Positions 1 through 64,000 of a stretch of DNA of 64,000 nt are shown piece after piece. Numbering within the stretch: the stretch's first letter is position 1; every line of letters begins with the position of its first letter. This stretch comes from Candidatus Gastranaerophilales bacterium (lineage in GTDB: Bacteria > Cyanobacteriota > Vampirovibrionia > Gastranaerophilales > CAJFVJ01), in NCBI GenBank assembly GCA_944323485.1, contig CALUSR010000001.1, positions 66,437 to 130,436 on the forward strand. The letters run 5' to 3'. The position numbers and the translations under genes are program-made. The notes under the pieces are model-generated. The model was not told the origin of the DNA. It saw only the letters and a list, made by a program, of their open reading frames with translations, and ran no database searches.

Positions 1-279
1 GGCAAAGTGATGTCCGAACAAAACCCACTTGTTCGTGGGAACATAATCATTCCCATCAGCCATGGTTGTAGCGGGAGTAAGATTCTCTTTTTTAAGTGCG
101 AGAACTTTTGCCGCAAGAAAAGCTGCATAATAACGGTAAGATATTGAATATATACACACGGCAGCAATCAACAACCATAGAGCGCTGATTTTTTCCTGAG
201 GATGAAATACCCCGACAACAACCCCGAGAGCATAAGCCCCTATAAAACTGACTATAAGCCAAAAAACTTTCTTTATCAT
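1..279 (-). CDS. cstA: carbon starvation protein CstA, N-terminal 93 codons (gene runs off the left edge)
   Basis: Edge-truncated, so absent from the ORF track. The minus-strand ATG at 279-277 reads MIKKVFWLIVSF...YRYYAAFLAAKVLALKKENLTPATTMADGNDYVPTNKWVLFGHHFA with no stop to position 1. The YR(F/Y)Y...DYVPT..K.VLFGHHFA block is the characteristic CstA N-terminus. Confidence 0.8.
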   Translation of the reverse strand, partial: MIKKVFWLIVSFIGAYALGVVVGVFHPQEKISALWLLIAAVCIYSISYRYYAAFLAAKVLALKKENLTPATTMADGNDYVPTNKWVLFGHHFA

Positions 280-298
280 AAAAAATTACCCCGCATAA

Positions 299-1288
299 TT
301 ATTTTGAAAATCCACCCGGATGTTTTTTGTGCCATTTCCATGCGGTAGAAATAATCTCCTCCAAATCAGTATAAACATGTGTCCATCCCAAAACCTTCCT
401 CGCTTTACTACTTGATGCAACAAGTTTTGCCGGGTCACCGGCTCTCCTTGGAGATATAACAGCGGGAATATTATGAGCACTCACTTTTCTTGCAGCTTCA
501 ATAACTTCTTTTACACTAAAGCCGACTCCGTTTCCGAGATTGAAAATATCACTGCCGCCGCCATTTTCAAGATATTTCAATGAAAGAATATGCGCCTGAG
601 CAAGGTCGGTAACATGGATATAATCTCTCACGCATGTCCCGTCTTTTGTATCATAGTCATCTCCGAATATGTTTATTACCTCTCTTTTCCCGTTAGGAAC
701 CTGTAAAATCAAAGGGATAAGATGACTCTCAGGACTGTGGTCTTCTCCTATTTCTCCGTTTATATGAGCACCGCAGGCATTAAAATATCGAAGAGAAACA
801 AATCTAAGATTATGCGCAGCAGATACCCATTTGAACATCCTCTCCATCGACAGCTTTGTTTCACCATATGTGTTTGTCGGTAAAGTATTATCCTCTTCGA
901 GTATCGGAATATTCTCAGGTTCTCCGTAGACAGCTGCCGTAGAAGAAAAAACTATCTTGTTTATATTATGCTCAACCATAGATTTCAACAGAACCATGGT
1001 TCCATAAAGATTGTTGTCATAATATTTCAGAGGATTGACCATACTTTCTCCAACAAGCGAGCTTGCAGCAAAGTGAATAACCGAGTCAATTTCCTCTTTT
1101 TTGAACAAAGCATCCAAAAATTCTTTATCCCTGATATCACCCTTGTAAAATCTTGCTTTCTTATGAACGGCTTCCTCATGACCTGTCATCAGATTATCAA
1201 CAACAACGACATCCTCTCCCGAGTCAATAAGCTCATAAACAGTGTGGGAACCTATATATCCTGCACCGCCCAAAACAAGTACGGTCAT
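299..1288 (-). CDS. galE: UDP-glucose 4-epimerase
   Basis: 329 aa. N-terminal Rossmann motif VLGGAGYIGSH, catalytic YGETK (YxxxK), and full-length resemblance to GalE. Confidence 0.9.
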   Translation of the reverse strand: MTVLVLGGAGYIGSHTVYELIDSGEDVVVVDNLMTGHEEAVHKKARFYKGDIRDKEFLDALFKKEEIDSVIHFAASSLVGESMVNPLKYYDNNLYGTMVLLKSMVEHNINKIVFSSTAAVYGEPENIPILEEDNTLPTNTYGETKLSMERMFKWVSAAHNLRFVSLRYFNACGAHINGEIGEDHSPESHLIPLILQVPNGKREVINIFGDDYDTKDGTCVRDYIHVTDLAQAHILSLKYLENGGGSDIFNLGNGVGFSVKEVIEAARKVSAHNIPAVISPRRAGDPAKLVASSSKARKVLGWTHVYTDLEEIISTAWKWHKKHPGGFSK

Positions 1289-1380
1289 AGTTACCTCTTT
1301 CTCTTATCTTATTCTGATATTTATTTTATTCTTTTTTCGCAATCCTGCCCATAAATTATAATTTCTTCAAAAAACTCGAA

Positions 1381-1401
1381 GCGGGCATATAAAATGCCCG
1401 C
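1381..1401 (-). terminator. rho-independent terminator downstream of 1422..1802
   Basis: GCGGGCAT-ATAAA-ATGCCCGC hairpin, followed on the minus strand by TTCGAGTTTTTT. Confidence 0.6.
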
Positions 1402-1421
1402 CCGAAACATAAATAAAAATC

Positions 1422-1802
1422 TTAATGGCAATGACCGCAGGAATGTCCTTCTCCATGACCGTGTTCATGATGGTGTGAACAATTTGCATCGGATATCTTC
1501 GGTAGTGTTCCCTGTATAAATCTTGCTACAGCTTCATCGGCATCACCCTGTACTCCTGCATAAAGTTCTATACCGTATTCTGCAAGAGCAGCAACAGCAC
1601 ATCCGCCTACTCCTCCGCAGATAAGAACATCAACTTTTATATTATTTAATAAATCAGCCAGTGCACTATGACCGCTGCCGTTTGAGCCGACAATTTCCGT
1701 TTCTGTAACTTTCTTATCCTGAACGGTATAAACCTTGAACTGCTCGCAGTGCCCAAAATGCTGAAAAACCTGTCCGTTATCATAAGTTACTGCTATTTTC
1801 AT
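1422..1802 (-). CDS. NifB/NifX-family (FeMo-cofactor biosynthesis domain-like) protein with a His/Cys-rich C-terminal tail
   Basis: 126 aa. MKIAV...QVFQHFGHCEQFKVY... layout typical of the NifB/NifX/DUF-type family. The tail is CSHHHEHGHGEGHSCGHCH. Confidence 0.6.
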   Translation of the reverse strand: MKIAVTYDNGQVFQHFGHCEQFKVYTVQDKKVTETEIVGSNGSGHSALADLLNNIKVDVLICGGVGGCAVAALAEYGIELYAGVQGDADEAVARFIQGTLPKISDANCSHHHEHGHGEGHSCGHCH

Positions 1803-1855
1803 ATCTAAATTCCTCTTTATCTAAAATAAATCAATACAATTATGATACTACAAAA

Positions 1856-3046
1856 CTATTGTAAAGGCGGCTTCAAAAATTTTATACTCCCTGCTTTGGT
1901 ATTGATGAGTTTTACTCTGAAAAATGTTTCAAGCTCTCGAAAATTACTCTCCCATCGACCATGTTTTTCTATAAAATCATTGCAGGCGCAAACAATATCT
2001 TCTCTCATATTCGCTTCTTTCAGATATTTTTTGCACAAATCTCTCGCGTCATAAGGCGAGTTATACATAGGAATATCAACGAAATCTTTTGTTTGCTCCT
2101 TCAACAGCGAGGAATAAGACGAAATCAACATACCGCTTGTTGCCATAATATCATATACCCTCCAGGGAAACGCATAGCCTCTTGTCTGGGGATGAGAGAT
2201 GCTCAAACATATCTTCGATTCATTGTAAACATCCTGATTGTGTTTCAGTGAAAATTTCGGAGTGCTGTCATAAGCAGACATCAACGCAATATTATTATCT
2301 TCGCCATCCCGCCAGCCTACACCGTACAAATTCAAACCGAGATCAAGAAGAGAAGAGAGAACATAGTTTCTCCAGTCAAATATCTGGGCTATATCATGTT
2401 TTGTACAGGTCAAATCAGGACAAAACTCCTTCAACAATTCTTCATAATCATAAGACCCGCTGCTCCAGTGTTTTTTTAGCATTTTGTAAATATTTGGCTT
2501 GTTTTCAGTAAGATAGTTTCTGATATTCTCACTCACTGTTTGCAGAAACTTCGTTCCGATAAAAGAAATATTCTTGTTTTTTTCTTTTTCTTCCCTCCTG
2601 CATGAGGTTGCTATTTTGATGGTACAAATTTTTTCCAGAGAAAATCCCATTTCACCATATACATTCTCCCAATTCTCATAGTGAGTCACCATGAAATATC
2701 TTTCAATATATTTGGATATACAATCTTTTGATGAAAATAAATAACTTGAATCAGCATCAAACAAACCGACAGGACAATTTGTGTTTTCAAGGACACACTC
2801 AAAAATTTGGTTATTAAACGCTATTATCAAGTCAGGATTAAATTTTCTTACTTCTTCAACAAGAAAATCCTCATGCTCTTTTGCATAAGACCTGAAATAA
2901 GCATCAGTAAACAAAATTCTGTTGAGTATCAACACCTCATTTCCAAATTTTTTGAGTTCTTCTGCAAAAGATTCATAATAACAGATAATATTATCTGAAC
3001 TGTCGCCTATCAACGGCTGCCAAAAAGATACAAGAATTCTCGCCAT
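1856..3046 (-). CDS. glycosyltransferase-like protein (CgeB/DUF3880-like)
   Basis: 396 aa, no signal peptide. The C-terminal block ...NESKICLSISHPQTRGYAFPWRVYDIMATSGMLISS... resembles the CgeB-type glycosyltransferase C-terminal domain. The call rests on recall only. Confidence 0.4.
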   Translation of the reverse strand: MARILVSFWQPLIGDSSDNIICYYESFAEELKKFGNEVLILNRILFTDAYFRSYAKEHEDFLVEEVRKFNPDLIIAFNNQIFECVLENTNCPVGLFDADSSYLFSSKDCISKYIERYFMVTHYENWENVYGEMGFSLEKICTIKIATSCRREEKEKNKNISFIGTKFLQTVSENIRNYLTENKPNIYKMLKKHWSSGSYDYEELLKEFCPDLTCTKHDIAQIFDWRNYVLSSLLDLGLNLYGVGWRDGEDNNIALMSAYDSTPKFSLKHNQDVYNESKICLSISHPQTRGYAFPWRVYDIMATSGMLISSYSSLLKEQTKDFVDIPMYNSPYDARDLCKKYLKEANMREDIVCACNDFIEKHGRWESNFRELETFFRVKLINTKAGSIKFLKPPLQ

Positions 3047-3051
3047 AGCAC

Positions 3052-4038
3052 TTACCTGTTGTTATCCGATAATTTTACATCAGTGAGTCTTTTTACGGTT
3101 TCAGAATAAAAACCTTTTTCTTTCAAATAAAATTCAAAAAATGTAGGGATATCATTCCTCTCAGGCAGAAGCCCCCAGGTCAAAAATATCTCCCCGCAAA
3201 AACATCTTTTAAAAGGGCATATAACCGTATCCCCCCCCCCGAGCCATTTTACGTCATCCGAATCCGTAAATGGCGTATCAATATTCACTTTAATCCCGTT
3301 GCAGGCTGTGCATCTTCTTCCGTTCCAATAATAAACAAGCGACCATCTGCCTGCCATACAAGGTTTATTTTCTTCTTTGTCAAAAAATATATTGCGTTGA
3401 ATATCAAGCTCTTTTGCCTCAAAAACATCAACTATTTTTTTATGCACTTCTTCATTATAAAAATCAAACGGCATCCAGTTTTTATCTTTGTCGAGAGCAA
3501 TTGTTATATTCGGCAAAAGCCCTGTTTTCGAAAGGCATACTTCTTTAATCTCTTCAAGAACAGGCATATATTTTTCATATACGGTTAAATCCATATGAAA
3601 TGAAACTCCTGCCTCTTTGCATCTTTGAAGGTTGTTGAAATATTCATCAAGGAGATTTTTCTTTTTCAATTCAAGATAGTGCAGACTCGCATGAATAATC
3701 AGCCTGCTTTTTAACGCCTCAGGCAGTGAAAGAAGTTTTTTCAAATTTTTTGAATATGTCAAATTTGTCACGACATTGACAACATGCCCTTCTTCAAGGA
3801 ATAACTTTATCGCTTCAATATTTTCGTCACACAAAAGGGTTTCGCCCAAAGTAACAAAGTTGAAAAAAGCGCACCCGCCTAATGCTTTTTTTGAAAAAGT
3901 TCTCATCAGCTCTTTTGGAGTGCAGAATTTTTTATCCGGCTTGGGGGAATCAAGATAACAATACTCGCATTTCAAATTGCAGAAATAATTTCCCGCACAA
4001 AAAAATACAACTCTTTTTATCTTATCTTCTTTAAGCAT
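3052..4038 (-). CDS. radical SAM protein (paralogue 1), contains a G10 tract
   Basis: 328 aa. CNLKCEYC (Cx3Cx2C) near the N-terminus and extra C-terminal Cys residues (CTAC, CPFKRCFC). Paralogous to the adjacent ORF (shared GETLL, EGH.V.VVTN, HYLELKK). Confidence 0.75.
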   Translation of the reverse strand: MLKEDKIKRVVFFCAGNYFCNLKCEYCYLDSPKPDKKFCTPKELMRTFSKKALGGCAFFNFVTLGETLLCDENIEAIKLFLEEGHVVNVVTNLTYSKNLKKLLSLPEALKSRLIIHASLHYLELKKKNLLDEYFNNLQRCKEAGVSFHMDLTVYEKYMPVLEEIKEVCLSKTGLLPNITIALDKDKNWMPFDFYNEEVHKKIVDVFEAKELDIQRNIFFDKEENKPCMAGRWSLVYYWNGRRCTACNGIKVNIDTPFTDSDDVKWLGGGDTVICPFKRCFCGEIFLTWGLLPERNDIPTFFEFYLKEKGFYSETVKRLTDVKLSDNNR

Positions 4039-4040
4039 CT

Positions 4041-5111
4041 TTAAACTTTCGTTTTAAGTTCTTCAAAAGTTTCTCTCGTCTTAGCATTAATCTTCTGCTC
4101 TTCTTCTTTTGAGAACAGAGGCATATAATTTTCGTATTTGAAATTCAACAATTCTACAAGTTTTTTGTTGAACAGCTTCGGTTTATAAAGCATATCACCA
4201 TAGGAAATAACATCATCAAAATCAGGCATAATCCCCTGTGATACCAGATTATAATGAAGAGCACAGTTTCCGATACAACAGTTTGTACCGATTGCGCCGA
4301 GTTTTATTTCAGAAGAAATATCTTTGAATATATTTTGTTCGGATGGCGAATAAAAACATCTTGATATGCTGCCGTTTGATGTGTTCAAAACAAAACTCCA
4401 CTCTCCTGCATAGCAGAAGTGTTTTTTCACATCAACAGATAAAAATCTGTCAAATGTGTCGTTTATTTTTGAGCCGAATTTTTCGGTAACAATTTTTTTG
4501 AATTCACTGTTATAAAAACCGTAAGGCTGCATCTTTGCTTCCGTAAAGTCAAGAGCTGACGTACAATGAGGGAGTTCTCCGAGATTTTCAATAAACACAC
4601 TTTTTATTTCGTCAAGCAGCGGAATATATTCCTCGCAGATTACCAAAAACGGAAAGCATGAAGCCCCGGCATCAACAACTTTTTTCATATTATTGAAAAA
4701 ATCATCGAGTTTGTTCAACCGCTTCAGTTCAAGATAATGAAACGACCCCTTAACAAGCAATCTTTCAAGATGTTCAGGAGGTGTATTGTCTAATAGCTCG
4801 TCAATACGATGATTGAGCGTCATGTTTGTAACAACTTCAACAATATGCCCTTCTGCAAGAAGCCCTTTGATAAAAGGAACGACATCAGGATGGAGCAGGG
4901 TTTCTCCGCCTCCTATGACAATAATATCCGCAATACCTCCCAAACGCTGTTTTGATAAAGCATTCAGCATATAATCAACGGAATAACGAAAATATGAAGG
5001 CTGATTTTTTTCTTCAACTCCCTGTTTTTTTCTGTAGCAGTACCCGCAATCGAAGTTGCAAGAAGTACCGGAAATACATGCGGTTATTGTATATCGAACT
5101 TTCTCAGACAT
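4041..5111 (-). CDS. radical SAM protein (paralogue 2)
   Basis: 356 aa. CNFDCGYC (Cx3Cx2C), GGGETLLHP, and a C-terminal Cys cluster (CCIGNC). Confidence 0.75.
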   Translation of the reverse strand: MSEKVRYTITACISGTSCNFDCGYCYRKKQGVEEKNQPSYFRYSVDYMLNALSKQRLGGIADIIVIGGGETLLHPDVVPFIKGLLAEGHIVEVVTNMTLNHRIDELLDNTPPEHLERLLVKGSFHYLELKRLNKLDDFFNNMKKVVDAGASCFPFLVICEEYIPLLDEIKSVFIENLGELPHCTSALDFTEAKMQPYGFYNSEFKKIVTEKFGSKINDTFDRFLSVDVKKHFCYAGEWSFVLNTSNGSISRCFYSPSEQNIFKDISSEIKLGAIGTNCCIGNCALHYNLVSQGIMPDFDDVISYGDMLYKPKLFNKKLVELLNFKYENYMPLFSKEEEQKINAKTRETFEELKTKV

Positions 5112-5172
5112 CTGATATCCATCTGTTTTTATATCCCCGTATTATTTTATCACAACAGCAGGCTTTAGCATA

Positions 5173-7929
5173 TCAATAACTCTTATATACAAGATTTTGA
5201 TTATTCAATTCAACAAATTCTTTATAAACATAAGGAATATCAACTTCTATCTTCCCGTATTTTTCATCAGGCATAAGGTTATAGTCGTTTACAAAATTCT
5301 TATCTAATGCAATGACATATTTTCCGGGGGATATTCCGGAAAAATAATAGCTGCCTTCCTCATCAACTGTTGAATATGCCACCTCAGCACCATCTTCATC
5401 ACACAAAGTAACTATGAAATCGGAAATGTTCATCTTTCTATCAAAATCATCAGAAATTTTCAGGATGCCAGAAATATTCCCGACAGAACTTCTGAGAGGA
5501 AATTCGACACGTGTTGTTTTCTGAGGTTCAACGCAAATATTTGCTTCAGCATTTTTTTCAGCAGAGAGATTTGTATGCATATTCTCCCCGTCCAGTTTAA
5601 CTTCATAGATTCCTTTCTCCACACATTGAAGAGGACAAAAACCGCTTCGTTTTGTCTTAATTGATTCGTTCTGCCAGCTTACTGAAACGGGAACATTCGA
5701 GACTTTTATATCTTCTTTGTCAAATTTGCCGTTTTTATTTTTATCGATATAAGCAACAATTTCAACAAATCCCTGATTTGGAGAACTAGACCCTATTGAC
5801 TGCAGACCGTTTTGAGAAAAAGCAAAAGTATCATTGAGCGTGAAATTTATTGAATGTCTTGCATTTGATGGGATGTACATGTTGTTGAAAATATATCCCA
5901 TAGCGGTATTATACTGATAATTCACACTCATAATCATTCCTGATTTTGTCCGGTATCCTAATGCCCCGCTGTAAGTGCAGCCGCCATCAAGTCCTGAATA
6001 TTTGTATCCGATGCCAAATCCAATCAAAACTCTTTTGAATTCAGGGAAACGGTAGTTCAGTTTTATCATATTGTAATTGTTTGAAGCCCCGCCTGACTCA
6101 TAGCTGACGTTATCATGTCCGAGTGTCAGCACGCCTTTATTTTTGGGAAGTCTATAATTTGCACTCATATAAGCAGTATCATAAGAACTTTTAAATCCGC
6201 TGTTAAAAGAGTTATTATCAGAATACTCGGTATTATACGCATTATTCATATATCCGGCTTCTAACGACAGACGCTGCCTGAAACTTCTTGATAAGTTGAA
6301 ATTATAATAATAATTCAGATTATCTCCAATGCCGTTCTCTCCATAGCGCAGATTACCATTAAGTCTTGCACGTGCAAGATTGAATATTTTCATACCGGAG
6401 TTGAAATACAGCTCATCAAAAGATGTCAACCCACCTCTATATCTCTTATCAAGATTGGAATAATACCTTGTATAACGCATATTTGCATTCAGATTCTCTC
6501 TTGAATAATTTGCCCCAATTTCTGCCCCTATTCTATCGCTGATAAAACCCGAATCAGATCCTGCGACATAATAATCAGGCGACTGCTGGTATAATCGAAG
6601 TTTGAAAGTGTAGTTTTTGTAGTCAAATATATTCTCAAGCGACAAGGAATACCCGGGAGAATATTCACCGTTGTTATAATTAAAATCTCTCGAAGCAGAT
6701 ACCCCGCCGAGTAAATTTAGGTGGTAATTCTTATTTTTGTAAAGATTTAACGTATTGATAATACTCAAACCCTCCATTGTATTCGGATTTCTATAGACCC
6801 CAGATGAAAGAAGCGAATAGTCGTTATAGAGGTTTGTAATAAATATCGCATCATCATTCTTCCGGATAATTTTATCAAAAACAACTTTCGTATCCAGAAT
6901 CATGTCATTTTTGATGCCGTATCGGCGGTTTATCCCGCCGACAAGTTTTTTTGAATTCATCTGATATATATAACCGTTTGAACTGAAAAGACGGTTATTA
7001 TATCCTGATACCCCCGCAAAAATGCGGTGTTGAACGTCACCTTTTTCGAGAAAGATTTTTTCTTCCGTTTGATTATCTTTTTTCTTTTCATATTCGTCAT
7101 AGTCAGAAAGCTGAGCACCTATGAGCATTGTACCGATTGAATTATAATCATCTCTCAGCCCTGATACCTGCCCTAGTTCATAAAAAAAATCTTTGATTTT
7201 GTTTCGATAAGAAAAACTTAACCCGCCAAAAGAAAACAACTCTTGAGTATAATTATTTGTATTGAAATTCAGAGCATAATCCCCGCCGCAGATTTTACCC
7301 TTCAGTCCCATTCTTGTATTGTTGTTGAACATAACATTATTCTGCGCAGTGTTCAAATACACCTGCTTTGTCGAGTCACTCATCATTGAGTTGTTAACTT
7401 CAAATGTATCAAATGATACTCGTCCCTTTGGTTTCGGTTTTAGAATTTCTTTCTGTTCTTCAACACTTTCCCCGCCTTTACCTGTAAGAGTTATGAGATG
7501 CTTATTTTCAACTCTTACACTCAAAGAATTCGAGTCAACATCAACATCAGATTCAAATATTTTTGATGCTGTCGTTTTATCAATAAAATATTCATCACTC
7601 CCAAGAATACCCTCTTTCTGAAAAATCGGCGAAGACAAAATTTTGACCCCGTTCATAAACACACCCTCTTTTGATACCAGAACCTCCTTGCCAGAGTAAG
7701 TCAAAAACCTGATTTCTTTTGAAGAATGGTTGATTGTAACCGGTATCTCAAGAATTTTTGAAGTTTGTTTTACCGGAATGAAAACCCTGTTTGATGAATC
7801 CATAAAAACTTCTATATCACAATATTCAGACTCATTCAGGACAAGAGAACTCACCGTCGATGATTCAGACTGTGCATAAGCACCGCATACACAACAAAGC
7901 AGAAGTAAGATGGTAAGTAAAAATTTCAT
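5173..7929 (-). CDS. large secreted outer-membrane protein, usher-like architecture
   Basis: 918 aa. Signal peptide MKFLLTILLLLCCVCGAYAQ, then a soluble N-terminal region. A long Asn/Tyr/Gly/Ser-rich segment is typical of OM beta-barrels. Two C-terminal beta-sandwich-like segments follow (GIYEVKLDGENM; EEGSYYFSGISPGKYVIALD). It lies immediately downstream of the subunit and chaperone genes. Confidence 0.4.
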   Translation of the reverse strand: MKFLLTILLLLCCVCGAYAQSESSTVSSLVLNESEYCDIEVFMDSSNRVFIPVKQTSKILEIPVTINHSSKEIRFLTYSGKEVLVSKEGVFMNGVKILSSPIFQKEGILGSDEYFIDKTTASKIFESDVDVDSNSLSVRVENKHLITLTGKGGESVEEQKEILKPKPKGRVSFDTFEVNNSMMSDSTKQVYLNTAQNNVMFNNNTRMGLKGKICGGDYALNFNTNNYTQELFSFGGLSFSYRNKIKDFFYELGQVSGLRDDYNSIGTMLIGAQLSDYDEYEKKKDNQTEEKIFLEKGDVQHRIFAGVSGYNNRLFSSNGYIYQMNSKKLVGGINRRYGIKNDMILDTKVVFDKIIRKNDDAIFITNLYNDYSLLSSGVYRNPNTMEGLSIINTLNLYKNKNYHLNLLGGVSASRDFNYNNGEYSPGYSLSLENIFDYKNYTFKLRLYQQSPDYYVAGSDSGFISDRIGAEIGANYSRENLNANMRYTRYYSNLDKRYRGGLTSFDELYFNSGMKIFNLARARLNGNLRYGENGIGDNLNYYYNFNLSRSFRQRLSLEAGYMNNAYNTEYSDNNSFNSGFKSSYDTAYMSANYRLPKNKGVLTLGHDNVSYESGGASNNYNMIKLNYRFPEFKRVLIGFGIGYKYSGLDGGCTYSGALGYRTKSGMIMSVNYQYNTAMGYIFNNMYIPSNARHSINFTLNDTFAFSQNGLQSIGSSSPNQGFVEIVAYIDKNKNGKFDKEDIKVSNVPVSVSWQNESIKTKRSGFCPLQCVEKGIYEVKLDGENMHTNLSAEKNAEANICVEPQKTTRVEFPLRSSVGNISGILKISDDFDRKMNISDFIVTLCDEDGAEVAYSTVDEEGSYYFSGISPGKYVIALDKNFVNDYNLMPDEKYGKIEVDIPYVYKEFVELNNQNLVYKSY

Positions 7930-8537
7930 CAGGGTTTTCTGTAAATATTCAAAGTAAGTACAGCTTCATACATACCGGCTGTATCCTGCTCAATTGAGTA
8001 TGTCCGGCTTAACGGAGTATTTCCTATATACTGTGCAATTGTCATCTCTTGCTGCCCCCCGCTGAAAATCCTGCAGCAAAGTTCTCCGTTGTAGCTCTGG
8101 GGTTTGAATTCTCCTCCGCTCCAACCCACAACAGGATATGCAATTATATTCGGATTATTCTCCGGATTACCGGAAACAATATCAACAACAGCAGATGATG
8201 AAGGAAGTCTGTCTTTGTTTGCCAACATCAGATAGAGTTTGCCCCCTTTCAAAAAATAACCGTTTTTCACTCCATGAACGGTTTCTATCGAGCTTGAGAG
8301 AACAAAGTCATAAGCTGAGTCATCTCCGTTGGTTTTTATGTTAAAAACAGCATCAAGACCTGAGTGAAAACCGTTTTGAGGGTCTATTACGCTGTTATTT
8401 TTGATACCAGAAACACTTTTGACAACTGCAGCAGCCGGAACTATCGTAACAATACGGCTGTCCAATACCGCTGCACCGGAGCAAGCCGGTGCAGTCAGTA
8501 ACAATATCAAAAAAATGATAAAATTGTGCTTCATCAA
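7929..8537 (-). CDS. secreted pilin-like subunit (paralogue A)
   Basis: 202 aa with a signal peptide. Shares IDPQNG, PSSSAVVDI, PENNPNIIAYPV and C-terminal AGMYEAVLTLNIY with the neighbouring 202-aa ORF. The G.Y....TL..Y ending resembles SCPU/Csu-type archaic pilins. Confidence 0.5.
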   Translation of the reverse strand: MMKHNFIIFLILLLTAPACSGAAVLDSRIVTIVPAAAVVKSVSGIKNNSVIDPQNGFHSGLDAVFNIKTNGDDSAYDFVLSSSIETVHGVKNGYFLKGGKLYLMLANKDRLPSSSAVVDIVSGNPENNPNIIAYPVVGWSGGEFKPQSYNGELCCRIFSGGQQEMTIAQYIGNTPLSRTYSIEQDTAGMYEAVLTLNIYRKP

Positions 8538-8545
8538 ATTTTTTC

Positions 8546-9154
8546 CTATGTTGTAGTATCGGTAAGTGTGACATAAGCTTCATAAGTGCCTGCTCTGTCA
8601 TTATATGAATATGTTGACGAATCAACGGACGGGGATACCGTTGTTGTTGCCGTTGTAATACCTGGATTTACACTAAATTCATACTGATTTTTGGCACTGT
8701 TGTATTTTGTTTCAGTTGTGGTAGCGCCCCCCAACACCACACCCATAACAGGATATGCTATCGCATTCGGATTGTTTTCAGGTGTTGCAGACCCTGTTTT
8801 GATATCGGCAATTGATGAAGAGTTCGGTTTGTGATCGATATTCGAGAGAATTACATAGACATTCTCTCCCTTCTGGAAAAACGCATTGTCATATCCTGAA
8901 TTCGTATTTGTCTTCGCATGCAGGTAAAGATTCAATTTGTCATTTGCTTTAACAGTAAAAACAGATGAAAAACAGGACTCGAGATTACCTGTTTGCGGAT
9001 TGATATTCTGCTCCTGTATCTCCGTTTCTGCGCTGATGTCAACATACGACGGAAGTTTTGCCCTCAAAATCTGGGTGTCAAAGTTCTCTGCATAGGCACA
9101 CATACTTGTTGCCGAAAGCAAAAGAAGTGCTGCAAAAAGTTTCGTTTTTTTCAT
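8546..9154 (-). CDS. secreted pilin-like subunit (paralogue B)
   Basis: 202 aa. Signal peptide ending CAYA-EN. Motifs INPQTG, NSSSIADI, PENNPNAIAYPV and AGTYEAYVTLTDT are paralogous to 7929..8537. Confidence 0.5.
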   Translation of the reverse strand: MKKTKLFAALLLLSATSMCAYAENFDTQILRAKLPSYVDISAETEIQEQNINPQTGNLESCFSSVFTVKANDKLNLYLHAKTNTNSGYDNAFFQKGENVYVILSNIDHKPNSSSIADIKTGSATPENNPNAIAYPVMGVVLGGATTTETKYNSAKNQYEFSVNPGITTATTTVSPSVDSSTYSYNDRAGTYEAYVTLTDTTT

Positions 9155-9163
9155 TTTTCCTCC

Positions 9164-9991
9164 TTAAATTGAATTTGTAACGCTGAATTGAGCTTCTTTT
9201 ATCAAATTCTTGCTCTCTCCTTTTTCGTTCTTATAAGTCAAAATTACCTTCATTATGTATTCTCCCTCTTCTAGATTCTGAGGAAGAATTCCCCTTTCTT
9301 CAAAAACACCGTTTGCACGAATTGTATTGCTGTTCATTTCAAACTCTTTAATCAATTTTTTATCTTTTATAATCTGAGCCTTCCCATGATATCTGACCTT
9401 GCTGTTTCCACCGGCGCTCAGGGACATTTTGTAGACAAGATTGTGATTTTCTTTTTGTATTTGCAAATCATCAAACCTTCCGACCTTTACAAAACGCCCC
9501 CTGTCAACATAAATCGGAATACCAAGCCTTGTTTTTACGATAAGTTTTGTACTCACATTTTTATTCCCGCTTGGAAGCAGCACTTCTTTTGCTTTTACAT
9601 CCTCAATAAACATAACCATTCGTGATTCACCGTCAGGCAGTTTTTTTATGTCGGTAAAAGTAACTCTCACAAGCTGAGGTTTACCGTCTTTCAGAGTAAA
9701 TTCGTTCGGAACAAATCTCGCATAAGGAATCAAATTATCAGCATTATTTGACGACGGAGCAGAGCTCATTTTGCCTGAATCGGTTATTGTAAAATACTCT
9801 GGATAAAGTTTGAACCTTATTGTTTCCCCCTTGTCTGCCTGCACGCTGAACGCCGTTGTCAAATAATTACCCCTACTTTTATTTGCATTAAGCTCTATAA
9901 GCGTAGGCATAACCCTGACGGCGGCAAAAGCAAAATTTGTCTGAAAGAACAAAACCAATAAAATAAAAGTTGTTACCGTAAAATCTTTCAT
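9164..9991 (-). CDS. periplasmic PapD-like pilus chaperone (putative)
   Basis: Start moved to the ATG at 9991 (AAGGAG SD 5 nt upstream; MKDFTVTTFILLV... signal). AVRVMPTLIEL...TIRFKLYP, LPDGESRMVMFIEDV and LIVKTRLGIPIYVDR mirror the conserved strands of two-domain fimbrial chaperones. Confidence 0.5.
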   Translation of the reverse strand: MKDFTVTTFILLVLFFQTNFAFAAVRVMPTLIELNANKSRGNYLTTAFSVQADKGETIRFKLYPEYFTITDSGKMSSAPSSNNADNLIPYARFVPNEFTLKDGKPQLVRVTFTDIKKLPDGESRMVMFIEDVKAKEVLLPSGNKNVSTKLIVKTRLGIPIYVDRGRFVKVGRFDDLQIQKENHNLVYKMSLSAGGNSKVRYHGKAQIIKDKKLIKEFEMNSNTIRANGVFEERGILPQNLEEGEYIMKVILTYKNEKGESKNLIKEAQFSVTNSI

Positions 9992-9992
9992 A

Positions 9993-10877
9993 TTACTCCT
10001 TCTCAATAATGTAAGTAAACGGATTTTGTCTTACACCTTCTTTTATATAGCTTTTTGAGTCAGGATTTCTAAACGAATATTCGATAATCAAATTTGTAGG
10101 AATACCATTCCCGCTTTCAATTCCATCGATTGTTCCTGTCCCTCTTGCAAGAAAATATCTGCGATTTGGAAGAATTCTGGTTCGATTATGTTCATAATCA
10201 ACAACACTTCCGTTCACGTTCTTTATGTAAAAATAATACTCCCCGTCAAGCTTCCCGATGTTTGAGGTGTCAAGACAGAGTTTCCATTTCGTGTTTGAGC
10301 TCAAATCAAGTCTTATGTCATTCTGATTCTTTACTGTAGAATATGAATTGAAAATATCATCATCACCAACCCTTATTAACGGTTCCCCGCTGAATGAGCT
10401 TATTGTCTGTTTCTCTTCAACAGAAAACGAAAACATATATTCCCCTTCATAATCTCTCATATTCCCATCACGGTTCATAAATTTCAAAAGTACTGAATAC
10501 ATCCCTGATGGCAGCTCTCCGATGTTTTCAAGGCGCAAGTTTACATTCTTGTTCAAAACGCCTGCCCCTTCCCCGGGGTCTGAAAAAAACATATGCCAGC
10601 CCTTATCACTGATTTGATAAGACTGCCCGTCGCATAGTATATAAAGATTGTTCACGGGAATTTTCACCGCAGGATTTTCATTATTAACAATAAATCCGTC
10701 AGCAGAGCGCACAAAGAGTTTTGAATGCCCCGATTGAAAATAAGACAAATTCAGATTTGCAACAACCGAGTTTGAAGTAATAATCGGAATACCTGTTTGC
10801 TCCGCACGGAAATAAGTATTTGCCTGCACATACAAACATAAGAAAAAAAACAAAACAGCGGTGATTATTATTTTCAT
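9993..10877 (-). CDS. secreted protein of the pilus-like locus (possible tip/adhesin subunit)
   Basis: Start taken at the ATG at 10877 (GAGGA SD; MKIIITAVLFFFLCLYVQA signal). It is the first gene of the minus-strand block, and its stop overlaps the chaperone start region. Confidence 0.4.
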   Translation of the reverse strand: MKIIITAVLFFFLCLYVQANTYFRAEQTGIPIITSNSVVANLNLSYFQSGHSKLFVRSADGFIVNNENPAVKIPVNNLYILCDGQSYQISDKGWHMFFSDPGEGAGVLNKNVNLRLENIGELPSGMYSVLLKFMNRDGNMRDYEGEYMFSFSVEEKQTISSFSGEPLIRVGDDDIFNSYSTVKNQNDIRLDLSSNTKWKLCLDTSNIGKLDGEYYFYIKNVNGSVVDYEHNRTRILPNRRYFLARGTGTIDGIESGNGIPTNLIIEYSFRNPDSKSYIKEGVRQNPFTYIIEKE

Positions 10878-11027
10878 CTTCTTAAAGTCCTCAACCACCA
10901 CTTTTATAAATTTTCACACATCGAAAAAAAATACCTCGTAGGATAGAAAAACAGGCAATATATTTTTTACCCGTCAAGAGGATTTCAAAAATTTTTGTGA
11001 AGAATAAAGTTTTGGTGAGGATAAAAT

Positions 11028-11513
11028 ATGAAAAGACTTATTCTTTCAATACTAACAATCATAATATTATTAACTCCGGAGTCATGTTTTGCAGAAACAC
11101 ACTCAACACAAACCATACAAGCCTCACTGCCTGAAGTGCTGCATATAGAAAAAATTATTGTAGACGGTGTTGAGTATGAGAAAGATGAAAAAATTGAAAA
11201 TGTCGAAATCAGAGGAGTTGAACAAATTAGCGAAGATTGTTACCGTCTCAGTTTCAATCCGTTTTCCGTAAGAATTAATACAAACATAGCGGATCCGATA
11301 CAGGTAAGTGCAAAGTTTGAAAGCTGCTGTAGCGCCTGCGGACGTTATCCGATGAAGCCGGAAGACCTGAGTGTCAGCCCATCATCCTATACAATCAACA
11401 ACCCGTATAATATGGTAGAAACCGATTTCTTTGTCCCTCAGGTGTTAACACATCCGGATACAGTATGTACAACTTATAATGCCAGGCTGGTAATATCTCT
11501 AGGAAGGGTCTGA
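11028..11513 (+). CDS. secreted small subunit-like protein (divergent from the pilus block)
   Basis: 161 aa with a signal peptide. The mature N-terminus TQTIQASLPEVLHIE resembles DTQILRAKLPSYVDIS of 8546..9154. The beta-rich C-terminal end is YNARLVISLGRV. Confidence 0.4.
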   Translation: MKRLILSILTIIILLTPESCFAETHSTQTIQASLPEVLHIEKIIVDGVEYEKDEKIENVEIRGVEQISEDCYRLSFNPFSVRINTNIADPIQVSAKFESCCSACGRYPMKPEDLSVSPSSYTINNPYNMVETDFFVPQVLTHPDTVCTTYNARLVISLGRV

Positions 11514-11514
11514 T

Positions 11515-12246
11515 ATGAGAAAAAAACTTCTTGCACTGTTTATAATATTATCTCTTAACACACCTTATGCATCAGCAAGAGTAGGCACACCATCATTCGA
11601 CTTTGAAATTGCAGAAAATCCCGCAGCACAGGACACAGGAAGCAAAGACAACGGATTATCCGGAGGAGCAGTTACGGCAATTACCCTCGGTTCTATAGGA
11701 GGTGCTGGATTATTGGGACTCGGAGCTTTTTTGCTGCGAAGACAGGCTGAAAAAAATCTTACGGCAGGAACAGTTATCGGAGCGAGAAAGCCAATCTGTC
11801 CGATTTGTCTTGACAAAAACCCGAATGCTCAAATATATGAAAGAATAAACAAAAACTACCCCTACCTGAAAAAAGCTCTCAGCCTTAATGAGATACACTA
11901 CTGCCCAGACTCAAAATATATCCTTGTATATGACACTTCTATCGAAAAAAGAAAATTCGATTTAATAAAATTCTATATCCCGCAAAATACAAAATCTTTG
12001 AAAATAACTCATGTCACTGACCCGTTTGAAGAAGGCGACATCTCTACAGAACTCTATATGTACAAAAAGAATCAATCGAACCCGAGCGAATCAGCTATGC
12101 TCAAAGGCGAGTCAAACAAACAAAACGGTATAATAATCAAAACAACATCATCTGATATATCACAATATGAAAGCGCATCATACATCATATCAAACTATGC
12201 TTCAAAGAAAACTTATGCCGTTGTTATAGAGCTTATTGCGGAATAA
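11515..12246 (+). CDS. single-pass membrane protein, unknown function
   Basis: 243 aa. Signal peptide, Gly-rich TM (GGAVTAITLGSIGGAGLLGLGAFLL) followed by RRQ, then a 170-aa domain. The ATG lies 1 nt after the stop of 11028..11513. Confidence 0.45.
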   Translation: MRKKLLALFIILSLNTPYASARVGTPSFDFEIAENPAAQDTGSKDNGLSGGAVTAITLGSIGGAGLLGLGAFLLRRQAEKNLTAGTVIGARKPICPICLDKNPNAQIYERINKNYPYLKKALSLNEIHYCPDSKYILVYDTSIEKRKFDLIKFYIPQNTKSLKITHVTDPFEEGDISTELYMYKKNQSNPSESAMLKGESNKQNGIIIKTTSSDISQYESASYIISNYASKKTYAVVIELIAE

Positions 12247-12712
12247 TGTTATCAAATAATTTATACGCCTCATCAGGACTGTCTATGCCTCTGACTTTTT
12301 TCTCCATAGGGCAAAGATTATCGCCGGCTCTATTTTTAATATTATCAACAACTTTATCTGCTCTGTATTTGACATGATGCTTTTTGAAAACCTCAACAGC
12401 TGGCTTTGAAATTAAAGGAGTATAAACATATTTTGCCCCGCCGTAAACAAACAAAAGTGCAGCCGCTTTTCCTATAACCTTATCGCCTGCATAAGCTCTC
12501 TCAAAATCCTTATTCCTGACATAATCAACCAGCGGTTTTATCCCTCTGCCGTCATAAACTTCTGTCTTTCCTTCTTTTATGACAACAAGTGAATGTTCTG
12601 AAAGCTGTTCTCTCAAAATATCAATATCTTCTTTCGCCATGCCTGCATACGCAAAAGCTGACGACAAAATAACAGTAAATATAACAGCGGCAAAAAAGTT
12701 TAATATTTTCAT
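12233..12712 (-). CDS. DUF1893-family protein with N-terminal signal/anchor
   Basis: 159 aa. ...GDKVIGKAAALLFVYGGAKYVY...NRAGDNLCPMEKKV matches my recollection of the DUF1893 (TM1506-like) family. Confidence 0.5.
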   Translation of the reverse strand: MKILNFFAAVIFTVILSSAFAYAGMAKEDIDILREQLSEHSLVVIKEGKTEVYDGRGIKPLVDYVRNKDFERAYAGDKVIGKAAALLFVYGGAKYVYTPLISKPAVEVFKKHHVKYRADKVVDNIKNRAGDNLCPMEKKVRGIDSPDEAYKLFDNIIPQ

Positions 12713-12803
12713 AACCTGCCCTCTTAAGCTTGTTAATATTATAATTGCCGAGAAAAAATATTTCTACTACAATTTAGGTACAAAAACGCAGGACGTTCTA
12801 ATT

Positions 12804-15725
12804 ATGTTTTTCTACTCTGATTTGCATATCCACTCAAAATACTCAAGGGCAACAAGCAAAAGCTGTAATCTCGAAGAACTTGCGTTGTGGGCACAGAAAA
12901 AAGGGCTTACCCTGATATCAACAGGAGATTTCACCCATCCGGCATGGTTTGAAGAAATAAAAGAAAAATTGATACCGGCAGAATCTGGCGTCTTCAAACT
13001 CAGACCGGATATAGAAAAACATCTTTTTCAAAATCCGTCGCCTGTCAGATTTCTTCTCTCTGTCGAAATTTCAACAATATACAAAAAATGGGATAAAACA
13101 AGAAAAGTCCACCATGTTGTTTTTATGCCGGATTTGAAAGCAGCGGAAATCTTCAGACAAAAACTCTCGGCAATCGGCAACATCAAATCTGACGGACGTC
13201 CTATCCTCGGGCTTGATTCCCGTGATTTACTCGAGATTGCGCTTGAATCAGGAGAAAACTCTTTTCTGATACCTGCCCATATCTGGACACCATGGTTTTC
13301 CGCCCTCGGTTCTAAATCAGGCTTTGACTCAATTGAAGACTGCTACGGTGATTTAGCAAGCCACATATTCGCCGTCGAAACAGGTCTTTCATCAGATCCT
13401 GAAATGAACTGGAGAGTTTCTTCACTTGATAAATACAGACTTGTATCAAACTCTGACGCCCACTCTCCGTCAAAACTCGCAAGAGAAGCAACTGTTTTCA
13501 ATACGGAACCTGACTATATGAGCATTATGAATGCACTGAAAACAGGCGACGGTTATGTCGGCACAGTCGAATTTTTCCCTGAAGAAGGAAAATACCACGA
13601 AGACGGACACCGAAAATGCAACGTGTGCCTTTCTCCTGAAGAAACAGTCAAGCTGAATGGCATATGTCCCGTGTGTCACAAACCAGTGACTATAGGTGTC
13701 ATGCATAGAGTTAACGAACTTACGGACAGGAGGGAAAAATCCGTCATTCCTCCAAAAACAGCAGGCAAAGTATTCAGCCTTGTCCCTCTGCCTGAAATTC
13801 TCTCTGAAATTATGCAGGTCGGCGTATCAAGCAAATCAGTCACATACGAATACGAAAATCTTATTCAAAAACTCGGGTCAGAACTTTCAATCCTGAGAGA
13901 AATCCCGATTGATGACATATCAAAAGCGTACTCACCCCTGCTTGGTGAGGGTATCTCAAGGCTGAGAGCAGGCAAAGTAATCAAACACCCGGGATACGAC
14001 GGTGAATACGGTGTCATAAGACTTTTTAAACCTGACGAACTTGCAAGAAAAAATTTTATAAACCTAAAATTGAATATAAACATCCCTGCCCAAAAGACAA
14101 CAGAAACACCATCTTTAAAGAAAATTGATTTTAAAAAAGATATCACAATACCTTTAAAAAAACAGGAGCAAACAAATTTCCACGGCTCTCTTGATGAAGC
14201 ACAGGAACACGCAATCAAAAATGAGAATAACCAGCTTATTATCACAGCAGGACCTGGGTCTGGAAAAACAACAGTCCTGACAAGGCGTATCGCATATCTT
14301 ATATCTCAAAAAAATGTTTCTCCTGAAAGTTGTCTTGCCATCACCTTCACCAAAAAAGCAGCCCAAGAAATGAGAGAACGGCTGGAAAAACTTCTTCCAG
14401 AACATTTTGATAAAATAAACATCCACACATTCCATTCTTTATGCTTTTCAATCCTGCAACAACACTCAAAACAGGCAGGGCTGGACAAGGATTTCAGAGT
14501 TATAAGCGAGCAGGAAAAAAAACTGCTCGATAAAGAATACCAAAAAGACAAAATGCTCGTATTCGACGACCTTATTTCTCTAACTCTAAAATTATTCGAA
14601 CAAAATCCCTCAATCAAAGAATCTTATCAAAAACTCTTTGAATTTGTTTCAGTTGACGAATATCAGGATATCGATGAAAATCAGTATAAGCTTATTAAGC
14701 TTCTTGTTCCCCCTGATGGGAATATCTGCGCAATAGGCGACCCAAATCAAGCAATCTACGGTTTTAGAGGCGGCGATGCAAAATTTTTCAATAACTTCGC
14801 AGAAGATTATCCAAAAGCAAAAATAATCAACCTCAAAAACAACTACCGCTCCGCTGCTAATATTATCAATGCTTCAAATCAAATGCTGAACTCTTATAAC
14901 ATCACCTCAAAATACGGAATTAATAACGAAAAAATCACAATCCACACAGCGCAAACAGATAAAGCCGAGGCTGAATTTGCAGTCAAAACGATAGAAGATA
15001 TGATAGGCGGCCACAGTTTTTTCTCACTCGACTCAAATAGAGCATCAGGAGAAGACTCAAATCTCTCGTTTTCTGATTTTGCAATCCTCTATAGAACCTC
15101 ATCCCAAATAGCTCCGGTTGAAGAAGCACTCAAAAGATCGGGAATGCCTTATGCAAAACTATCAAATAATATGCTCTGCGAAAATAAACATATACAAACG
15201 CTCATCAAAAAATTGACATCAAACATCGAAATAACAGAACAACTGAAATTGTTCAAACAGGAATTTTCTGACAAAATAGAAGACTATATCTGGGAGTACC
15301 TCTCATCACTCGCTTCAAACTATAACTCAAAAGACGAATTCATCCATGAATTATCCCTTCTCTCAGAAATTGACCTCCTCGATAAACGAGCAGACAGAAT
15401 TGCCCTGCTGACACTGCATGCATCAAAGGGGCTCGAGTTTGAATGTGTGTTTATAATAGGACTTGAAGAGGAGATTGTTCCTTTTTATCTGGTCGACACA
15501 CAGCACGACATTGAAGAAGAAAAACGTTTGTTATACGTAGGAATGACAAGAGCAAAACAAAAACTCTTCCTCACAAGAGCCGAAAAACGACTCTGGCGGG
15601 GCAAACTGCGGCACCTCGCACCTTCTCCGTTTCTGAACAAAATAGAAGAAAATCTTCTTAATCTTACAAAATACGAAAAAACTTTCTACGAAAAAGACAG
15701 CTCAAACCAGCTCTCATTATTCTGA
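12804..15725 (+). CDS. endonuclease Q-like PHP domain fused to a UvrD/PcrA-type SF1 helicase
   Basis: Start set at the ATG at 12804 (MFFYSDLHIHSKYSRATS, PHP motif); the track ORF from 12579 overlaps the converging gene. Zn ribbon CNVC-x13-CPVC. Helicase motifs GPGSGKTT, TFTKKAAQEM, VDEYQD, GDPNQAIYGFRG, NYRS, LTLHASKGLEF and VGMTRAK. Confidence 0.8.
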   Translation: MFFYSDLHIHSKYSRATSKSCNLEELALWAQKKGLTLISTGDFTHPAWFEEIKEKLIPAESGVFKLRPDIEKHLFQNPSPVRFLLSVEISTIYKKWDKTRKVHHVVFMPDLKAAEIFRQKLSAIGNIKSDGRPILGLDSRDLLEIALESGENSFLIPAHIWTPWFSALGSKSGFDSIEDCYGDLASHIFAVETGLSSDPEMNWRVSSLDKYRLVSNSDAHSPSKLAREATVFNTEPDYMSIMNALKTGDGYVGTVEFFPEEGKYHEDGHRKCNVCLSPEETVKLNGICPVCHKPVTIGVMHRVNELTDRREKSVIPPKTAGKVFSLVPLPEILSEIMQVGVSSKSVTYEYENLIQKLGSELSILREIPIDDISKAYSPLLGEGISRLRAGKVIKHPGYDGEYGVIRLFKPDELARKNFINLKLNINIPAQKTTETPSLKKIDFKKDITIPLKKQEQTNFHGSLDEAQEHAIKNENNQLIITAGPGSGKTTVLTRRIAYLISQKNVSPESCLAITFTKKAAQEMRERLEKLLPEHFDKINIHTFHSLCFSILQQHSKQAGLDKDFRVISEQEKKLLDKEYQKDKMLVFDDLISLTLKLFEQNPSIKESYQKLFEFVSVDEYQDIDENQYKLIKLLVPPDGNICAIGDPNQAIYGFRGGDAKFFNNFAEDYPKAKIINLKNNYRSAANIINASNQMLNSYNITSKYGINNEKITIHTAQTDKAEAEFAVKTIEDMIGGHSFFSLDSNRASGEDSNLSFSDFAILYRTSSQIAPVEEALKRSGMPYAKLSNNMLCENKHIQTLIKKLTSNIEITEQLKLFKQEFSDKIEDYIWEYLSSLASNYNSKDEFIHELSLLSEIDLLDKRADRIALLTLHASKGLEFECVFIIGLEEEIVPFYLVDTQHDIEEEKRLLYVGMTRAKQKLFLTRAEKRLWRGKLRHLAPSPFLNKIEENLLNLTKYEKTFYEKDSSNQLSLF

Positions 15726-15730
15726 AAGGC

Positions 15731-15994
15731 TTATTTTTTGAATAAATTTGAAATTTTTTCAGAGGTATAACTCCCGACTGATTTCAAAAACTCACCTGTT
15801 GATTTAGCTGACTCTTTACCCTTATCAAGGACATGACGGAGTTCTTCATCAGAACCAACAAATCTATCCGTATATTCGCCGGCTTTGTTGCGTATCTTTT
15901 GCACAGTATCTGACTCAGATAGGTTTCTGACCGCTTTTTGATATTCAGTATTGCATTTTTCAAATCCTCTTGAAAGCATATTTGTTAACTTCAT
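15731..15994 (-). CDS. hypothetical small protein
   Basis: 87-aa ORF, charged and helical. No recognisable motif. Confidence 0.4.
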   Translation of the reverse strand: MKLTNMLSRGFEKCNTEYQKAVRNLSESDTVQKIRNKAGEYTDRFVGSDEELRHVLDKGKESAKSTGEFLKSVGSYTSEKISNLFKK

Positions 15995-16086
15995 ATACGG
16001 GCTCCTTCATGTTTGTACATAATAAGTATAAAGCAGCTGAAAGATTTTTTGACCGTTTTTCAGCCGTTTGTAATATTTCCTAACAA

Positions 16087-18633
16087 CTAATCAGCCTTAA
16101 TGCTCAACACTTCATATCCGGCATTTGTTACCGCATCAGTCAAAATTTTGTCATCGATTTCTTTTGAACAAACAACAACAGCTGTCTTATTCTCAAGATT
16201 GACATCAACTTCGGCAACACCATCAAGCGCAGACAACACGTCATGAACTCTTTTCTGGCAATGAGCACACATCATACCATCTATTAGCATTATTTTTTTC
16301 ATATTTTTATCTCCTGCAAACAACTCTTTTTCTTTCGGCTGTTCTTCTATATTATCCCTAAACAAACGAATTCTCAATGCATTTGATACAACACACACCG
16401 AACTCAAACTCATGGCAGCAGCAGCAATCATCGGACTCAAAAGCAGACCAAAAGCAGGATATAACACACCGGCTGCAACAGGTATACCTATGATGTTATA
16501 AACAAAAGCCCAGAACAAACTGGTTCTGATGTTTTTCACAACTTCACCGCTAAGCCTGATTGCTCTGACAACATCGAGCAAAGAGTCCTTCATCAAAACA
16601 ACATCACCCGAGTCTACAGCAATATCAGTCCCCGCACCGATGGCAATACCGACATCAGCACGCACAAGAGCAGGTGCATCATTCACTCCATCGCCTACCA
16701 TGGCAACTCTATGACCGCTATCCTGCAGCCTGCCGACTTCTGCTTCTTTACCTTCAGGGCGAACATCGGCTATAACTTCATCAATCCCTACCTCTTTTGC
16801 AATTGACCCGGCAGTCAGTCTGTTATCGCCCGTTAATAAAATAACTCTCAACCCTGATTGTTTTAAATACATGACTGCCTCGGCACTCGTTTGACGAACG
16901 CTGTCTGCAACCGCTATCAGCCCCAAGAGTTTTTTATTTTTTGCAAAAAATAACGGTGTTTTCCCGAGATAAGAATATTTCTCCGACATTTTACCAAAAA
17001 ATGCAGAATCCTCCACCTCGTTCTCTGACATAAGCTTAATATTACCGGCAGTATATGATTCCCCGTCGATAACTGCCAGCACGCCCTTCCCGGGTATAAT
17101 TTCAAATTTATCGGGAGTTTTTATCTCTATGCCCTCTTCCTTTGCCTTGTTCACAACAGCCCCTGCAAGCGGGTGTTCACTTCCCTGTTCGATGCTCGCA
17201 GCAATTGAAAGAAAATCCTTTTCCGATAAGTTTGCAAACACCTCAACATCGGTAACTTTCGGACGTCCTGAAGTTACGGTTCCTGTCTTATCTAATACAA
17301 CCGTATCAACAGAATGCAGCCTTTCAAGACTTTCTGCAGATTTTATCAAAATACCGTACTCAGCTGCCTTACCCATCCCAACCATAATTGCAACAGGTGT
17401 TGCAAGCCCGAGTGCACACGGACATGAGATGACAAGCACTGATACCGCACAGTTGAAAGCAAACTCAAAACTCTGCCCTGCCGCAATCCAGCATATAGCA
17501 GTCAAAATAGCAATAACAATCACCGCAGGCACAAATATTCCGCTGATGCTGTCAGCAAGACGCGCAATAGGAGCCTTTGAACTTCCCGCCTCATCAACAA
17601 GTTTGATTATTCTCGCAAGAGTTGTGTCTTCTCCGACGTTTGAAGCCCGGAACCTAAAACTGCCGTTTTTGTTTACGGTAGCAGAAAGAACTTCATCACC
17701 GATATTTTTCTCAACAGGAATGCTCTCTCCCGTAATAGCGGACTGGTCAACATACCCGTAACCGTCTGTCACAACACCGTCGACAGGAATGCTTTCACCT
17801 GGTTTTATCAAAACAATATCACCCGATACAACCTGCTCGCTCGGAATAATAACTTCTTTTCCGTTTCTTATTATAACAGCTGTCTTTGGTGCAAGATTAA
17901 CAAGTTTATCAAGAGCATCGGAAGTCTTTGCTTTGGAGCGAGCCTCAAGATACTTCCCGACGGTAACAAGCGTAAGGATAGTCGCACATGATTCAAAATA
18001 AAGAACTTTAGAATATCTCAAGACAAAATCAAAGTTCCCGTGAGAAAATCCGTAAATCATCATATAAATTGCAAAAATCCCATACAGCAACGAAGCGCCG
18101 GCACCAATTGCAACAAGAGAATCCATATTCGGCATTTTGTTAAAAAAGGCTTTTATTCCTGAAACAAAAAAATGACCGTTTATTACAACAACGGGAATTG
18201 TCAGCAAAAACTGTGTGAACGCAAACAGAAGAGAATTTTCTTTACCTGATAAAAATAAAGGAACCGGCAGCAAAAGCATATGCCCCATCGAAATATACAA
18301 AAGAGGAATAAGAAAAATTATCGACAATATTAATCTCTGTTTAAGTTTCTTTTGATTTAAAACTTCTTCCTCTTTCCTTCTCTGCCACTCCCTGCGGAAA
18401 TCATTCCGCCCGCCGTGATGCTCAAACAAAAATGCACCATATCCCGCTTTTGAAACAGCCTCAGCAATTTTTTGAGAATCTGTCTTTAAGTCGTCGTATT
18501 TTACCACCATTGTGTTCGCAAGCAAGCTGACATCAACATCCGACACACCGTCGAGTTTTTGCACGCTTTTTGCAACATGTATCTGGCAGGCAGCACAGGA
18601 CATGCCTGTTATTTGAAATTTTTCCGTCTTCAT
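16087..18633 (-). CDS. copA: copper-translocating P1B-type ATPase
   Basis: N-terminal HMA (GMSCAAC), CPC in a TM helix (SCPCALGLATP), DKTGT, GDGVNDAP, and a second C-terminal HMA domain (GMMCAHC). The ATG at 18633 is preferred over the TTG at 18654. Confidence 0.9.
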   Translation of the reverse strand: MKTEKFQITGMSCAACQIHVAKSVQKLDGVSDVDVSLLANTMVVKYDDLKTDSQKIAEAVSKAGYGAFLFEHHGGRNDFRREWQRRKEEEVLNQKKLKQRLILSIIFLIPLLYISMGHMLLLPVPLFLSGKENSLLFAFTQFLLTIPVVVINGHFFVSGIKAFFNKMPNMDSLVAIGAGASLLYGIFAIYMMIYGFSHGNFDFVLRYSKVLYFESCATILTLVTVGKYLEARSKAKTSDALDKLVNLAPKTAVIIRNGKEVIIPSEQVVSGDIVLIKPGESIPVDGVVTDGYGYVDQSAITGESIPVEKNIGDEVLSATVNKNGSFRFRASNVGEDTTLARIIKLVDEAGSSKAPIARLADSISGIFVPAVIVIAILTAICWIAAGQSFEFAFNCAVSVLVISCPCALGLATPVAIMVGMGKAAEYGILIKSAESLERLHSVDTVVLDKTGTVTSGRPKVTDVEVFANLSEKDFLSIAASIEQGSEHPLAGAVVNKAKEEGIEIKTPDKFEIIPGKGVLAVIDGESYTAGNIKLMSENEVEDSAFFGKMSEKYSYLGKTPLFFAKNKKLLGLIAVADSVRQTSAEAVMYLKQSGLRVILLTGDNRLTAGSIAKEVGIDEVIADVRPEGKEAEVGRLQDSGHRVAMVGDGVNDAPALVRADVGIAIGAGTDIAVDSGDVVLMKDSLLDVVRAIRLSGEVVKNIRTSLFWAFVYNIIGIPVAAGVLYPAFGLLLSPMIAAAAMSLSSVCVVSNALRIRLFRDNIEEQPKEKELFAGDKNMKKIMLIDGMMCAHCQKRVHDVLSALDGVAEVDVNLENKTAVVVCSKEIDDKILTDAVTNAGYEVLSIKAD

Positions 18634-18710
18634 ATTTCTATTCTTTCTTTGCAAAAAGAAATATTCCGCTTCTATTTATAATAGCACATAACTCATCATC
18701 AACATTTTCA

Positions 18711-19220
18711 TTAAAAACAACCGTATAAACTTTTATACTCATCAACAACAGTATCGTTAATATCTGCAAAAATAATTTTATCAAAGCAGTCATCATGTGA
18801 AATAAACTCTTGAACTACACCTGATGCAATTTTACAGGCTTTATCAACGGGAAATCCGTAAACTCCGCATGAAACAGCAGGAAAAGCAATTGTTTTGATG
18901 TTATACTTTTTTGCCAGTTCAAGAGCTGTCTTATAACAGGATTTCAGAAGTTCACACTCATTTTTTCCCCCGCCGTACCAAACAGGACCGACTGTGTGGA
19001 TTACATATTTTGCCTGCAAATTATAACCCTTTGTAATCTTTGACTGCCCCGTTTCACACCCTCCAAGAGTTCTGCACTCTTCAACAAGCTTTCTGCCGGC
19101 AGCACGGTGAATTGCTCCGTCAACTCCTCCGCCGCCGAGAAGAGTCCTATTTGCCGCATTGACAATTGCATCAACCTGCAGCTTTGTAATATCACATTTT
19201 AAAATTTCTATTTCAGTCAT
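18711..19220 (-). CDS. macro domain protein (O-acetyl-ADP-ribose deacetylase/YmdB-like)
   Basis: 169 aa. [25 protein letters not shown] and VIHTVGP are typical macro-domain motifs. Confidence 0.85.
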
Positions 19221-19317
19221 AAGTTATTCTATTTTAACATCTTTTGACCGCAACAACATGAAATGTATAAAACGGATTTATCAAAAAATAAAGCAAATTT
19301 CATGGTAGAATTGCATC

Positions 19318-21999
19318 ATGAATACAAAAAACTCTGACGTTAAAATAAGAAATTCAATTAAAGAATTTGTCGAATACTGGAAAGATAAAGGCTACGAAAA
19401 AGGCGAAAGCCAAAAGTTCTGGCTTCAACTCTTGAGAGATGTCTTATGTATCGAACATCCGGAACAGTTCATTTCTTTTGAGGATAAAGTTCTCCTCGAC
19501 CATACAAGTTTTATTGACGCTTATATCCCTTCTACAAAAGTCTTAATTGAACAAAAAAGCTCTGATAAAGATTTAAATAAGGCTATAAAACAATCTGACG
19601 GCAGTTACCTGAACCCGTTTCAACAGGCAAAAAGATATATATCAGAACTTCCGCTTTCACAACACCCCAGATGGGTGGTAACATGCAATTTCCAAAAATT
19701 TCGTGTCTATGATATGGAACGCCCGAACGGTGAACCTCAGGAAATCTTATTGAAAGATTTGGAAAAAGAGTACTACAGACTCTCCTTTCTTGTAAACAGC
19801 GGAAGCGAACACCTGAAAAAAGAAATGGAAGTATCAATACAGGCAGGCAATATCGTCGGACTTCTTTATGATGCACTTTTGAATCAATATATTGATAAAA
19901 CAAGCGAAAAAACTCTCAAAAGTTTGAACATTCTCTGCGTCAGACTCGTTTTTTGTCTGTATGCGGAAGATGCCGGAATATTCCCGAAACATAACCAGTT
20001 TCTTGATTACCTCTCTCTCTTTGAAACAAACAGGATGAGAAAAGCCCTAATCGAACTGTTCGAAGTGCTAAACACAAAACCTGAAGAAAGAGACCCTTAT
20101 CTGGAACAGGAACTTGCTGCATTCCCCTACGTAAACGGCGGATTGTTTGCTGATGAACACATCGAAATCCCGAATTTCACGGACAAAATTCGAGATTTGC
20201 TCCTGAATAAAGCCAGCGCCGATTTTGACTGGTCAGAAATAAGCCCTACAATTTTCGGAGCGGTTTTTGAAAGTACCCTGAATCCTGAAACGAGAAGAAA
20301 AGGAGGAATGCACTACACCTCAATCGAAAATATACACAAAGTCATTGACCCGCTCTTTATGGATGAGCTCACTTCCGAATTTGAAGAAATCAAAAACTCC
20401 CCCCATGGAAAACTTCGGGATAAAAAACTTACAAGCTTTCAGGACAAACTTGCCTCATTAAATTTTCTTGACCCTGCCTGCGGCAGCGGGAATTTTTTGA
20501 CCGAAACTTATATTTCTCTGCGTAAACTCGAAAACGAAATTTTGTTCGAACTGCAAAAAGGTCAAATAACAATAGGACTTGTTACAAATCCCATAAAAGT
20601 TTCTATCTCCCAATTTTTCGGCATTGAGCTTAATGACTTTGCCGTAACTGTCGCCAAAACAGCTCTCTGGATTGCAGAATCCCAGATGATGAAGAAAACT
20701 GAAGACATTGTCCATATGGATTTGGATTTTCTGCCGCTAAAAACCTACGCTAATATTGTTGAATGTAATGCTTTGCGAATAAATTGGGAAGATGTCATTC
20801 CGAAAGACAAACTCAACTACATCATGGGCAACCCGCCGTTTGTGGGGTATTCTTTACAAACAAAAGAACAAAAAGAAGATATTATCTCAATTTATGTTGA
20901 TGAAAATGGCAAATCTTACAAAACTTCAGGTAAAATAGACTATGTTGCAGGCTGGTATTTTAAATCTTCAGAACTGATGCAAAACTCAAATATAAAAACA
21001 GCGCTTGTTTCAACAAACTCTATTACTCAGGGAGAGCAGGTTGCAGGTGTTTGGAAACCGTTGTTTGACAGATTTAATATCCATATTGATTTTGCACACA
21101 GAACTTTTAGATGGGATAGTGAATCAAATTCAAAAGCTCATGTCCATTGCGTGATTGTAGGTTTTAGCTGCACACCAAACAGAAATAAAAGAAAATTGTA
21201 TACAAATGAACGCATGCAGCTTGTTGATAATATTAATGCATATTTGATTGATGCACCGAATGTTTTTATAGAAAGCAAAAATCAACCGATATGTAATGTT
21301 CCCAAAATGACAACAGGCAACCGTCCTGCTGACGGAGGTCATCTTATAATAGAAGCCGAAGATTATGAGGAATTTATAAAAAAAGAGCCAAAAGCAAAAC
21401 AGTATATTAAACGCCTAACCGGAGCATTAGAGTTTATAAACAACAAACCTCGTTATTGTTTATGGCTTGTGGGAATAACTCCAAACGAATTAAGAGCAAT
21501 GCCAGAAGTTCTAAAAAGAGTCGAAGCATGTAAAGAAGACAGACTAAATGGAGCCGAGGACAGACAAAAACTGGCAGCTACTCCCTGGTTGTTCAGAGAG
21601 ACTAATTGTCCGAAATCATATATTATAGTTCCGGCAACATCTTCAGAAAATAGAAAATATATTCCTATGGGATTTCTAGATAATAATACAATAGCCACAA
21701 ATGCTGCAATTATCATACCAAATGCAGATAAATATTATTTTGGAATTTTGGAATCAAACGTACACATGGCATGGACAAAAGCTGTATGTGGCAGATTAAA
21801 GAGCGATTACCGTTATTCAAAAGATATTGTTTACAACAACTTTCCATGGTGCACCCCGACAGATGAGCAAAAAGCAAAAATCGAAAAAACTGCACAGGGA
21901 ATTTTGGACGCACGTGCCTTATACCCTGATTGCTCGCTTGCTGATTTGTATGATGAACTCACAATGCCTCCTGAACTCAGAAAAGCACATCAAGTGTAA
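19318..21999 (+). pseudogene. MmeI-family type IIL/IIG restriction-modification enzyme, 5' portion; C-terminal 44 codons displaced by an insertion
   Basis: N-terminal PD-(D/E)xK (FIDAYIPSTKVLIEQK), SAM motif LDPACGSGNFL and catalytic GNPPFVG. The frame reads ...ELRKAHQ, then V-stop inside foreign DNA. The in-frame continuation ENDKAVMEAYGF... is at 36692 onwards. Confidence 0.8.
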
Positions 22000-22043
22000 A
22001 GTGACACCAAATTTGAGAAAAAGTGACAGGGGAGTTTGAGAAA
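21998..22043 (+). repeat. tandem sub-terminal repeats (putative transposase binding sites), left end
   Basis: AAGTGACACCAAATTTGAGAAA is followed directly by AAGTGACAGGGGAGTTTGAGAAA. The shared parts are AAGTGACA and TTTGAGAAA. Confidence 0.5.
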
Positions 22044-22094
22044 AATAATACCCTTATATGTATTTGCTCATCCATAATTTATTTAATTTGTTTG

Positions 22095-22103
22095 TGCTAC
22101 AAT
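22095..22103 (+). promoter_or_regulatory. candidate extended -10 promoter element for the cargo operon
   Basis: TGCTACAAT (TGnTAnAAT) lies about 20 nt upstream of the AAGGAG SD and the ATG at 22124. Confidence 0.3.
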
Positions 22104-22123
22104 CTTAAAAAAGGAGTTAATCA

Positions 22124-22711
22124 ATGAAGTTAAATTCAGTAGATATTATTCTTTTACTTTTGTATAGCCCAGGTTACACTGACATGATTAACGAACCGAT
22201 AGATGGGCGAACAAAAATTACTAAAATGTTGTTTTTATTTGAAAAAGAGTTAGCTAAAAAGTTTAAATTAGATAAATTAACGGGAAATGAAGATATTTTT
22301 CGATTTACAGCATGGAACTTCGGTCCTATGTCAACAACGATATTTAAAAATTTAGATTTTTTAAAAAACATTGGCTTTGTAGAAAGCACTTATGCGACTT
22401 CTTATAGTGTTACCGCAGAAGAAGTAAGTGAATATAATCATTATTGCAATGAGTTAATTGAAAACGAAAATAATATAACAGAGTATAAAAGTGAGAAATT
22501 TTGTCTTACTGCAAAAGGAATAAAATTTATTGATGATAAGGGCAAATATCGTTTATTATCAGATAATCAAAAAAAATATTTAAGAGAGTTTAAATCTAAG
22601 CTCAATGGTGCAAATTTGAGAGATATTTTACGATATGTCTATATGACATATCCAAATTATACAGAAAAATCGATAATTAAAAATGAGGTGTTGGGAGATA
22701 ATGATGTCTGA
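22124..22711 (+). CDS. SocA/Panacea (YwgA-like, DUF4065) domain protein, candidate antitoxin
   Basis: 195 aa. GRTKITKMLFLFEKE...FRFTAWNFGPMSTTIFKNLDFL matches the Panacea pattern (K.QKLLYL...F.AW..GPV...vY). AAGGAG SD. Confidence 0.5.
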   Translation: MKLNSVDIILLLLYSPGYTDMINEPIDGRTKITKMLFLFEKELAKKFKLDKLTGNEDIFRFTAWNFGPMSTTIFKNLDFLKNIGFVESTYATSYSVTAEEVSEYNHYCNELIENENNITEYKSEKFCLTAKGIKFIDDKGKYRLLSDNQKKYLREFKSKLNGANLRDILRYVYMTYPNYTEKSIIKNEVLGDNDV

Positions 22712-23276
22712 TTTACAAATTGTGCCAGTAGTTTATCCTATAATTTCAGGGGTTCTTACTTTAGGAATATCATTATTCAGTTTATTTTCTCCATTTGTTG
22801 GTACAGAAATAGAGTTTACAAAAGATGCAAATTGGTATCTTTCCAAATTACAAGGTATGCGTATAGACAAATTAAAAAGGTTTATTTCTGAAGTTTTAAA
22901 TTTAAAAGTCGCAGAAGATAATTCCGAAGATAATAGAATGCCTTATGTTGTAGATATATATGAGTATTTCTCTACAGACATGGAAGAAATTATCCATCTT
23001 GAAAATAAAATAAAGCATTTTCTCAATAAATATAGAATAACAATGACTTCTTTTATGATTGTTCTATGGTTGTCCGTTACGTCAATTATTATTAGTTTAA
23101 TATTTAAACAAATAATAAAGTTAAATATTTTTTTAAATTACATTTTTTATTTTGCCATATTATTAGTATTAGTACAACTATTTAATATTATATATCTTCG
23201 TTACTTGTTTATAAATTCTCAAAATACGTATCAATTGCACATTTTTAGAGGAAAAGAAAAATGGAATATGAAATAG
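22701..23276 (+). CDS. three-TM membrane protein, candidate toxin/effector
   Basis: Start at the ATG at 22701 (GGGAGA SD), overlapping the upstream stop by 11 nt. One N-terminal TM (VVYPIISGVLTLGISLFSLF) and two C-terminal TMs (FMIVLWLSVTSIIISLIF; IFYFAILLVLVQLFNIIYL). Confidence 0.5.
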   Translation: MMSDLQIVPVVYPIISGVLTLGISLFSLFSPFVGTEIEFTKDANWYLSKLQGMRIDKLKRFISEVLNLKVAEDNSEDNRMPYVVDIYEYFSTDMEEIIHLENKIKHFLNKYRITMTSFMIVLWLSVTSIIISLIFKQIIKLNIFLNYIFYFAILLVLVQLFNIIYLRYLFINSQNTYQLHIFRGKEKWNMK

Positions 23277-23695
23277 ATATGGTTAATAAAGCAATTAAAT
23301 TTTATACTAATTTAGGATATAAAGTTTGTACAGAAGTTCCATTTTTACATCGTTCTATTGATTTAGTATATGAAAATAATGGGCAGTTAAATTCTGTTGA
23401 ATTTAAAAGAAGGGACTGGAAAAGAGCTTATGCACAAGCAAAAACACATATTTATGGATCAGATAAGGTTTATGTATGCATATTAAAGCCGTCAAAAGGT
23501 ATATCGCAAGAACTTAAAGATTATTTTAAGGATAGCCCGATAGGTCTATTAGTTTTTGATGAAACAAATACAAATTCTTTAATAGAAGAAATTTTTCCAG
23601 CTTCTAATGAACATAAAAAATGGAATATAGGTCAACAATGGTTAAAAAAAGCTTTTAACAAAAGACTCGAGGAGGAATTATGCCACAACAGTTAA
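23261..23695 (+). CDS. small PD-(D/E)xK nuclease-fold protein
   Basis: 144 aa. TEVPF...SIDLVYENNGQLNSVEFK gives an E...D-x13-E-x-K arrangement. GAGGAAAAG SD. 16-nt overlap with the upstream gene. Confidence 0.45.
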   Translation: MEYEIDMVNKAIKFYTNLGYKVCTEVPFLHRSIDLVYENNGQLNSVEFKRRDWKRAYAQAKTHIYGSDKVYVCILKPSKGISQELKDYFKDSPIGLLVFDETNTNSLIEEIFPASNEHKKWNIGQQWLKKAFNKRLEEELCHNS

Positions 23696-25065
23696 AGCAT
23701 TTAATGCGATTAGGTACTCATGGTGAAAAAAAATATTTTAAAGATTTTAAAGAATATTATGATGCGGTAATCATTAATGCAAGCATGATTGCTCATACTG
23801 TTAATTCAATGTCTACTTTTTTAGGTTGTGAACTTTCAAAACCATTTATCATTGATCCTCAAACATATGCGTTTCAATCATATACGCATCTATTACAACA
23901 AAGTAAAAACAAAAAAGATATTTCAGATGTTAAAGTAAAAAAATCTTTTTGCACTTTAATAGAAAACTATGGCGAAATGTTAAAAAAGATTATATTTGAT
24001 GAAAAACGCTCTATTAAAAGTTCTGATTTTAAGAATGATGATAACCAAAATTTGAAAGATTTTTGTAAAAATGTTTTAAAATATCAATTAGAAACAATCA
24101 CATCAGAAACACAAAATAATTCAGAATATAGTGAATATATTGAATATGAAATTGAAAATTGCAAAGATAATTTATCTTTAACTTTAGTCCCTGCTTTTTT
24201 AATTGCTCCATATTTTTATATGACACCTAATACATATTCGGATTGGATTGATATAAATATAGATGCTATAAATATTTCAAAAGAATTAAATTCCAAAGAT
24301 ATTGAAATTTATGCACAAATTGTAATTGATAAAGATATATTGTTAGATGATAGTAAAATTGAAGAATTGTGTGATAAATATAATTCATCAAGTGCGGAAG
24401 GATTTCTTATTTGGTTAGATAAATTTGATGAAAAAGAAGTAAGTGAAATTTATCTTGAAAAATTTATTAATTTTTTAAAATTATTGAAATGCAATGGAAA
24501 ACCGATATATCAAGTTTATGGTAGTTATTTTTCTATTGTTTTGACAAAAGATATACTTTCAGGAGTTTGTCATGGTATGGAATATGGTGAAAATAGAGAT
24601 GTTTATCCTGTAGGTGGCGGGATTCCTGTTTCGAAATTTTATTATCCAGCATTACACAAACGTTTATTATATCGTGATGCTTTAGATTTATTATTGAGAA
24701 ATGGATATTTGGAAGATTTAGAGGTTTACAATTCTAATGTATGTAATTGCAAAAATTGTCAAGAAATTATTAATACTCCAATTGAAGATTTTTCAAAATA
24801 TGGTGATGTTAATTCAACAACATTTAAACGAAAATCAGGCAATAGAGAATCTACTGTAACAATGGATTATCCAACTAATGATGCTAAAGATCTATGTTTA
24901 AGACATTATTTATACAATAAAATTACAGAATATAAATATGTTGAAAGCAAAAGTTATTCAGATTGTGCCGAAGATTTAATTCAATCATATAATAAGTACT
25001 ACGATTATTTAGGAGACAATGTTGATTATTTGAAGACTTGGCATAATATAATATTAAAAATTTAA
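23680..25065 (+). CDS. 461-aa unknown protein with tRNA-guanine transglycosylase/DpdA-like motifs (tentative)
   Basis: PFIIDPQTYAFQ (cf. TGT TDSGGFQ), GVCHGMEYGENRD (cf. GVDMFDCVMPTRN), CNCKNC (CxCxxC zinc motif) and a downstream LRHYL (cf. YLHHL). GAGGAGG SD. 16-nt overlap with the upstream gene. Confidence 0.3.
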   Translation: MPQQLKHLMRLGTHGEKKYFKDFKEYYDAVIINASMIAHTVNSMSTFLGCELSKPFIIDPQTYAFQSYTHLLQQSKNKKDISDVKVKKSFCTLIENYGEMLKKIIFDEKRSIKSSDFKNDDNQNLKDFCKNVLKYQLETITSETQNNSEYSEYIEYEIENCKDNLSLTLVPAFLIAPYFYMTPNTYSDWIDINIDAINISKELNSKDIEIYAQIVIDKDILLDDSKIEELCDKYNSSSAEGFLIWLDKFDEKEVSEIYLEKFINFLKLLKCNGKPIYQVYGSYFSIVLTKDILSGVCHGMEYGENRDVYPVGGGIPVSKFYYPALHKRLLYRDALDLLLRNGYLEDLEVYNSNVCNCKNCQEIINTPIEDFSKYGDVNSTTFKRKSGNRESTVTMDYPTNDAKDLCLRHYLYNKITEYKYVESKSYSDCAEDLIQSYNKYYDYLGDNVDYLKTWHNIILKI

Positions 25066-25068
25066 AGT

Positions 25069-26229
25069 ATGATGAAAAAAAATAAAAAATTAAGAGTATT
25101 TGAAGCTTTTGCAGGATATGGTAGTCAACGAATGGCTCTTCGTAATATTGGTATTCCTTTTGAAATAGTTGGAATTTCCGAAATTGAAGGAGAAGTTATT
25201 CGCTCTTATGCTGCTATTCATACTGATTTTTTAGAAAAAAGAAAAAATTTAGATAAATTTGTTAATCTTGATAAAGAAGAACTAATTGCTTTTTTAAAAA
25301 AACTCAATGTTCCGCTTGATTATAAAACATTTGTAAATAGAGCTCCTAAAATGAAAATAGAGCAGCTCAAAGAAATGTATCTTGCAAATAAATTAATTAA
25401 TAACTTTGGTGATATTACAAAAATTGATCCTGAAAAATTACCAGATTTTGATTTGTTTACATATTCTTTCCCTTGTCAAGATATCTCTGTTGCAGGATAC
25501 CAAAATGGTTTAAATGAAAGCTCCGGAACCAGATCTTCGTTGTTATGGGAATGTTGCAAAATCATAGAGGCAAAAAAACCTAGATATTTAATGATGGAAA
25601 ATGTTAAAAATCTAGTGGGCTGTAATCACAAAGCAAACTTTTTGAAGTTTTTAAGATATCTTGAAACTATTGGATATAAAAACAGATGGGCTGTTTTAAA
25701 TGCAAAAGATTATGGCACTCCACAACATCGAGAAAGAGTTTTTTGTATAAGTATTTTAGATGAAATGAATTATTTTAGATTTCCTAAGCCAGAACCCTTA
25801 ACAACAAAGTTAGCAGATATTTTGGAACAAGATGTTAATGAAAATTTCTACTTAAAAAATAATCAATTCATGGATTGCCCTATAGTACAAGATTATAGTT
25901 ATTGTATAGATTCCAACTATTGGAAAGGCTCTACATTAAGTAGTTTTTTAGAAAAACGCAGACGTCAATTAGTTACAGATAAAATTAATGAATATGGTGA
26001 ATATATGGTACGTCGTTTAACTCCGCATGAAGCTTGGAGATTAATGGGTGTATCTGATGAAGATTTTCACAAAGTTTCTTCTATAATGAGTAATACTAGT
26101 TTATATAAGCAGGCTGGAAATAGCATTGTAGTAAGTGTTTTAGAACGTATTTTTGCTAATTTATTTATTAATTACGATACAACTATACAAGACCCAGATT
26201 TTGCAGTACAATTACCTTTATTTAACTAA
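25069..26229 (+). CDS. DNA (cytosine-5)-methyltransferase
   Basis: Motifs FEAFAGYGS (I), SFPCQDIS (IV), ENVKNL (VI), QHRERVF (VIII) and GNSIVV (X). Confidence 0.9.
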   Translation: MMKKNKKLRVFEAFAGYGSQRMALRNIGIPFEIVGISEIEGEVIRSYAAIHTDFLEKRKNLDKFVNLDKEELIAFLKKLNVPLDYKTFVNRAPKMKIEQLKEMYLANKLINNFGDITKIDPEKLPDFDLFTYSFPCQDISVAGYQNGLNESSGTRSSLLWECCKIIEAKKPRYLMMENVKNLVGCNHKANFLKFLRYLETIGYKNRWAVLNAKDYGTPQHRERVFCISILDEMNYFRFPKPEPLTTKLADILEQDVNENFYLKNNQFMDCPIVQDYSYCIDSNYWKGSTLSSFLEKRRRQLVTDKINEYGEYMVRRLTPHEAWRLMGVSDEDFHKVSSIMSNTSLYKQAGNSIVVSVLERIFANLFINYDTTIQDPDFAVQLPLFN

Positions 26230-26248
26230 ATTTTAATAGAGGTATTTG

Positions 26249-27058
26249 ATGACTGCAAAAGAAGATATCATAGAATTGTTCCATAAAAACGTAAAAGGCA
26301 AAAGACCGAATGTCGAAGGAACAAATGAAAGACACGATGGTAGACAAGGACAATGGCTAGAACATCAATTTGGTATTCATTCTAATGACTATAATGCAGC
26401 TGACTTATGGGGATATGAGTTAAAAAATGAAACGACATCCAAAACAACATTTGGAGATTGGTCAGCAAATGAATATGTTTTTAATAATCCGGAATACCGT
26501 GATTATTTTGCAGGCACTAGTAAATTTGAAAAAAGAGAAGATTTTTTAAGAATATTTGGTAAACCTAATGAAGAAAAAGGTGGAAGATGTTCTTGGTCTG
26601 GTTCTCCTTGTCCCAAAATCAAATGCTTTAATGATTTTGGACAAAAACTTGTTATTGATAAGAATAAAGATATTTTGGCTATATACTCATACAGTCAAGA
26701 TAAAAGAATAAACAAAGCTGAAATAGTACCCAAAAGTTTGCAGTTAGAAGAATTAGTGTTAGCACGTTGGTACGGTGAAATATCACCAACTACTAAAAAA
26801 AGAGATAAATGTTTAAAAGCCAAATTAGAAGATAAATTTAATGATAAAGGTTGGTTTACATGTAAAACAGATGCGACGGGATGTTATTGTAAAATCTGTT
26901 TTGGCAAACCAATGAATTATGACGAATGGTTGGAGCTAGTAAAACAAGGAATTGTATTCTTTGATAGTGGTATGTATCAAGGCAACAAAAGACCTTATTC
27001 ACAGTGGCGTGCAAATAACAATTTTTGGGATAGTTTAATAGAAGAAACTTATGAATAA
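26249..27058 (+). CDS. type II restriction endonuclease (PD-(D/E)xK, MvaI/BcnI- or ScrFI-like)
   Basis: About 270 aa, located between two m5C MTase genes. GQWLEHQFGI...AADLWGYELK carries a D-x5-E-x-K catalytic motif similar to MvaI/BcnI-type enzymes. Confidence 0.55.
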   Translation: MTAKEDIIELFHKNVKGKRPNVEGTNERHDGRQGQWLEHQFGIHSNDYNAADLWGYELKNETTSKTTFGDWSANEYVFNNPEYRDYFAGTSKFEKREDFLRIFGKPNEEKGGRCSWSGSPCPKIKCFNDFGQKLVIDKNKDILAIYSYSQDKRINKAEIVPKSLQLEELVLARWYGEISPTTKKRDKCLKAKLEDKFNDKGWFTCKTDATGCYCKICFGKPMNYDEWLELVKQGIVFFDSGMYQGNKRPYSQWRANNNFWDSLIEETYE

Positions 27059-27131
27059 ATTGTGTCGATGTGATAAAAAAATATGCTTAATATAATAGCT
27101 TATTGCTCTTTCTTATGCTAATATTCAAGGT

Positions 27132-28079
27132 ATGAAATCAAAAAAGAAAGTAAAAATAATTGATTTGTTTGCAGGAATCGGTGGAATTAGACTTGGTTTT
27201 GAACAAGCTTTTAATGGAAATGTAGAATGCGTATTTACAAGCGAAATTGATAAATATGCGGTACAAACATACATTGAAAACTTTGGGTCAGACAATATTT
27301 ATGGAGATATAACTCAAATATCAGAAAAAGATGTTCCAGATCACGACATTTTACTTGCAGGGTTTCCTTGTCAACCATTTTCTCAAGCTGGTTTAAAAAA
27401 GGGATTTAATGACACTAGAGGAACATTATTTTTTGATATTGAAAGAATTTTACTTGAAAAGAAGCCAAAAGCTTTCTTGTTAGAAAATGTCAAACAGTTA
27501 AAAGGGCACGATAAGGGAAATACTTTAAAAGTTATACTTGAACACTTGCATAATGCAGGATATAAAACTTTTGTGAAAGTTCTTGCAGCGAAAGACTTTG
27601 GAGTTCCACAAAATCGTGAACGTATATATATTGTTGGATTCCTAGATAATAGTATAAATTTTGAATTTCCAGAACCAACATTAAAAGAAACTAAAGTTGG
27701 AAATATATTAGAAAATAATCCTGATGATAAATATACAATCTCTGATAAATTATGGGCTGGACATCAAAGAAGAAAATTAATGCATAAAGAAAAAGGGAAT
27801 GGTTTTGGATATGGATTATTTAATGCAAATAGTCCTTATACTAATACTATTTCAGCACGTTACTATAAGGATGGCAGTGAAATTTTAATAGAGCAAGATG
27901 GGAAAAACCCACGGAAATTAACCCCAAGAGAGGCCGCAAGATTGCAAGGATTCCCAGAAGAATATAAAATTACAGCTGTATCAGACAATCAATTATACAA
28001 ACAATTTGGTAATAGTGTATGTGTTCCAGTTATAGAAAAAATTGCTGAAAGAATAAAAGTTAATCTTGAGCAAGATTAG
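27132..28079 (+). CDS. DNA (cytosine-5)-methyltransferase (M.HhaI-like core)
   Basis: DLFAGIGG, GFPCQPFSQAG, TRGTLFFDI, ENVKQL, QNRERIYIVG and QFGNSVCVPV. Confidence 0.9.
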   Translation: MKSKKKVKIIDLFAGIGGIRLGFEQAFNGNVECVFTSEIDKYAVQTYIENFGSDNIYGDITQISEKDVPDHDILLAGFPCQPFSQAGLKKGFNDTRGTLFFDIERILLEKKPKAFLLENVKQLKGHDKGNTLKVILEHLHNAGYKTFVKVLAAKDFGVPQNRERIYIVGFLDNSINFEFPEPTLKETKVGNILENNPDDKYTISDKLWAGHQRRKLMHKEKGNGFGYGLFNANSPYTNTISARYYKDGSEILIEQDGKNPRKLTPREAARLQGFPEEYKITAVSDNQLYKQFGNSVCVPVIEKIAERIKVNLEQD

Positions 28080-29739
28080 TTTTTATAAGTTTTTCACTAT
28101 CCACCTTAAATTCTTTTGGTAAGAAGTTCAAAAAACTTTTTACTGAATATATATTATTAATTAACCCTTTAAATTTATAGTTTTCGTCCAATATATAACC
28201 TGAAAATTCATCAATTAATTTATATACATAGCCTTTATATTTATCTTTATACAAAATACCTATTTTTTTAGGAATATTATGTTCTAGATAACATATAAAT
28301 AAAGGCGAGTTTTTTGTAACATTAAAACTTGGTTTAAGATTTAAATAATTAAATTTATTAGAATAATTACCATCTTTTTTTCTTTTGTATACAATTTCAG
28401 AAGTTAAAGCATCTGTAACATATACGAAACTCGTTTCAATTTTTTGAAAGCCAATACAAACTTTATTTAATTTACATTCATAACAAGCTAATGGATTTTG
28501 TTTTCTGAATTCACCATTACCATTGGTTCCATACCTTTGACACCATAATAATTCCATATATTCTCTTATATTTGTTTTATTTGCTTGACTAGTTAACCAT
28601 ATTAGCCGTTCTAATTTTCCTAAATTATTAAATTGGTTAAAAAAATCATCTTTATTATCTATACCAAGAGCAAATCTATAAAATGTATCAATCCAAGTAT
28701 CAATAGGTATGACATTTGAATTTGCAAAGCCCTGTTGTATGAAACACGCTACTACTTTTTCAGAACATCCCTTTATTCCTGCATTATAAAATTTTTCAAA
28801 AAATACTTTATTCCATAAATTATAATCTGTATTCATAATAGTCATGATTGACCATATAAAGAAACAAGCACGCCACGAAAATCGATTAAAAGCATCGATT
28901 AAAAGCTCAATTTGATATTTATCTCCATTATTAAAGTCTATATTTGTGTCTTTGACCCAAGGTACTAACTTACTTTTTGTAAATTTTTCTTTATTTTGTT
29001 CCCAAGCATGTGGAATAGCTTTAAAAACAATGTCATCTATTTTTACTATTTGTGTATAATCTAATTTCCAAACTTTATACATAGACTTATATAAAGTTTC
29101 AAATTTAGAAAATTTTGTAAAATTTTGTTCTCTTACATCTTTATATATAGGCAATAAATAAAATTCTAAAAAATTCCATTGAGGAATTTCTTTATTATCT
29201 ATAGAAATTTTTTCACCAAAAGTACTTAAAAAATTATAAAGCATGCGCATTTCACTTTGCCTGCCTGTTTTAGGGCTAAATGCTGCAACAAAACGAATTA
29301 TTGAATATATCTCCTCATAAAAACGTCCAAAAGGTAATATATTTCCATATATGTTTGAACAAATATCAAATAAACTTGATAAAAAAGATTTATATTTTTG
29401 TGGAGATGCATCTATTATGTCTTGTTTTGTAACAGGATCAGATATTCCTATTCTATTTTTTAATTCTGTTCTTACAATTTCCCTAAATTTTGAATTTTCA
29501 GAAGCATTCAAATTTATATTGCTATAAAATAGAAAAATTACATTACAGGTTCCATTATTTTTATATTTTTGAGCTTTCATAGTTACAGGAAAACCATATA
29601 TTCTGGTATTATCTATAATTGTATGTACATATACAATTGGAAATCCTGGTAAATCAGGATAAAATAATTCTATTTTTGGTAACCATTTGACAGGGACGTT
29701 GTCAATCTCTATTTCGCTTGAATATTTGATTTTTTCCAT
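28060..29739 (-). CDS. 559-aa protein with an HhH-GPD/FeS-cluster-loop DNA glycosylase-like domain
   Basis: AGIKGCSEKVVACFIQQGFANSNVIPIDTWIDTFYRFALGI parallels the EndoIII sequence LPGVGRKTANVVLNTAFG...VDTHIFRV. LLWCQRYG...NPLACYECKLNKVC parallels LHGRYTC...PRCGSCIIEDLC. It converges on and overlaps the second MTase gene by 20 nt. Confidence 0.4.
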   Translation of the reverse strand: MEKIKYSSEIEIDNVPVKWLPKIELFYPDLPGFPIVYVHTIIDNTRIYGFPVTMKAQKYKNNGTCNVIFLFYSNINLNASENSKFREIVRTELKNRIGISDPVTKQDIIDASPQKYKSFLSSLFDICSNIYGNILPFGRFYEEIYSIIRFVAAFSPKTGRQSEMRMLYNFLSTFGEKISIDNKEIPQWNFLEFYLLPIYKDVREQNFTKFSKFETLYKSMYKVWKLDYTQIVKIDDIVFKAIPHAWEQNKEKFTKSKLVPWVKDTNIDFNNGDKYQIELLIDAFNRFSWRACFFIWSIMTIMNTDYNLWNKVFFEKFYNAGIKGCSEKVVACFIQQGFANSNVIPIDTWIDTFYRFALGIDNKDDFFNQFNNLGKLERLIWLTSQANKTNIREYMELLWCQRYGTNGNGEFRKQNPLACYECKLNKVCIGFQKIETSFVYVTDALTSEIVYKRKKDGNYSNKFNYLNLKPSFNVTKNSPLFICYLEHNIPKKIGILYKDKYKGYVYKLIDEFSGYILDENYKFKGLINNIYSVKSFLNFLPKEFKVDSEKLIKTNLAQD

Positions 29740-29790
29740 AATAGAATTCTACCATAAATTTTTAGTATAATAATTTTGGGGAGATTTCTT

Positions 29791-30135
29791 ATGGATATTG
29801 AATTTTTAAAAGAAAAAACAGTACAATTCAGAGATGCAAGAGATTGGAAGCAATTCCATACCCCTAAAAATCTAGCAATGGCATTATCTGTTGAAGCCTC
29901 AGAATTAGTTGAATTATTTTTGTGGGATGACAATACCAGTTCTTTTAGTATGACAAGAACTAAAAATGAACAACTGCAAGAAGAAATGGCAGATGTATTA
30001 ATATATCTTTTATCAATGTCGGATATTCTTGATATAGATTTATCTAAAGCCGTATTAGACAAATTAGAAAAAAATAATAAAAAATATCCTGTTGAAAAAT
30101 CAAAAGGATCTTGTAAAAAATATACAGAACTATAA
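29791..30135 (+). CDS. MazG-like nucleoside triphosphate pyrophosphohydrolase
   Basis: The ATG at 29791 has a GGGGAG SD. FRDARDWKQFHTPKNLAMALSVEASELVELF and EEMADVLIYL are typical MazG/dCTPase-like motifs. Confidence 0.75.
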   Translation: MDIEFLKEKTVQFRDARDWKQFHTPKNLAMALSVEASELVELFLWDDNTSSFSMTRTKNEQLQEEMADVLIYLLSMSDILDIDLSKAVLDKLEKNNKKYPVEKSKGSCKKYTEL

Positions 30136-30288
30136 TGATGTTTAAATATATTTTGATTTTGAGTAATGAATTACCATCCGAAAAAAGAATTAGACTGAAT
30201 AAGTGTGAAAAATATCGGATTAAAAAAGTTATTTAAATAGTATTCAAAATAAAATTATGTTTTAATGATACGTTTTACATGTAATCTC

Positions 30289-30316
30289 TTGATATTTATG
30301 TGCTTGAGAGTAATAT
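30289..30316 (+). promoter_or_regulatory. candidate sigma70-type promoter
   Basis: TTGATA, a 16-nt spacer, then TAATAT, upstream of the small-ORF cluster. Confidence 0.3.
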
Positions 30317-30335
30317 ATGTCATTGCCGATAAGAG

Positions 30336-30560
30336 GTGGCAATGATTGAGTTAGGCAAAAAATATAAACTTAAAAAGATTAAAGATTTTAGAAACTCTGA
30401 TAATGCATATTTCAAAGTAATTAGTTTATACAACTTTGACACTGTAATCTGCGAAAACGATTACGGAGAAAGATTTGTATTTATGAAAGAGTTTTTAACT
30501 GATTCAAATATGCCTGATGAAACTTATTCAGATTTAATGCTTGAAAGGAAAGAATCATGA
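30336..30560 (+). CDS. hypothetical small protein
   Basis: 74-aa ORF (GTG; alternative ATG at 30342). Its stop overlaps the next start (ATGA). Confidence 0.35.
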   Translation: MAMIELGKKYKLKKIKDFRNSDNAYFKVISLYNFDTVICENDYGERFVFMKEFLTDSNMPDETYSDLMLERKES

Positions 30561-30763
30561 CGAAAAAAGATTATGCACTTTACGGTACAAAGATTTTAAA
30601 CCACAAGACAGGTGAAATCGGATTATTAATTAAAACTTGGAAAAACAAGTATGCCGATGCAGAAATTGATTATGCAACTTGTGTTGATAAGCTCGGCAAA
30701 CGCTACAATATCAAACTTGATGAGATTTTACCGTTGGAGGAAACTGATGATTTTGAAAAATAA
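30557..30763 (+). CDS. hypothetical small protein
   Basis: 68-aa ORF, translationally coupled to the upstream ORF. Confidence 0.35.
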   Translation: MTKKDYALYGTKILNHKTGEIGLLIKTWKNKYADAEIDYATCVDKLGKRYNIKLDEILPLEETDDFEK

Positions 30764-30987
30764 ATTAACAAGAGAAACCATAGAAATAACTTATCCTGAA
30801 TTTAGAAAAAAGTTTGCAAAAGAGATAAGTACAGCTTTTGAAAGTTATTGAAGAACACAACTAAATAAATATTCTTATAATTTCAAAGATGATAATTCAA
30901 TGGAATACAACTTTTATTTTCAATTACAGTGGAATTTCAATCATTTTGGGAATTCTGTCTGGTATATAGAAAGGCTATGAGGGAAAA

Positions 30988-31194
30988 ATGAAAAAATATT
31001 ACTTAGAAGATAAAGAATTTCAATTTCTGTACGCTAAAAGCAAAAGAATTTACCATTCGTTGGTTGTAATAGATTATTTTTGCAGTAACTATAATGAAAT
31101 AGAAGAAATTGCGAATATATCGGGTATAATTAATTTCATAAAAAATGAAGCAGATATGCTATATTCAAAAATGATTAATTGTGAGCTTGATTAA
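30988..31194 (+). CDS. hypothetical small protein
   Basis: 68-aa ORF with a GAGGGAAAA SD. Confidence 0.35.
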   Translation: MKKYYLEDKEFQFLYAKSKRIYHSLVVIDYFCSNYNEIEEIANISGIINFIKNEADMLYSKMINCELD

Positions 31195-31319
31195 ACCCCG
31201 TTCAAAAAGTGTTCAAAAGGCTCTGTATTGAATTTATTTTAAAAATACAAGGGATTTTATTATAAAATAAAAATAGCCTGCTTAAATTTGGTTTAAACGA
31301 GGCTATTTGATAGAAGGTT

Positions 31320-31940
31320 TTATACATCTTGTAATCTTGATATCCTGCGAACTTCATATTCCGGAATTTGGTATTTTTCTCTTATGTCATCTTCGTAATT
31401 TATATAAAGGTCATAGAGTTTGTAGTTAAAAAATGATTTATCGCTATTTAGACAAGGTATTCTTTTTATGTCTTTATAACTTATTGCAGGAACATAAGAT
31501 TTATCTGAGCCTTGCAACATAAATTCCAAAAGGATATATCTGGTTATAACTTCCGCAAATTTTGGAGCTATCTCCATATATTCTTTAGCAACTGTTTTCA
31601 TTATTGATTTGATATAATCTTGAAACGCTTCTTGTTTCTTTACTCTGGCATTATATATATTTATTTGCAGGCTTTTCTTTTTATTATCTACACCTTTAAT
31701 TAAATCTTGATTAACCTCTATTTCTTCTTCAATTTTCTTTAGTCTTTTATTGATTTTAGAAACATCTTTCCCTTCTGCAAGTAAAGCAGGACGCTCCTCT
31801 TTTAGTTTTACGATTTCATCTTGCAGGGTTTTGATTTTATCTTGTGCTTGCTCCTTTCTTTCATCCATTGCTTTTATTTCGCCAAAAAATTTTCTGCATT
31901 CCGAAAATACTCTTTCCATTTTTTCCTTTGCATCTGTCAT
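31320..31940 (-). CDS. coiled-coil protein, unknown function (transposon module)
   Basis: 206 aa. The N-terminal half is a heptad-rich Lys/Glu coiled coil. It is the last gene of the minus-strand transposition block. Confidence 0.45.
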   Translation of the reverse strand: MTDAKEKMERVFSECRKFFGEIKAMDERKEQAQDKIKTLQDEIVKLKEERPALLAEGKDVSKINKRLKKIEEEIEVNQDLIKGVDNKKKSLQINIYNARVKKQEAFQDYIKSIMKTVAKEYMEIAPKFAEVITRYILLEFMLQGSDKSYVPAISYKDIKRIPCLNSDKSFFNYKLYDLYINYEDDIREKYQIPEYEVRRISRLQDV

Positions 31941-31955
31941 ATAAGCTCCTTTCTT

Positions 31956-32156
31956 TTACTTTAAATTTCTGTAATTAACACCAAGCTCATAAAATATGAA
32001 AATTTCAAAATCTCTGTTATATCTTTCTCCATTTATGAGTCTTGTAATGTATGACTCCGACATTTTTAACTTCTTAGATAAAGCTTTTTGAGTAATTCTT
32101 TTATATGCCAAGGCTCTTTTAATATTTTCCATTCTTTTCTTAAGAAACATCAGCAA
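31956..32156 (-). CDS. XRE/Ner-like helix-turn-helix protein
   Basis: 66 aa. ITQKALSKKLKMSESYITRLINGE HTH. Confidence 0.55.
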   Translation of the reverse strand: MLMFLKKRMENIKRALAYKRITQKALSKKLKMSESYITRLINGERYNRDFEIFIFYELGVNYRNLK

Positions 32157-32161
32157 ACTCC

Positions 32162-32836
32162 TTAATTAAACACTATTCTGTTTAAACTGAATTCGTTTCT
32201 CGGAGTAAGTCTTTTAACTTGAAAACTAAAACTGTTATTTGTAAAACCTTTATGATTTGCATAACTTAGCACTTGTTTTAATAAAGCCATTGTATTTTTA
32301 AATCTTCTCGGACTTAAATCCTTTTCTTCGCAATATCTAAAAAAGTCTTTTATAACAGAATCATCAATTTCTTCAGGTCTTTTTGTTTTGAAGTACGGTA
32401 AAATATGGTTCTTTAATAATGAGCGATAAGTTTGTATGGTACTTGGAGTGCAAAATTTTGCAGCATATTTTTCAAGAAAATTGTTTATAATTTCATAAAA
32501 AGAAAAATTTTCGCTTAGTTCATTATGTGGTACAAAAAATCCGTAATTTTTAGGCTTGTCGGACTTTTCTTTTTTCTCTTTTTCTTTCTGTTTTTGTTTA
32601 AATTTATCATATTCGCTTCCTTCAATAAAAGGTTTTACACGTGTTGTTTTAGGCGGTTCAAAGTTTTCAAAATCTTTGATAAAAAGATAGCCTTGTGTAT
32701 CTTTTTTAATCACGTTTTCTGTAATCAATTGTTCAAGAAGTTGGTTTAATTCTTCTTTTGGCATTTCTGCAAGCATAAAAATTTCATTGTAAGTAAAAGC
32801 TTTTAATTTTCTTGCAAGATAAATAAGTTTTTCCAT
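32162..32836 (-). CDS. DNA-binding protein: winged-helix N-terminus plus integrase-type SAM-like core-binding domain, no catalytic domain
   Basis: 224 aa. Lys-rich linker. The C-terminal TIQTYRSLLKNHILPYF...IKDFFRYCEEKDLSPRRFKNTMALLKQVLSYA resembles the N-terminal SAM-like domain of tyrosine recombinases. Confidence 0.45.
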   Translation of the reverse strand: MEKLIYLARKLKAFTYNEIFMLAEMPKEELNQLLEQLITENVIKKDTQGYLFIKDFENFEPPKTTRVKPFIEGSEYDKFKQKQKEKEKKEKSDKPKNYGFFVPHNELSENFSFYEIINNFLEKYAAKFCTPSTIQTYRSLLKNHILPYFKTKRPEEIDDSVIKDFFRYCEEKDLSPRRFKNTMALLKQVLSYANHKGFTNNSFSFQVKRLTPRNEFSLNRIVFN

Positions 32837-32848
32837 TTGTTCTCCTTT

Positions 32849-33538
32849 CTATTTCAATAAAAACCGCATATCTTTTAAGGTTATAATTGATAAATCATTT
32901 GCTTTGGCATAATTTTCGGCTTTATCTATAATCTTAACTATCTGTCGAAATCTGTTTTCCGTATTTTGTATGTGTTCTATAGCGGAATTATCAAATTTAA
33001 TTTCTGATAGCTCATTGATAAGATTTTTTGTGTCTTCAACCGAAAATTTTTGAAACTGTAATATCTCGGATAACCTGTCATACAAATGCTTATAGCGTTT
33101 TATTTTTTTATCAGCATAACTCATACCGATTAGAATAATAGGTGTATGTGTTCTGTCATGGATATCTCGGAGCATTTCAATTGTTGATTTTTCTTGGGTT
33201 AAATAATCAATTTCATCAACAATAATTAATCGTGGTCTTTTAATCAATTCACGTGTTATTTGTTCAAATATGTCCGCTGTTCTATAAAAAGGACTATCGC
33301 CGAGTTCTTTTACTATTTCTTCCAGCAGCCATTTTGTTGACATAGATTGTTTTGCACTCACAAATATCGCATCATCTTGGTGATTTGATACCCACCAAAT
33401 AGCAGCTCGAGATTTTCCAAGACCTGGCTCTCCATATATTAATGCCATCCCAGGTACACCTTGTGCTCTGTTTTGCAGGTTATTTATGGTGCTGATAAAA
33501 TTTTTCACGTTCTTTGTATTAACAAATACAGGCTTCAT
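32849..33538 (-). CDS. AAA+ transposition ATPase (MuB/TniB/TnsC-like)
   Basis: Start at the ATG at 33538 (AAAGGAG SD). Walker A GEPGLGKS and Walker B LIIVDEID. Located immediately downstream of the transposase. Confidence 0.75.
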   Translation of the reverse strand: MKPVFVNTKNVKNFISTINNLQNRAQGVPGMALIYGEPGLGKSRAAIWWVSNHQDDAIFVSAKQSMSTKWLLEEIVKELGDSPFYRTADIFEQITRELIKRPRLIIVDEIDYLTQEKSTIEMLRDIHDRTHTPIILIGMSYADKKIKRYKHLYDRLSEILQFQKFSVEDTKNLINELSEIKFDNSAIEHIQNTENRFRQIVKIIDKAENYAKANDLSIITLKDMRFLLK

Positions 33539-35498
33539 TCTTCTCCTTTCTATAAATTTGTTTATATTCTTCACTTAATTCGTATTCTTTAAACCAAGTG
33601 ACATCCTTGTCATTTTCAAATCCGTTTTGCAAATGCCATTCGTAGCGTTGGTACTTAAATTCAAAATTTGGTCTGCCATCTGTTGGTTCTGGATCTATAT
33701 TTCTTGTTATTTTAGGTTGTTGAACCGTTTCAATTTTAGGTATTTCTTGCCAATCCAATGTTTTAATATTTTGGGATTTAAGATAATTTTTCAGTTCTTT
33801 TACGGTTTGTTTTTCCAAACGTTTTTGTTGTCGCAGTTTAAATTTCAATTCTTCCTGATCTTTGATATCTCCTAAATAATTTGCCATAGGGTGAATTGGT
33901 ATAACTCTTTGAGCTTCGCAAATAAATTCATTTTTAAGTGTATAAATTTTTATTTTTGTTAAGTCAGATAAGCTGTATTTAATAATTACTCTGCCTTTTA
34001 AACCGTATAAACAATCATTGTAATAATCAGCTTTTAAAAACCTGATTCCGTTTCTTTGTATATTTTTAATTTCACAACTCAGCATTAAATCATCAAGTTT
34101 TTCTAAATCAACACCACTCCCTTTTCCTTCTTCAAGAACTTCGCCAATGGTTTTGCCTTTTACATTAGGGCATTTAAGAGTGCGGTGAAAACGCATGTAT
34201 GCTTCCAACATTTGTGACAGTTCTTCTATCGTAGGTATAAATTGAATATGGTGTTCTTTATGGAATTTCTCATTCCTTTTCATATATGCAGGTTGGTCTT
34301 TTATTGACGAACCGACAAAAGAAGGTAATAACCTTTCAAACCCGTCTTGCAGTTCTCTGAAAAATCTTTCAATAACTTTTGCTCTTGCATTATAAGGTTG
34401 AGCAAAAACTGGTGTAATATCAAGTTTATTAAATAAGCCGTTAATACCGCTTTCGTGTAAATCTCCGGTGAAAAATTTAGCTCGAAAAGCTTTCCCGTTA
34501 TCCTGATAACAAATTTTAGGAATTTTTCCTAAATTAATAATAGAATTTCTTAAAGCTGAAGATATGGCTTGAGTGTTTTCTTCAAGCATAATTTCATAGC
34601 CAACCAAAGCTGTTGATTTCCAATCGAGATAACCGATTAAAGTCGGTCTGCATGGTCTTCCCGTAAACGGATTTAAACATTGAACAGATAATCTGTGACC
34701 GTCTGCTACTAAAACATCTCCGACTTCTAATTTTGAAATATCTCTTATTATGTATGGTTGAACTTTATCTCTTAAAGCTTTTTGTCCTTCTCTTGCAAGT
34801 ATCCATTTATCATAATTATTGCGTTTAAAATTCTCTGCATATCTTCTAAAATTTCTTTCACTGCTTGGAGATTCCAAACCTTTCTTTTCAAGTATATACT
34901 TGGCAAGTTTGGTTGCTTTACCTATATTTGTTTTATTAGGAGTTAATAATAAGGATTTGAAAACTAATTCTTCTTCATGAGTAAGTTGAGGATTAGATTC
35001 TTTTTCTCCATAATCATAATTTGGAATAAGCTTTGTATAGTCGTCATTTCCTTTGATAGCTTTATGCCATCTATAAATAGTTCCGATAGAGATTTTTCCT
35101 AAGATATTAAACAAATAAGAATATATTTTTCCGTCATTATAAATATCAATAAATTCTTTTCCTGCTTGAGTTTTATTCTCAGAAATTTTCTTATAATCAA
35201 CCCATAGATTTACTAAATCATATCGAGCTAAGGCAATTTGTCGAGCATGAGGAGGTGTAATAGAGTTTTTTCTCAAAACAGGTTCCCTATTTTTCTCAAT
35301 TTCACATTTACTTTTCTCAAAATCGATTAAATTTTGAGTCGTTTCATTTAATGCAGGAACAAATATTTCATACATCAAACCCTTCTTACCGTTGACTTGG
35401 CGAACAACATATTTATTATTAGCAACTCCTTTTCTGATAGCACGTGGAGTTACTCCTTGTATTCTTGCAAGTTCATTAACTGTCAACCAGTCTTTCAT
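33519..35498 (-). CDS. DDE transposase (Mu A/Tn552/TnsB-like, rve core)
   Basis: 659 aa. N-terminal HTH (LTVNELARIQGVTPRAIRK). DDE triad candidates in LVADGH, YQDNGKAF and KVIERFF. Confidence 0.8.
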   Translation of the reverse strand: MKDWLTVNELARIQGVTPRAIRKGVANNKYVVRQVNGKKGLMYEIFVPALNETTQNLIDFEKSKCEIEKNREPVLRKNSITPPHARQIALARYDLVNLWVDYKKISENKTQAGKEFIDIYNDGKIYSYLFNILGKISIGTIYRWHKAIKGNDDYTKLIPNYDYGEKESNPQLTHEEELVFKSLLLTPNKTNIGKATKLAKYILEKKGLESPSSERNFRRYAENFKRNNYDKWILAREGQKALRDKVQPYIIRDISKLEVGDVLVADGHRLSVQCLNPFTGRPCRPTLIGYLDWKSTALVGYEIMLEENTQAISSALRNSIINLGKIPKICYQDNGKAFRAKFFTGDLHESGINGLFNKLDITPVFAQPYNARAKVIERFFRELQDGFERLLPSFVGSSIKDQPAYMKRNEKFHKEHHIQFIPTIEELSQMLEAYMRFHRTLKCPNVKGKTIGEVLEEGKGSGVDLEKLDDLMLSCEIKNIQRNGIRFLKADYYNDCLYGLKGRVIIKYSLSDLTKIKIYTLKNEFICEAQRVIPIHPMANYLGDIKDQEELKFKLRQQKRLEKQTVKELKNYLKSQNIKTLDWQEIPKIETVQQPKITRNIDPEPTDGRPNFEFKYQRYEWHLQNGFENDKDVTWFKEYELSEEYKQIYRKEKNEACIC

Positions 35499-35723
35499 GT
35501 TATTCTCCTATTTTGGTATACAAAATTTGCACCATAAATCACACACAACATTAGCTCGAAAGTCCTTAATATTGGAGTTTTAAAGGTGTTTTATTTAATT
35601 TTCGTATCATAGATTTTATTAAACAAATGTAAATGCTTAAGTTGATTTTTAATAAAATTTATGATATATTTTACACAAAGTATAAAACATTAAATAAATT
35701 TTGTCAATCGATTAGGTTACCAA

Positions 35724-36248
35724 GTGAACGAAAACGAAAAAATTAAACAAATCAGAAAATCTTTAAATCTTACTCAACAGGAAATTGCAGACAGTATAGG
35801 AGTAAGTAAACAATATTTTAGCAGAGTAGAAAACGGAATAACCGAACTTAGTAAAGAAAAAGCTACTATGTTATGTAATAATTACGGAATTTCTCTTGAT
35901 TGGTTACTTTGTGATAAAGGTGGCATGTTTATAAACGATAATACGATTACAAACAACCTATTGAATGACACCGATAATATACAAGGTGTATCAAGTATAT
36001 TAGGTGCGTTTTCAACTTACTTGGAAGTAGTATTTCCAATTATAGAATCAGAACATCCGAAAGCTTTAATAAGAGATAAAATAAGAGCTACTCAAGAACT
36101 TTTCTTTAATGATTTATTTAAAAGTGATAGAGTTTTGAAAACTCGTAAAGAACTAAAAAGTATATTGGAAAAAGATTTTGCGGATAAAGAGAAAGTTTTA
36201 AATGCTTATTACAAAGCTTATGTAGAAAGATGTGAAAAAAATAATTAA
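35724..36248 (+). CDS. XRE-family repressor (Mu c-like position)
   Basis: 174 aa. LTQQEIADSIGVSKQYFSRVENG HTH. Divergent from the transposase and reading toward the element end, as the Mu c repressor does. Confidence 0.65.
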   Translation: MNENEKIKQIRKSLNLTQQEIADSIGVSKQYFSRVENGITELSKEKATMLCNNYGISLDWLLCDKGGMFINDNTITNNLLNDTDNIQGVSSILGAFSTYLEVVFPIIESEHPKALIRDKIRATQELFFNDLFKSDRVLKTRKELKSILEKDFADKEKVLNAYYKAYVERCEKNN

Positions 36249-36559
36249 TGTCTGTTTGTCTTGACAATTTAGATATTTTTTAAATTTTTTCTCTCTTTTT
36301 CTTCTGTTCTTCTCTATATTTTTGTATTTTTATAGGTAAAATCTGCCTCGAATTGCTATTTTGATTTTTATTTTTACTTGATTATTGACTTCAATTCGGT
36401 TCTTAAAATCGGAATGAGTTTGAAATTATAAAGGAACTTAGTTCCACCTTAAGTTCCCCCTTGACTTATTGTCTTTTATTAGGACTTTTGAAAAATATCC
36501 GAATTTAACCGTTATATTTAGCTTTCGTGCATAGCAAATTCCAAAATCAAAAATTTTTA

Positions 36560-36676
36560 AGGACAATGATGACCTAATAAAGTCCAATTTGCCCATTTTT
36601 TGTCAATTTTAAAAAATAGGCTCTATCTTAAACACGTTTTACCTTTCAGCCCCTGTTCCCTTATTATCATTGTCCT
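36560..36676. repeat. inverted 11-mers near the right end of the element
   Basis: AGGACAATGAT is at 36560-36570 and its exact reverse complement ATCATTGTCCT is at 36666-36676, 10 bp from the inferred terminus. Confidence 0.5.
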
Positions 36677-36688
36677 ATTAATTTATAT

Positions 36689-36823
36689 CAAGAAAACGAC
36701 AAAGCCGTTATGGAAGCCTACGGTTTCAAAAAACGGGATGAAAATGACAAACTCCGCTGGCTTACAGAGCAGGAAACCGTCGCAGAACTGATGAAAATGT
36801 ATCTTGAACTTACAAACAAATAA
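36689..36823 (+). pseudogene. displaced C-terminal 44 codons of the MmeI-family gene
   Basis: Reads QENDKAVMEAYGFKKRDENDKLRWLTEQETVAELMKMYLELTNK-stop. It joins ...LRKAHQ at 21993 in frame once the insert and one copy of ATCAAG are removed. Confidence 0.8.
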
Positions 36824-36827
36824 AAAA

Positions 36828-36850
36828 AAACCGCCTGATGCGGTTTATTT
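36828..36850 (+). terminator. rho-independent terminator of the original MmeI-like gene
   Basis: AAACCGC-CTGAT-GCGGTTT hairpin followed by a T-rich stretch. Confidence 0.6.
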
Positions 36851-36855
36851 ATAAA

Positions 36856-36931
36856 TGGTGGAGGTTAGGAGACTCGAACTCCTGACCCTCTGCGTGCAAA
36901 GCAGATGCTCTACCAACTGAGCTAAACCCCC
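36856..36931 (-). tRNA. tRNA-Ala (anticodon UGC)
   Basis: 76-nt cloverleaf folded by hand: acceptor GGGGGTT/AACCTCC with G3:U70, anticodon loop TTTGCAC, T-loop TTCGAGT, and an encoded CCA. Confidence 0.9.
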
Positions 36932-37051
36932 ATGAGTTCTTAACATTCTTATGTTATCATCTAAAAATCTGTTGTCAACAATATTTTCTTCTTGCGCAAT
37001 TTTTTAGGTTGTAATGTTTTATTAATACTATCTGCATAAAAAGGAACAAAT

Positions 37052-37654
37052 ATGATTGGGAAAATAACATCAGACGTCGCATCAAAAATAAAAAACACTG
37101 ACTGGCAAAAAATCAGGCATTCTTTGAATCCAATTGCAACAAACTCACATCTTGAAGGTGCTTTTTCGAGCACAGGGGACAGCCTTCTAATCAGAAAAAT
37201 TTCAAAGCTTGAACAAGAGGGAAACTTTGACAAAATAAAATCAATCAGCTCAAAACTATACGAAAGAATGTTAAAGATGGATGAAGAATTCAAAAAGCTT
37301 CCGCCTGTGTTATTTGCCCGGAAATATTACCGTGGAATTATGGGGAAAAATAACGAAGGAGTCCAAATCCTGCAAAAAGCAAACACCGGAGACATCGTCA
37401 CTCCTGATAGTGGATATGCCTTTATCACAAAATCAAAAGATGTTGCCGAGGGATATGCAAGATATCTTGATAACAGCGCAGGAGGAGAAAATGTGTTTAT
37501 GGAAATAAAAATCCCCCGCGGAGCCAAAATCTCAAGAAATCCCTTTCACCTGAGAGAAGCTGTAATGCCGAGGAATGCAAAATTCGAAGTTCTTGATAAA
37601 CAGGAGCAGGAAGGACTCACAAAAGTTATCCTGAAATATATTCCATCGAAATAA
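37052..37654 (+). CDS. ADP-ribosyltransferase-like protein (R-S-E clade motifs), putative toxin/effector
   Basis: 200 aa. YYRG (Arg motif), GYAFITKSK (STS-like) about 33 residues later, and HLREAVMP (catalytic Glu region) about 40 residues after that. The spacing resembles C3/iota-type ARTs. Confidence 0.4.
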   Translation: MIGKITSDVASKIKNTDWQKIRHSLNPIATNSHLEGAFSSTGDSLLIRKISKLEQEGNFDKIKSISSKLYERMLKMDEEFKKLPPVLFARKYYRGIMGKNNEGVQILQKANTGDIVTPDSGYAFITKSKDVAEGYARYLDNSAGGENVFMEIKIPRGAKISRNPFHLREAVMPRNAKFEVLDKQEQEGLTKVILKYIPSK

Positions 37655-37949
37655 TTCTCATTAAAATATTATCAATACAATCACAAATAAACTCAAGTCC
37701 TTTTATATTTTGAATAATTCTTTTTCTGGATTCTTTTGATAGTTTTCTATAAATATTTTTATCACTTCTTATTAAATTTAAACAATCAAGTATTAACATA
37801 AACTCCAACTGCACCCGAACAAATTTGATAAGAGTTTTTCTAAACACTTCAAAAAAAGCTGATTCAAAAATTTTTCCTTCAAATTCTGTTCGAAAAAATG
37901 AATATAATCTTTTATTATACAGTTCGTTTATTTGTTTTTTTCTGTCCAT
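37626..37949 (-). CDS. hypothetical protein
   Basis: 107-aa ORF divergent from the HTH gene across the palindromes. Its 3' end overlaps the ART-like ORF by 29 nt, so one of the two ends may be mis-set. Confidence 0.35.
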   Translation of the reverse strand: MDRKKQINELYNKRLYSFFRTEFEGKIFESAFFEVFRKTLIKFVRVQLEFMLILDCLNLIRSDKNIYRKLSKESRKRIIQNIKGLEFICDCIDNILMRIISMEYISG

Positions 37950-37967
37950 AAATTATCCTCTTTTTAT

Positions 37968-38050
37968 ATTTATAGAAAATATATTCTAATACTAGAATAT
38001 ATTTTCTATAAATGTCAATCTGTTTATAGAAATATATTTCTATAAACAGA
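37968..38050. promoter_or_regulatory. two long perfect palindromes (operator candidates)
   Basis: 37968-38013 has 21-bp arms (ATTTATAGAAAATATATTCTA / TAGAATATATTTTCTATAAAT) around ATAC. 38019-38050 is a 32-bp perfect palindrome (TCTGTTTATAGAAATA|TATTTCTATAAACAGA). Both share TTTATAGAAA. Confidence 0.6.
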
Positions 38051-38072
38051 CATTATCTTATAATAGTAGACT

Positions 38073-38282
38073 ATGAATGCTATAAATGAAGTTAAAATGC
38101 TGGCGGCTAAAAAAGGGATAACTCTTACCCAGTTAGCTGAATACCTGACAAAAAACACAAACAAAAAATATTCTCTTGATACACTCTCAAAAAAATTGCG
38201 GGCTAACACCATAAGATACTCTGAGATGAAAATAATCGCAGAAGCTTTGGATATGGAGCTCATAATTCAGGATAAAAAATAA
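38073..38282 (+). CDS. small helix-turn-helix regulator
   Basis: 69 aa. ITLTQLAEYLTKNTNKKYSLDTLSKKL HTH-like segment. It starts 23 nt after the second palindrome. Confidence 0.5.
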   Translation: MNAINEVKMLAAKKGITLTQLAEYLTKNTNKKYSLDTLSKKLRANTIRYSEMKIIAEALDMELIIQDKK

Positions 38283-38289
38283 TTAAAAA

Positions 38290-38310
38290 AGACCTTTTAA
38301 GAAAAGGTCT
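38290..38310. terminator. bidirectional hairpin terminator
   Basis: AGACCTTTT-AAG-AAAAGGTCT. On the minus strand it is followed by TTTTTTAATT (terminating tRNA-Ile). It also closes the + strand HTH gene. Confidence 0.6.
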
Positions 38311-38329
38311 TCATCAAACTTTTTAAATA

Positions 38330-38403
38330 TGGGCCATCCTGGACTCGAACCAGGGACCTCACCCTTATCAGGGGTGCGCTCTAGCCACCTGAGCTAATAG
38401 CCC
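38330..38403 (-). tRNA. tRNA-Ile (anticodon GAU)
   Basis: 74-nt cloverleaf: acceptor GGGCTAT/ATGGCCC, anticodon loop CTGATAA, T-loop TTCGAGT. CCA is not encoded. Confidence 0.9.
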
Positions 38404-38466
38404 TCAGCCTCTCTCGAGGGTAATTATATAAATATCATAGACAAAACCTGAGTGCAACTATTTTTT

Positions 38467-39612
38467 TTAACGTACTGACAAATAATTGTAAACCGTCCTT
38501 GAAGCATTGATTATAAACTCTTTTGCCTCATAAGAATTCCAGGGTCTTTTCACCATTATGACAATAATATATCTCCGCCCGTCAGGCATCTGCACAATTC
38601 CTGCATCTCCGAGCATTTCTCCTATATCGCCCGTTTTATGGAAAAACTGGGCACCATCAGGAAGACCGGCCTTAATCAAAGAAGTGTTTCTTACCTTGCT
38701 CATAATTCCTATTATCTGTGTTCTGCTGCGAAGAGAGAGCAAATTCGTGTTGTCTATATTATAGAGCAATGTCGCCATATCTTTTGCTGTCGAACGATTT
38801 GTCCCTGTCAAATCAGGCAGCCAGTTTTTCATAGTTGTATTCTTCAAACCCCATAAATTCAAAGACCTGTTGAGCTGGTCCATTCCGCCGATACGGGAAA
38901 GCAGCATATTGGTTGCAGTATTATCACTGGTTTGAATCATCAAAGCTGCAAGCTGGGCAATAGACAAACTTGTAAGATTAACCGGTTTATATTGCAAATA
39001 TCCTGAGCCGCCTGTTACAAAATGCGGCAGCAGCGTCATCTTTTCATCAAGGCTGATAAGCCCCTGATCTATCTGCCTGAAAAGTTCATAAAGCACTGGA
39101 ATTTTTATAATACTTGCCGTCGGGATAGATTGTTCCCCGTTCAAGCTGACATATCTGCCTGTTGTATATTCCCATACAAAAATTGTCGGTTTTATATTCG
39201 GGTGAGCTTTAATCTGATTATTCAAGATATTTTGCAAACCAAACATCTGCGGACCGAGAATAAGCTCATCCATAATGTGAGACTCTTCTTTAACCAGCTG
39301 TCTTTGTCCGAAAAAAATATTTTGTGTAATATATTTATCAGACTCATTAACAAAATTCACCTTTTCAGGATTAATCAAAGCATTGTTCATAGGATTGAAC
39401 AATATTCTGCCTGAGAGTTCTTTGTAAGCAAACGGCAAAATGAACAAAGCCAACAACAGTACAAAAATAATCAATCTAAAATTGATTTTTTTTATTTTTT
39501 TTCTGCGCTTTGTCTTGATTTCAACTCTCGGTTGTTCACGCTCAACGCTGTGATAAGGCAGTGTTCTGCCTCTTGTATAATCATAGTTATAGCTAAATTT
39601 TGTATTTTGCAA
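38467..39612 (-). CDS. membrane-anchored class A beta-lactamase-like serine hydrolase
   Basis: 381 aa. N-terminal TM, SIIK (SxxK), SDN and KTG motifs. Confidence 0.7.
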   Translation of the reverse strand: MQNTKFSYNYDYTRGRTLPYHSVEREQPRVEIKTKRRKKIKKINFRLIIFVLLLALFILPFAYKELSGRILFNPMNNALINPEKVNFVNESDKYITQNIFFGQRQLVKEESHIMDELILGPQMFGLQNILNNQIKAHPNIKPTIFVWEYTTGRYVSLNGEQSIPTASIIKIPVLYELFRQIDQGLISLDEKMTLLPHFVTGGSGYLQYKPVNLTSLSIAQLAALMIQTSDNTATNMLLSRIGGMDQLNRSLNLWGLKNTTMKNWLPDLTGTNRSTAKDMATLLYNIDNTNLLSLRSRTQIIGIMSKVRNTSLIKAGLPDGAQFFHKTGDIGEMLGDAGIVQMPDGRRYIIVIMVKRPWNSYEAKEFIINASRTVYNYLSVR

Positions 39613-39802
39613 TATTCGGCTCCCAAATCCCGCTCAGATGTTTATATTTCATCACTTCCCCAATTTAATAAAAATTATAGCACACTTTATTTGGTAATCA
39701 AAATGTTGACTATTTTTATAATTAATATGCTGTAATTTAAACTATATCTGTGTACTTTTTTATGAAATTTGTTAAAATTAGAATTGTACTATAGTCAATA
39801 AT

Positions 39803-40693
39803 ATGGTGAGTTATATGAAAAATATTATTATTTATAATGAAGAAGCCAAAAGCTCATTGGTTGAAATGCTCCAAAATAACGATGAATACTATATCCAATG
39901 TGAAGAAACAGGCAACATCAAACAATCAGATGAACTCAATCCGGATGTAATCATTCTCGATGCCAAACCTGAAACCATACAAAATATAGCAATGACTACA
40001 AAATTTCATGTTCCGGTCATCATTGTCAACGACAGCATAATCGACGGACTCAAACCGCGTGCTGAAGCATTTGATTACATCATGACTCCTGTTGACCCTA
40101 AAGAACTTGATTTACGTGTCAAAAACATGATGAAAATAAAAGAACTTAAGAATGAAATCAGTTTTGTTTCAACAACAGACGAACTCACGGGATTATTTAA
40201 CAGAAGATATCTCCATGAACGTCTTGAAGCCGAAATTGCACGTGCAAAAAGATACCATTTCTGTGTATCATGCCTGCTCATTGATATAGATTTTTTCAAA
40301 GTAATCAACGATATGTACGGGTATGACTGGGGTGATGTTTTGCTCAAGCTAATAACAGACATTCTCAAAAGACACATTCGTAAAGAAGACATACTGACCC
40401 GCTACGGTGACGAAGAATTCTTGATAGTCCTTCCGAACACAAGCGAAGATAACGCTTATATCTTTGCGGAAAGAGTCAGAAAAGATGTTGAAAAACTCCA
40501 ATTTTTCCCTGACGGAGAAGAGGAAGCTCATCCTATCACAATAAGCGGCGGTATATCATGCTACCCTTATTTGGAGAATGTCGACGAAAGCGCAAACTCA
40601 ATCATAAGGTACGCAGAGCATGCTCTTTATAATGCAAAAAAACGTGGCAAAAACAGAGTAATCACTTTCTCACAAGTAAATCTTGAAATGTAA
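39803..40693 (+). CDS. receiver-like domain fused to a GGDEF domain with a degenerate active site
   Basis: GLFNRRY, RKED (RxxD I-site), then RYGDEEF in place of GG(D/E)EF. The receiver has TP where the conserved KP is expected. Alternative start at 39815. Confidence 0.75.
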   Translation: MVSYMKNIIIYNEEAKSSLVEMLQNNDEYYIQCEETGNIKQSDELNPDVIILDAKPETIQNIAMTTKFHVPVIIVNDSIIDGLKPRAEAFDYIMTPVDPKELDLRVKNMMKIKELKNEISFVSTTDELTGLFNRRYLHERLEAEIARAKRYHFCVSCLLIDIDFFKVINDMYGYDWGDVLLKLITDILKRHIRKEDILTRYGDEEFLIVLPNTSEDNAYIFAERVRKDVEKLQFFPDGEEEAHPITISGGISCYPYLENVDESANSIIRYAEHALYNAKKRGKNRVITFSQVNLEM

Positions 40694-40712
40694 ATATCAA
40701 AAATCATAAACT

Positions 40713-40742
40713 AAAAAGGATGAGATTTTTCTCATCCTTTTT
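40713..40742. terminator. bidirectional hairpin terminator
   Basis: AAAAAGGATGAG-ATTTTT-CTCATCCTTTTT between convergent genes. Confidence 0.6.
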
Positions 40743-42621
40743 AGTTTGATAAAAGTATTTCATAAAATTTATCGGCATCAAATGAATAATCATCATTTCT
40801 GGAATCAAGCAGCAGCTTTGTCAGATAACCGCTTGCCTTATGCTCAGGTGAGAGAGCATTTGGAATTTTTCTGACAATTTTGCTCCACTTCTGGTTCTTT
40901 GATGATGACGGTGTTTTTTCTATCAATGCATCCATAGTATCAAACAAAAACTGTTTATACTCATCCTGAGCAGTGTCAGATAGAAACTTTTCAATTTGTT
41001 TATCAGGAACTATCCTATCTTTGCTATAAAGAGGGTCTTTTGTCTGCAGGTATTTTATGGTTTCAGAAAGTTGCGGATCTTCTCCGAAAGCTTCCTGCAG
41101 TAATCTTGAATAAATACCCGACCTGTTTTTGACCAGAGCTTTTTTTGAATTTTCATACAGAACAGGCATCAGCTCCTCTGCATTTTTACCGGGATTATCT
41201 TTTGCCCACTGTGCAACTTTTTCTATAGCGGCAAGTTTTACCATAGATTCGCTGCGTGAGAAGAACGATTTGTATTTTTCTATCTCCTCTCCAAGCATTC
41301 TTCCTCTGAGAGAGTTTAAATCAGCCATCCGTTCTTTGGTAAACGGTTCAACGCCATCTGAAAGCATATGTTTCTTCTTGGTTTTCTTTACTTTTACATT
41401 AGATAAATCTAAAGACTGTACACCTGATAAGTCATCCAAAAATTTGCTCACAAAAGCATTCTGCGTATAACGTCTTACTTCTTTGCGCAATGTATCGGAC
41501 ACTTTCGGGAGATAATCAGGTACCCCGAGGTTTTTAAACCTCTTTGGATCCTCTTCCATTTTGTCTTTTACAACAGATAAATTTTCTACAACATTATCAA
41601 ATCTGCGAGGATTTCTAAACATATAATCAATCCACGGCATATCAGCTCTTTTTCCGTTGCAATAGGAATGGGTTATGAGATAGTTGGAATAATCGGAAAC
41701 TCCTTTCTTGGAAAATGGTTTGATATGCTCTGCCGTTGATAAAAACGGATATAAAATCTGCGCATAAAACATTTCCGATGATTCCATATCTTTTGGAATA
41801 AGCTCATCATTAATGTTCTTCTTGATTGCTTTTGAAATGAATTTTACAAGATATGCATCCTCATCAATAGAAGAAGAAGGCAGTTCATCAACCTTTGAAA
41901 TAATACGGTTCCATGTCTTCGCATGGTTGTTTTTTATTGCCTCAGGACTGTTTCTTATATCTTTTATATTCTGAATAATCTCTTTTCTGTATGCAACATG
42001 CTGTTTGTTTATCAAAAAATCAGACAGCTCTGCAAGAGAGATATCCTGTTTGAGAACAACATCCTGATTTCTGACATCTTTCACATACTTTGAAAGAGAA
42101 TGAGTTTTTAAATCTTCAGCCATCTCTTCGATATCATCATAAATCTTTGATTGTTTTTTTATCAGCCTTTCTCTTGAATCAACAAACAGTATCGGAAGAA
42201 GTTCTTCTGCCGTTTTATCGGGATGTTCAAGAGCCGTTTCTTCCAAAATTTTGAAAGCTTTCCTTTGAGAGTCGCCCATTTTATCAGGTGCCTGACGGAA
42301 ATATTCACCCATTCTATCAACAAGTTCAGATCCTTTAAGGTGAATCATTTCATGAAGATCTTCACGGGAGAGAACATCCTTCCCGCAATAAGCACATGGA
42401 ATACCTTTTACCTGTTTAAGAGCAAAGTTATACCCGAAGGATAAATCGCTGACTTTATCGTGACTTAATCCCGAAAGTCCATTCGTTGTCTTCTGGAAAA
42501 CATCTCTCGTCAACGGTGAACTCATCCGAATGCTCAAACCGGCATGCCCGACTGCTGACGGGTGCATGACATCCCGTTTAAACCCTGACCTGGAAAAACC
42601 TAAACTAACCGGCAAAATCAT
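40741..42621 (-). CDS. 626-aa protein with an HNH-like nuclease motif and an internal duplication
   Basis: CAYCG near residue 77 and AEHIKPFSKKGVSDYSNYLITHSYCNGKR near residue 300. Duplicated module: HPDKTAEELLPILFVDSRERLIKKQSKIY versus NPGKNAEELMPVLYENSKKALVKNRSGIY. Confidence 0.4.
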   Translation of the reverse strand: MILPVSLGFSRSGFKRDVMHPSAVGHAGLSIRMSSPLTRDVFQKTTNGLSGLSHDKVSDLSFGYNFALKQVKGIPCAYCGKDVLSREDLHEMIHLKGSELVDRMGEYFRQAPDKMGDSQRKAFKILEETALEHPDKTAEELLPILFVDSRERLIKKQSKIYDDIEEMAEDLKTHSLSKYVKDVRNQDVVLKQDISLAELSDFLINKQHVAYRKEIIQNIKDIRNSPEAIKNNHAKTWNRIISKVDELPSSSIDEDAYLVKFISKAIKKNINDELIPKDMESSEMFYAQILYPFLSTAEHIKPFSKKGVSDYSNYLITHSYCNGKRADMPWIDYMFRNPRRFDNVVENLSVVKDKMEEDPKRFKNLGVPDYLPKVSDTLRKEVRRYTQNAFVSKFLDDLSGVQSLDLSNVKVKKTKKKHMLSDGVEPFTKERMADLNSLRGRMLGEEIEKYKSFFSRSESMVKLAAIEKVAQWAKDNPGKNAEELMPVLYENSKKALVKNRSGIYSRLLQEAFGEDPQLSETIKYLQTKDPLYSKDRIVPDKQIEKFLSDTAQDEYKQFLFDTMDALIEKTPSSSKNQKWSKIVRKIPNALSPEHKASGYLTKLLLDSRNDDYSFDADKFYEILLSN

Positions 42622-42706
42622 CCCTATGTCCCAATAATCTCACACACATATAAAGATTAAAAATAAATAAAATTGATACTCTAGCCTCATTATCTATAGA
42701 AAAATT

Positions 42707-42730
42707 AATGCCGCTTAAAAAAGCGGCATT
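42707..42730 (-). terminator. rho-independent terminator after tsf
   Basis: AATGCCGCTT-AAAA-AAGCGGCATT. The minus-strand reading is followed by a T-rich run. Confidence 0.7.
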
Positions 42731-42740
42731 AAAAAGTTTT

Positions 42741-43385
42741 TTATTTTATTTGACTCATAACTTCTTCTGCAAAGTTATCCTGTCTTTTCTCAAGCCCCTC
42801 ACCGAGAGTATATTTCGTAAATCTTCTTACGGTAATTTTCTCTCCGATGGATGCTATTTTTTCTTTGATAAGCTCTTCTATTGTCTTAGAGGGATCTTTT
42901 ACAAACGGCTGTTCAAGAAGAACTCTTTGAGCCATAAGTTTATTAACTCTGCCCTCAACAATTTTTGCTCTTATTTGTTCAGGTTTGTTTGCAAGGTCTT
43001 CTTTTCCCATCTCGATTCTTGTTTCTTCTTCAATTACCGACTGAGGAATTTCATCTCTTGAAACATACTGTGCATCAGAACTTGCAATGTGCAAGCAAAT
43101 ATCATGAACCAGTGTTTTGAACTCATCGTTCTTTGCAACAAAGTCTGTTTCGCAGTTTACTTCAATCAAAACACCAATCTTATTATTATGAACGTAAGAA
43201 GAAATCATTCCCTCTGCAGCGATACGTCCCATTTTCTTTTCAGCTGACGCAATACCTTTCTGACGTAAGTATTCGGCAGCTTTTTCCATATCACCGTTGC
43301 TTTCGGTCAATGCCTTTTTGGCATCCATGATTCCTGCGCCCGTTTTTTCTCTCAGTTCTTTTACCTGTTGAGCAGTAACTGTCAT
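42741..43385 (-). CDS. tsf: elongation factor Ts (short form)
   Basis: 214 aa. [27 protein letters not shown]-like N-terminus. Immediately downstream of rpsB. Confidence 0.9.
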
Positions 43386-44228
43386 TTATTCTTCCTCCAA
43401 AACTTCTTCTTCGGTAGTTTCTTCTTCTGTTTCCGTTGTTTCTTCTTCTGATGCTTCTTCATTCAAGCTTTCTTCAGATACATTTGCATCTTCCGGCTTA
43501 ACTTCTTCTACTTTTGCATCATCGGCAATCTGTGCTTTGCTTTCTCTGATTGCTTTTCCTTCGAGGATAGCATCAACCATCTTTGATACAATCAATTTGA
43601 TTGAACGGATAGCATCATCATTACCCGGAATAACAATATTTACATCGCTCGGATCACCGTTTGTATCGACTAATGCAATGATAGGAATATTCATTTTGTT
43701 TGCTTCCTGAATAGCAATCAGTTCTTTTTTCTGGTCGATTACAAACAACAAATCAGGCATACCTCTCATTTCTTTGATACCGCCGAGAGTTTTTTCCAAT
43801 TTTTCAAGTTGTCTTGTAAGAACAGCAACTTCTTTTTTCGGAAGTCTTTCAAAATGTCCGCTTTCTTTCAGGCTTTCAAGTTCTCTTAATTTGTTTATTC
43901 TTCCTCTGATTGTTTCAAAGTTTGTGAGCATGCCGCCGAGCCATCTTCTGTTAATATAATATGCTCCGCCTCTTTTTGCTTCTTCTGCAACAATCTCGCT
44001 TGCCTGTTTTTTGGTTCCTACAAATACAACATTTCTTCCTCTTGCTGCATAATCTCTAACCAATTCATAAGCCTGATCAAGAAGTTCCGTTGTTTTTTGG
44101 AGGTCTAGTATATAAATTCCGTTTCTTTCTCCAAAAATATATTTTTTCATCTTCGGATTCCACTGTTGGGTCTTATGACCAAAGTGGACGCCTGCTTCCA
44201 ATAATTCTACCATTGATGCAACTGGCAT
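43386..44228 (-). CDS. rpsB: 30S ribosomal protein S2 with an acidic C-terminal extension
   Basis: Start at the ATG at 44228 (GGAGAA SD; [18 protein letters not shown]). The C-terminus is Glu-rich (...[24 protein letters not shown]). Confidence 0.9.
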
Positions 44229-44549
44229 GTTTTTATTTTCTCCTTTTTCATTTATCATTCTTTTTTATTCATTACGTTAAGATATAATAACACAAAGAAA
44301 AATAAGTAAACATAGTTTGGATTTCTTCGTAAAATGTCCTTAACATACCTGTTTTTATATTGCATTAAACATTAGTAAATACCTTGGTTTCAGATACATA
44401 AACTTAAAATAAGCATGCCCTGCATTTTCATCTTTTTATAGGAAATCCCCCCGCTTTTGTATAATTCATGTTCCATAGCATCTATAATTAAACATGACTT
44501 TTAAAAGAATTTTATTAAAACAAAAATATAGAACAAAAAGGGTTGTTTT

Positions 44550-44792
44550 ATGGTTGCAAATATCACAAATCTGATGAATAGAATTTTACAGACTTCTCAG
44601 TCTACATCGCTGACGCCGGTCAAACAGGCGCCTGCTGATGACAATCCTTTTGCAAACCCTTTCATATCATCATCAGGGAAAACAAACTATATGACTTACG
44701 GCAAAAATCAGCCGATACAGGGCGGATTTTTTGCAGGATATTACAACGGAAAGCCGAATATTGTCGGCAAAAGATTGTTTATTGAAGCATAG
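44550..44792 (+). CDS. hypothetical small protein
   Basis: 80-aa ORF with no recognisable motif. Confidence 0.3.
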   Translation: MVANITNLMNRILQTSQSTSLTPVKQAPADDNPFANPFISSSGKTNYMTYGKNQPIQGGFFAGYYNGKPNIVGKRLFIEA

Positions 44793-44905
44793 ATAAACAA
44801 CTTCATTTAGATATGTAAATTACAATTGAAATAATTATCGAAAATTCTCTCCATGTTTAATATAATTAACTGATGGTCAGATAAACATGTCAGGGAGCGG
44901 TATTT

Positions 44906-46285
44906 TTGAGCGTAGGGGAAGTTAATGATATTCAGAAAATAACAGGCAAAATGCCTCCTCAGAGTATTGAAGCAGAGGAAGCCGTCCTCGGTGCGCTTCT
45001 TGTCAATCCGAACTCAATAACAAGAATCGTCGAAACTCTGCGTCCGCAGCATTTTTATAAACCCGCCCACAGAGAAATTTTTGAAGCCGTTCTCGAACTC
45101 TTCAACAAAAACGAACCCGTTGATATCGTAACGGTGTCTGAACATCTGAGAGATAAAGATAAACTCGAAAAAGCAGGCGGCAGAAGCTACATCAATGATT
45201 TGGCTCTGGCCGTTGTCACAACCGCAAACATAGAATATTATGCGAAGATAATTGCAGATAAAAGCCTTCTGCGTGAACTTATTAATGCCGGCTCAGAGAT
45301 TGCCTCTCTTGCTTACGAAGACGACGGAACGACAGAAAACACTCTTGATAAGGCGGAAAAAATTATATTCGACATAGCACAGCAAAAGCCTTCATCAGAC
45401 CTGGTTCCAATAAAAGACCTTGTCCTCACAAGCTACGAACAAATTGAGTACAGATATAACAACAAAAATGAGATTTTAGGCGTACCGACAGGATTTTATG
45501 ATCTCGATAATATGACATCAGGCTTCCAAAAGTCGGATTTGATTATTCTCGCAGCAAGACCATCAATGGGGAAAACCGCTTTCTGTTTGAACATCGCTCA
45601 AAACACGGCAGTTAAGCATAAAAACCCCGTTGCAATATTCAGTCTTGAAATGTCAAAAGAACAACTTGCGCAGAGAATGCTGTGTTCTCAGGCTGAACTA
45701 GATTCAAATCGTCTGCGAACAGGTCACATGCAGTCAGAAGACTGGGGAAAACTCACGTCTGCAATGGGTGAGCTTTCTGAAGCTCCTATTTTTATTGATG
45801 ACACTCCTGCAGTAAATGTTCTTGATATAAGAGCAAAATGCCGCAGATTATGTATGGAGCATGGTCATCTCGGCCTGGTTATCATTGACTATCTCCAGCT
45901 TATGGAAGGTATCGGCAAAAGCAGAGGTTCTCTTGACCGTGTACAAGAAATCTCCGGTATATCAAGAGGGCTGAAAAGCCTTGCAAGAGAGTTAAAAGTT
46001 CCGATAATCGCACTCTCCCAGCTTTCACGTGCTGTGGAATCAAGACAAATCAAAAAACCGATGCTGTCAGACTTGAGAGAAAGCGGCAGCATTGAGCAGG
46101 ATGCCGATATAGTTATGTTTATCTACAGAGATGAATATTATAATCCTGAGAATGTCGAAAGCAAAGGTAAGGCAGAGATTATTGTCGCAAAACAAAGAAA
46201 CGGTCCTGTCGGAACCGTCGATTTGATATTCCAGTCAAATATTACAAAATTCAAAAATAAAACAAGCAAAGTTGAAATATTCTAA
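44906..46285 (+). CDS. dnaB: replicative DNA helicase
   Basis: PPQSIEAEEAVLGALL, Walker A ARPSMGKTAF, IIDYLQLM and SGSIEQDADIV. TTG start with an AGGGAG SD. Confidence 0.9.
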   Translation: MSVGEVNDIQKITGKMPPQSIEAEEAVLGALLVNPNSITRIVETLRPQHFYKPAHREIFEAVLELFNKNEPVDIVTVSEHLRDKDKLEKAGGRSYINDLALAVVTTANIEYYAKIIADKSLLRELINAGSEIASLAYEDDGTTENTLDKAEKIIFDIAQQKPSSDLVPIKDLVLTSYEQIEYRYNNKNEILGVPTGFYDLDNMTSGFQKSDLIILAARPSMGKTAFCLNIAQNTAVKHKNPVAIFSLEMSKEQLAQRMLCSQAELDSNRLRTGHMQSEDWGKLTSAMGELSEAPIFIDDTPAVNVLDIRAKCRRLCMEHGHLGLVIIDYLQLMEGIGKSRGSLDRVQEISGISRGLKSLARELKVPIIALSQLSRAVESRQIKKPMLSDLRESGSIEQDADIVMFIYRDEYYNPENVESKGKAEIIVAKQRNGPVGTVDLIFQSNITKFKNKTSKVEIF

Positions 46286-46286
46286 A

Positions 46287-46316
46287 AAGGATTTCTTAAA
46301 AGAAATCCTTTTTTTC
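46287..46316. terminator. bidirectional terminator between dnaB and acpS
   Basis: AAGGATTTCT-TAAA-AGAAATCCTT followed by TTTTTT. Confidence 0.65.
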
Positions 46317-46726
46317 TAAGAAATCTGCGTTGAACGATATCCGATAACAGTGGCTATAGCATTTGACTTTGAATGAGAGATGCTCACTTCCCAGTCTGTT
46401 ATGCATAACTTCTTTTCGAGCTCATGCGCCTTTCCATATAGCTTAATGCTGACAGCCCCGTTCTCGTCTTTCAAAACTTCAATATCCTTAAAATACATTC
46501 CTTTTTCCCATCCAAGACCGTTCATACCGATTTTTAAGGCCTTTGATACGGCTTCCTTCGCAGCAAAACGTGCAGCAAGACGGGGAACAGCCATTCTTTC
46601 ATTTGAAAGACAGTAGTTAATTTCTCTAAGAGTATAAATTTTTTTCAGAAATTCCTGACCGTATTTTTTATAAATATCCTCTATACGCTGAATTTCACAA
46701 ATATCAGTACCAAGAAAAAGTCGCAT
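46316..46726 (-). CDS. acpS: holo-[acyl-carrier-protein] synthase
   Basis: 136 aa. LGTDICEIQRI and RFAAKEAVSKAL motifs. Confidence 0.8.
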   Translation of the reverse strand: MRLFLGTDICEIQRIEDIYKKYGQEFLKKIYTLREINYCLSNERMAVPRLAARFAAKEAVSKALKIGMNGLGWEKGMYFKDIEVLKDENGAVSIKLYGKAHELEKKLCITDWEVSISHSKSNAIATVIGYRSTQIS

Positions 46727-46727
46727 A

Positions 46728-47069
46728 TTATTCCCTCAAATCCTTGCTGTGTTTATATTCTTCAAGCAGTTCAATTATTGTACGAAAAATCTCTTCAATA
46801 ATCTCTTTTCTGTCTTCTATATCAGTGATACGAAGTATCTCTATCGCCGAATGAAGATTTTCAAACTTGTCATACCATCTTCGTCTTATCGGAACATACT
46901 GGTCATCAAGCTCTTCTATAAGCTCATCGGTATTCGGAGAATAATTCTGCATCAAAAGCTGCAAAATTTCTGCCGTAACCTCTAATTTTGCTTCATCTGA
47001 TAATGCTTCAAGTACATGCATAAGAGCTTGAAGATTTTTATCTTTGTCATACCAGCGTGTATACTTCAT
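46728..47069 (-). CDS. hypothetical protein with an internal duplication
   Basis: 113 aa. TRWYDKDKNLQALMHVLE and RRWYDKFENLHSAIEILR each head a helical half. Confidence 0.45.
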   Translation of the reverse strand: MKYTRWYDKDKNLQALMHVLEALSDEAKLEVTAEILQLLMQNYSPNTDELIEELDDQYVPIRRRWYDKFENLHSAIEILRITDIEDRKEIIEEIFRTIIELLEEYKHSKDLRE

Positions 47070-47190
47070 AAAACAATTATAGACATTATAATAATTTTAA
47101 TCAAATAAATAAAAACTTGTAATGGTTGCTTATCTGCGATAAACTTTGAGAGATAGATTTTTAAAAGTTTATATGTAAGGAGAAATACTG

Positions 47191-48150
47191 ATGAGTGAAA
47201 GAAAATTGGTAGGCACCCAGGAAATGTTCAAAAAAGCCCTTGCTGGCAAATACGCTATCGGTGCATACAATGTAAACAACATGGAAATTCTTCAAGGTAT
47301 TGCTGAAGCTGCTGAAGAAACAAGATCACCTATTATTCTTCAAGTTTCTGCAGGTGCAAGAAAATACGCTAATCAAACTTATTTGATTAAGCTTGTTGAA
47401 GCAGCTCTTGCAACAACTACAGTTCCTATAGCTCTTCACCTCGACCACGGTGCTGATTTCGAAATTTGCAAAGCTTGTATTGACGGCGGATTCTCATCTG
47501 TTATGATTGACGGTTCAAGATTCCCGATTGAAGAAAATATAGCAGTTACAAAAAAAGTTGTAGACTATGCTCATGAAAGAGGTGTTTCTGTTGAAGCAGA
47601 ATTGGGCAAACTCGCAGGTGTCGAAGATGATGTTAAAGTAGATGCAAAACACGCTACTTATACTGACCCTGAAGAAGCAGCAAGATTTGTAAAAGAAACA
47701 GGCTGTGACTCTCTAGCAATTGCTATCGGAACATCTCACGGCGCTTACAAATTCAAAGGCGAAGCAAAACTTGACTTTGAAAGACTCGGCGAATGCAAAA
47801 AAGCTATCTATGAAGCTGTAGGCTATGACTATCCTATAGTACTTCATGGTTCATCTTCTGTTCCAAAACATCTGGTAGAAAAATGCAACAAATACGGCGG
47901 AAATCTGCCTGATGCTCAAGGTGTTCCTGAAGAAATGCTCGCTTATGCTTCTAAAAATGGTGTAGCAAAAATCAACATCGATACAGATTTGAGACTGGCT
48001 ATGACATCTACAATCAGAGAATTTTTCATCGAACATCCTGAAAAATTTGACCCTCGTGAATATATGGGTCCTGGAAGAACTGCCGTAAAAGAACTTGTTA
48101 TGCACAAAATGCAAGTCCTCGGAACAGCAGGTCATGCTGATGATAAATAA
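47191..48150 (+). CDS. fba: class II fructose-1,6-bisphosphate aldolase
   Basis: YAIGAYNVNNME, LHLDHG and GTSHGAYKF motifs. Confidence 0.9.
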   Translation: MSERKLVGTQEMFKKALAGKYAIGAYNVNNMEILQGIAEAAEETRSPIILQVSAGARKYANQTYLIKLVEAALATTTVPIALHLDHGADFEICKACIDGGFSSVMIDGSRFPIEENIAVTKKVVDYAHERGVSVEAELGKLAGVEDDVKVDAKHATYTDPEEAARFVKETGCDSLAIAIGTSHGAYKFKGEAKLDFERLGECKKAIYEAVGYDYPIVLHGSSSVPKHLVEKCNKYGGNLPDAQGVPEEMLAYASKNGVAKINIDTDLRLAMTSTIREFFIEHPEKFDPREYMGPGRTAVKELVMHKMQVLGTAGHADDK

Positions 48151-48181
48151 TTAAACAAAATATTATAAATATAAATTTTAT

Positions 48182-48210
48182 ACAGCCGTTTCTTCAACGG
48201 CTGTTTTTTT
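48182..48210 (+). terminator. rho-independent terminator after fba
   Basis: ACAGCCGTT-TCTTC-AACGGCTGT followed by TTTTTT. Confidence 0.8.
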
Positions 48211-48677
48211 ATGAAAAATTTCAATAAATTAAAACTTTAGTACCAGAAACTCCAAACCCAGGTTGAATTCAAAACGCCATCAAAAGGTTTTATTATATAT
48301 GTGTAACAAGGAAATACAAACAACAAACAAAAAGACTATTAACAACAAAAACAAAGTATTGTATTTGCACGCTCTGAAAAAATATCAAGGATTGATATAA
48401 ATCATTGCAAAGAGAATAAAAAGGATTTTTATTCCGGTAAATACCTGCTTTGACCTTACGGAAGCACAGTCAGGAAAAAGGATTTTCTAAAGTGGTTGAA
48501 AAAGTTGGCACGCACTCTGAATTAAAAATCAAATTGTAAGGGCATCCCCCTTGAATTTGGGCTGAAAATTTTTTAACAAACAAGAAAACTACCTGATATT
48601 AATACCAAGCTGATATTAATATCCTGACTCATCGCGCAAACACGGATGTACAGAAAGAAAAAAAGGAGATTTTTCGC

Positions 48678-49511
48678 ATGAGTATTGTAGTAAACACAAA
48701 CACAACATCTTTAATGGTACAAAGAAACCTGTCTAAAGCAACATCAAGTCTTGCAACTTCAATGCAGAGATTATCTACGGGTATGAAAATCAACAACGCA
48801 GGTGACGATGCAGCAGGTTTGGCTTTGTCAGAAAAAATTAACGGACAATTAAGCTCTTCAGATGTTTGTAAAAACAACGCACAAACAGGTCTGAATATGT
48901 TAAGCATCGCTGATGGTGACCTTGATGTAATCAACCAGAACCTCCAAAGAATTAAAGACCTCGCTGTTCAATCAGCCAACGGAGTCTACTCTGATGAAGA
49001 AAGATTATCAATGGATCAGGAAGTTCAACTCCGTCTTGAAGAAATTAACAGAATAGCAGACAGTTCAACATTCTCTGATGTGAACCTGCTTGACGGCTCT
49101 ATTGCAGATATGGTTCTTCAAATAGGAGCAGGCAGCGATATAGACCAAAACACAATCGATATCTCCGGAGCATTCCAGGAAGCACATGTATCATCATTGG
49201 GTATACAAGCTGACGCAAGCATCTCAACAGTTGATGCAGCAAGAACAATGATTGATGCAATTGATGAAGCTGTCAACAACATATCTTCTAGAAGATCAAT
49301 TATCGGTGCTTCTATGAACCGTCTTGATTCAACAATCGACAGAATTGATATAAGAAAAGAAAATCTTCAGTCAACTTATTCAACAATAAGAGATACTGAT
49401 ATCGCTGCAGAATCATCAGAGTTGACAAAACAGCAAATTCTTCAACAATCAGCAGCCACACTGCTCCAGCAGGCAAACCAAACTCCATCACTGGCGCTGA
49501 CATTGATATAA
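48678..49511 (+). CDS. flagellin
   Basis: 277 aa. N-terminal NTNTTSLMVQRNLSKA...MQRLSTGMKINNAGDDAAG and C-terminal LTKQQILQQSAATLLQQANQTP conserved flagellin D0/D1 segments. Confidence 0.9.
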   Translation: MSIVVNTNTTSLMVQRNLSKATSSLATSMQRLSTGMKINNAGDDAAGLALSEKINGQLSSSDVCKNNAQTGLNMLSIADGDLDVINQNLQRIKDLAVQSANGVYSDEERLSMDQEVQLRLEEINRIADSSTFSDVNLLDGSIADMVLQIGAGSDIDQNTIDISGAFQEAHVSSLGIQADASISTVDAARTMIDAIDEAVNNISSRRSIIGASMNRLDSTIDRIDIRKENLQSTYSTIRDTDIAAESSELTKQQILQQSAATLLQQANQTPSLALTLI

Positions 49512-49547
49512 AAAACTCTTTTTAACTCAGAGGTGCAAACAACAACC

Positions 49548-49575
49548 CGCCCGATTTTTCAATCGGGCTTTTTTT
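49548..49575 (+). terminator. rho-independent terminator after flagellin
   Basis: GCCCGATT-TTTC-AATCGGGC followed by TTTTTTT. Confidence 0.8.
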
Positions 49576-49697
49576 ATTACATTTTTCTTTTTACAACTTT
49601 AGATTGAAAAAATTACAACTTTATATAAATTGTTATCAGTCTTAATAACCTATAAAATATAAATACAGGATATGTGTAAAAACAGGGATATACAGTT

Positions 49698-50039
49698 ATG
49701 AAATCGTCCGACTCTTTTCTCATGGTCATAAAAGATAACAAAATTGACTCAGGCAATATTGACTCTCTCTTCAATTCTGTCAGAAATTTACTCTTTAACG
49801 GATACAAAAACATTTTTCTCGATATGAACAACGTAGAAAGTGTCGATAACTCTTTCCTGAATTTTCTGGAAAAATCAGGCGACCATGTCGACTTGAATTT
49901 ATTCAATTTGAACTCAAATATAATGTCAGTTTTGTTCATCACAAAATTTGATAAATTCGTAAAAATTTACAATGCCGAAACTGACGCAAAAGAAGCGCTC
50001 AAACCTATTATCAAAAGAAATTTCTCCCTCGTAAGCTAA
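49698..50039 (+). CDS. STAS-domain protein (anti-sigma-factor antagonist-like)
   Basis: 113 aa. ...IFLDMNNVESVDNSFLNFL...LNLFNLNSNIMSVL pattern typical of SpoIIAA/STAS. Confidence 0.5.
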   Translation: MKSSDSFLMVIKDNKIDSGNIDSLFNSVRNLLFNGYKNIFLDMNNVESVDNSFLNFLEKSGDHVDLNLFNLNSNIMSVLFITKFDKFVKIYNAETDAKEALKPIIKRNFSLVS

Positions 50040-50145
50040 ATACAATTGTAATTATTCATATACCATGATATAACTTATGAAAGAGCAATTTTTATAATGT
50101 TTTTGTTTTAAATCTGATAACTGGAAAAAGTGAAGGTATTAAAAC

Positions 50146-51039
50146 TTGGCAGCGCAAACTCAAGAATTGAATATCCAACGACTCGGACAACTCGAAAATT
50201 CTTTTGATGTTATCCCTGAACGCTTTGGTTATTCTGAACAAAAACGCTTTGATTTTGTCGAAAAAGAATTGATTAATATATTTGAAGAAGAAGAAAAACA
50301 GAGTAATCCTGTTTTTCTTTTTATTAAAAAAGGAACCATTCAGAAAATAGCCTATCACATCTGCAACCTCTCAGATACAAAACCGAGCATAGGAATAGCG
50401 GGAGAATCCGCAAGCGGTAAGTCAACTATTGCTATCGATATCATCAACGAAATCCAAAACTTCGCTGATGAACACGGCATCGATAACATGATTACCCGCC
50501 TCAATACAGATGACTACTACTATGACCGTTCAAAAGAAGTCAAAAAAGCAGGCGGTATGGCAAATTTCGCCAAAAACTACGACTTTGATGTCCCAGAAGC
50601 CATAGAACTTGACCTCATGAATAAACATATCGAACAACTCTCAAGAGGTATACCGACCTGGCTGCCAAAATATGACATGAGCGGAACTACAATAAGAATA
50701 GACAAACACACCTATGCATACCCGGGGAAAATTATTATTGCGGAAGGTTTATTCACGCTGACTCCGAAAATCAAAAATGCTTTCAACTTCCGTATCTATG
50801 TTGATGTATCACAGGATGTACAAAAAATGCGCTGGTACAAACGTGCAGAAGAAAGAGGACTCGGAAACGCAGCAGACAAAATCTATCAAAACGCATGTGA
50901 TAAAGCCAGAATTTATGTAAAACCAACCGTACAATACTCTGACATCGTCTTGAACGGAGAAGCTGACCGAGAAAGGTACAAAATTTTTACAAGAAAAATT
51001 CTCTCCGTTGTCGAAGACAGTATGTTAGCAGCCTGCTGA
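50146..51039 (+). CDS. uridine kinase/phosphoribulokinase-family P-loop kinase
   Basis: IGIAGESASGKST Walker A, and IIIAEGLF plus YVDV blocks as in Udk/PRK. TTG start. Confidence 0.55.
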   Translation: MAAQTQELNIQRLGQLENSFDVIPERFGYSEQKRFDFVEKELINIFEEEEKQSNPVFLFIKKGTIQKIAYHICNLSDTKPSIGIAGESASGKSTIAIDIINEIQNFADEHGIDNMITRLNTDDYYYDRSKEVKKAGGMANFAKNYDFDVPEAIELDLMNKHIEQLSRGIPTWLPKYDMSGTTIRIDKHTYAYPGKIIIAEGLFTLTPKIKNAFNFRIYVDVSQDVQKMRWYKRAEERGLGNAADKIYQNACDKARIYVKPTVQYSDIVLNGEADRERYKIFTRKILSVVEDSMLAAC

Positions 51040-51041
51040 AT

Positions 51042-51632
51042 ATGAATTTTTGTATCTACTCAGGCACCTTTAATCCGGTACACAACGCACACATCGGGGT
51101 AGCTTTAGGTGTTTTGCAATATACTGATACAGAAAAAATTATATTAATCCCATCCAAAATTCCACCTCACAAGAATGAAGAAATAATATCACCTAACCAC
51201 AGATTAAATATGGTCAAGCTGGCAATCGAAGATTATCCTGACTTTGAAGTAAACGACATAGAACTGACTCTCCCGGGAAAATCTTACTCCTACAACACCG
51301 TTATGAAAATTAAACAACTTTTTAAAATAAACGATAAAATAAACTTCATTATCGGAACGGATGCCTTCGAAAAACTCGACTCCTGGTATCATGCGCAAAA
51401 TCTGGTTGAGGAAGTGCATTTTATCGTCGTTCCAAGATGCAAAAACTTCAACATAGAACTCTCAAGAAAAAAAATAAAGCTCCCTGATATATCTTACTCT
51501 TCTCTTGAATTGCCGTTTCTTGATATCTCATCAACAAAGATAAGATACAATCTCAAACATAACCTGCCCGTTAACAGTCTTATCCCCGAAAAAGTCCTCA
51601 ACTACATCAAAGACAATAATCTTTATTCCTGA
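51042..51632 (+). CDS. nadD: nicotinate-nucleotide adenylyltransferase
   Basis: YSGTFNPVHNAH (HxGH-type) and ISSTKIR motifs. Confidence 0.85.
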   Translation: MNFCIYSGTFNPVHNAHIGVALGVLQYTDTEKIILIPSKIPPHKNEEIISPNHRLNMVKLAIEDYPDFEVNDIELTLPGKSYSYNTVMKIKQLFKINDKINFIIGTDAFEKLDSWYHAQNLVEEVHFIVVPRCKNFNIELSRKKIKLPDISYSSLELPFLDISSTKIRYNLKHNLPVNSLIPEKVLNYIKDNNLYS

Positions 51633-52402
51633 ACTTTCACAACAACACTTGCGTAACGGTCATATTTGTATTCAAGAAAACAGCTTTCTATTTTACCCAA
51701 AAGCTTATATTCAACTCCGGCATGCCCGTAAATAGCTTGCTGAACTTCGTATTCTTCGACATCCTGATTAACAACAAACATTGTTCCTCCTTCCTTCAAC
51801 AAAGAATAAGCATGCTCAAATAACTCAACAGGTCTGAATTCATCAAGAGGCAGCCCCCATTTTAGAAGAGGATATTCTAAAACAAACGGCAAAAACCATA
51901 TAATAAAATCGTATTTTCTGTTTATATCAAGCAAATTCCCGGCAATATACTCAGCTCCCTCAAGTCCCCTTGAATAAAACTTTGCTACCTCATATCTCGA
52001 ATACAAACTCGTGTATAACCTGTAAGCATCAATCTCAACACCGTCTAACTTCAACCTGCGGCAGAAATGCTTGAAGAAAAAATACTCCCCACAGGCATAA
52101 AACCAGTTCTTCGCTCCTATATCAAGAACCTCGAGTTTCTCTTTTCCTTCTGGAGACAAGTATCTGTCAAAGAGCTCAATCGTATACAAATTTTCAAGAT
52201 AGTTCATCCTCGTCGTAGAACTCTTCAAAAACTCCAGATTATATTTCTCATACAAATATCTCTCGCATAAGCATGCCTCAGAGTCATCATCAAACAACCC
52301 GTCTTTAGACTCCGGCAAAACATAATAATTACGCCTCGAAAACCTTATTCGACGGCGTAAATAAAAATCTATCCTGTTTCTTAAATTCTCTATAAAATTC
52401 AT
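51623..52402 (-). CDS. hypothetical protein (possible SAM-dependent methyltransferase fold)
   Basis: 259 aa. VLDIGAKNW is only loosely like motif I. Confidence 0.3.
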   Translation of the reverse strand: MNFIENLRNRIDFYLRRRIRFSRRNYYVLPESKDGLFDDDSEACLCERYLYEKYNLEFLKSSTTRMNYLENLYTIELFDRYLSPEGKEKLEVLDIGAKNWFYACGEYFFFKHFCRRLKLDGVEIDAYRLYTSLYSRYEVAKFYSRGLEGAEYIAGNLLDINRKYDFIIWFLPFVLEYPLLKWGLPLDEFRPVELFEHAYSLLKEGGTMFVVNQDVEEYEVQQAIYGHAGVEYKLLGKIESCFLEYKYDRYASVVVKVQE

Positions 52403-52432
52403 AGTACTAAAAAAGAGCCTAAAGGCTCTTTT

Positions 52433-52699
52433 TTATGCCAGAGTGTCTAACTTGTTTTGCTTTTTCGCCTGTTGTTCTCTTTGGTTTTCAAGAAAAACAT
52501 TTGCAAGCTTAAACATCAAATTGTCTCTAAGTCCCTGCAAATCAGCCTGTTTATCAGCCTGAGCCAAAGCCCCAAAGGACATATTATTGTTAGGACTCAG
52601 CAAGTTCATTCTTACAGCATTATTATTCATTGAAGAATAAGCTGCATCATGAGCCATTGCAGTATAATAAGCTGTAGTTGCTGCTTGTAATGCCATCAT
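52433..52699 (-). CDS. hypothetical small protein
   Basis: 88-aa ORF, Ala/Asn/Gln-rich. A terminator-like hairpin (AAAAGAGCCTTTAGGCTCTTTT) lies downstream. Confidence 0.35.
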   Translation of the reverse strand: MMALQAATTAYYTAMAHDAAYSSMNNNAVRMNLLSPNNNMSFGALAQADKQADLQGLRDNLMFKLANVFLENQREQQAKKQNKLDTLA

Positions 52700-52834
52700 A
52701 CCTAATTTCTCCTTCTGAGTGTTATCATTATAACACCAACTTTTTTATTTTTAAAGTGTTTTTTTTAAATTTTTTTCACTTGATATATAATAAAGAAAAA
52801 GGTCTGAAATAATTGCCAAAATTGAAAGGGAATT

Positions 52835-53665
52835 ATGAACAAAATTAAACTTATTGCTCTAGATATAGACGAAACTATTTTGCCACAAAACAATATAATT
52901 TCAGACAGAGTAAAAAAAACCGTTGAAGAAGCACAAAAACGGGGGATAAAGGTGCTTATCGCCACAGGACGTATGCACAAATCAGCCATGCCCGTTGCAA
53001 AGAATCTCAACCTTACATCGCCGATTATTTCTTATCAGGGAGCAATGATTAAAAACTTTTATGAAAATGAAGACATAATCTTCCACTGCCCGCTAAGAGA
53101 AAACCATGCAAAAAAAATTGTTGAAATTCTGAAAGACGATGACGTACAGCTGAATATTTATATGGATGATAACCTTTACTCTCAAACCGATACGGAACGT
53201 CTCAAACAATATTCGGCGAAACAAAACATAAAATATATACTAACGGACTCTTTGGACAAATTTCCCAAATTTGAACCGACAAAAATGCTCGCAATAGGCA
53301 AAACCCCGGAACACACAGATTTTATAGTCAAGAAACTGAAGGATTATTTCAAAGAAGAACTCTACCTCGTCAAATCAAGCCCTGTATTCTGCGAAATAAA
53401 CAATAAACAAACATCAAAAGGTAATGCTATCAAATATCTCGCAAATCTCTGGGGAATAAAACCCGAAGAAACAATGGCTATAGGAGATCAAAACAACGAC
53501 ATAGAAATGTTGAAATCTGTACATATCAAAGTAGCAATGGGAAACGCAACAGACGACCTCAAACAAGTTGCAAACTTCATCACTAAGGATATTAACAACG
53601 ACGGTGCAGCAGTGGCAATCGAAAAATTTGCTCTCAACAATGAGGAGCTGACATGTACAAAATAG
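52835..53665 (+). CDS. Cof-type HAD-IIB phosphatase
   Basis: [15 protein letters not shown] and [10 protein letters not shown] motifs. Confidence 0.85.
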
Positions 53666-54171
53666 GCAACGGCTACGACATTCACCGCCTTGTCGAAGGC
53701 AGAAAACTTATCCTTGGCGGAATAGAAATAAACTACGAAAAAGGACTCCTCGGTCACTCAGACGCTGATGTCTTAATTCACTCAATGATGGACGCAATGC
53801 TTGGGGCTCTGGCTCTCGGGGATATCGGACAACACTTTCCTGATACAGACCCCATGTATAAAGGGATATCGAGTGTGCTTCTGCTTGAAAAAGTAAATGA
53901 ACTTGTTTTATCAAAAGGTTATAAAATCAGCAATACGGATAACATCATTCTTGCTGAAAAACCCAAAATGAAAGATATCATACCGCTTATGCGTGAAAAT
54001 TTGTCAAAAATTTTGAAAATACCTCAGGACTCAATTTCCATCAAAGCAACAACGATGGAGAAACTCGGTCCGATTGGTGAAGGTCAGGCTATTGCAGTTC
54101 AATCCGTTGTCCTTCTTGAAAAAATTTCACCCACTGGCAAATGTTCATCAAATTTTGATGCGGAAGACTAG
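53653..54171 (+). CDS. ispF: 2-C-methyl-D-erythritol 2,4-cyclodiphosphate synthase
   Basis: [10 protein letters not shown] and [19 protein letters not shown] motifs. Confidence 0.9.
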
Positions 54172-54216
54172 ACTGAGTTCAAAATATCAAGACTTTTTTC
54201 TCCGCTCAGTATGACA

Positions 54217-55668
54217 TCAAACTTTCTGATATCTTACATTCAGCTGTCTTGCAGCCTGCACCTCATCAACCTTTAATACAGGAGTATTATGCGGTGCTTC
54301 AAAAAGCAACTCAGGAGCAATCTTTACTTCTTCTGCAATCTTGTGCATAATATCAACAAAATTATCAAGAATAGCCTTTGACTCAGACTCTGTAGGTTCT
54401 ATCATCAAAGCTTCATGCACAATCAGCGGGAAATAAACTGTCGGAGGATGCACCCCATAATCAATAAGCCTTTTCGCAATATTCATGGCAGTAATATGAG
54501 CGTCTTTGAAATTTTCAGCCGACAGCACAAACTCATGCATACATGGAATATCATAAGGAAGCTTATATACATCCTTCAACTTTTCTTTTAAATAATTCGC
54601 ATTCAATACTGCATCACAGCTTGCAAGCTTCAAACCTTCCATACCCATCATAAGAATATATGTGTAAGCCTTTATCATAACTCCAAAGTTACCGAAAAAA
54701 GCCTTCACTTTGCCTATAGAATCAGGTAAATCATAGTTTCTGAAATACTTAGTCCCGTCAAATTCAATAACAGGCACGGGAAGAAAACCTTTGAGCCTTT
54801 CAACAACCCCGACAGGGCCTGACCCCGGGCCACCGCCGCCATGCGGAGCCGCAAAAGTCTTGTGCAAGTTCAAATGTACAATATCAAATCCCATATCATG
54901 AGGAGTAGTTATCCCCATAACAGCATTCAAATTAGCACCGTCATAATACAACAACGACCCGTTTTCATGTGCCAATTTTGATATTTCAAGAATATTTTCC
55001 TCAAAAATACCGAGAGTATTCGGGTTTGTCATCATTATTGCAGCAACATCAGGCGATAGATTCTTCTTCACATCTTCTACATCAACCTGACCTCTTTCAT
55101 CAGACTTAATTTGAACTATCTCAAACCCGCACATATGAGCAGTAGCAGGATTTGTCCCGTGAGAAGAATCAGGAACAATCACTTTTGTCCTTTTTTCTCC
55201 TATTTTTTCAAAATATTTCTTCACAATCGACATACCTGTAAACTCACCATGAGCACCCGCTGCAGGCTGCAAAGTCATCGCATCCATGCCTGTGAGAATT
55301 TTCAAACTCTCCTGCAACTTGTACATAAGCTCAAGAGCTCCCTGCATATCATCATCATCCTGATGCGGATGAATATTCGCAAATCCCTCCAAAGACGCAG
55401 CCCACTCATTAACCTTAGGATTGTACTTCATTGTGCATGAACCGAGAGGATAAAAACCTTTTTCTATACAAAAATTCTTTTCGGATAAACCGGTAAAATG
55501 TCTCATTACCTCTAATTCGCTTAATGACGGTAAAAGAGGCGGTTTTTCTCTCAAATAATCTTTTCTCAAAATCTTTGATAAATCAAAAGTCCTGTCTGTT
55601 TCAAAAGAAACGGCATGTCTTTTTTGTGTGTCATCATTTGTTTTTTTCTCAAAAATAAGCTCGCTCAT
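54217..55668 (-). CDS. gcvPB: glycine dehydrogenase (decarboxylating) subunit 2
   Basis: Start at the ATG at 55668 (MSELIFEK; the AAGGAG SD lies within the end of gcvPA). PLP region HLNLHKTF. Confidence 0.9.
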
Positions 55669-55675
55669 AATTCTT

Positions 55676-56974
55676 TCAAAACAGCTCCTTAACTTTTGAT
55701 ACGTACAACTCCAAAGATTCAGGCTCAACCATCTCCGTAACAGCTACAAGAATATTATTTTCATCCAGTCTGATACCGCCTAAAATACCGCTTCGCTTGA
55801 GATGGGACAAAATTCTCTCTGACATCCCGTTTGTATTCAAAACAAACTCGTTCAAGAAGTCTTTGTATAAAATTCCCAAACCGTCAATTTTCTCAAGGTC
55901 CTCTGCTAGCTGATGAGCTCTTTGAACACTCAACAATTCAACCTCTTTCATACCTTCAAATCCGAGCAAAGACATATAAACAGTTGCAGAAAGAGCCATA
56001 AGAGAGTTATTTGTACATATGTTACTGGTTGCTTTCTCACGTCTTATATGCTGTTCTCTTGCTTGAAGAGTCAAAGTGAAAGCTCGTTTCCCTTCTTTAT
56101 CAACAGTCATCCCGACAATACGCCCGGGCAGCTGTCTTGCATAAGCACTCTTTGCTGCCATAAATCCACCATGTGGACCGCCGCAGCTCATAGCCAACCC
56201 GAGCTGCTGGAAATCACCGACTGCAATATCAACACCATAGCTGCAAGGAGTTTTCAAAACGGACAAGGACATCGGATCAACACATGCAATCAATAAAGCA
56301 GTCCCTTTCCTACCTTCAAGTTCTTCTATATTTTCAATAACCCCGTAATAGTTTGGAATTTGGAGCAAAACAGCGGCATATTCCGATAAATCACCGTCCA
56401 ACAAGGTTTTACCATCAACAACTTTGGCATATTCAATAACAGTACCGGCATCATGGCAGTAGGTTTCAACCACCTTTTTATAATCAGGATTCAACGCATC
56501 CGATACAAGAATTTTTGATTTTTTCTTAATTTTGACCGCCATAGCAACTGCCTCGGCACAAGCTGTTGCACCATCATAAACAGATGCATTTGACACATCC
56601 ATGCCTGTCAGCTCGCAAATCATAGTCTGAAACTCATAAATCATCTGAAGAGTCCCCTGAGAAATCTCAGGCTGATAAGGAGTATAAGCAGTATTAAATT
56701 CAAACCGGCGTGTAATTTCTCCTATCGCAGAAGGAATAAAACGATTATAAACACCGCCGCCCAAAAAACTCACAAAATCAATCTCATTTTTCTTTGAGAG
56801 CTTTTTTAGTTCTTTCTGCGCTTTGAGCTCGCTTATCCCTGATGTCAGCTTGATATCAGAGCGGACTTCTTTGCTTATCAGTGAAAACAGCTCATCTATG
56901 CTCGATAGCCCTATTTCTCCAAGCATAGTTTGTCTTATTTCATCAGTATGTGCCAAAAAATTATTCATCAACAA
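55676..56974 (-). CDS. gcvPA: glycine dehydrogenase (decarboxylating) subunit 1
   Basis: 432 aa. Typical P-protein alpha sequence, located between gcvH and gcvPB. Confidence 0.9.
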
Positions 56975-56976
56975 TC

Positions 56977-57360
56977 CTATTCTTCTACATCTGATATGTA
57001 GTCTTCATATTCCATTGCATCTTCAAGATCGCTCTCAAGAGATGCAGGTTCTACCTTAATTAACCACCCTTCTTCATAACAATCACTATTAATCAATTCG
57101 GGTTCGTTCAGGAGTCTTTCATTAATCTCAACAATTTTCCCTGATACAGGCATATAAACCTCTGAAGCCGCCTTCACTGACTCAATAGTCGCAAAGACTT
57201 CTTTTTTTTCAAGTTCAGTACCAACCTCGGGTAATTCAACAAATACAATATCTCCAAGCTGCTCAACGGCATAATCGGTAATACCTACTAAATAGCTTCC
57301 GTCTTTTTCATAAACATATTCATGAGTTTTTGTACATAAAATTCCTTCGGGTGCTCCCAT
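56977..57360 (-). CDS. gcvH: glycine cleavage system H protein
   Basis: 127 aa. Lipoyl-lysine motif ESVKAAS. Confidence 0.9.
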   Translation of the reverse strand: MGAPEGILCTKTHEYVYEKDGSYLVGITDYAVEQLGDIVFVELPEVGTELEKKEVFATIESVKAASEVYMPVSGKIVEINERLLNEPELINSDCYEEGWLIKVEPASLESDLEDAMEYEDYISDVEE

Positions 57361-57386
57361 TTTTTCCTCCTTATTTATTTTTACCG

Positions 57387-58490
57387 TTATTTTGAATAAA
57401 ACTTATGAACAAAAGGTCTTCGTGATATCTTTGCTTTGAAAAACCGTCCTCTGATTTCTATTTCTACAATATCATCAGTCTTCAGCCCCTTTGATGTGTC
57501 AACATATCCGAGAGCTATCCCCACTCCCAACATCGGGGATATACTTCCGCTTGTAACAATCCCGACTCTTATACCGTTTTTATAAATCAAACAATTATGT
57601 CTCGGGATTGCTCTATCTGTCATTACCAATCCGACAAGTTTTCTTGCCACACCGTTTTTCAACTGGGATAAAATTACATCACGACCGTTGTAGTCAGCTG
57701 TCTTTCCCTCGGGGACAGACCATCCTAGAGATGCTTCAATCGGCGTTGTTTGTTTATTCATATCCTGACCGTAGAGCAAAAGAGCGGCCTCAAGACGAAG
57801 AGTATCTCTAGCCCCGAGTCCGACAGGAGTAATCGAAAATTCTTTTCCTATCTCCATAAGATATTTCCACAGATGAGAAATATCCTCGTTCTTCGCAAGA
57901 ATCTCAAATCCGTCTTCTCCTGTATAACCGGTACGGGATAAAAACACATCGCAGCCGTCTATTTTTGTTTTAATGATTGAAAAAAACTTTGGCTGCATAT
58001 GTTTGAATATGCCTGATTTTTCAACGACATCCGATGACTTTGGTCCCTGCAGGGCAATCATTGAATACTCTTCAGACTTATTTTCAACTCTGACATCATA
58101 CCCCTGAGCATTTTTCTCTATCCATGCAAAATCATTATCTATGCAGGCAGCATTTATTATAAGCAAAAACTTTTCTTCTTCAAGTCTGTAGATTATCAAA
58201 TCATCAATAATTCCGCCCTGTTCATCAGTCATCTGACAATACACGGCATGACCTTCATGCAGTTTTGAAATGTCCTGAGGAACAAGATGCTGCAAAAAGA
58301 ATACCGCCTCTTCTCCTTCTGCAAAAACTTCTCCCATATGAGAAACATCAAACAAACCGCAGTTTTCTCTTACAGCTTTGTGTTCTGCAACAATTCCGTC
58401 AGGATACTGTATAGGCATTTCCCATCCGCAAAAATCAACCATTTTCGCATTGAGTTTCAAATGTTCATCGTATAGAAAAGTTCTTTTCAA
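57387..58490 (-). CDS. gcvT: glycine cleavage system aminomethyltransferase
   Basis: 367 aa. GWEMPIQY, FDVSHMG and TGYTGEDGFEI motifs. Confidence 0.9.
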   Translation of the reverse strand: MKRTFLYDEHLKLNAKMVDFCGWEMPIQYPDGIVAEHKAVRENCGLFDVSHMGEVFAEGEEAVFFLQHLVPQDISKLHEGHAVYCQMTDEQGGIIDDLIIYRLEEEKFLLIINAACIDNDFAWIEKNAQGYDVRVENKSEEYSMIALQGPKSSDVVEKSGIFKHMQPKFFSIIKTKIDGCDVFLSRTGYTGEDGFEILAKNEDISHLWKYLMEIGKEFSITPVGLGARDTLRLEAALLLYGQDMNKQTTPIEASLGWSVPEGKTADYNGRDVILSQLKNGVARKLVGLVMTDRAIPRHNCLIYKNGIRVGIVTSGSISPMLGVGIALGYVDTSKGLKTDDIVEIEIRGRFFKAKISRRPFVHKFYSK

Positions 58491-58652
58491 AAATAACCTC
58501 CTGCATTCCTCATCTATTGATTTTGATGTTAATTAAAGCTTTTGTCAAGAAAATTTTACATAGAGAATTTACACCAAAAAATAATTACTGAAAGTGATTG
58601 AGCAATTTTTCAATTCTTAAATATATAATAATTTTTAATAAGAGGAGATACC

Positions 58653-59915
58653 ATGAAACTGAATAATAAAAATGCATCCGATTTGCTGCAAAAAGATAAA
58701 ATAAAATCAAACAATGCAGCAAAAAATATTATAAACAACAAAGACCTCGACGCATGGAAGTGTCTTGTTGAAAATTCCGAATATATTTTTGATTTCATAA
58801 AAGACGCAGCCTGTGAAAAATTACTCAACGCCTGCACTAAAGACAATATCAACAATCTTTTTGATTTTATGCAATATTATGACATGGGTTTTGATGATTT
58901 TATTGCAGCAGCATTTGAAAAATTTCAGAATGAAGAAATCAACAAAAAATTTCTCTCTCTCCTTAAAGACGGCTCAGAAAGCGAAAAATGCTATGCTGCA
59001 AAATATTTTTGTTATGTTCAAAATCAAAATGCGCAAAAACTCCTGTTTGAAAATTCAAAATCAACAAACGATGCCCTATCACAGAATTGCGCACTCGCTC
59101 TTGCCTCCATGAAAGATATGGAAGCATTTGAATTTTATAAAAATCAGCTTAAATCAGATGATGACTGGCAAAAAGTTCAAGCTGTACAATTCCTGTCTTT
59201 TTATCAAGACAAAAACATTCTTCCTGATATGTTTAGAGCGATGAAAAACTCCTCAATGAAAGAACATATAGCAGGAGAAATAGCATTATCTACAGATATT
59301 TCCGAATACTTTAACAGCCCTGATAGCGAACTTAAAGAGCTATCGTTAGAATGTTTTGACTACATAATCTCTTCATTGTCTGAAATATGGCCGCTCAGCA
59401 CTATTATTGATTTCAAAATTTCAAAATGCCTGAACATAATCTTTGATTTATCAAAAAAACAAAACGACCCCTTCAAAGGCAAATACAGTGAAATACTCTT
59501 GAAATCACGAAGTATGTTTAATTTATTCAACGAATTTGATGAATACAAATTTGATGAAGATAAAAAAACTCTCCAAGAATTGACTAAAATATGCTCATTC
59601 CTGAACTCTTTGAGTAATGATTTTTGGGAAGCACAGATAGATGACCTGCTGGATGAGCTAACTTCAGAAAACAAAGCAAGAAAATCATCAGCTATCAATC
59701 TCATATCATATCTCGAGCTGAATATCGCAAGTCAATATTTGCTTGAAGTCCTCGACAGCGAAGAAAATGAGCAGATGATTTGCGAAATAGTCATGGCTTT
59801 ATCAAAGCTGAATTGCATCCCGCAGATTAAAAATAAAAAAGAGATTACGGAGAAAATAAAACACAACGAAAACATAAAAGCCATTGTCGAAAGCTTATTT
59901 GCAAATCATTATTAA
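58653..59915 (+). CDS. hypothetical all-helical repeat protein (possibly HEAT-like)
   Basis: 420-aa ORF with a GAGGAG SD. Repetitive helical composition only. Confidence 0.35.
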   Translation: MKLNNKNASDLLQKDKIKSNNAAKNIINNKDLDAWKCLVENSEYIFDFIKDAACEKLLNACTKDNINNLFDFMQYYDMGFDDFIAAAFEKFQNEEINKKFLSLLKDGSESEKCYAAKYFCYVQNQNAQKLLFENSKSTNDALSQNCALALASMKDMEAFEFYKNQLKSDDDWQKVQAVQFLSFYQDKNILPDMFRAMKNSSMKEHIAGEIALSTDISEYFNSPDSELKELSLECFDYIISSLSEIWPLSTIIDFKISKCLNIIFDLSKKQNDPFKGKYSEILLKSRSMFNLFNEFDEYKFDEDKKTLQELTKICSFLNSLSNDFWEAQIDDLLDELTSENKARKSSAINLISYLELNIASQYLLEVLDSEENEQMICEIVMALSKLNCIPQIKNKKEITEKIKHNENIKAIVESLFANHY

Positions 59916-60009
59916 GCTATACCCGCTTATATTAACCAACTGAGGGATAACTATCTTTTTTTTATTTTTATAATACAATAGAAGGATGAACTAAATAGAG
60001 GAGCCCCAT

Positions 60010-60393
60010 ATGAATAAGAAACTTATGAGCCACTCGATATGTTTGACACTGATGGTTTTACTATTAAACGCACCTGCCTCTTTCGGTGCCGAAACAAAAA
60101 TTCAACCCCACACAGGGTATGCAACATGGTACGCTGATTACTTTCATGGAAGAAGAACCGCCAACGGAGAAATATATCACAAAGATAAATTTACGGCAGC
60201 TCATAGAACGCTTCCTTTCGGAACCATGGTCAAAGTGACAAACCTCGATAACAATAAATCATGTATTGTAAAAATTAACGACCGCTGCGGAAATAATCCG
60301 AAAATGACAATAGACCTGTCAAAAGCGGCTGCTGCAGAAATAGGAATGATTTCGGCAGGCATACAAAAAGTTCGCCTCGAAATCATCGAATAA
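60010..60393 (+). CDS. RlpA-like double-psi beta-barrel (DPBB) lipoprotein/secreted protein
   Basis: Signal peptide, then GYATWYADYFHGRRTANGEIY...AAHRTLPFGTMVKVTN. Confidence 0.8.
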   Translation: MNKKLMSHSICLTLMVLLLNAPASFGAETKIQPHTGYATWYADYFHGRRTANGEIYHKDKFTAAHRTLPFGTMVKVTNLDNNKSCIVKINDRCGNNPKMTIDLSKAAAAEIGMISAGIQKVRLEIIE

Positions 60394-60474
60394 ATTAAAA
60401 CCATCAATTTGTAGGATTAAATAACATAAAATATACGTTATCCTGAAAAAGAGTAGGGGAGAACGAGGTATTTT

Positions 60475-60927
60475 ATGTTACCGACAGCAGCAGTTGAAAA
60501 AGAACACAACAGTTTTACAGCAGCAAAATTGTTTTCACAGGACAGTGATAACAACCAGAAAATTTCCAAAAAAGAACTCAGAGATTATATCTTTGACCTG
60601 AAAATCAACAATCAGGAAGTTCCTGAATTTCTCCAAAAATTGCAGGAACGTTTTGATGACCTCGACAAGGACAATGATAAAGAGCTTTCAATATCAGAAG
60701 TCGACTCACTCAAAAACAACAGAGGAATGTGGACTATATCTGAAACAACTGTCATTCATTCACCTGCATCGTCTGCAAATACAGCAGTAAACTCGTCTGC
60801 TTCTTCGAATAACTCAAATAAATTTTCTGACTTATTAAAAGACGGTGCCGAAGAAGCTGCAAAATATGCCTTCGAGAAACTGAAAGACAAAGTTGACATC
60901 AAAGAACTTATCAGTAAAGTATTTTAA
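60475..60927 (+). CDS. EF-hand calcium-binding domain protein
   Basis: Two canonical loops: DSDNNQKISKKE and DKDNDKELSISE. Confidence 0.6.
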   Translation: MLPTAAVEKEHNSFTAAKLFSQDSDNNQKISKKELRDYIFDLKINNQEVPEFLQKLQERFDDLDKDNDKELSISEVDSLKNNRGMWTISETTVIHSPASSANTAVNSSASSNNSNKFSDLLKDGAEEAAKYAFEKLKDKVDIKELISKVF

Positions 60928-61874
60928 CAAGCTAACTCAATAGCAAGCTTAATTGCGGCTGTCATGCTTGAACAGTCTGCAATCCCCTTTCCTGCTATAT
61001 CAAAAGCCGTCCCATGAGCCGGCGACGTTCTGATAACAGATAAACCTATTGTCGTATTCACAGTGTTCCCGACATCGATAGTCTTTACAGCACACAAACC
61101 CTGGTCATGAAAGCACGAAACATAACAATCATAAGGCTGAGTTCCTTCTTTGAAGGCTTTTGCCGCCTTTGAAAAAAGCATATCAGCCGGATACGGCCCG
61201 CTGATATTTATACCGTCAGTTTGCAGCTTCTCTACAGCAGGAATAAGAACATTTATCTCCTCATCACCTATCAACCCGCCTTCTCCCGCATGAGGATTCA
61301 GTGCACATAAAGCGATATTAGGATTGTTTATTCTGAAGTGTTTTTTCAGCTGGGAAGATAGCTCGTTTATTTTTGAAACAACAAAATCAAACGTAATCAA
61401 AGACGGCACTTTTGAAACAGGAACATGCCTTGTCAAAAGAAGTACACGAAAATCTTTTGATACAAAAAGCATCTCCGCTTTTTCTCCGTTTCTCGAAAGA
61501 AAATGTTCTAAAATTTCCGTCTGACCGGAAAAATGATGCCCTGCCAGATTAATTGATTCTTTAGATACAGGAGCTGTCACAATTGCCGAAATTTCAGACT
61601 TATTTGCCATATCACATGCCAGCTCAAGCGAGCGAAAAGACACTTCACCCGAAACTTTCGTAATCTTACCCGTTTCAAAATTATGAACCTCAGGCATTAT
61701 TTCAACAAACTCAATTTCCTTAGGAAAGCTAATCCCGTTTGCAAGGACAGACGCCTTATTACCGATAAGAATAAATTTATCAGGGTCAAATTTGTTATTC
61801 AAAAAAGATTTCAAAACTATCTCAGGACCTATAGACGAGGGGTCTCCAAGTGTTATTGCAATTTTCTTTTTCAT
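60924..61874 (-). CDS. pdxA: PdxA-family 4-hydroxythreonine-4-phosphate/4-phospho-tetronate dehydrogenase
   Basis: ITLGDPSSIGPEI, NPHAGE and SPAHGTAFDIAG motifs. Coupled to a DUF1537 kinase, which suggests the PdxA2 type. Confidence 0.8.
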   Translation of the reverse strand: MKKKIAITLGDPSSIGPEIVLKSFLNNKFDPDKFILIGNKASVLANGISFPKEIEFVEIMPEVHNFETGKITKVSGEVSFRSLELACDMANKSEISAIVTAPVSKESINLAGHHFSGQTEILEHFLSRNGEKAEMLFVSKDFRVLLLTRHVPVSKVPSLITFDFVVSKINELSSQLKKHFRINNPNIALCALNPHAGEGGLIGDEEINVLIPAVEKLQTDGINISGPYPADMLFSKAAKAFKEGTQPYDCYVSCFHDQGLCAVKTIDVGNTVNTTIGLSVIRTSPAHGTAFDIAGKGIADCSSMTAAIKLAIELAC

Positions 61875-63163
61875 TATTTATGTTGTTCCAAATATTTTAC
61901 AATATTAATTAATGTCTTCGGGGTTCCAAGATTTCCTGATTTTGTGATAACCCACTGCGAATTATAATCCAAACACAGAGGTATCGCCGGTTCAACCTCA
62001 TCAATCAGCTGCAAATTTTTGCTATTAAGCGCATGACAGCATTTATAAGATGTTTCACCTCCGACACTCACAAGAATCAACTCCTGCAGGTCAACTATCT
62101 TCTTCGTAAGTCTGCCTAAAAAATCGGTTATTATCGAAGACAACTCCGTTTTTGTAATATTATGGTTCTCCAAAAATTCATCACTGCACTCAAAATCTTC
62201 AATCTGAACAACAGATACACCGACTCTTTTCAGACTGTCAGCTATCCTTTGAGCATAATCCTGATCAGGCTCTGAAAATACTTTTTCAACAGGAACTTTC
62301 ACAAAATAAGCATCAACCTCTTCTTCTTCTTCAAGCCGAATAAGCTGATTTTTTGTAATATCCGTTGCACTGCCTGACACTATCAAAACAGGTAAATCTG
62401 CTATAACTTTTTTTATGTGATGATAATTCACATCAGCAAGCCAGATACCTGCAAAAGCCTGTGCCAAACCTGCTGAACCGCATGGAAGAACTTTATAAGT
62501 ACATTTTTTCACGGCAAGAGCTATCTGCTCCAAGTCAGTCTTTGAGAGAGCGTCTATAACAATGAGTTTCTTGCCTTGTTGTATCAAACTCTGCAATTCA
62601 ACAAGAATAGGTCCGGCGCCTTTTGTTACCGTACTGAACTGAATCAAATCAATATCATCATAATTCTCTTCTTTTACCTGCTGGCGCAGCAACGTTGGAA
62701 TATGCGATTCAAAAATAGGATTCTGTGGATCTCGGGCAAACTCGGTACGTTCAACAGGTACACCTTTAAGCATTTGATATCCGCCTATTGTTGTTCTGTT
62801 TTCGGCAGGAAATGCAGGAACAATAACCGCCGCATCATAATCAAGAGCTTTCATTGTTGCCCAACACTCATGGGCTATATTTCCACGAAGAGTCGAGTCT
62901 ATTTTTTTGTAAACATGCTCAAAGTTAAAGTTGAATAAAAGTCCTTGAGTAATTTCATAAACTTTTCTTGCCGCATAATCAGGATCTTCATTTCTTGTTT
63001 CAGTGCTGATTGCCCAGGCTTGTGTATAAGACTTACCCTCAGGTACTGCCTGATAATCAAACAAAATCTGCGTATTACACCCTCTCATCATAAATTGAAG
63101 AGCAGTATCATTCGCTCCCGTCAAATCATCCGCAATAATTGCTATATTATTAGTCAAAAGCAT
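61874..63163 (-). CDS. four-carbon acid sugar kinase (DUF1537; OtnK/DtnK-like)
   Basis: N-terminal IIADDLTGANDTALQF. Its stop overlaps the pdxA start. Confidence 0.75.
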   Translation of the reverse strand: MLLTNNIAIIADDLTGANDTALQFMMRGCNTQILFDYQAVPEGKSYTQAWAISTETRNEDPDYAARKVYEITQGLLFNFNFEHVYKKIDSTLRGNIAHECWATMKALDYDAAVIVPAFPAENRTTIGGYQMLKGVPVERTEFARDPQNPIFESHIPTLLRQQVKEENYDDIDLIQFSTVTKGAGPILVELQSLIQQGKKLIVIDALSKTDLEQIALAVKKCTYKVLPCGSAGLAQAFAGIWLADVNYHHIKKVIADLPVLIVSGSATDITKNQLIRLEEEEEVDAYFVKVPVEKVFSEPDQDYAQRIADSLKRVGVSVVQIEDFECSDEFLENHNITKTELSSIITDFLGRLTKKIVDLQELILVSVGGETSYKCCHALNSKNLQLIDEVEPAIPLCLDYNSQWVITKSGNLGTPKTLINIVKYLEQHK

Positions 63164-63175
63164 AAAACGACTTCT

Positions 63176-63502
63176 TTATTCCTGATCTCTTTTCCCGCCT
63201 AACAACTTCAAGTTGTTTGCAATAATCACAAATCTCTCACGCTGGGTACCGTCCTGTGCGGTCCATTTATTTATTGATAAACGTCCGTCGATAGCGACAA
63301 GGCGGCCTTTTTTGACATATTCGCCTGCTATCTCAGCTGACTTATCCCACAGCTCGATATTGAACCAATCAGTAAACTCACCGTTCTTTGACCATCTGTT
63401 CACTGCTATTGAAAAAGTTGTTTTGACTTTTCCTGATTCAAAATATCTCATATCAGGATCCTGTCCGACTCTTCCCACTACAACAACCGAATTTATCATC
63501 AT
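63176..63502 (-). CDS. ssb: single-stranded DNA-binding protein, short form without an acidic tip
   Basis: 108 aa. OB-fold pattern VVVVGRVGQDPDMRY...TDWFNIELWDKSAEIA...GRLVAIDGRL. It ends ...LLGGKRDQE. Confidence 0.75.
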   Translation of the reverse strand: MMINSVVVVGRVGQDPDMRYFESGKVKTTFSIAVNRWSKNGEFTDWFNIELWDKSAEIAGEYVKKGRLVAIDGRLSINKWTAQDGTQRERFVIIANNLKLLGGKRDQE

Positions 63503-63582
63503 TGTTCCTCTTTATAACATCAATTTAATAAATAAATTATACACAAAATAATCAAACTTATTCAATATGATGTAACAAAGAA

Positions 63583-64000
63583 CTAATTAAATAACATCCT
63601 CAAAACCCTGTCAAAAAAACTCCCGTTTTCTGAAACTTCTTCCTCAAAAACTCTATCCATCTCTTCTTTTGCTTCCTCATTCAAAGGATTATATTCAAGA
63701 ACCTTCAAATATTCATCATAAGACTGACCGTACCTTCCCATCTTGTGGTATAATCTCGCTATTTTATGATGAACCTCAGACTTTTGAACATCATCATCAA
63801 GCAGCTTCAATACACTTCTCAGAGCATCAATTGCATAAGAATTATTATTCTCAAGCACGCAGATTCTCGATTTCAAAAAATAATAGTTGATTTTATCCGT
63901 ATCATAATAAATATCAGCAAGCTCGCTTAATGCAGGCAAATTATCTTTATCAATTTTCAGGACTCTGTCATAATAGTCTATTGCCTCATCAGTTTTATCA
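63583..64000 (-). CDS. TPR-repeat protein, C-terminal part (N-terminus beyond the right edge)
   Basis: The frame stays open upstream of the listed start (..DEAIDYYDRVLKIDKDNLPALSELADIYY..). TPR-like A..Y..AL...P repeats. Confidence 0.6.
   Translation of the reverse strand, partial: DKTDEAIDYYDRVLKIDKDNLPALSELADIYYDTDKINYYFLKSRICVLENNNSYAIDALRSVLKLLDDDVQKSEVHHKIARLYHKMGRYGQSYDEYLKVLEYNPLNEEAKEEMDRVFEEEVSENGSFFDRVLRMLFN

Follow-up and report, generated by a model that had tools for sequence, protein, structure and literature searches.

A predicted, very divergent relative of tRNA-guanine transglycosylases in an unnamed four-gene operon with exchangeable effectors

Introduction

Enzymes of the tRNA-guanine transglycosylase (TGT) type have long been regarded as tRNA modifiers only. 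DpdA, which acts on DNA, and Cap10, which deazaguanylates protein, showed that immunity borrows TGT chemistry. A locus from a Candidatus Gastranaerophilales bacterium raises the question of whether this has happened once more. The window, i.e. the whole stretch of 64,000 nucleotides that was analysed, contains a reading frame for which an earlier note, made from the letters alone, had proposed membership in the TGT superfamily and a DpdA-type role in DNA modification. We ask here whether the encoded protein is a relative of TGT, with which genes it is associated, and which function these associations suggest.

Results

Conserved motifs of gene D

The reading frame in question, gene D (P0001), is open throughout positions 23680-25065 of the + strand, and its translation comprises 461 aa. 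Four motifs had been read in it in the order found in TGT enzymes, and all four were located again: PFIIDPQTYAFQ corresponds to residues 55-66, GVCHGMEYGENRD to residues 295-307, CNCKNC to residues 355-360, and LRHYL to residues 407-411. In an alignment of 37 family members (30-81% identity), D59, P60, T62, E304, R306, C355, C357, C360, and H409 are invariant. A larger set contained 235 full-length homologues (27-99% identity, median 36%); here, D59 is conserved to 99%, P60 to 100%, E304 to 98%, R306 to 97%, C355 to 99%, C357 to 97%, C360 to 99%, and H409 to 100%. Near-invariant in both sets, the motifs are not chance strings. A lack of conservation of the CxCxxC motif, which the earlier note had named as an argument against its reading, was not observed (97-100% in the 235 homologues).

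The family comprises 1,061 representative clusters at E<=1e-3. The database names of the relatives are all "hypothetical protein", and a search of the ESM Atlas with gene D yielded unnamed clusters only. Plasmid and phage collections gave no match in a tblastn search. Longer, fused forms of gene D were searched for and none was found, which is weak evidence. P0001 matched no entry of Pfam, NCBIfam, or PADLOC; none of the 37 family members matched a Pfam model at E<=10, PF01702 of TGT included; and phmmer and profile searches of the PDB sequences with P0001 were without a match.

Predicted fold

The AlphaFold (AF2) model of gene D has a pLDDT of 91.3 and a pTM of 0.90. Among the 48,161 PDB representatives compared with it, the best five all belong to the TGT superfamily. 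The corresponding VIA Z values are 22.1 for ArcTGT (1iq8; 21.9 for the tRNA-bound form 1j2b), 19.2-19.8 for the bacterial TGT from Z. mobilis, 17.0 for QTRT2, 14.6 for DpdA (7ui4_A), and 14.4 for Cap10 (9ntn_B). Next after Cap10 follows beta-amylase with 13.7, a value which no TIM barrel outside the superfamily exceeds. Foldseek likewise returned TGT as top matches (E of about 1e-4). The structural alignment with TGT contains approximately 300 aligned residues of barrel and zinc subdomain and spans model residues 1-438. According to the model, a helical insertion of about 110 residues (62-170), the CxCxxC...H subdomain, and a C-terminal hairpin with two long helices would be the further parts of the protein. 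Residues D59, P177-Y178-F179, W245, E251, G281, H298, E304, and R306, located at the C-terminal ends of the barrel strands, are conserved in the manner of an active site. At the catalytic face of the barrel, the polar residues D59, E251, H298, E304, R306, R328, and E417 are near-invariant in the 235 homologues (27-99% identity).

A canonical Tgt is encoded in all 41 genomes of the phylum sample; in the own genome, a scan with PF01702 had this Tgt, on contig 2, as its only match. Its strand motifs are collinear with those of gene D (xGT; N..(Y)H; xDxxxxFQ; GxxIxxxxxxE; KPxY..G; GV...R; CxCxxC), with identical spacing within GxxIxxxxxxE and across the 11 residues in GV...R. Comparison of the gene D family with Tgt and TIM-B alignments by means of hhalign gave probabilities of 0.2-1.4% overall: the 37- and 235-sequence profiles reached 1.2-1.4% against a 30-sequence Tgt alignment and <1% against a 7-sequence TIM-B alignment. 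Since the family could be tied to neither TGT nor TIM-B by any profile method, the case for homology is built on structure prediction and motifs. Judged by its model, gene D is a genuine member of the TGT kindred, albeit a highly diverged one. The proposed membership of the 461-aa protein in the superfamily is thus borne out by the fold match together with the conserved CxCxxC...H residues, and the structural comparison gave no reason to doubt a TIM-barrel relationship.

Putative zinc site and active site

In the TGT from Z. mobilis, zinc is bound by C318, C320, C323, and H349. The fourth ligand of canonical TGT is the His 26 residues past the third Cys, which in the Tgt of the own genome lies in an LLSIHN stretch. 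In gene D, C355, C357, C360, and H409 form a putative Cys3-His zinc site. The distance from C360 to H409 is 49 instead of 26 residues, and a beta-hairpin predicted at residues 377-398 would fit the excess. LRHYL had been likened to YLHHL as the source of the fourth ligand. H409 of LRHYL is conserved to 100%; the comparison is inexact in one detail, the canonical ligand being the LLSIHN His and not that of Y-I-K-H-L.

The catalytic Asp pair of the Z. mobilis enzyme consists of the general acid/base D102 and the nucleophile D280. D59 of gene D is part of an xDxxxxFQ motif that follows strand 3, like T-D-S-G-G-F-Q. In a motif comparison, the position of D-M-F-D contains no Asp; gene D has C297...M300, with E301 and E304 (98%) adjacent, which is compatible with a replacement of the second catalytic Asp, as had been remarked before. 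The guanine-recognising Asp of TGT (strand A-F-D-E-C) has no obvious counterpart, the corresponding strand being A-P-Y-F-Y, so that the substrate of gene D may be no guanine-type base at all. QTRT2 is a non-catalytic TGT paralogue that has kept the zinc site. Since it also matches the model well (Z 17), a pseudoenzyme role of gene D is possible.

The operon and its effectors

Three genes precede gene D on the + strand. Gene A (22124..22711, 195 aa) codes for a protein with a Panacea (PanA/SocA-like) antitoxin-type domain of winged-helix architecture; its C-terminal part is helical. PF13274 (SocA_Panacea) is matched by 22 of 36 orthologues (best E 4.6e-5), and the protein of the window also matches the wHTH model HTH_45. 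In the PDB, its AF2 model (pLDDT 88) comes closest to the DarTG toxin-antitoxin complex 7yk3 (chain D; Z 8.7 over 149 aligned residues), and wHTH regulators follow with Z<=7.3. Residues 127-192 match PDC-M19A of PADLOC (1e-9). An identity of the system with the candidate PDC-M19 was rejected: gene A matches in part, and the other genes match no PDC model.

Gene B (22683..23276, 197 aa), which overlaps gene A by 29 nt, codes for a small membrane protein that has one TM helix near its N-terminus and two near its C-terminus (residues 13-31, 123-141, and 154-172 by hydropathy). All 37 genes at this position across the loci have two to three TM segments in a like layout, with sequences that can hardly be aligned. 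Gene B matches neither Pfam nor PADLOC and is predicted to be a membrane-disrupting effector. Gene C (23261..23695, 144 aa) overlaps both gene B and gene D by 16 nt. It has a small PD-(D/E)xK nuclease fold with an intact E...D...ExK...Q motif set; E4, D34, E47, K49, Q59, and G95 are invariant in 34 orthologues. Its matches are weak but consistent and comprise PD-(D/E)xK families only (MTES_1575, Hjc, HSDR_N, MmcB, CoiA_nuc, Mrr_cat, and AF1548 of the PDB). With only about 140 aa, it is devoid of a separate DNA-reading domain.

Gene neighbourhoods were collected in one scan of genome contigs with a custom ORF caller (longest ORFs, greedy). The caller erred in a few loci; for instance, antisense ORFs replaced gene C in L020 and L022, and over-long starts of gene D mask gene C in L010, L014, L021, L035, and L047. 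The order A-(B)-C-D-(SIR2) was found in 79 of 80 loci from many phyla. Only four neighbour clusters are conserved across many of the 80 loci, namely the PanA protein, the PD-(D/E)xK nuclease, the 3-TM protein, and SIR2. The PanA/winged-helix antitoxin-like protein (gene A, 73 of the 80 loci) and the small nuclease are the core partners of gene D, which is the most conserved gene and the constant core of this unnamed, translationally coupled four-gene operon. The effectors are mutually exclusive: 37 loci, including the window, contain the TM protein only, 33 contain SIR2 only, and none contains both. SIR2 always adjoins gene D and the TM gene adjoins gene A; a few loci (L039, L046, L080) possess the core and no recognisable effector.

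On the gene D tree, in which taxonomy is scrambled, the effector label switches at least three times (SIR2) and at least five times (TM). The effector was exchanged at least three times. As an accessory gene, gene D is confined to 2 of the 131 genomes from the order, and the same-genus genome lacks it. Among the hosts of the operon are gut Melainabacteria, Planctomycetota, Bacillota, and CPR bacteria, and the SIR2-type operon is present in the cultured host Moorella mulderi DSM 14980.

Defence setting

In the window, an MmeI-type IIG enzyme lies upstream of the operon and an M-R-M restriction-modification (RM) system of the LlaMI/ScrFI type lies downstream. The earlier description of gene D as being beside a nuclease and on a transposon is accurate: besides the overlapping PD-(D/E)xK gene there is the LlaMI-type REase 1.2 kb downstream of gene D, and genes for a Mu/Tn7-like transposase and TniB are located at 32.8-35.5 kb. 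Of nine large neighbours in nine other loci, seven match defence models (type IIG, BrxC, HKD+Snf2, type III REase, DUF499/HmaC, SNF2), and L003-L005 have an HpaII RM system with Vsr upstream. The C5-methyltransferase downstream starts 4 nt after the stop codon of gene D, which suggested a functional tie between the two; the idea was dismissed, as in other loci a cytosine methylase/REase is found on either side or is absent. A scan for promoters and terminators in this AT-rich DNA was uninformative (49 sites, 44.5 expected).

DpdA-type DNA modification

The window had been said to contain no preQ0 genes, and a scan of the whole genome agrees, the sole real QueC match being on another contig. 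The own genome thus possesses both QueC and Tgt. Neither queC/D/E, folE, nor a dpdB-like gene or DpdB-like ATPase is a conserved partner in any of the 79 loci, and no genuine QueC was found in five CPR (small-genome) hosts of the operon. The proposed insertion of 7-deazaguanine into DNA by a DpdA-type enzyme fares poorly on these grounds. It agrees as little with the Z value of DpdA (14.6, as opposed to 19-22 for the tRNA enzymes) or with the partners of gene D, which are a PanA antitoxin-like protein, a nuclease of small size, and SIR2 or membrane effectors in alternation. This partner set is the layout of abortive infection and not of modification-restriction.

Discussion

Function of the operon

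We lean towards the view that P0001 is a zinc-containing, probably catalytic TGT-superfamily enzyme. The four genes, of which gene D is conserved best, would make up an unnamed anti-phage system, which in the window forms part of a defence island and is cargo of a transposon. The best reading of gene D is that of an enzymatic sensor or regulator of a new abortive-infection system. What the analysis shows directly is how the model folds, that acidic and putative zinc-site residues are conserved, how the genes are arranged, that the effectors exclude each other, that the locus lies among defence genes, and that its distribution is patchy; that gene D is catalytic, what it acts on, which way the regulation runs, and that the response is abortive are inferred. 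Gene D would employ TGT-type chemistry: it would bind a flipped-out base, and the carboxylates of D59 and E301/E304 would attack the glycosidic bond. Gene D would act on a macromolecule, either a nucleic acid or, by analogy with Cap10, a partner protein. In the uninfected cell, gene D, the nuclease, and the PanA protein would hold the effector silent. Infection would upset the activity of gene D or bring in a foreign substrate, and the effector would be set free. It would then kill or arrest the cell, either by membrane damage (TM protein, as in the window) or by depletion of NAD+ (SIR2 loci). Genes A, C, and D would accordingly constitute a constant core, combined with an interchangeable killing module that is either a 3-TM protein or a SIR2 NADase. 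This explanation does not account for why a single system should have two components that resemble antitoxins (PanA and the TGT-like enzyme), and the few loci without a recognisable effector also count against it.

Several other explanations have to be weighed. Gene D could itself be the toxin: once PanA is lost, it would excise or swap a base of tRNA, rRNA, or DNA in a depurination-type reaction, and SIR2 and the TM protein would be back-up effectors. The best structural matches do act on tRNA, tRNA-bound 1j2b (Z 21.9) among them, the carboxylates are conserved, and PanA domains counter many unrelated toxins. Killing seems, however, to be delegated, since a single dedicated type of effector, either SIR2 or 3-TM, is regularly present; the adjacency of SIR2 to gene D and of the TM gene to gene A fits regulator-effector pairs, and P4 beta, which comes nearest in its gene context, is predicted to be a negative regulator and not a toxin. 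We regard this explanation as unlikely. A comparably low probability is assigned to a DpdA-like self-marking, in which a base of the host DNA is swapped for 7-deazaguanine or another non-canonical base and the PD-(D/E)xK nuclease cuts unmodified incoming DNA. It would agree with the TGT-superfamily fold (DpdA is among the five best matches), with the intact nuclease gene translationally coupled upstream of gene D, with the location among RM systems, and with the deazaguanine pool that exists in the host because its genome carries QueC and Tgt. Yet the Z value of DpdA barely exceeds that of generic TIM barrels (13.7) and is well below those of the tRNA TGTs, a DpdB-like ATPase, queC/D/E, and folE are conserved in 0 of 79 loci, the five CPR hosts are without genuine QueC, SIR2/membrane effectors and a PanA domain are foreign to modification-restriction systems, and the nuclease, with only about 140 aa, has no DNA-reading domain of its own.

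It is similarly improbable that gene D is a non-catalytic scaffold or receptor that resembles QTRT2 in being a pseudoenzyme, binds a nucleic acid or protein of the phage, and only passes on the signal. The match to the non-catalytic, zinc-retaining QTRT2 (Z 17.0) is consistent with such a role, and neither the canonical nucleophile Asp nor the guanine-binding Asp is recognisably kept; the near-invariant polar residues at the catalytic face would, in contrast, be less usual in a fast-evolving receptor than in an enzyme. Hardly credible, finally, is a housekeeping enzyme for tRNA or metabolite modification whose location in a defence island is fortuitous. The TGT-family fold and the uniform naming of the relatives as hypothetical proteins would allow for it, but canonical Tgt is encoded by 41 of 41 genomes of the phylum sample and gene D by just 2 of the 131 from the order, gene D always belongs to one kind of operon, with four or five genes including SIR2/TM effectors, defence neighbours recur in unrelated phyla, and the gene tree conflicts with taxonomy.

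Building on the preferred reading of gene D as an enzymatic regulator, we tentatively put forward a more specific proposal: in an unnamed, widespread defence system, which extends over many phyla (CPR bacteria among them) and about 1,000 sequence clusters, a zinc-bearing TGT-like enzyme might perform a base exchange or excision that is independent of 7-deazaguanine, act on nucleic acid or a partner protein, and gate in this way the release of a SIR2 or membrane effector. If true, immunity would have recruited TGT chemistry independently for a third time, besides DpdA and Cap10, and the family of gene D would connect the tRNA TGTs with the TIM-B/P4 beta proteins as a link that has retained the zinc site. 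The family, which has no Pfam, NCBIfam, or PADLOC model, equals many named defence families in size and has kept the ancestral zinc-site residues. The logic of P4 gop-beta-cII reaches far past enterobacterial satellites. With its textbook swappable effectors, the compact operon of 2.9 kb offers a clean system for the role of a transglycosylase in phage sensing.

Comparison with known systems

With TGT (PF01702), gene D shares the (alpha/beta)8 barrel, the C-terminal zinc subdomain with CxCxxC...H, and collinear motifs including xDxxxxFQ after strand 3. It differs in the 110-residue helical insertion after strand 3 and the hairpin before the zinc His, and it is devoid of PUA and of C-terminal tRNA-binding domains, of the D-M-F-D nucleophile, and of the guanine-binding Asp of A-F-D-E-C. 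Whereas Tgt is a universal housekeeping enzyme, gene D is an accessory gene of a defence operon. DpdA, the DNA preQ0 insertase of the Dpd system, has in common with it the superfamily barrel and the location in defence islands; no dpdB-K or deazaguanine synthesis genes are linked here, and the partners are of the abortive-infection type.

Cap10 is a TGT-family enzyme in type IV CBASS, and its deazaguanylation demonstrates that TGT chemistry can act on a protein partner (10.1101/2025.04.06.647259). It is likewise a TGT-family enzyme recruited to anti-phage defence (9ntn_B, Z 14.4), whereas gene D is structurally nearer to the tRNA enzymes. CD-NTase, Cap9/QueC-like, Cap11, and OGG-like proteins are absent from the conserved neighbours in the 80 loci, and PADLOC found no CBASS match among the genes of the window. 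The toxins that PanA domains counteract are many and unrelated (Pfam description; preprint text), and gene A with its Panacea domain directly before a small membrane protein resembles a PanA toxin-antitoxin pair. In contrast to such pairs, the two genes always occur here together with the nuclease and the TGT-like enzyme, and gene A is not adjacent to the effector in SIR2-type loci.

Closest in operon logic are TIM-B and P4 beta. TIM-B/P4 beta is a predicted TGT-related negative regulator with alternative effectors, including sirtuin and 2TM proteins, and a REase, according to a 2026 preprint (10.64898/2026.10.19.760177); gop-beta-cII behaves as a triggered cell-death locus (10.1101/2023.04.06.535777). 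PF14350 matches were found in seven related genomes, and the TIM-B loci of related Gastranaerophilales consist of a 2TM protein, a 182-aa protein, TIM-B, and a convergent REase. Gene D itself is not TIM-B: PF14350 matches neither P0001, nor the 37 family members, nor any protein of the own genome, and gene D has kept the zinc-site residues; the seven TIM-B sequences checked contain neither CxCxxC...H nor any of the signature motifs of the gene D family. A PanA protein takes the place of the metallopeptidase found there, gene C is co-directional and translationally coupled whereas the TIM-B REase is convergent, and the TM effector has three TM segments. Both systems combine a constant TGT-related barrel with alternative sirtuin or small TM effectors, which in the present operon are mutually exclusive and were repeatedly exchanged, and gene C is homologous to the convergent REase adjoining PF14350/TIM-B genes (hhalign 93%, E 3.5e-7).

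A TGT-like protein family with invariant motifs

Gene D (23680-25065, +) is an open reading frame that codes for P0001, a protein of 461 residues. The four motif strings described in the earlier note were located in it at residues 55-66, 295-307, 355-360, and 407-411. Searches of Pfam, NCBIfam, PADLOC, and the PDB sequences with P0001 yielded no match. A word-indexed search gave 292 clusters, every one of which is unnamed or annotated as "hypothetical"; an exhaustive profile search with a cut-off of E ≤ 1e-3 gave 1,061 representative clusters, of which 531 reached E ≤ 1e-30. Judged by these sequence matches, P0001 does belong to a large and coherent family, of which no published description was found in the literature. 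Residue conservation was determined from 235 full-length members sharing 27-99% identity with P0001. Conserved are D59 (99%), P60 (100%), W245 (100%), E304 (98%), and R306 (97%), as well as C355 (99%), C357 (97%), C360 (99%), H409 (100%), and E417 (100%). Because of this conservation, the motifs are regarded as real family signatures and not as chance occurrences. The family is present in two of the 131 genomes of the order and absent from the same-genus genome; canonical Tgt was found in 41 of 41 genomes from the phylum sample.

P0001 resembles tRNA-guanine transglycosylases

A template-free AlphaFold2 model, computed from an alignment of 37 sequences, was of high confidence, with a pLDDT of 91.3 and a pTM of 0.90. 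The predicted structure is a beta/alpha barrel with a helical insertion at residues 62-170; its C-terminal module consists of helices, a hairpin (377-398), and a pair of long helices. The top Foldseek matches in the PDB were nearly all tRNA-guanine transglycosylases (E about 1e-4). A second, Foldseek-independent search against representative PDB chains yielded Z 22.1 for ArcTGT (1iq8; 303 aligned residues, rmsd 3.2 Å), 19.2 for bacterial TGT (3unt), 17.0 for the paralogue QTRT2 (6fv5), 14.6 for the DNA preQ0 insertase DpdA (7ui4), and 14.4 for Cap10 of type IV CBASS (9ntn_B); the first generic barrel was beta-amylase (1b90, Z 13.7). A repeat run gave Z values of 19-22 over model residues 1-438, zinc subdomain included. 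The superfamily assignment proposed in the earlier note holds, and there is good support for placing P0001 in the TGT structural superfamily.

None of the sequence profile methods tried, including hhalign, detected this relationship, and the classification of P0001 as PF01702 proper is not supported. The hhalign paths between the P0001 family and Tgt, though insignificant, place strands 5-8 and the CxCxxC motif in register. When P0001 was compared by eye with the Tgt of its own genome, a collinear motif counterpart was seen on every strand, and the spacing is identical for two of the motifs, one behind strand 6 (G...E) and one behind strand 8 (G-V...R). The strand carrying the guanine-binding Asp of TGT has no evident counterpart in P0001. 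We infer that D59 may correspond to TGT D102 and that E301/E304 may lie near the position of D280 and take its catalytic place. The geometry of the Cys3-His metal site is likewise a prediction.

The operon is conserved and its effector alternates

Gene D closes a series of four genes, A-D (22124-22711, 22683-23276, 23261-23695, and 23680-25065), in which the overlaps A/B, B/C, and C/D measure 29, 16, and 16 nt. A scan of a genome collection, followed by ORF calling and clustering, identified 80 loci from many phyla, and the same operon recurs in nearly all of them. Gene A codes for a Panacea (PanA) antitoxin-type domain, with a PF13274 match in 22 of 36 orthologues; among PDB structures, its model comes closest to one chain of the DarTG complex (Z 8.7), and winged-helix regulators rank next. 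Gene C codes for a small PD-(D/E)xK protein in which E4, D34, E47-x-K49, and Q59 are invariant. Gene B, positioned between A and C, was found in 37 loci and diverges rapidly while keeping a constant layout of three transmembrane helices. In 33 other loci, all lacking gene B, a SIR2 gene lies directly 3' of gene D. The two never occur together in the 80 loci surveyed, and most of the nine apparent exceptions to the pattern are explained by contig ends or by errors in ORF calling. On the gene D tree, at least three changes are required for the SIR2 label and at least five for the TM label, and adjoining branches belong to unrelated phyla.

Two SIR2-type loci deserve mention. Moorella mulderi DSM 14980, which alone among the hosts of the 80 loci is an isolate with a culture-collection (DSM) number, encodes besides the operon's own 377-residue SIR2 an additional TPR-SIR2 protein of 831 residues (3443-5938 of its locus, +). 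The gene for it lies upstream, some 1 kb from the first gene of the operon and some 2 kb from the TGT-like gene. A further copy, on a contig labelled Escherichia coli (CAVGNR010000002.1), adjoins HpaII-type RM and Vsr genes. On the tree, the TGT-like gene of this copy clusters with those of Clostridia and Bacteroidota, so that the E. coli label may be due to erroneous binning or to recent transfer.

The operon lies among defence and transposition genes

Directly upstream of the operon, a full-length MmeI-family type IIG RM enzyme is encoded (19318-21999, +; all five MmeI Pfam domains; PADLOC REase_MTase_IIG, 1143 bits). Only 4 nt past the stop of gene D begins a cluster (25069-28079, +) of a C5 cytosine methylase (386 aa), an LlaMI/MvaI-BcnI-family endonuclease (270 aa), and a second C5 methylase (315 aa), whose linkage to gene D is not conserved in other loci. 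This gene order is reminiscent of the lactococcal ScrFI (CCNGG) system. Mu/Tn7-like transposition genes follow at 32-35.5 kb; the module (31320-35498, -) comprises a protein with a Mu-transposase C-terminal domain (659 aa), a TniB/AAA_22 ATPase (241 aa), and a protein with phage-integrase SAM-like domains (224 aa), and after it lies an HTH_3 repressor-like gene (35724-36248, +). With respect to such an element, of the Tn7/Tn5053-like kind, the defence genes between 19 and 30 kb look like cargo. A 559-aa ORF (28060-29739, -), convergent with the RM cluster and unmatched in Pfam, NCBIfam, and PADLOC, may be a further cargo gene. Near the left side of the island lie genes for a UvrD-family helicase (12579-15725, +), of which some 530 N-terminal residues are unassigned, and a stand-alone Macro domain protein (18711-19220, -; 169 aa), with a copper/heavy-metal P-type ATPase gene (16087-18654, -) between them. 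At other loci, HpaII RM and Vsr genes precede the operon in L003-L005, and in nine loci sampled, seven of nine large neighbours matched defence models (type IIG, BrxC, HKD+Snf2, type III REase, DUF499/HmaC, SNF2).

A proposed role in abortive defence

The constant trio A, C, and D would serve in sensing or gating, and killing would be due to the TM protein in the window or to SIR2 in other loci. For gene D, we favour the role of an enzymatic sensor or regulator, whose product might direct a TGT-type attack at a flipped nucleic-acid base or at a partner protein. Alternatively, gene D could itself be the toxin, a pseudoenzyme, or an enzyme for the self-marking of DNA.

DNA modification of the DpdA type had been suggested in the earlier note; of that interpretation the superfamily assignment stands, and the DpdA-type modification is not supported. 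The structural match to DpdA is weaker than that to the tRNA enzymes, none of the loci contains linked deazaguanine-synthesis, DpdB-like, or QueC-like genes, and the partners, an antitoxin-like protein plus SIR2 or a membrane effector, are of the abortive-infection type. In the window's genome, QueC and Tgt are encoded away from the operon. For five CPR genomes that carry the system and are possibly incomplete MAGs, the best "QueC" match is a 400-aa protein with 32 bits, compared to 196 bits in the window's genome; Tgt is still found in four of the five.

Comparison with TIM-B systems

TIM-B (PF14350, phage P4 beta) has been defined as a TGT-related barrel (bioRxiv preprint, October 2026, 10.64898/2026.10.19.760177, section 33). 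It is described as coupled to alternative effectors, among them a new REase, a sirtuin, and 2TM proteins, and was predicted to act as a constitutive negative regulator (10.64898/2026.10.19.760177). The P4 locus gop-beta-cII is reported to be toxin-antitoxin-like and abortive, and to be triggered by a phage gene (10.1101/2023.04.06.535777). PF14350 genes were found in seven of 301 phylum-sample genomes (G018, G036, G066, G081, G169, G221, G225; loci L085-L091), all from one family of Gastranaerophilales, the order of the window's host. Their layout, which resembles gop-beta-cII, is a 2TM protein, a 182-aa protein, TIM-B, and a convergent, overlapping 207-aa PD-(D/E)xK gene.

Gene C is homologous to this 207-aa gene (hhalign 93%, E 3.5e-7). 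In contrast, P0001, 37 family members, and its own genome lack a PF14350 match, and the CxCxxC...H site and all other P0001-family motifs are absent from the seven TIM-B sequences; P0001 is not TIM-B. Therefore, the description that best fits the P0001 family is a sister architecture to the TIM-B systems in which the zinc site is retained; according to the model, it is structurally nearer to the tRNA enzymes. New from this analysis are the fold of P0001, the family-wide operon, and the alternation of effectors; the system joins the known theme of TGT-related barrels in effector-swapping defence operons.
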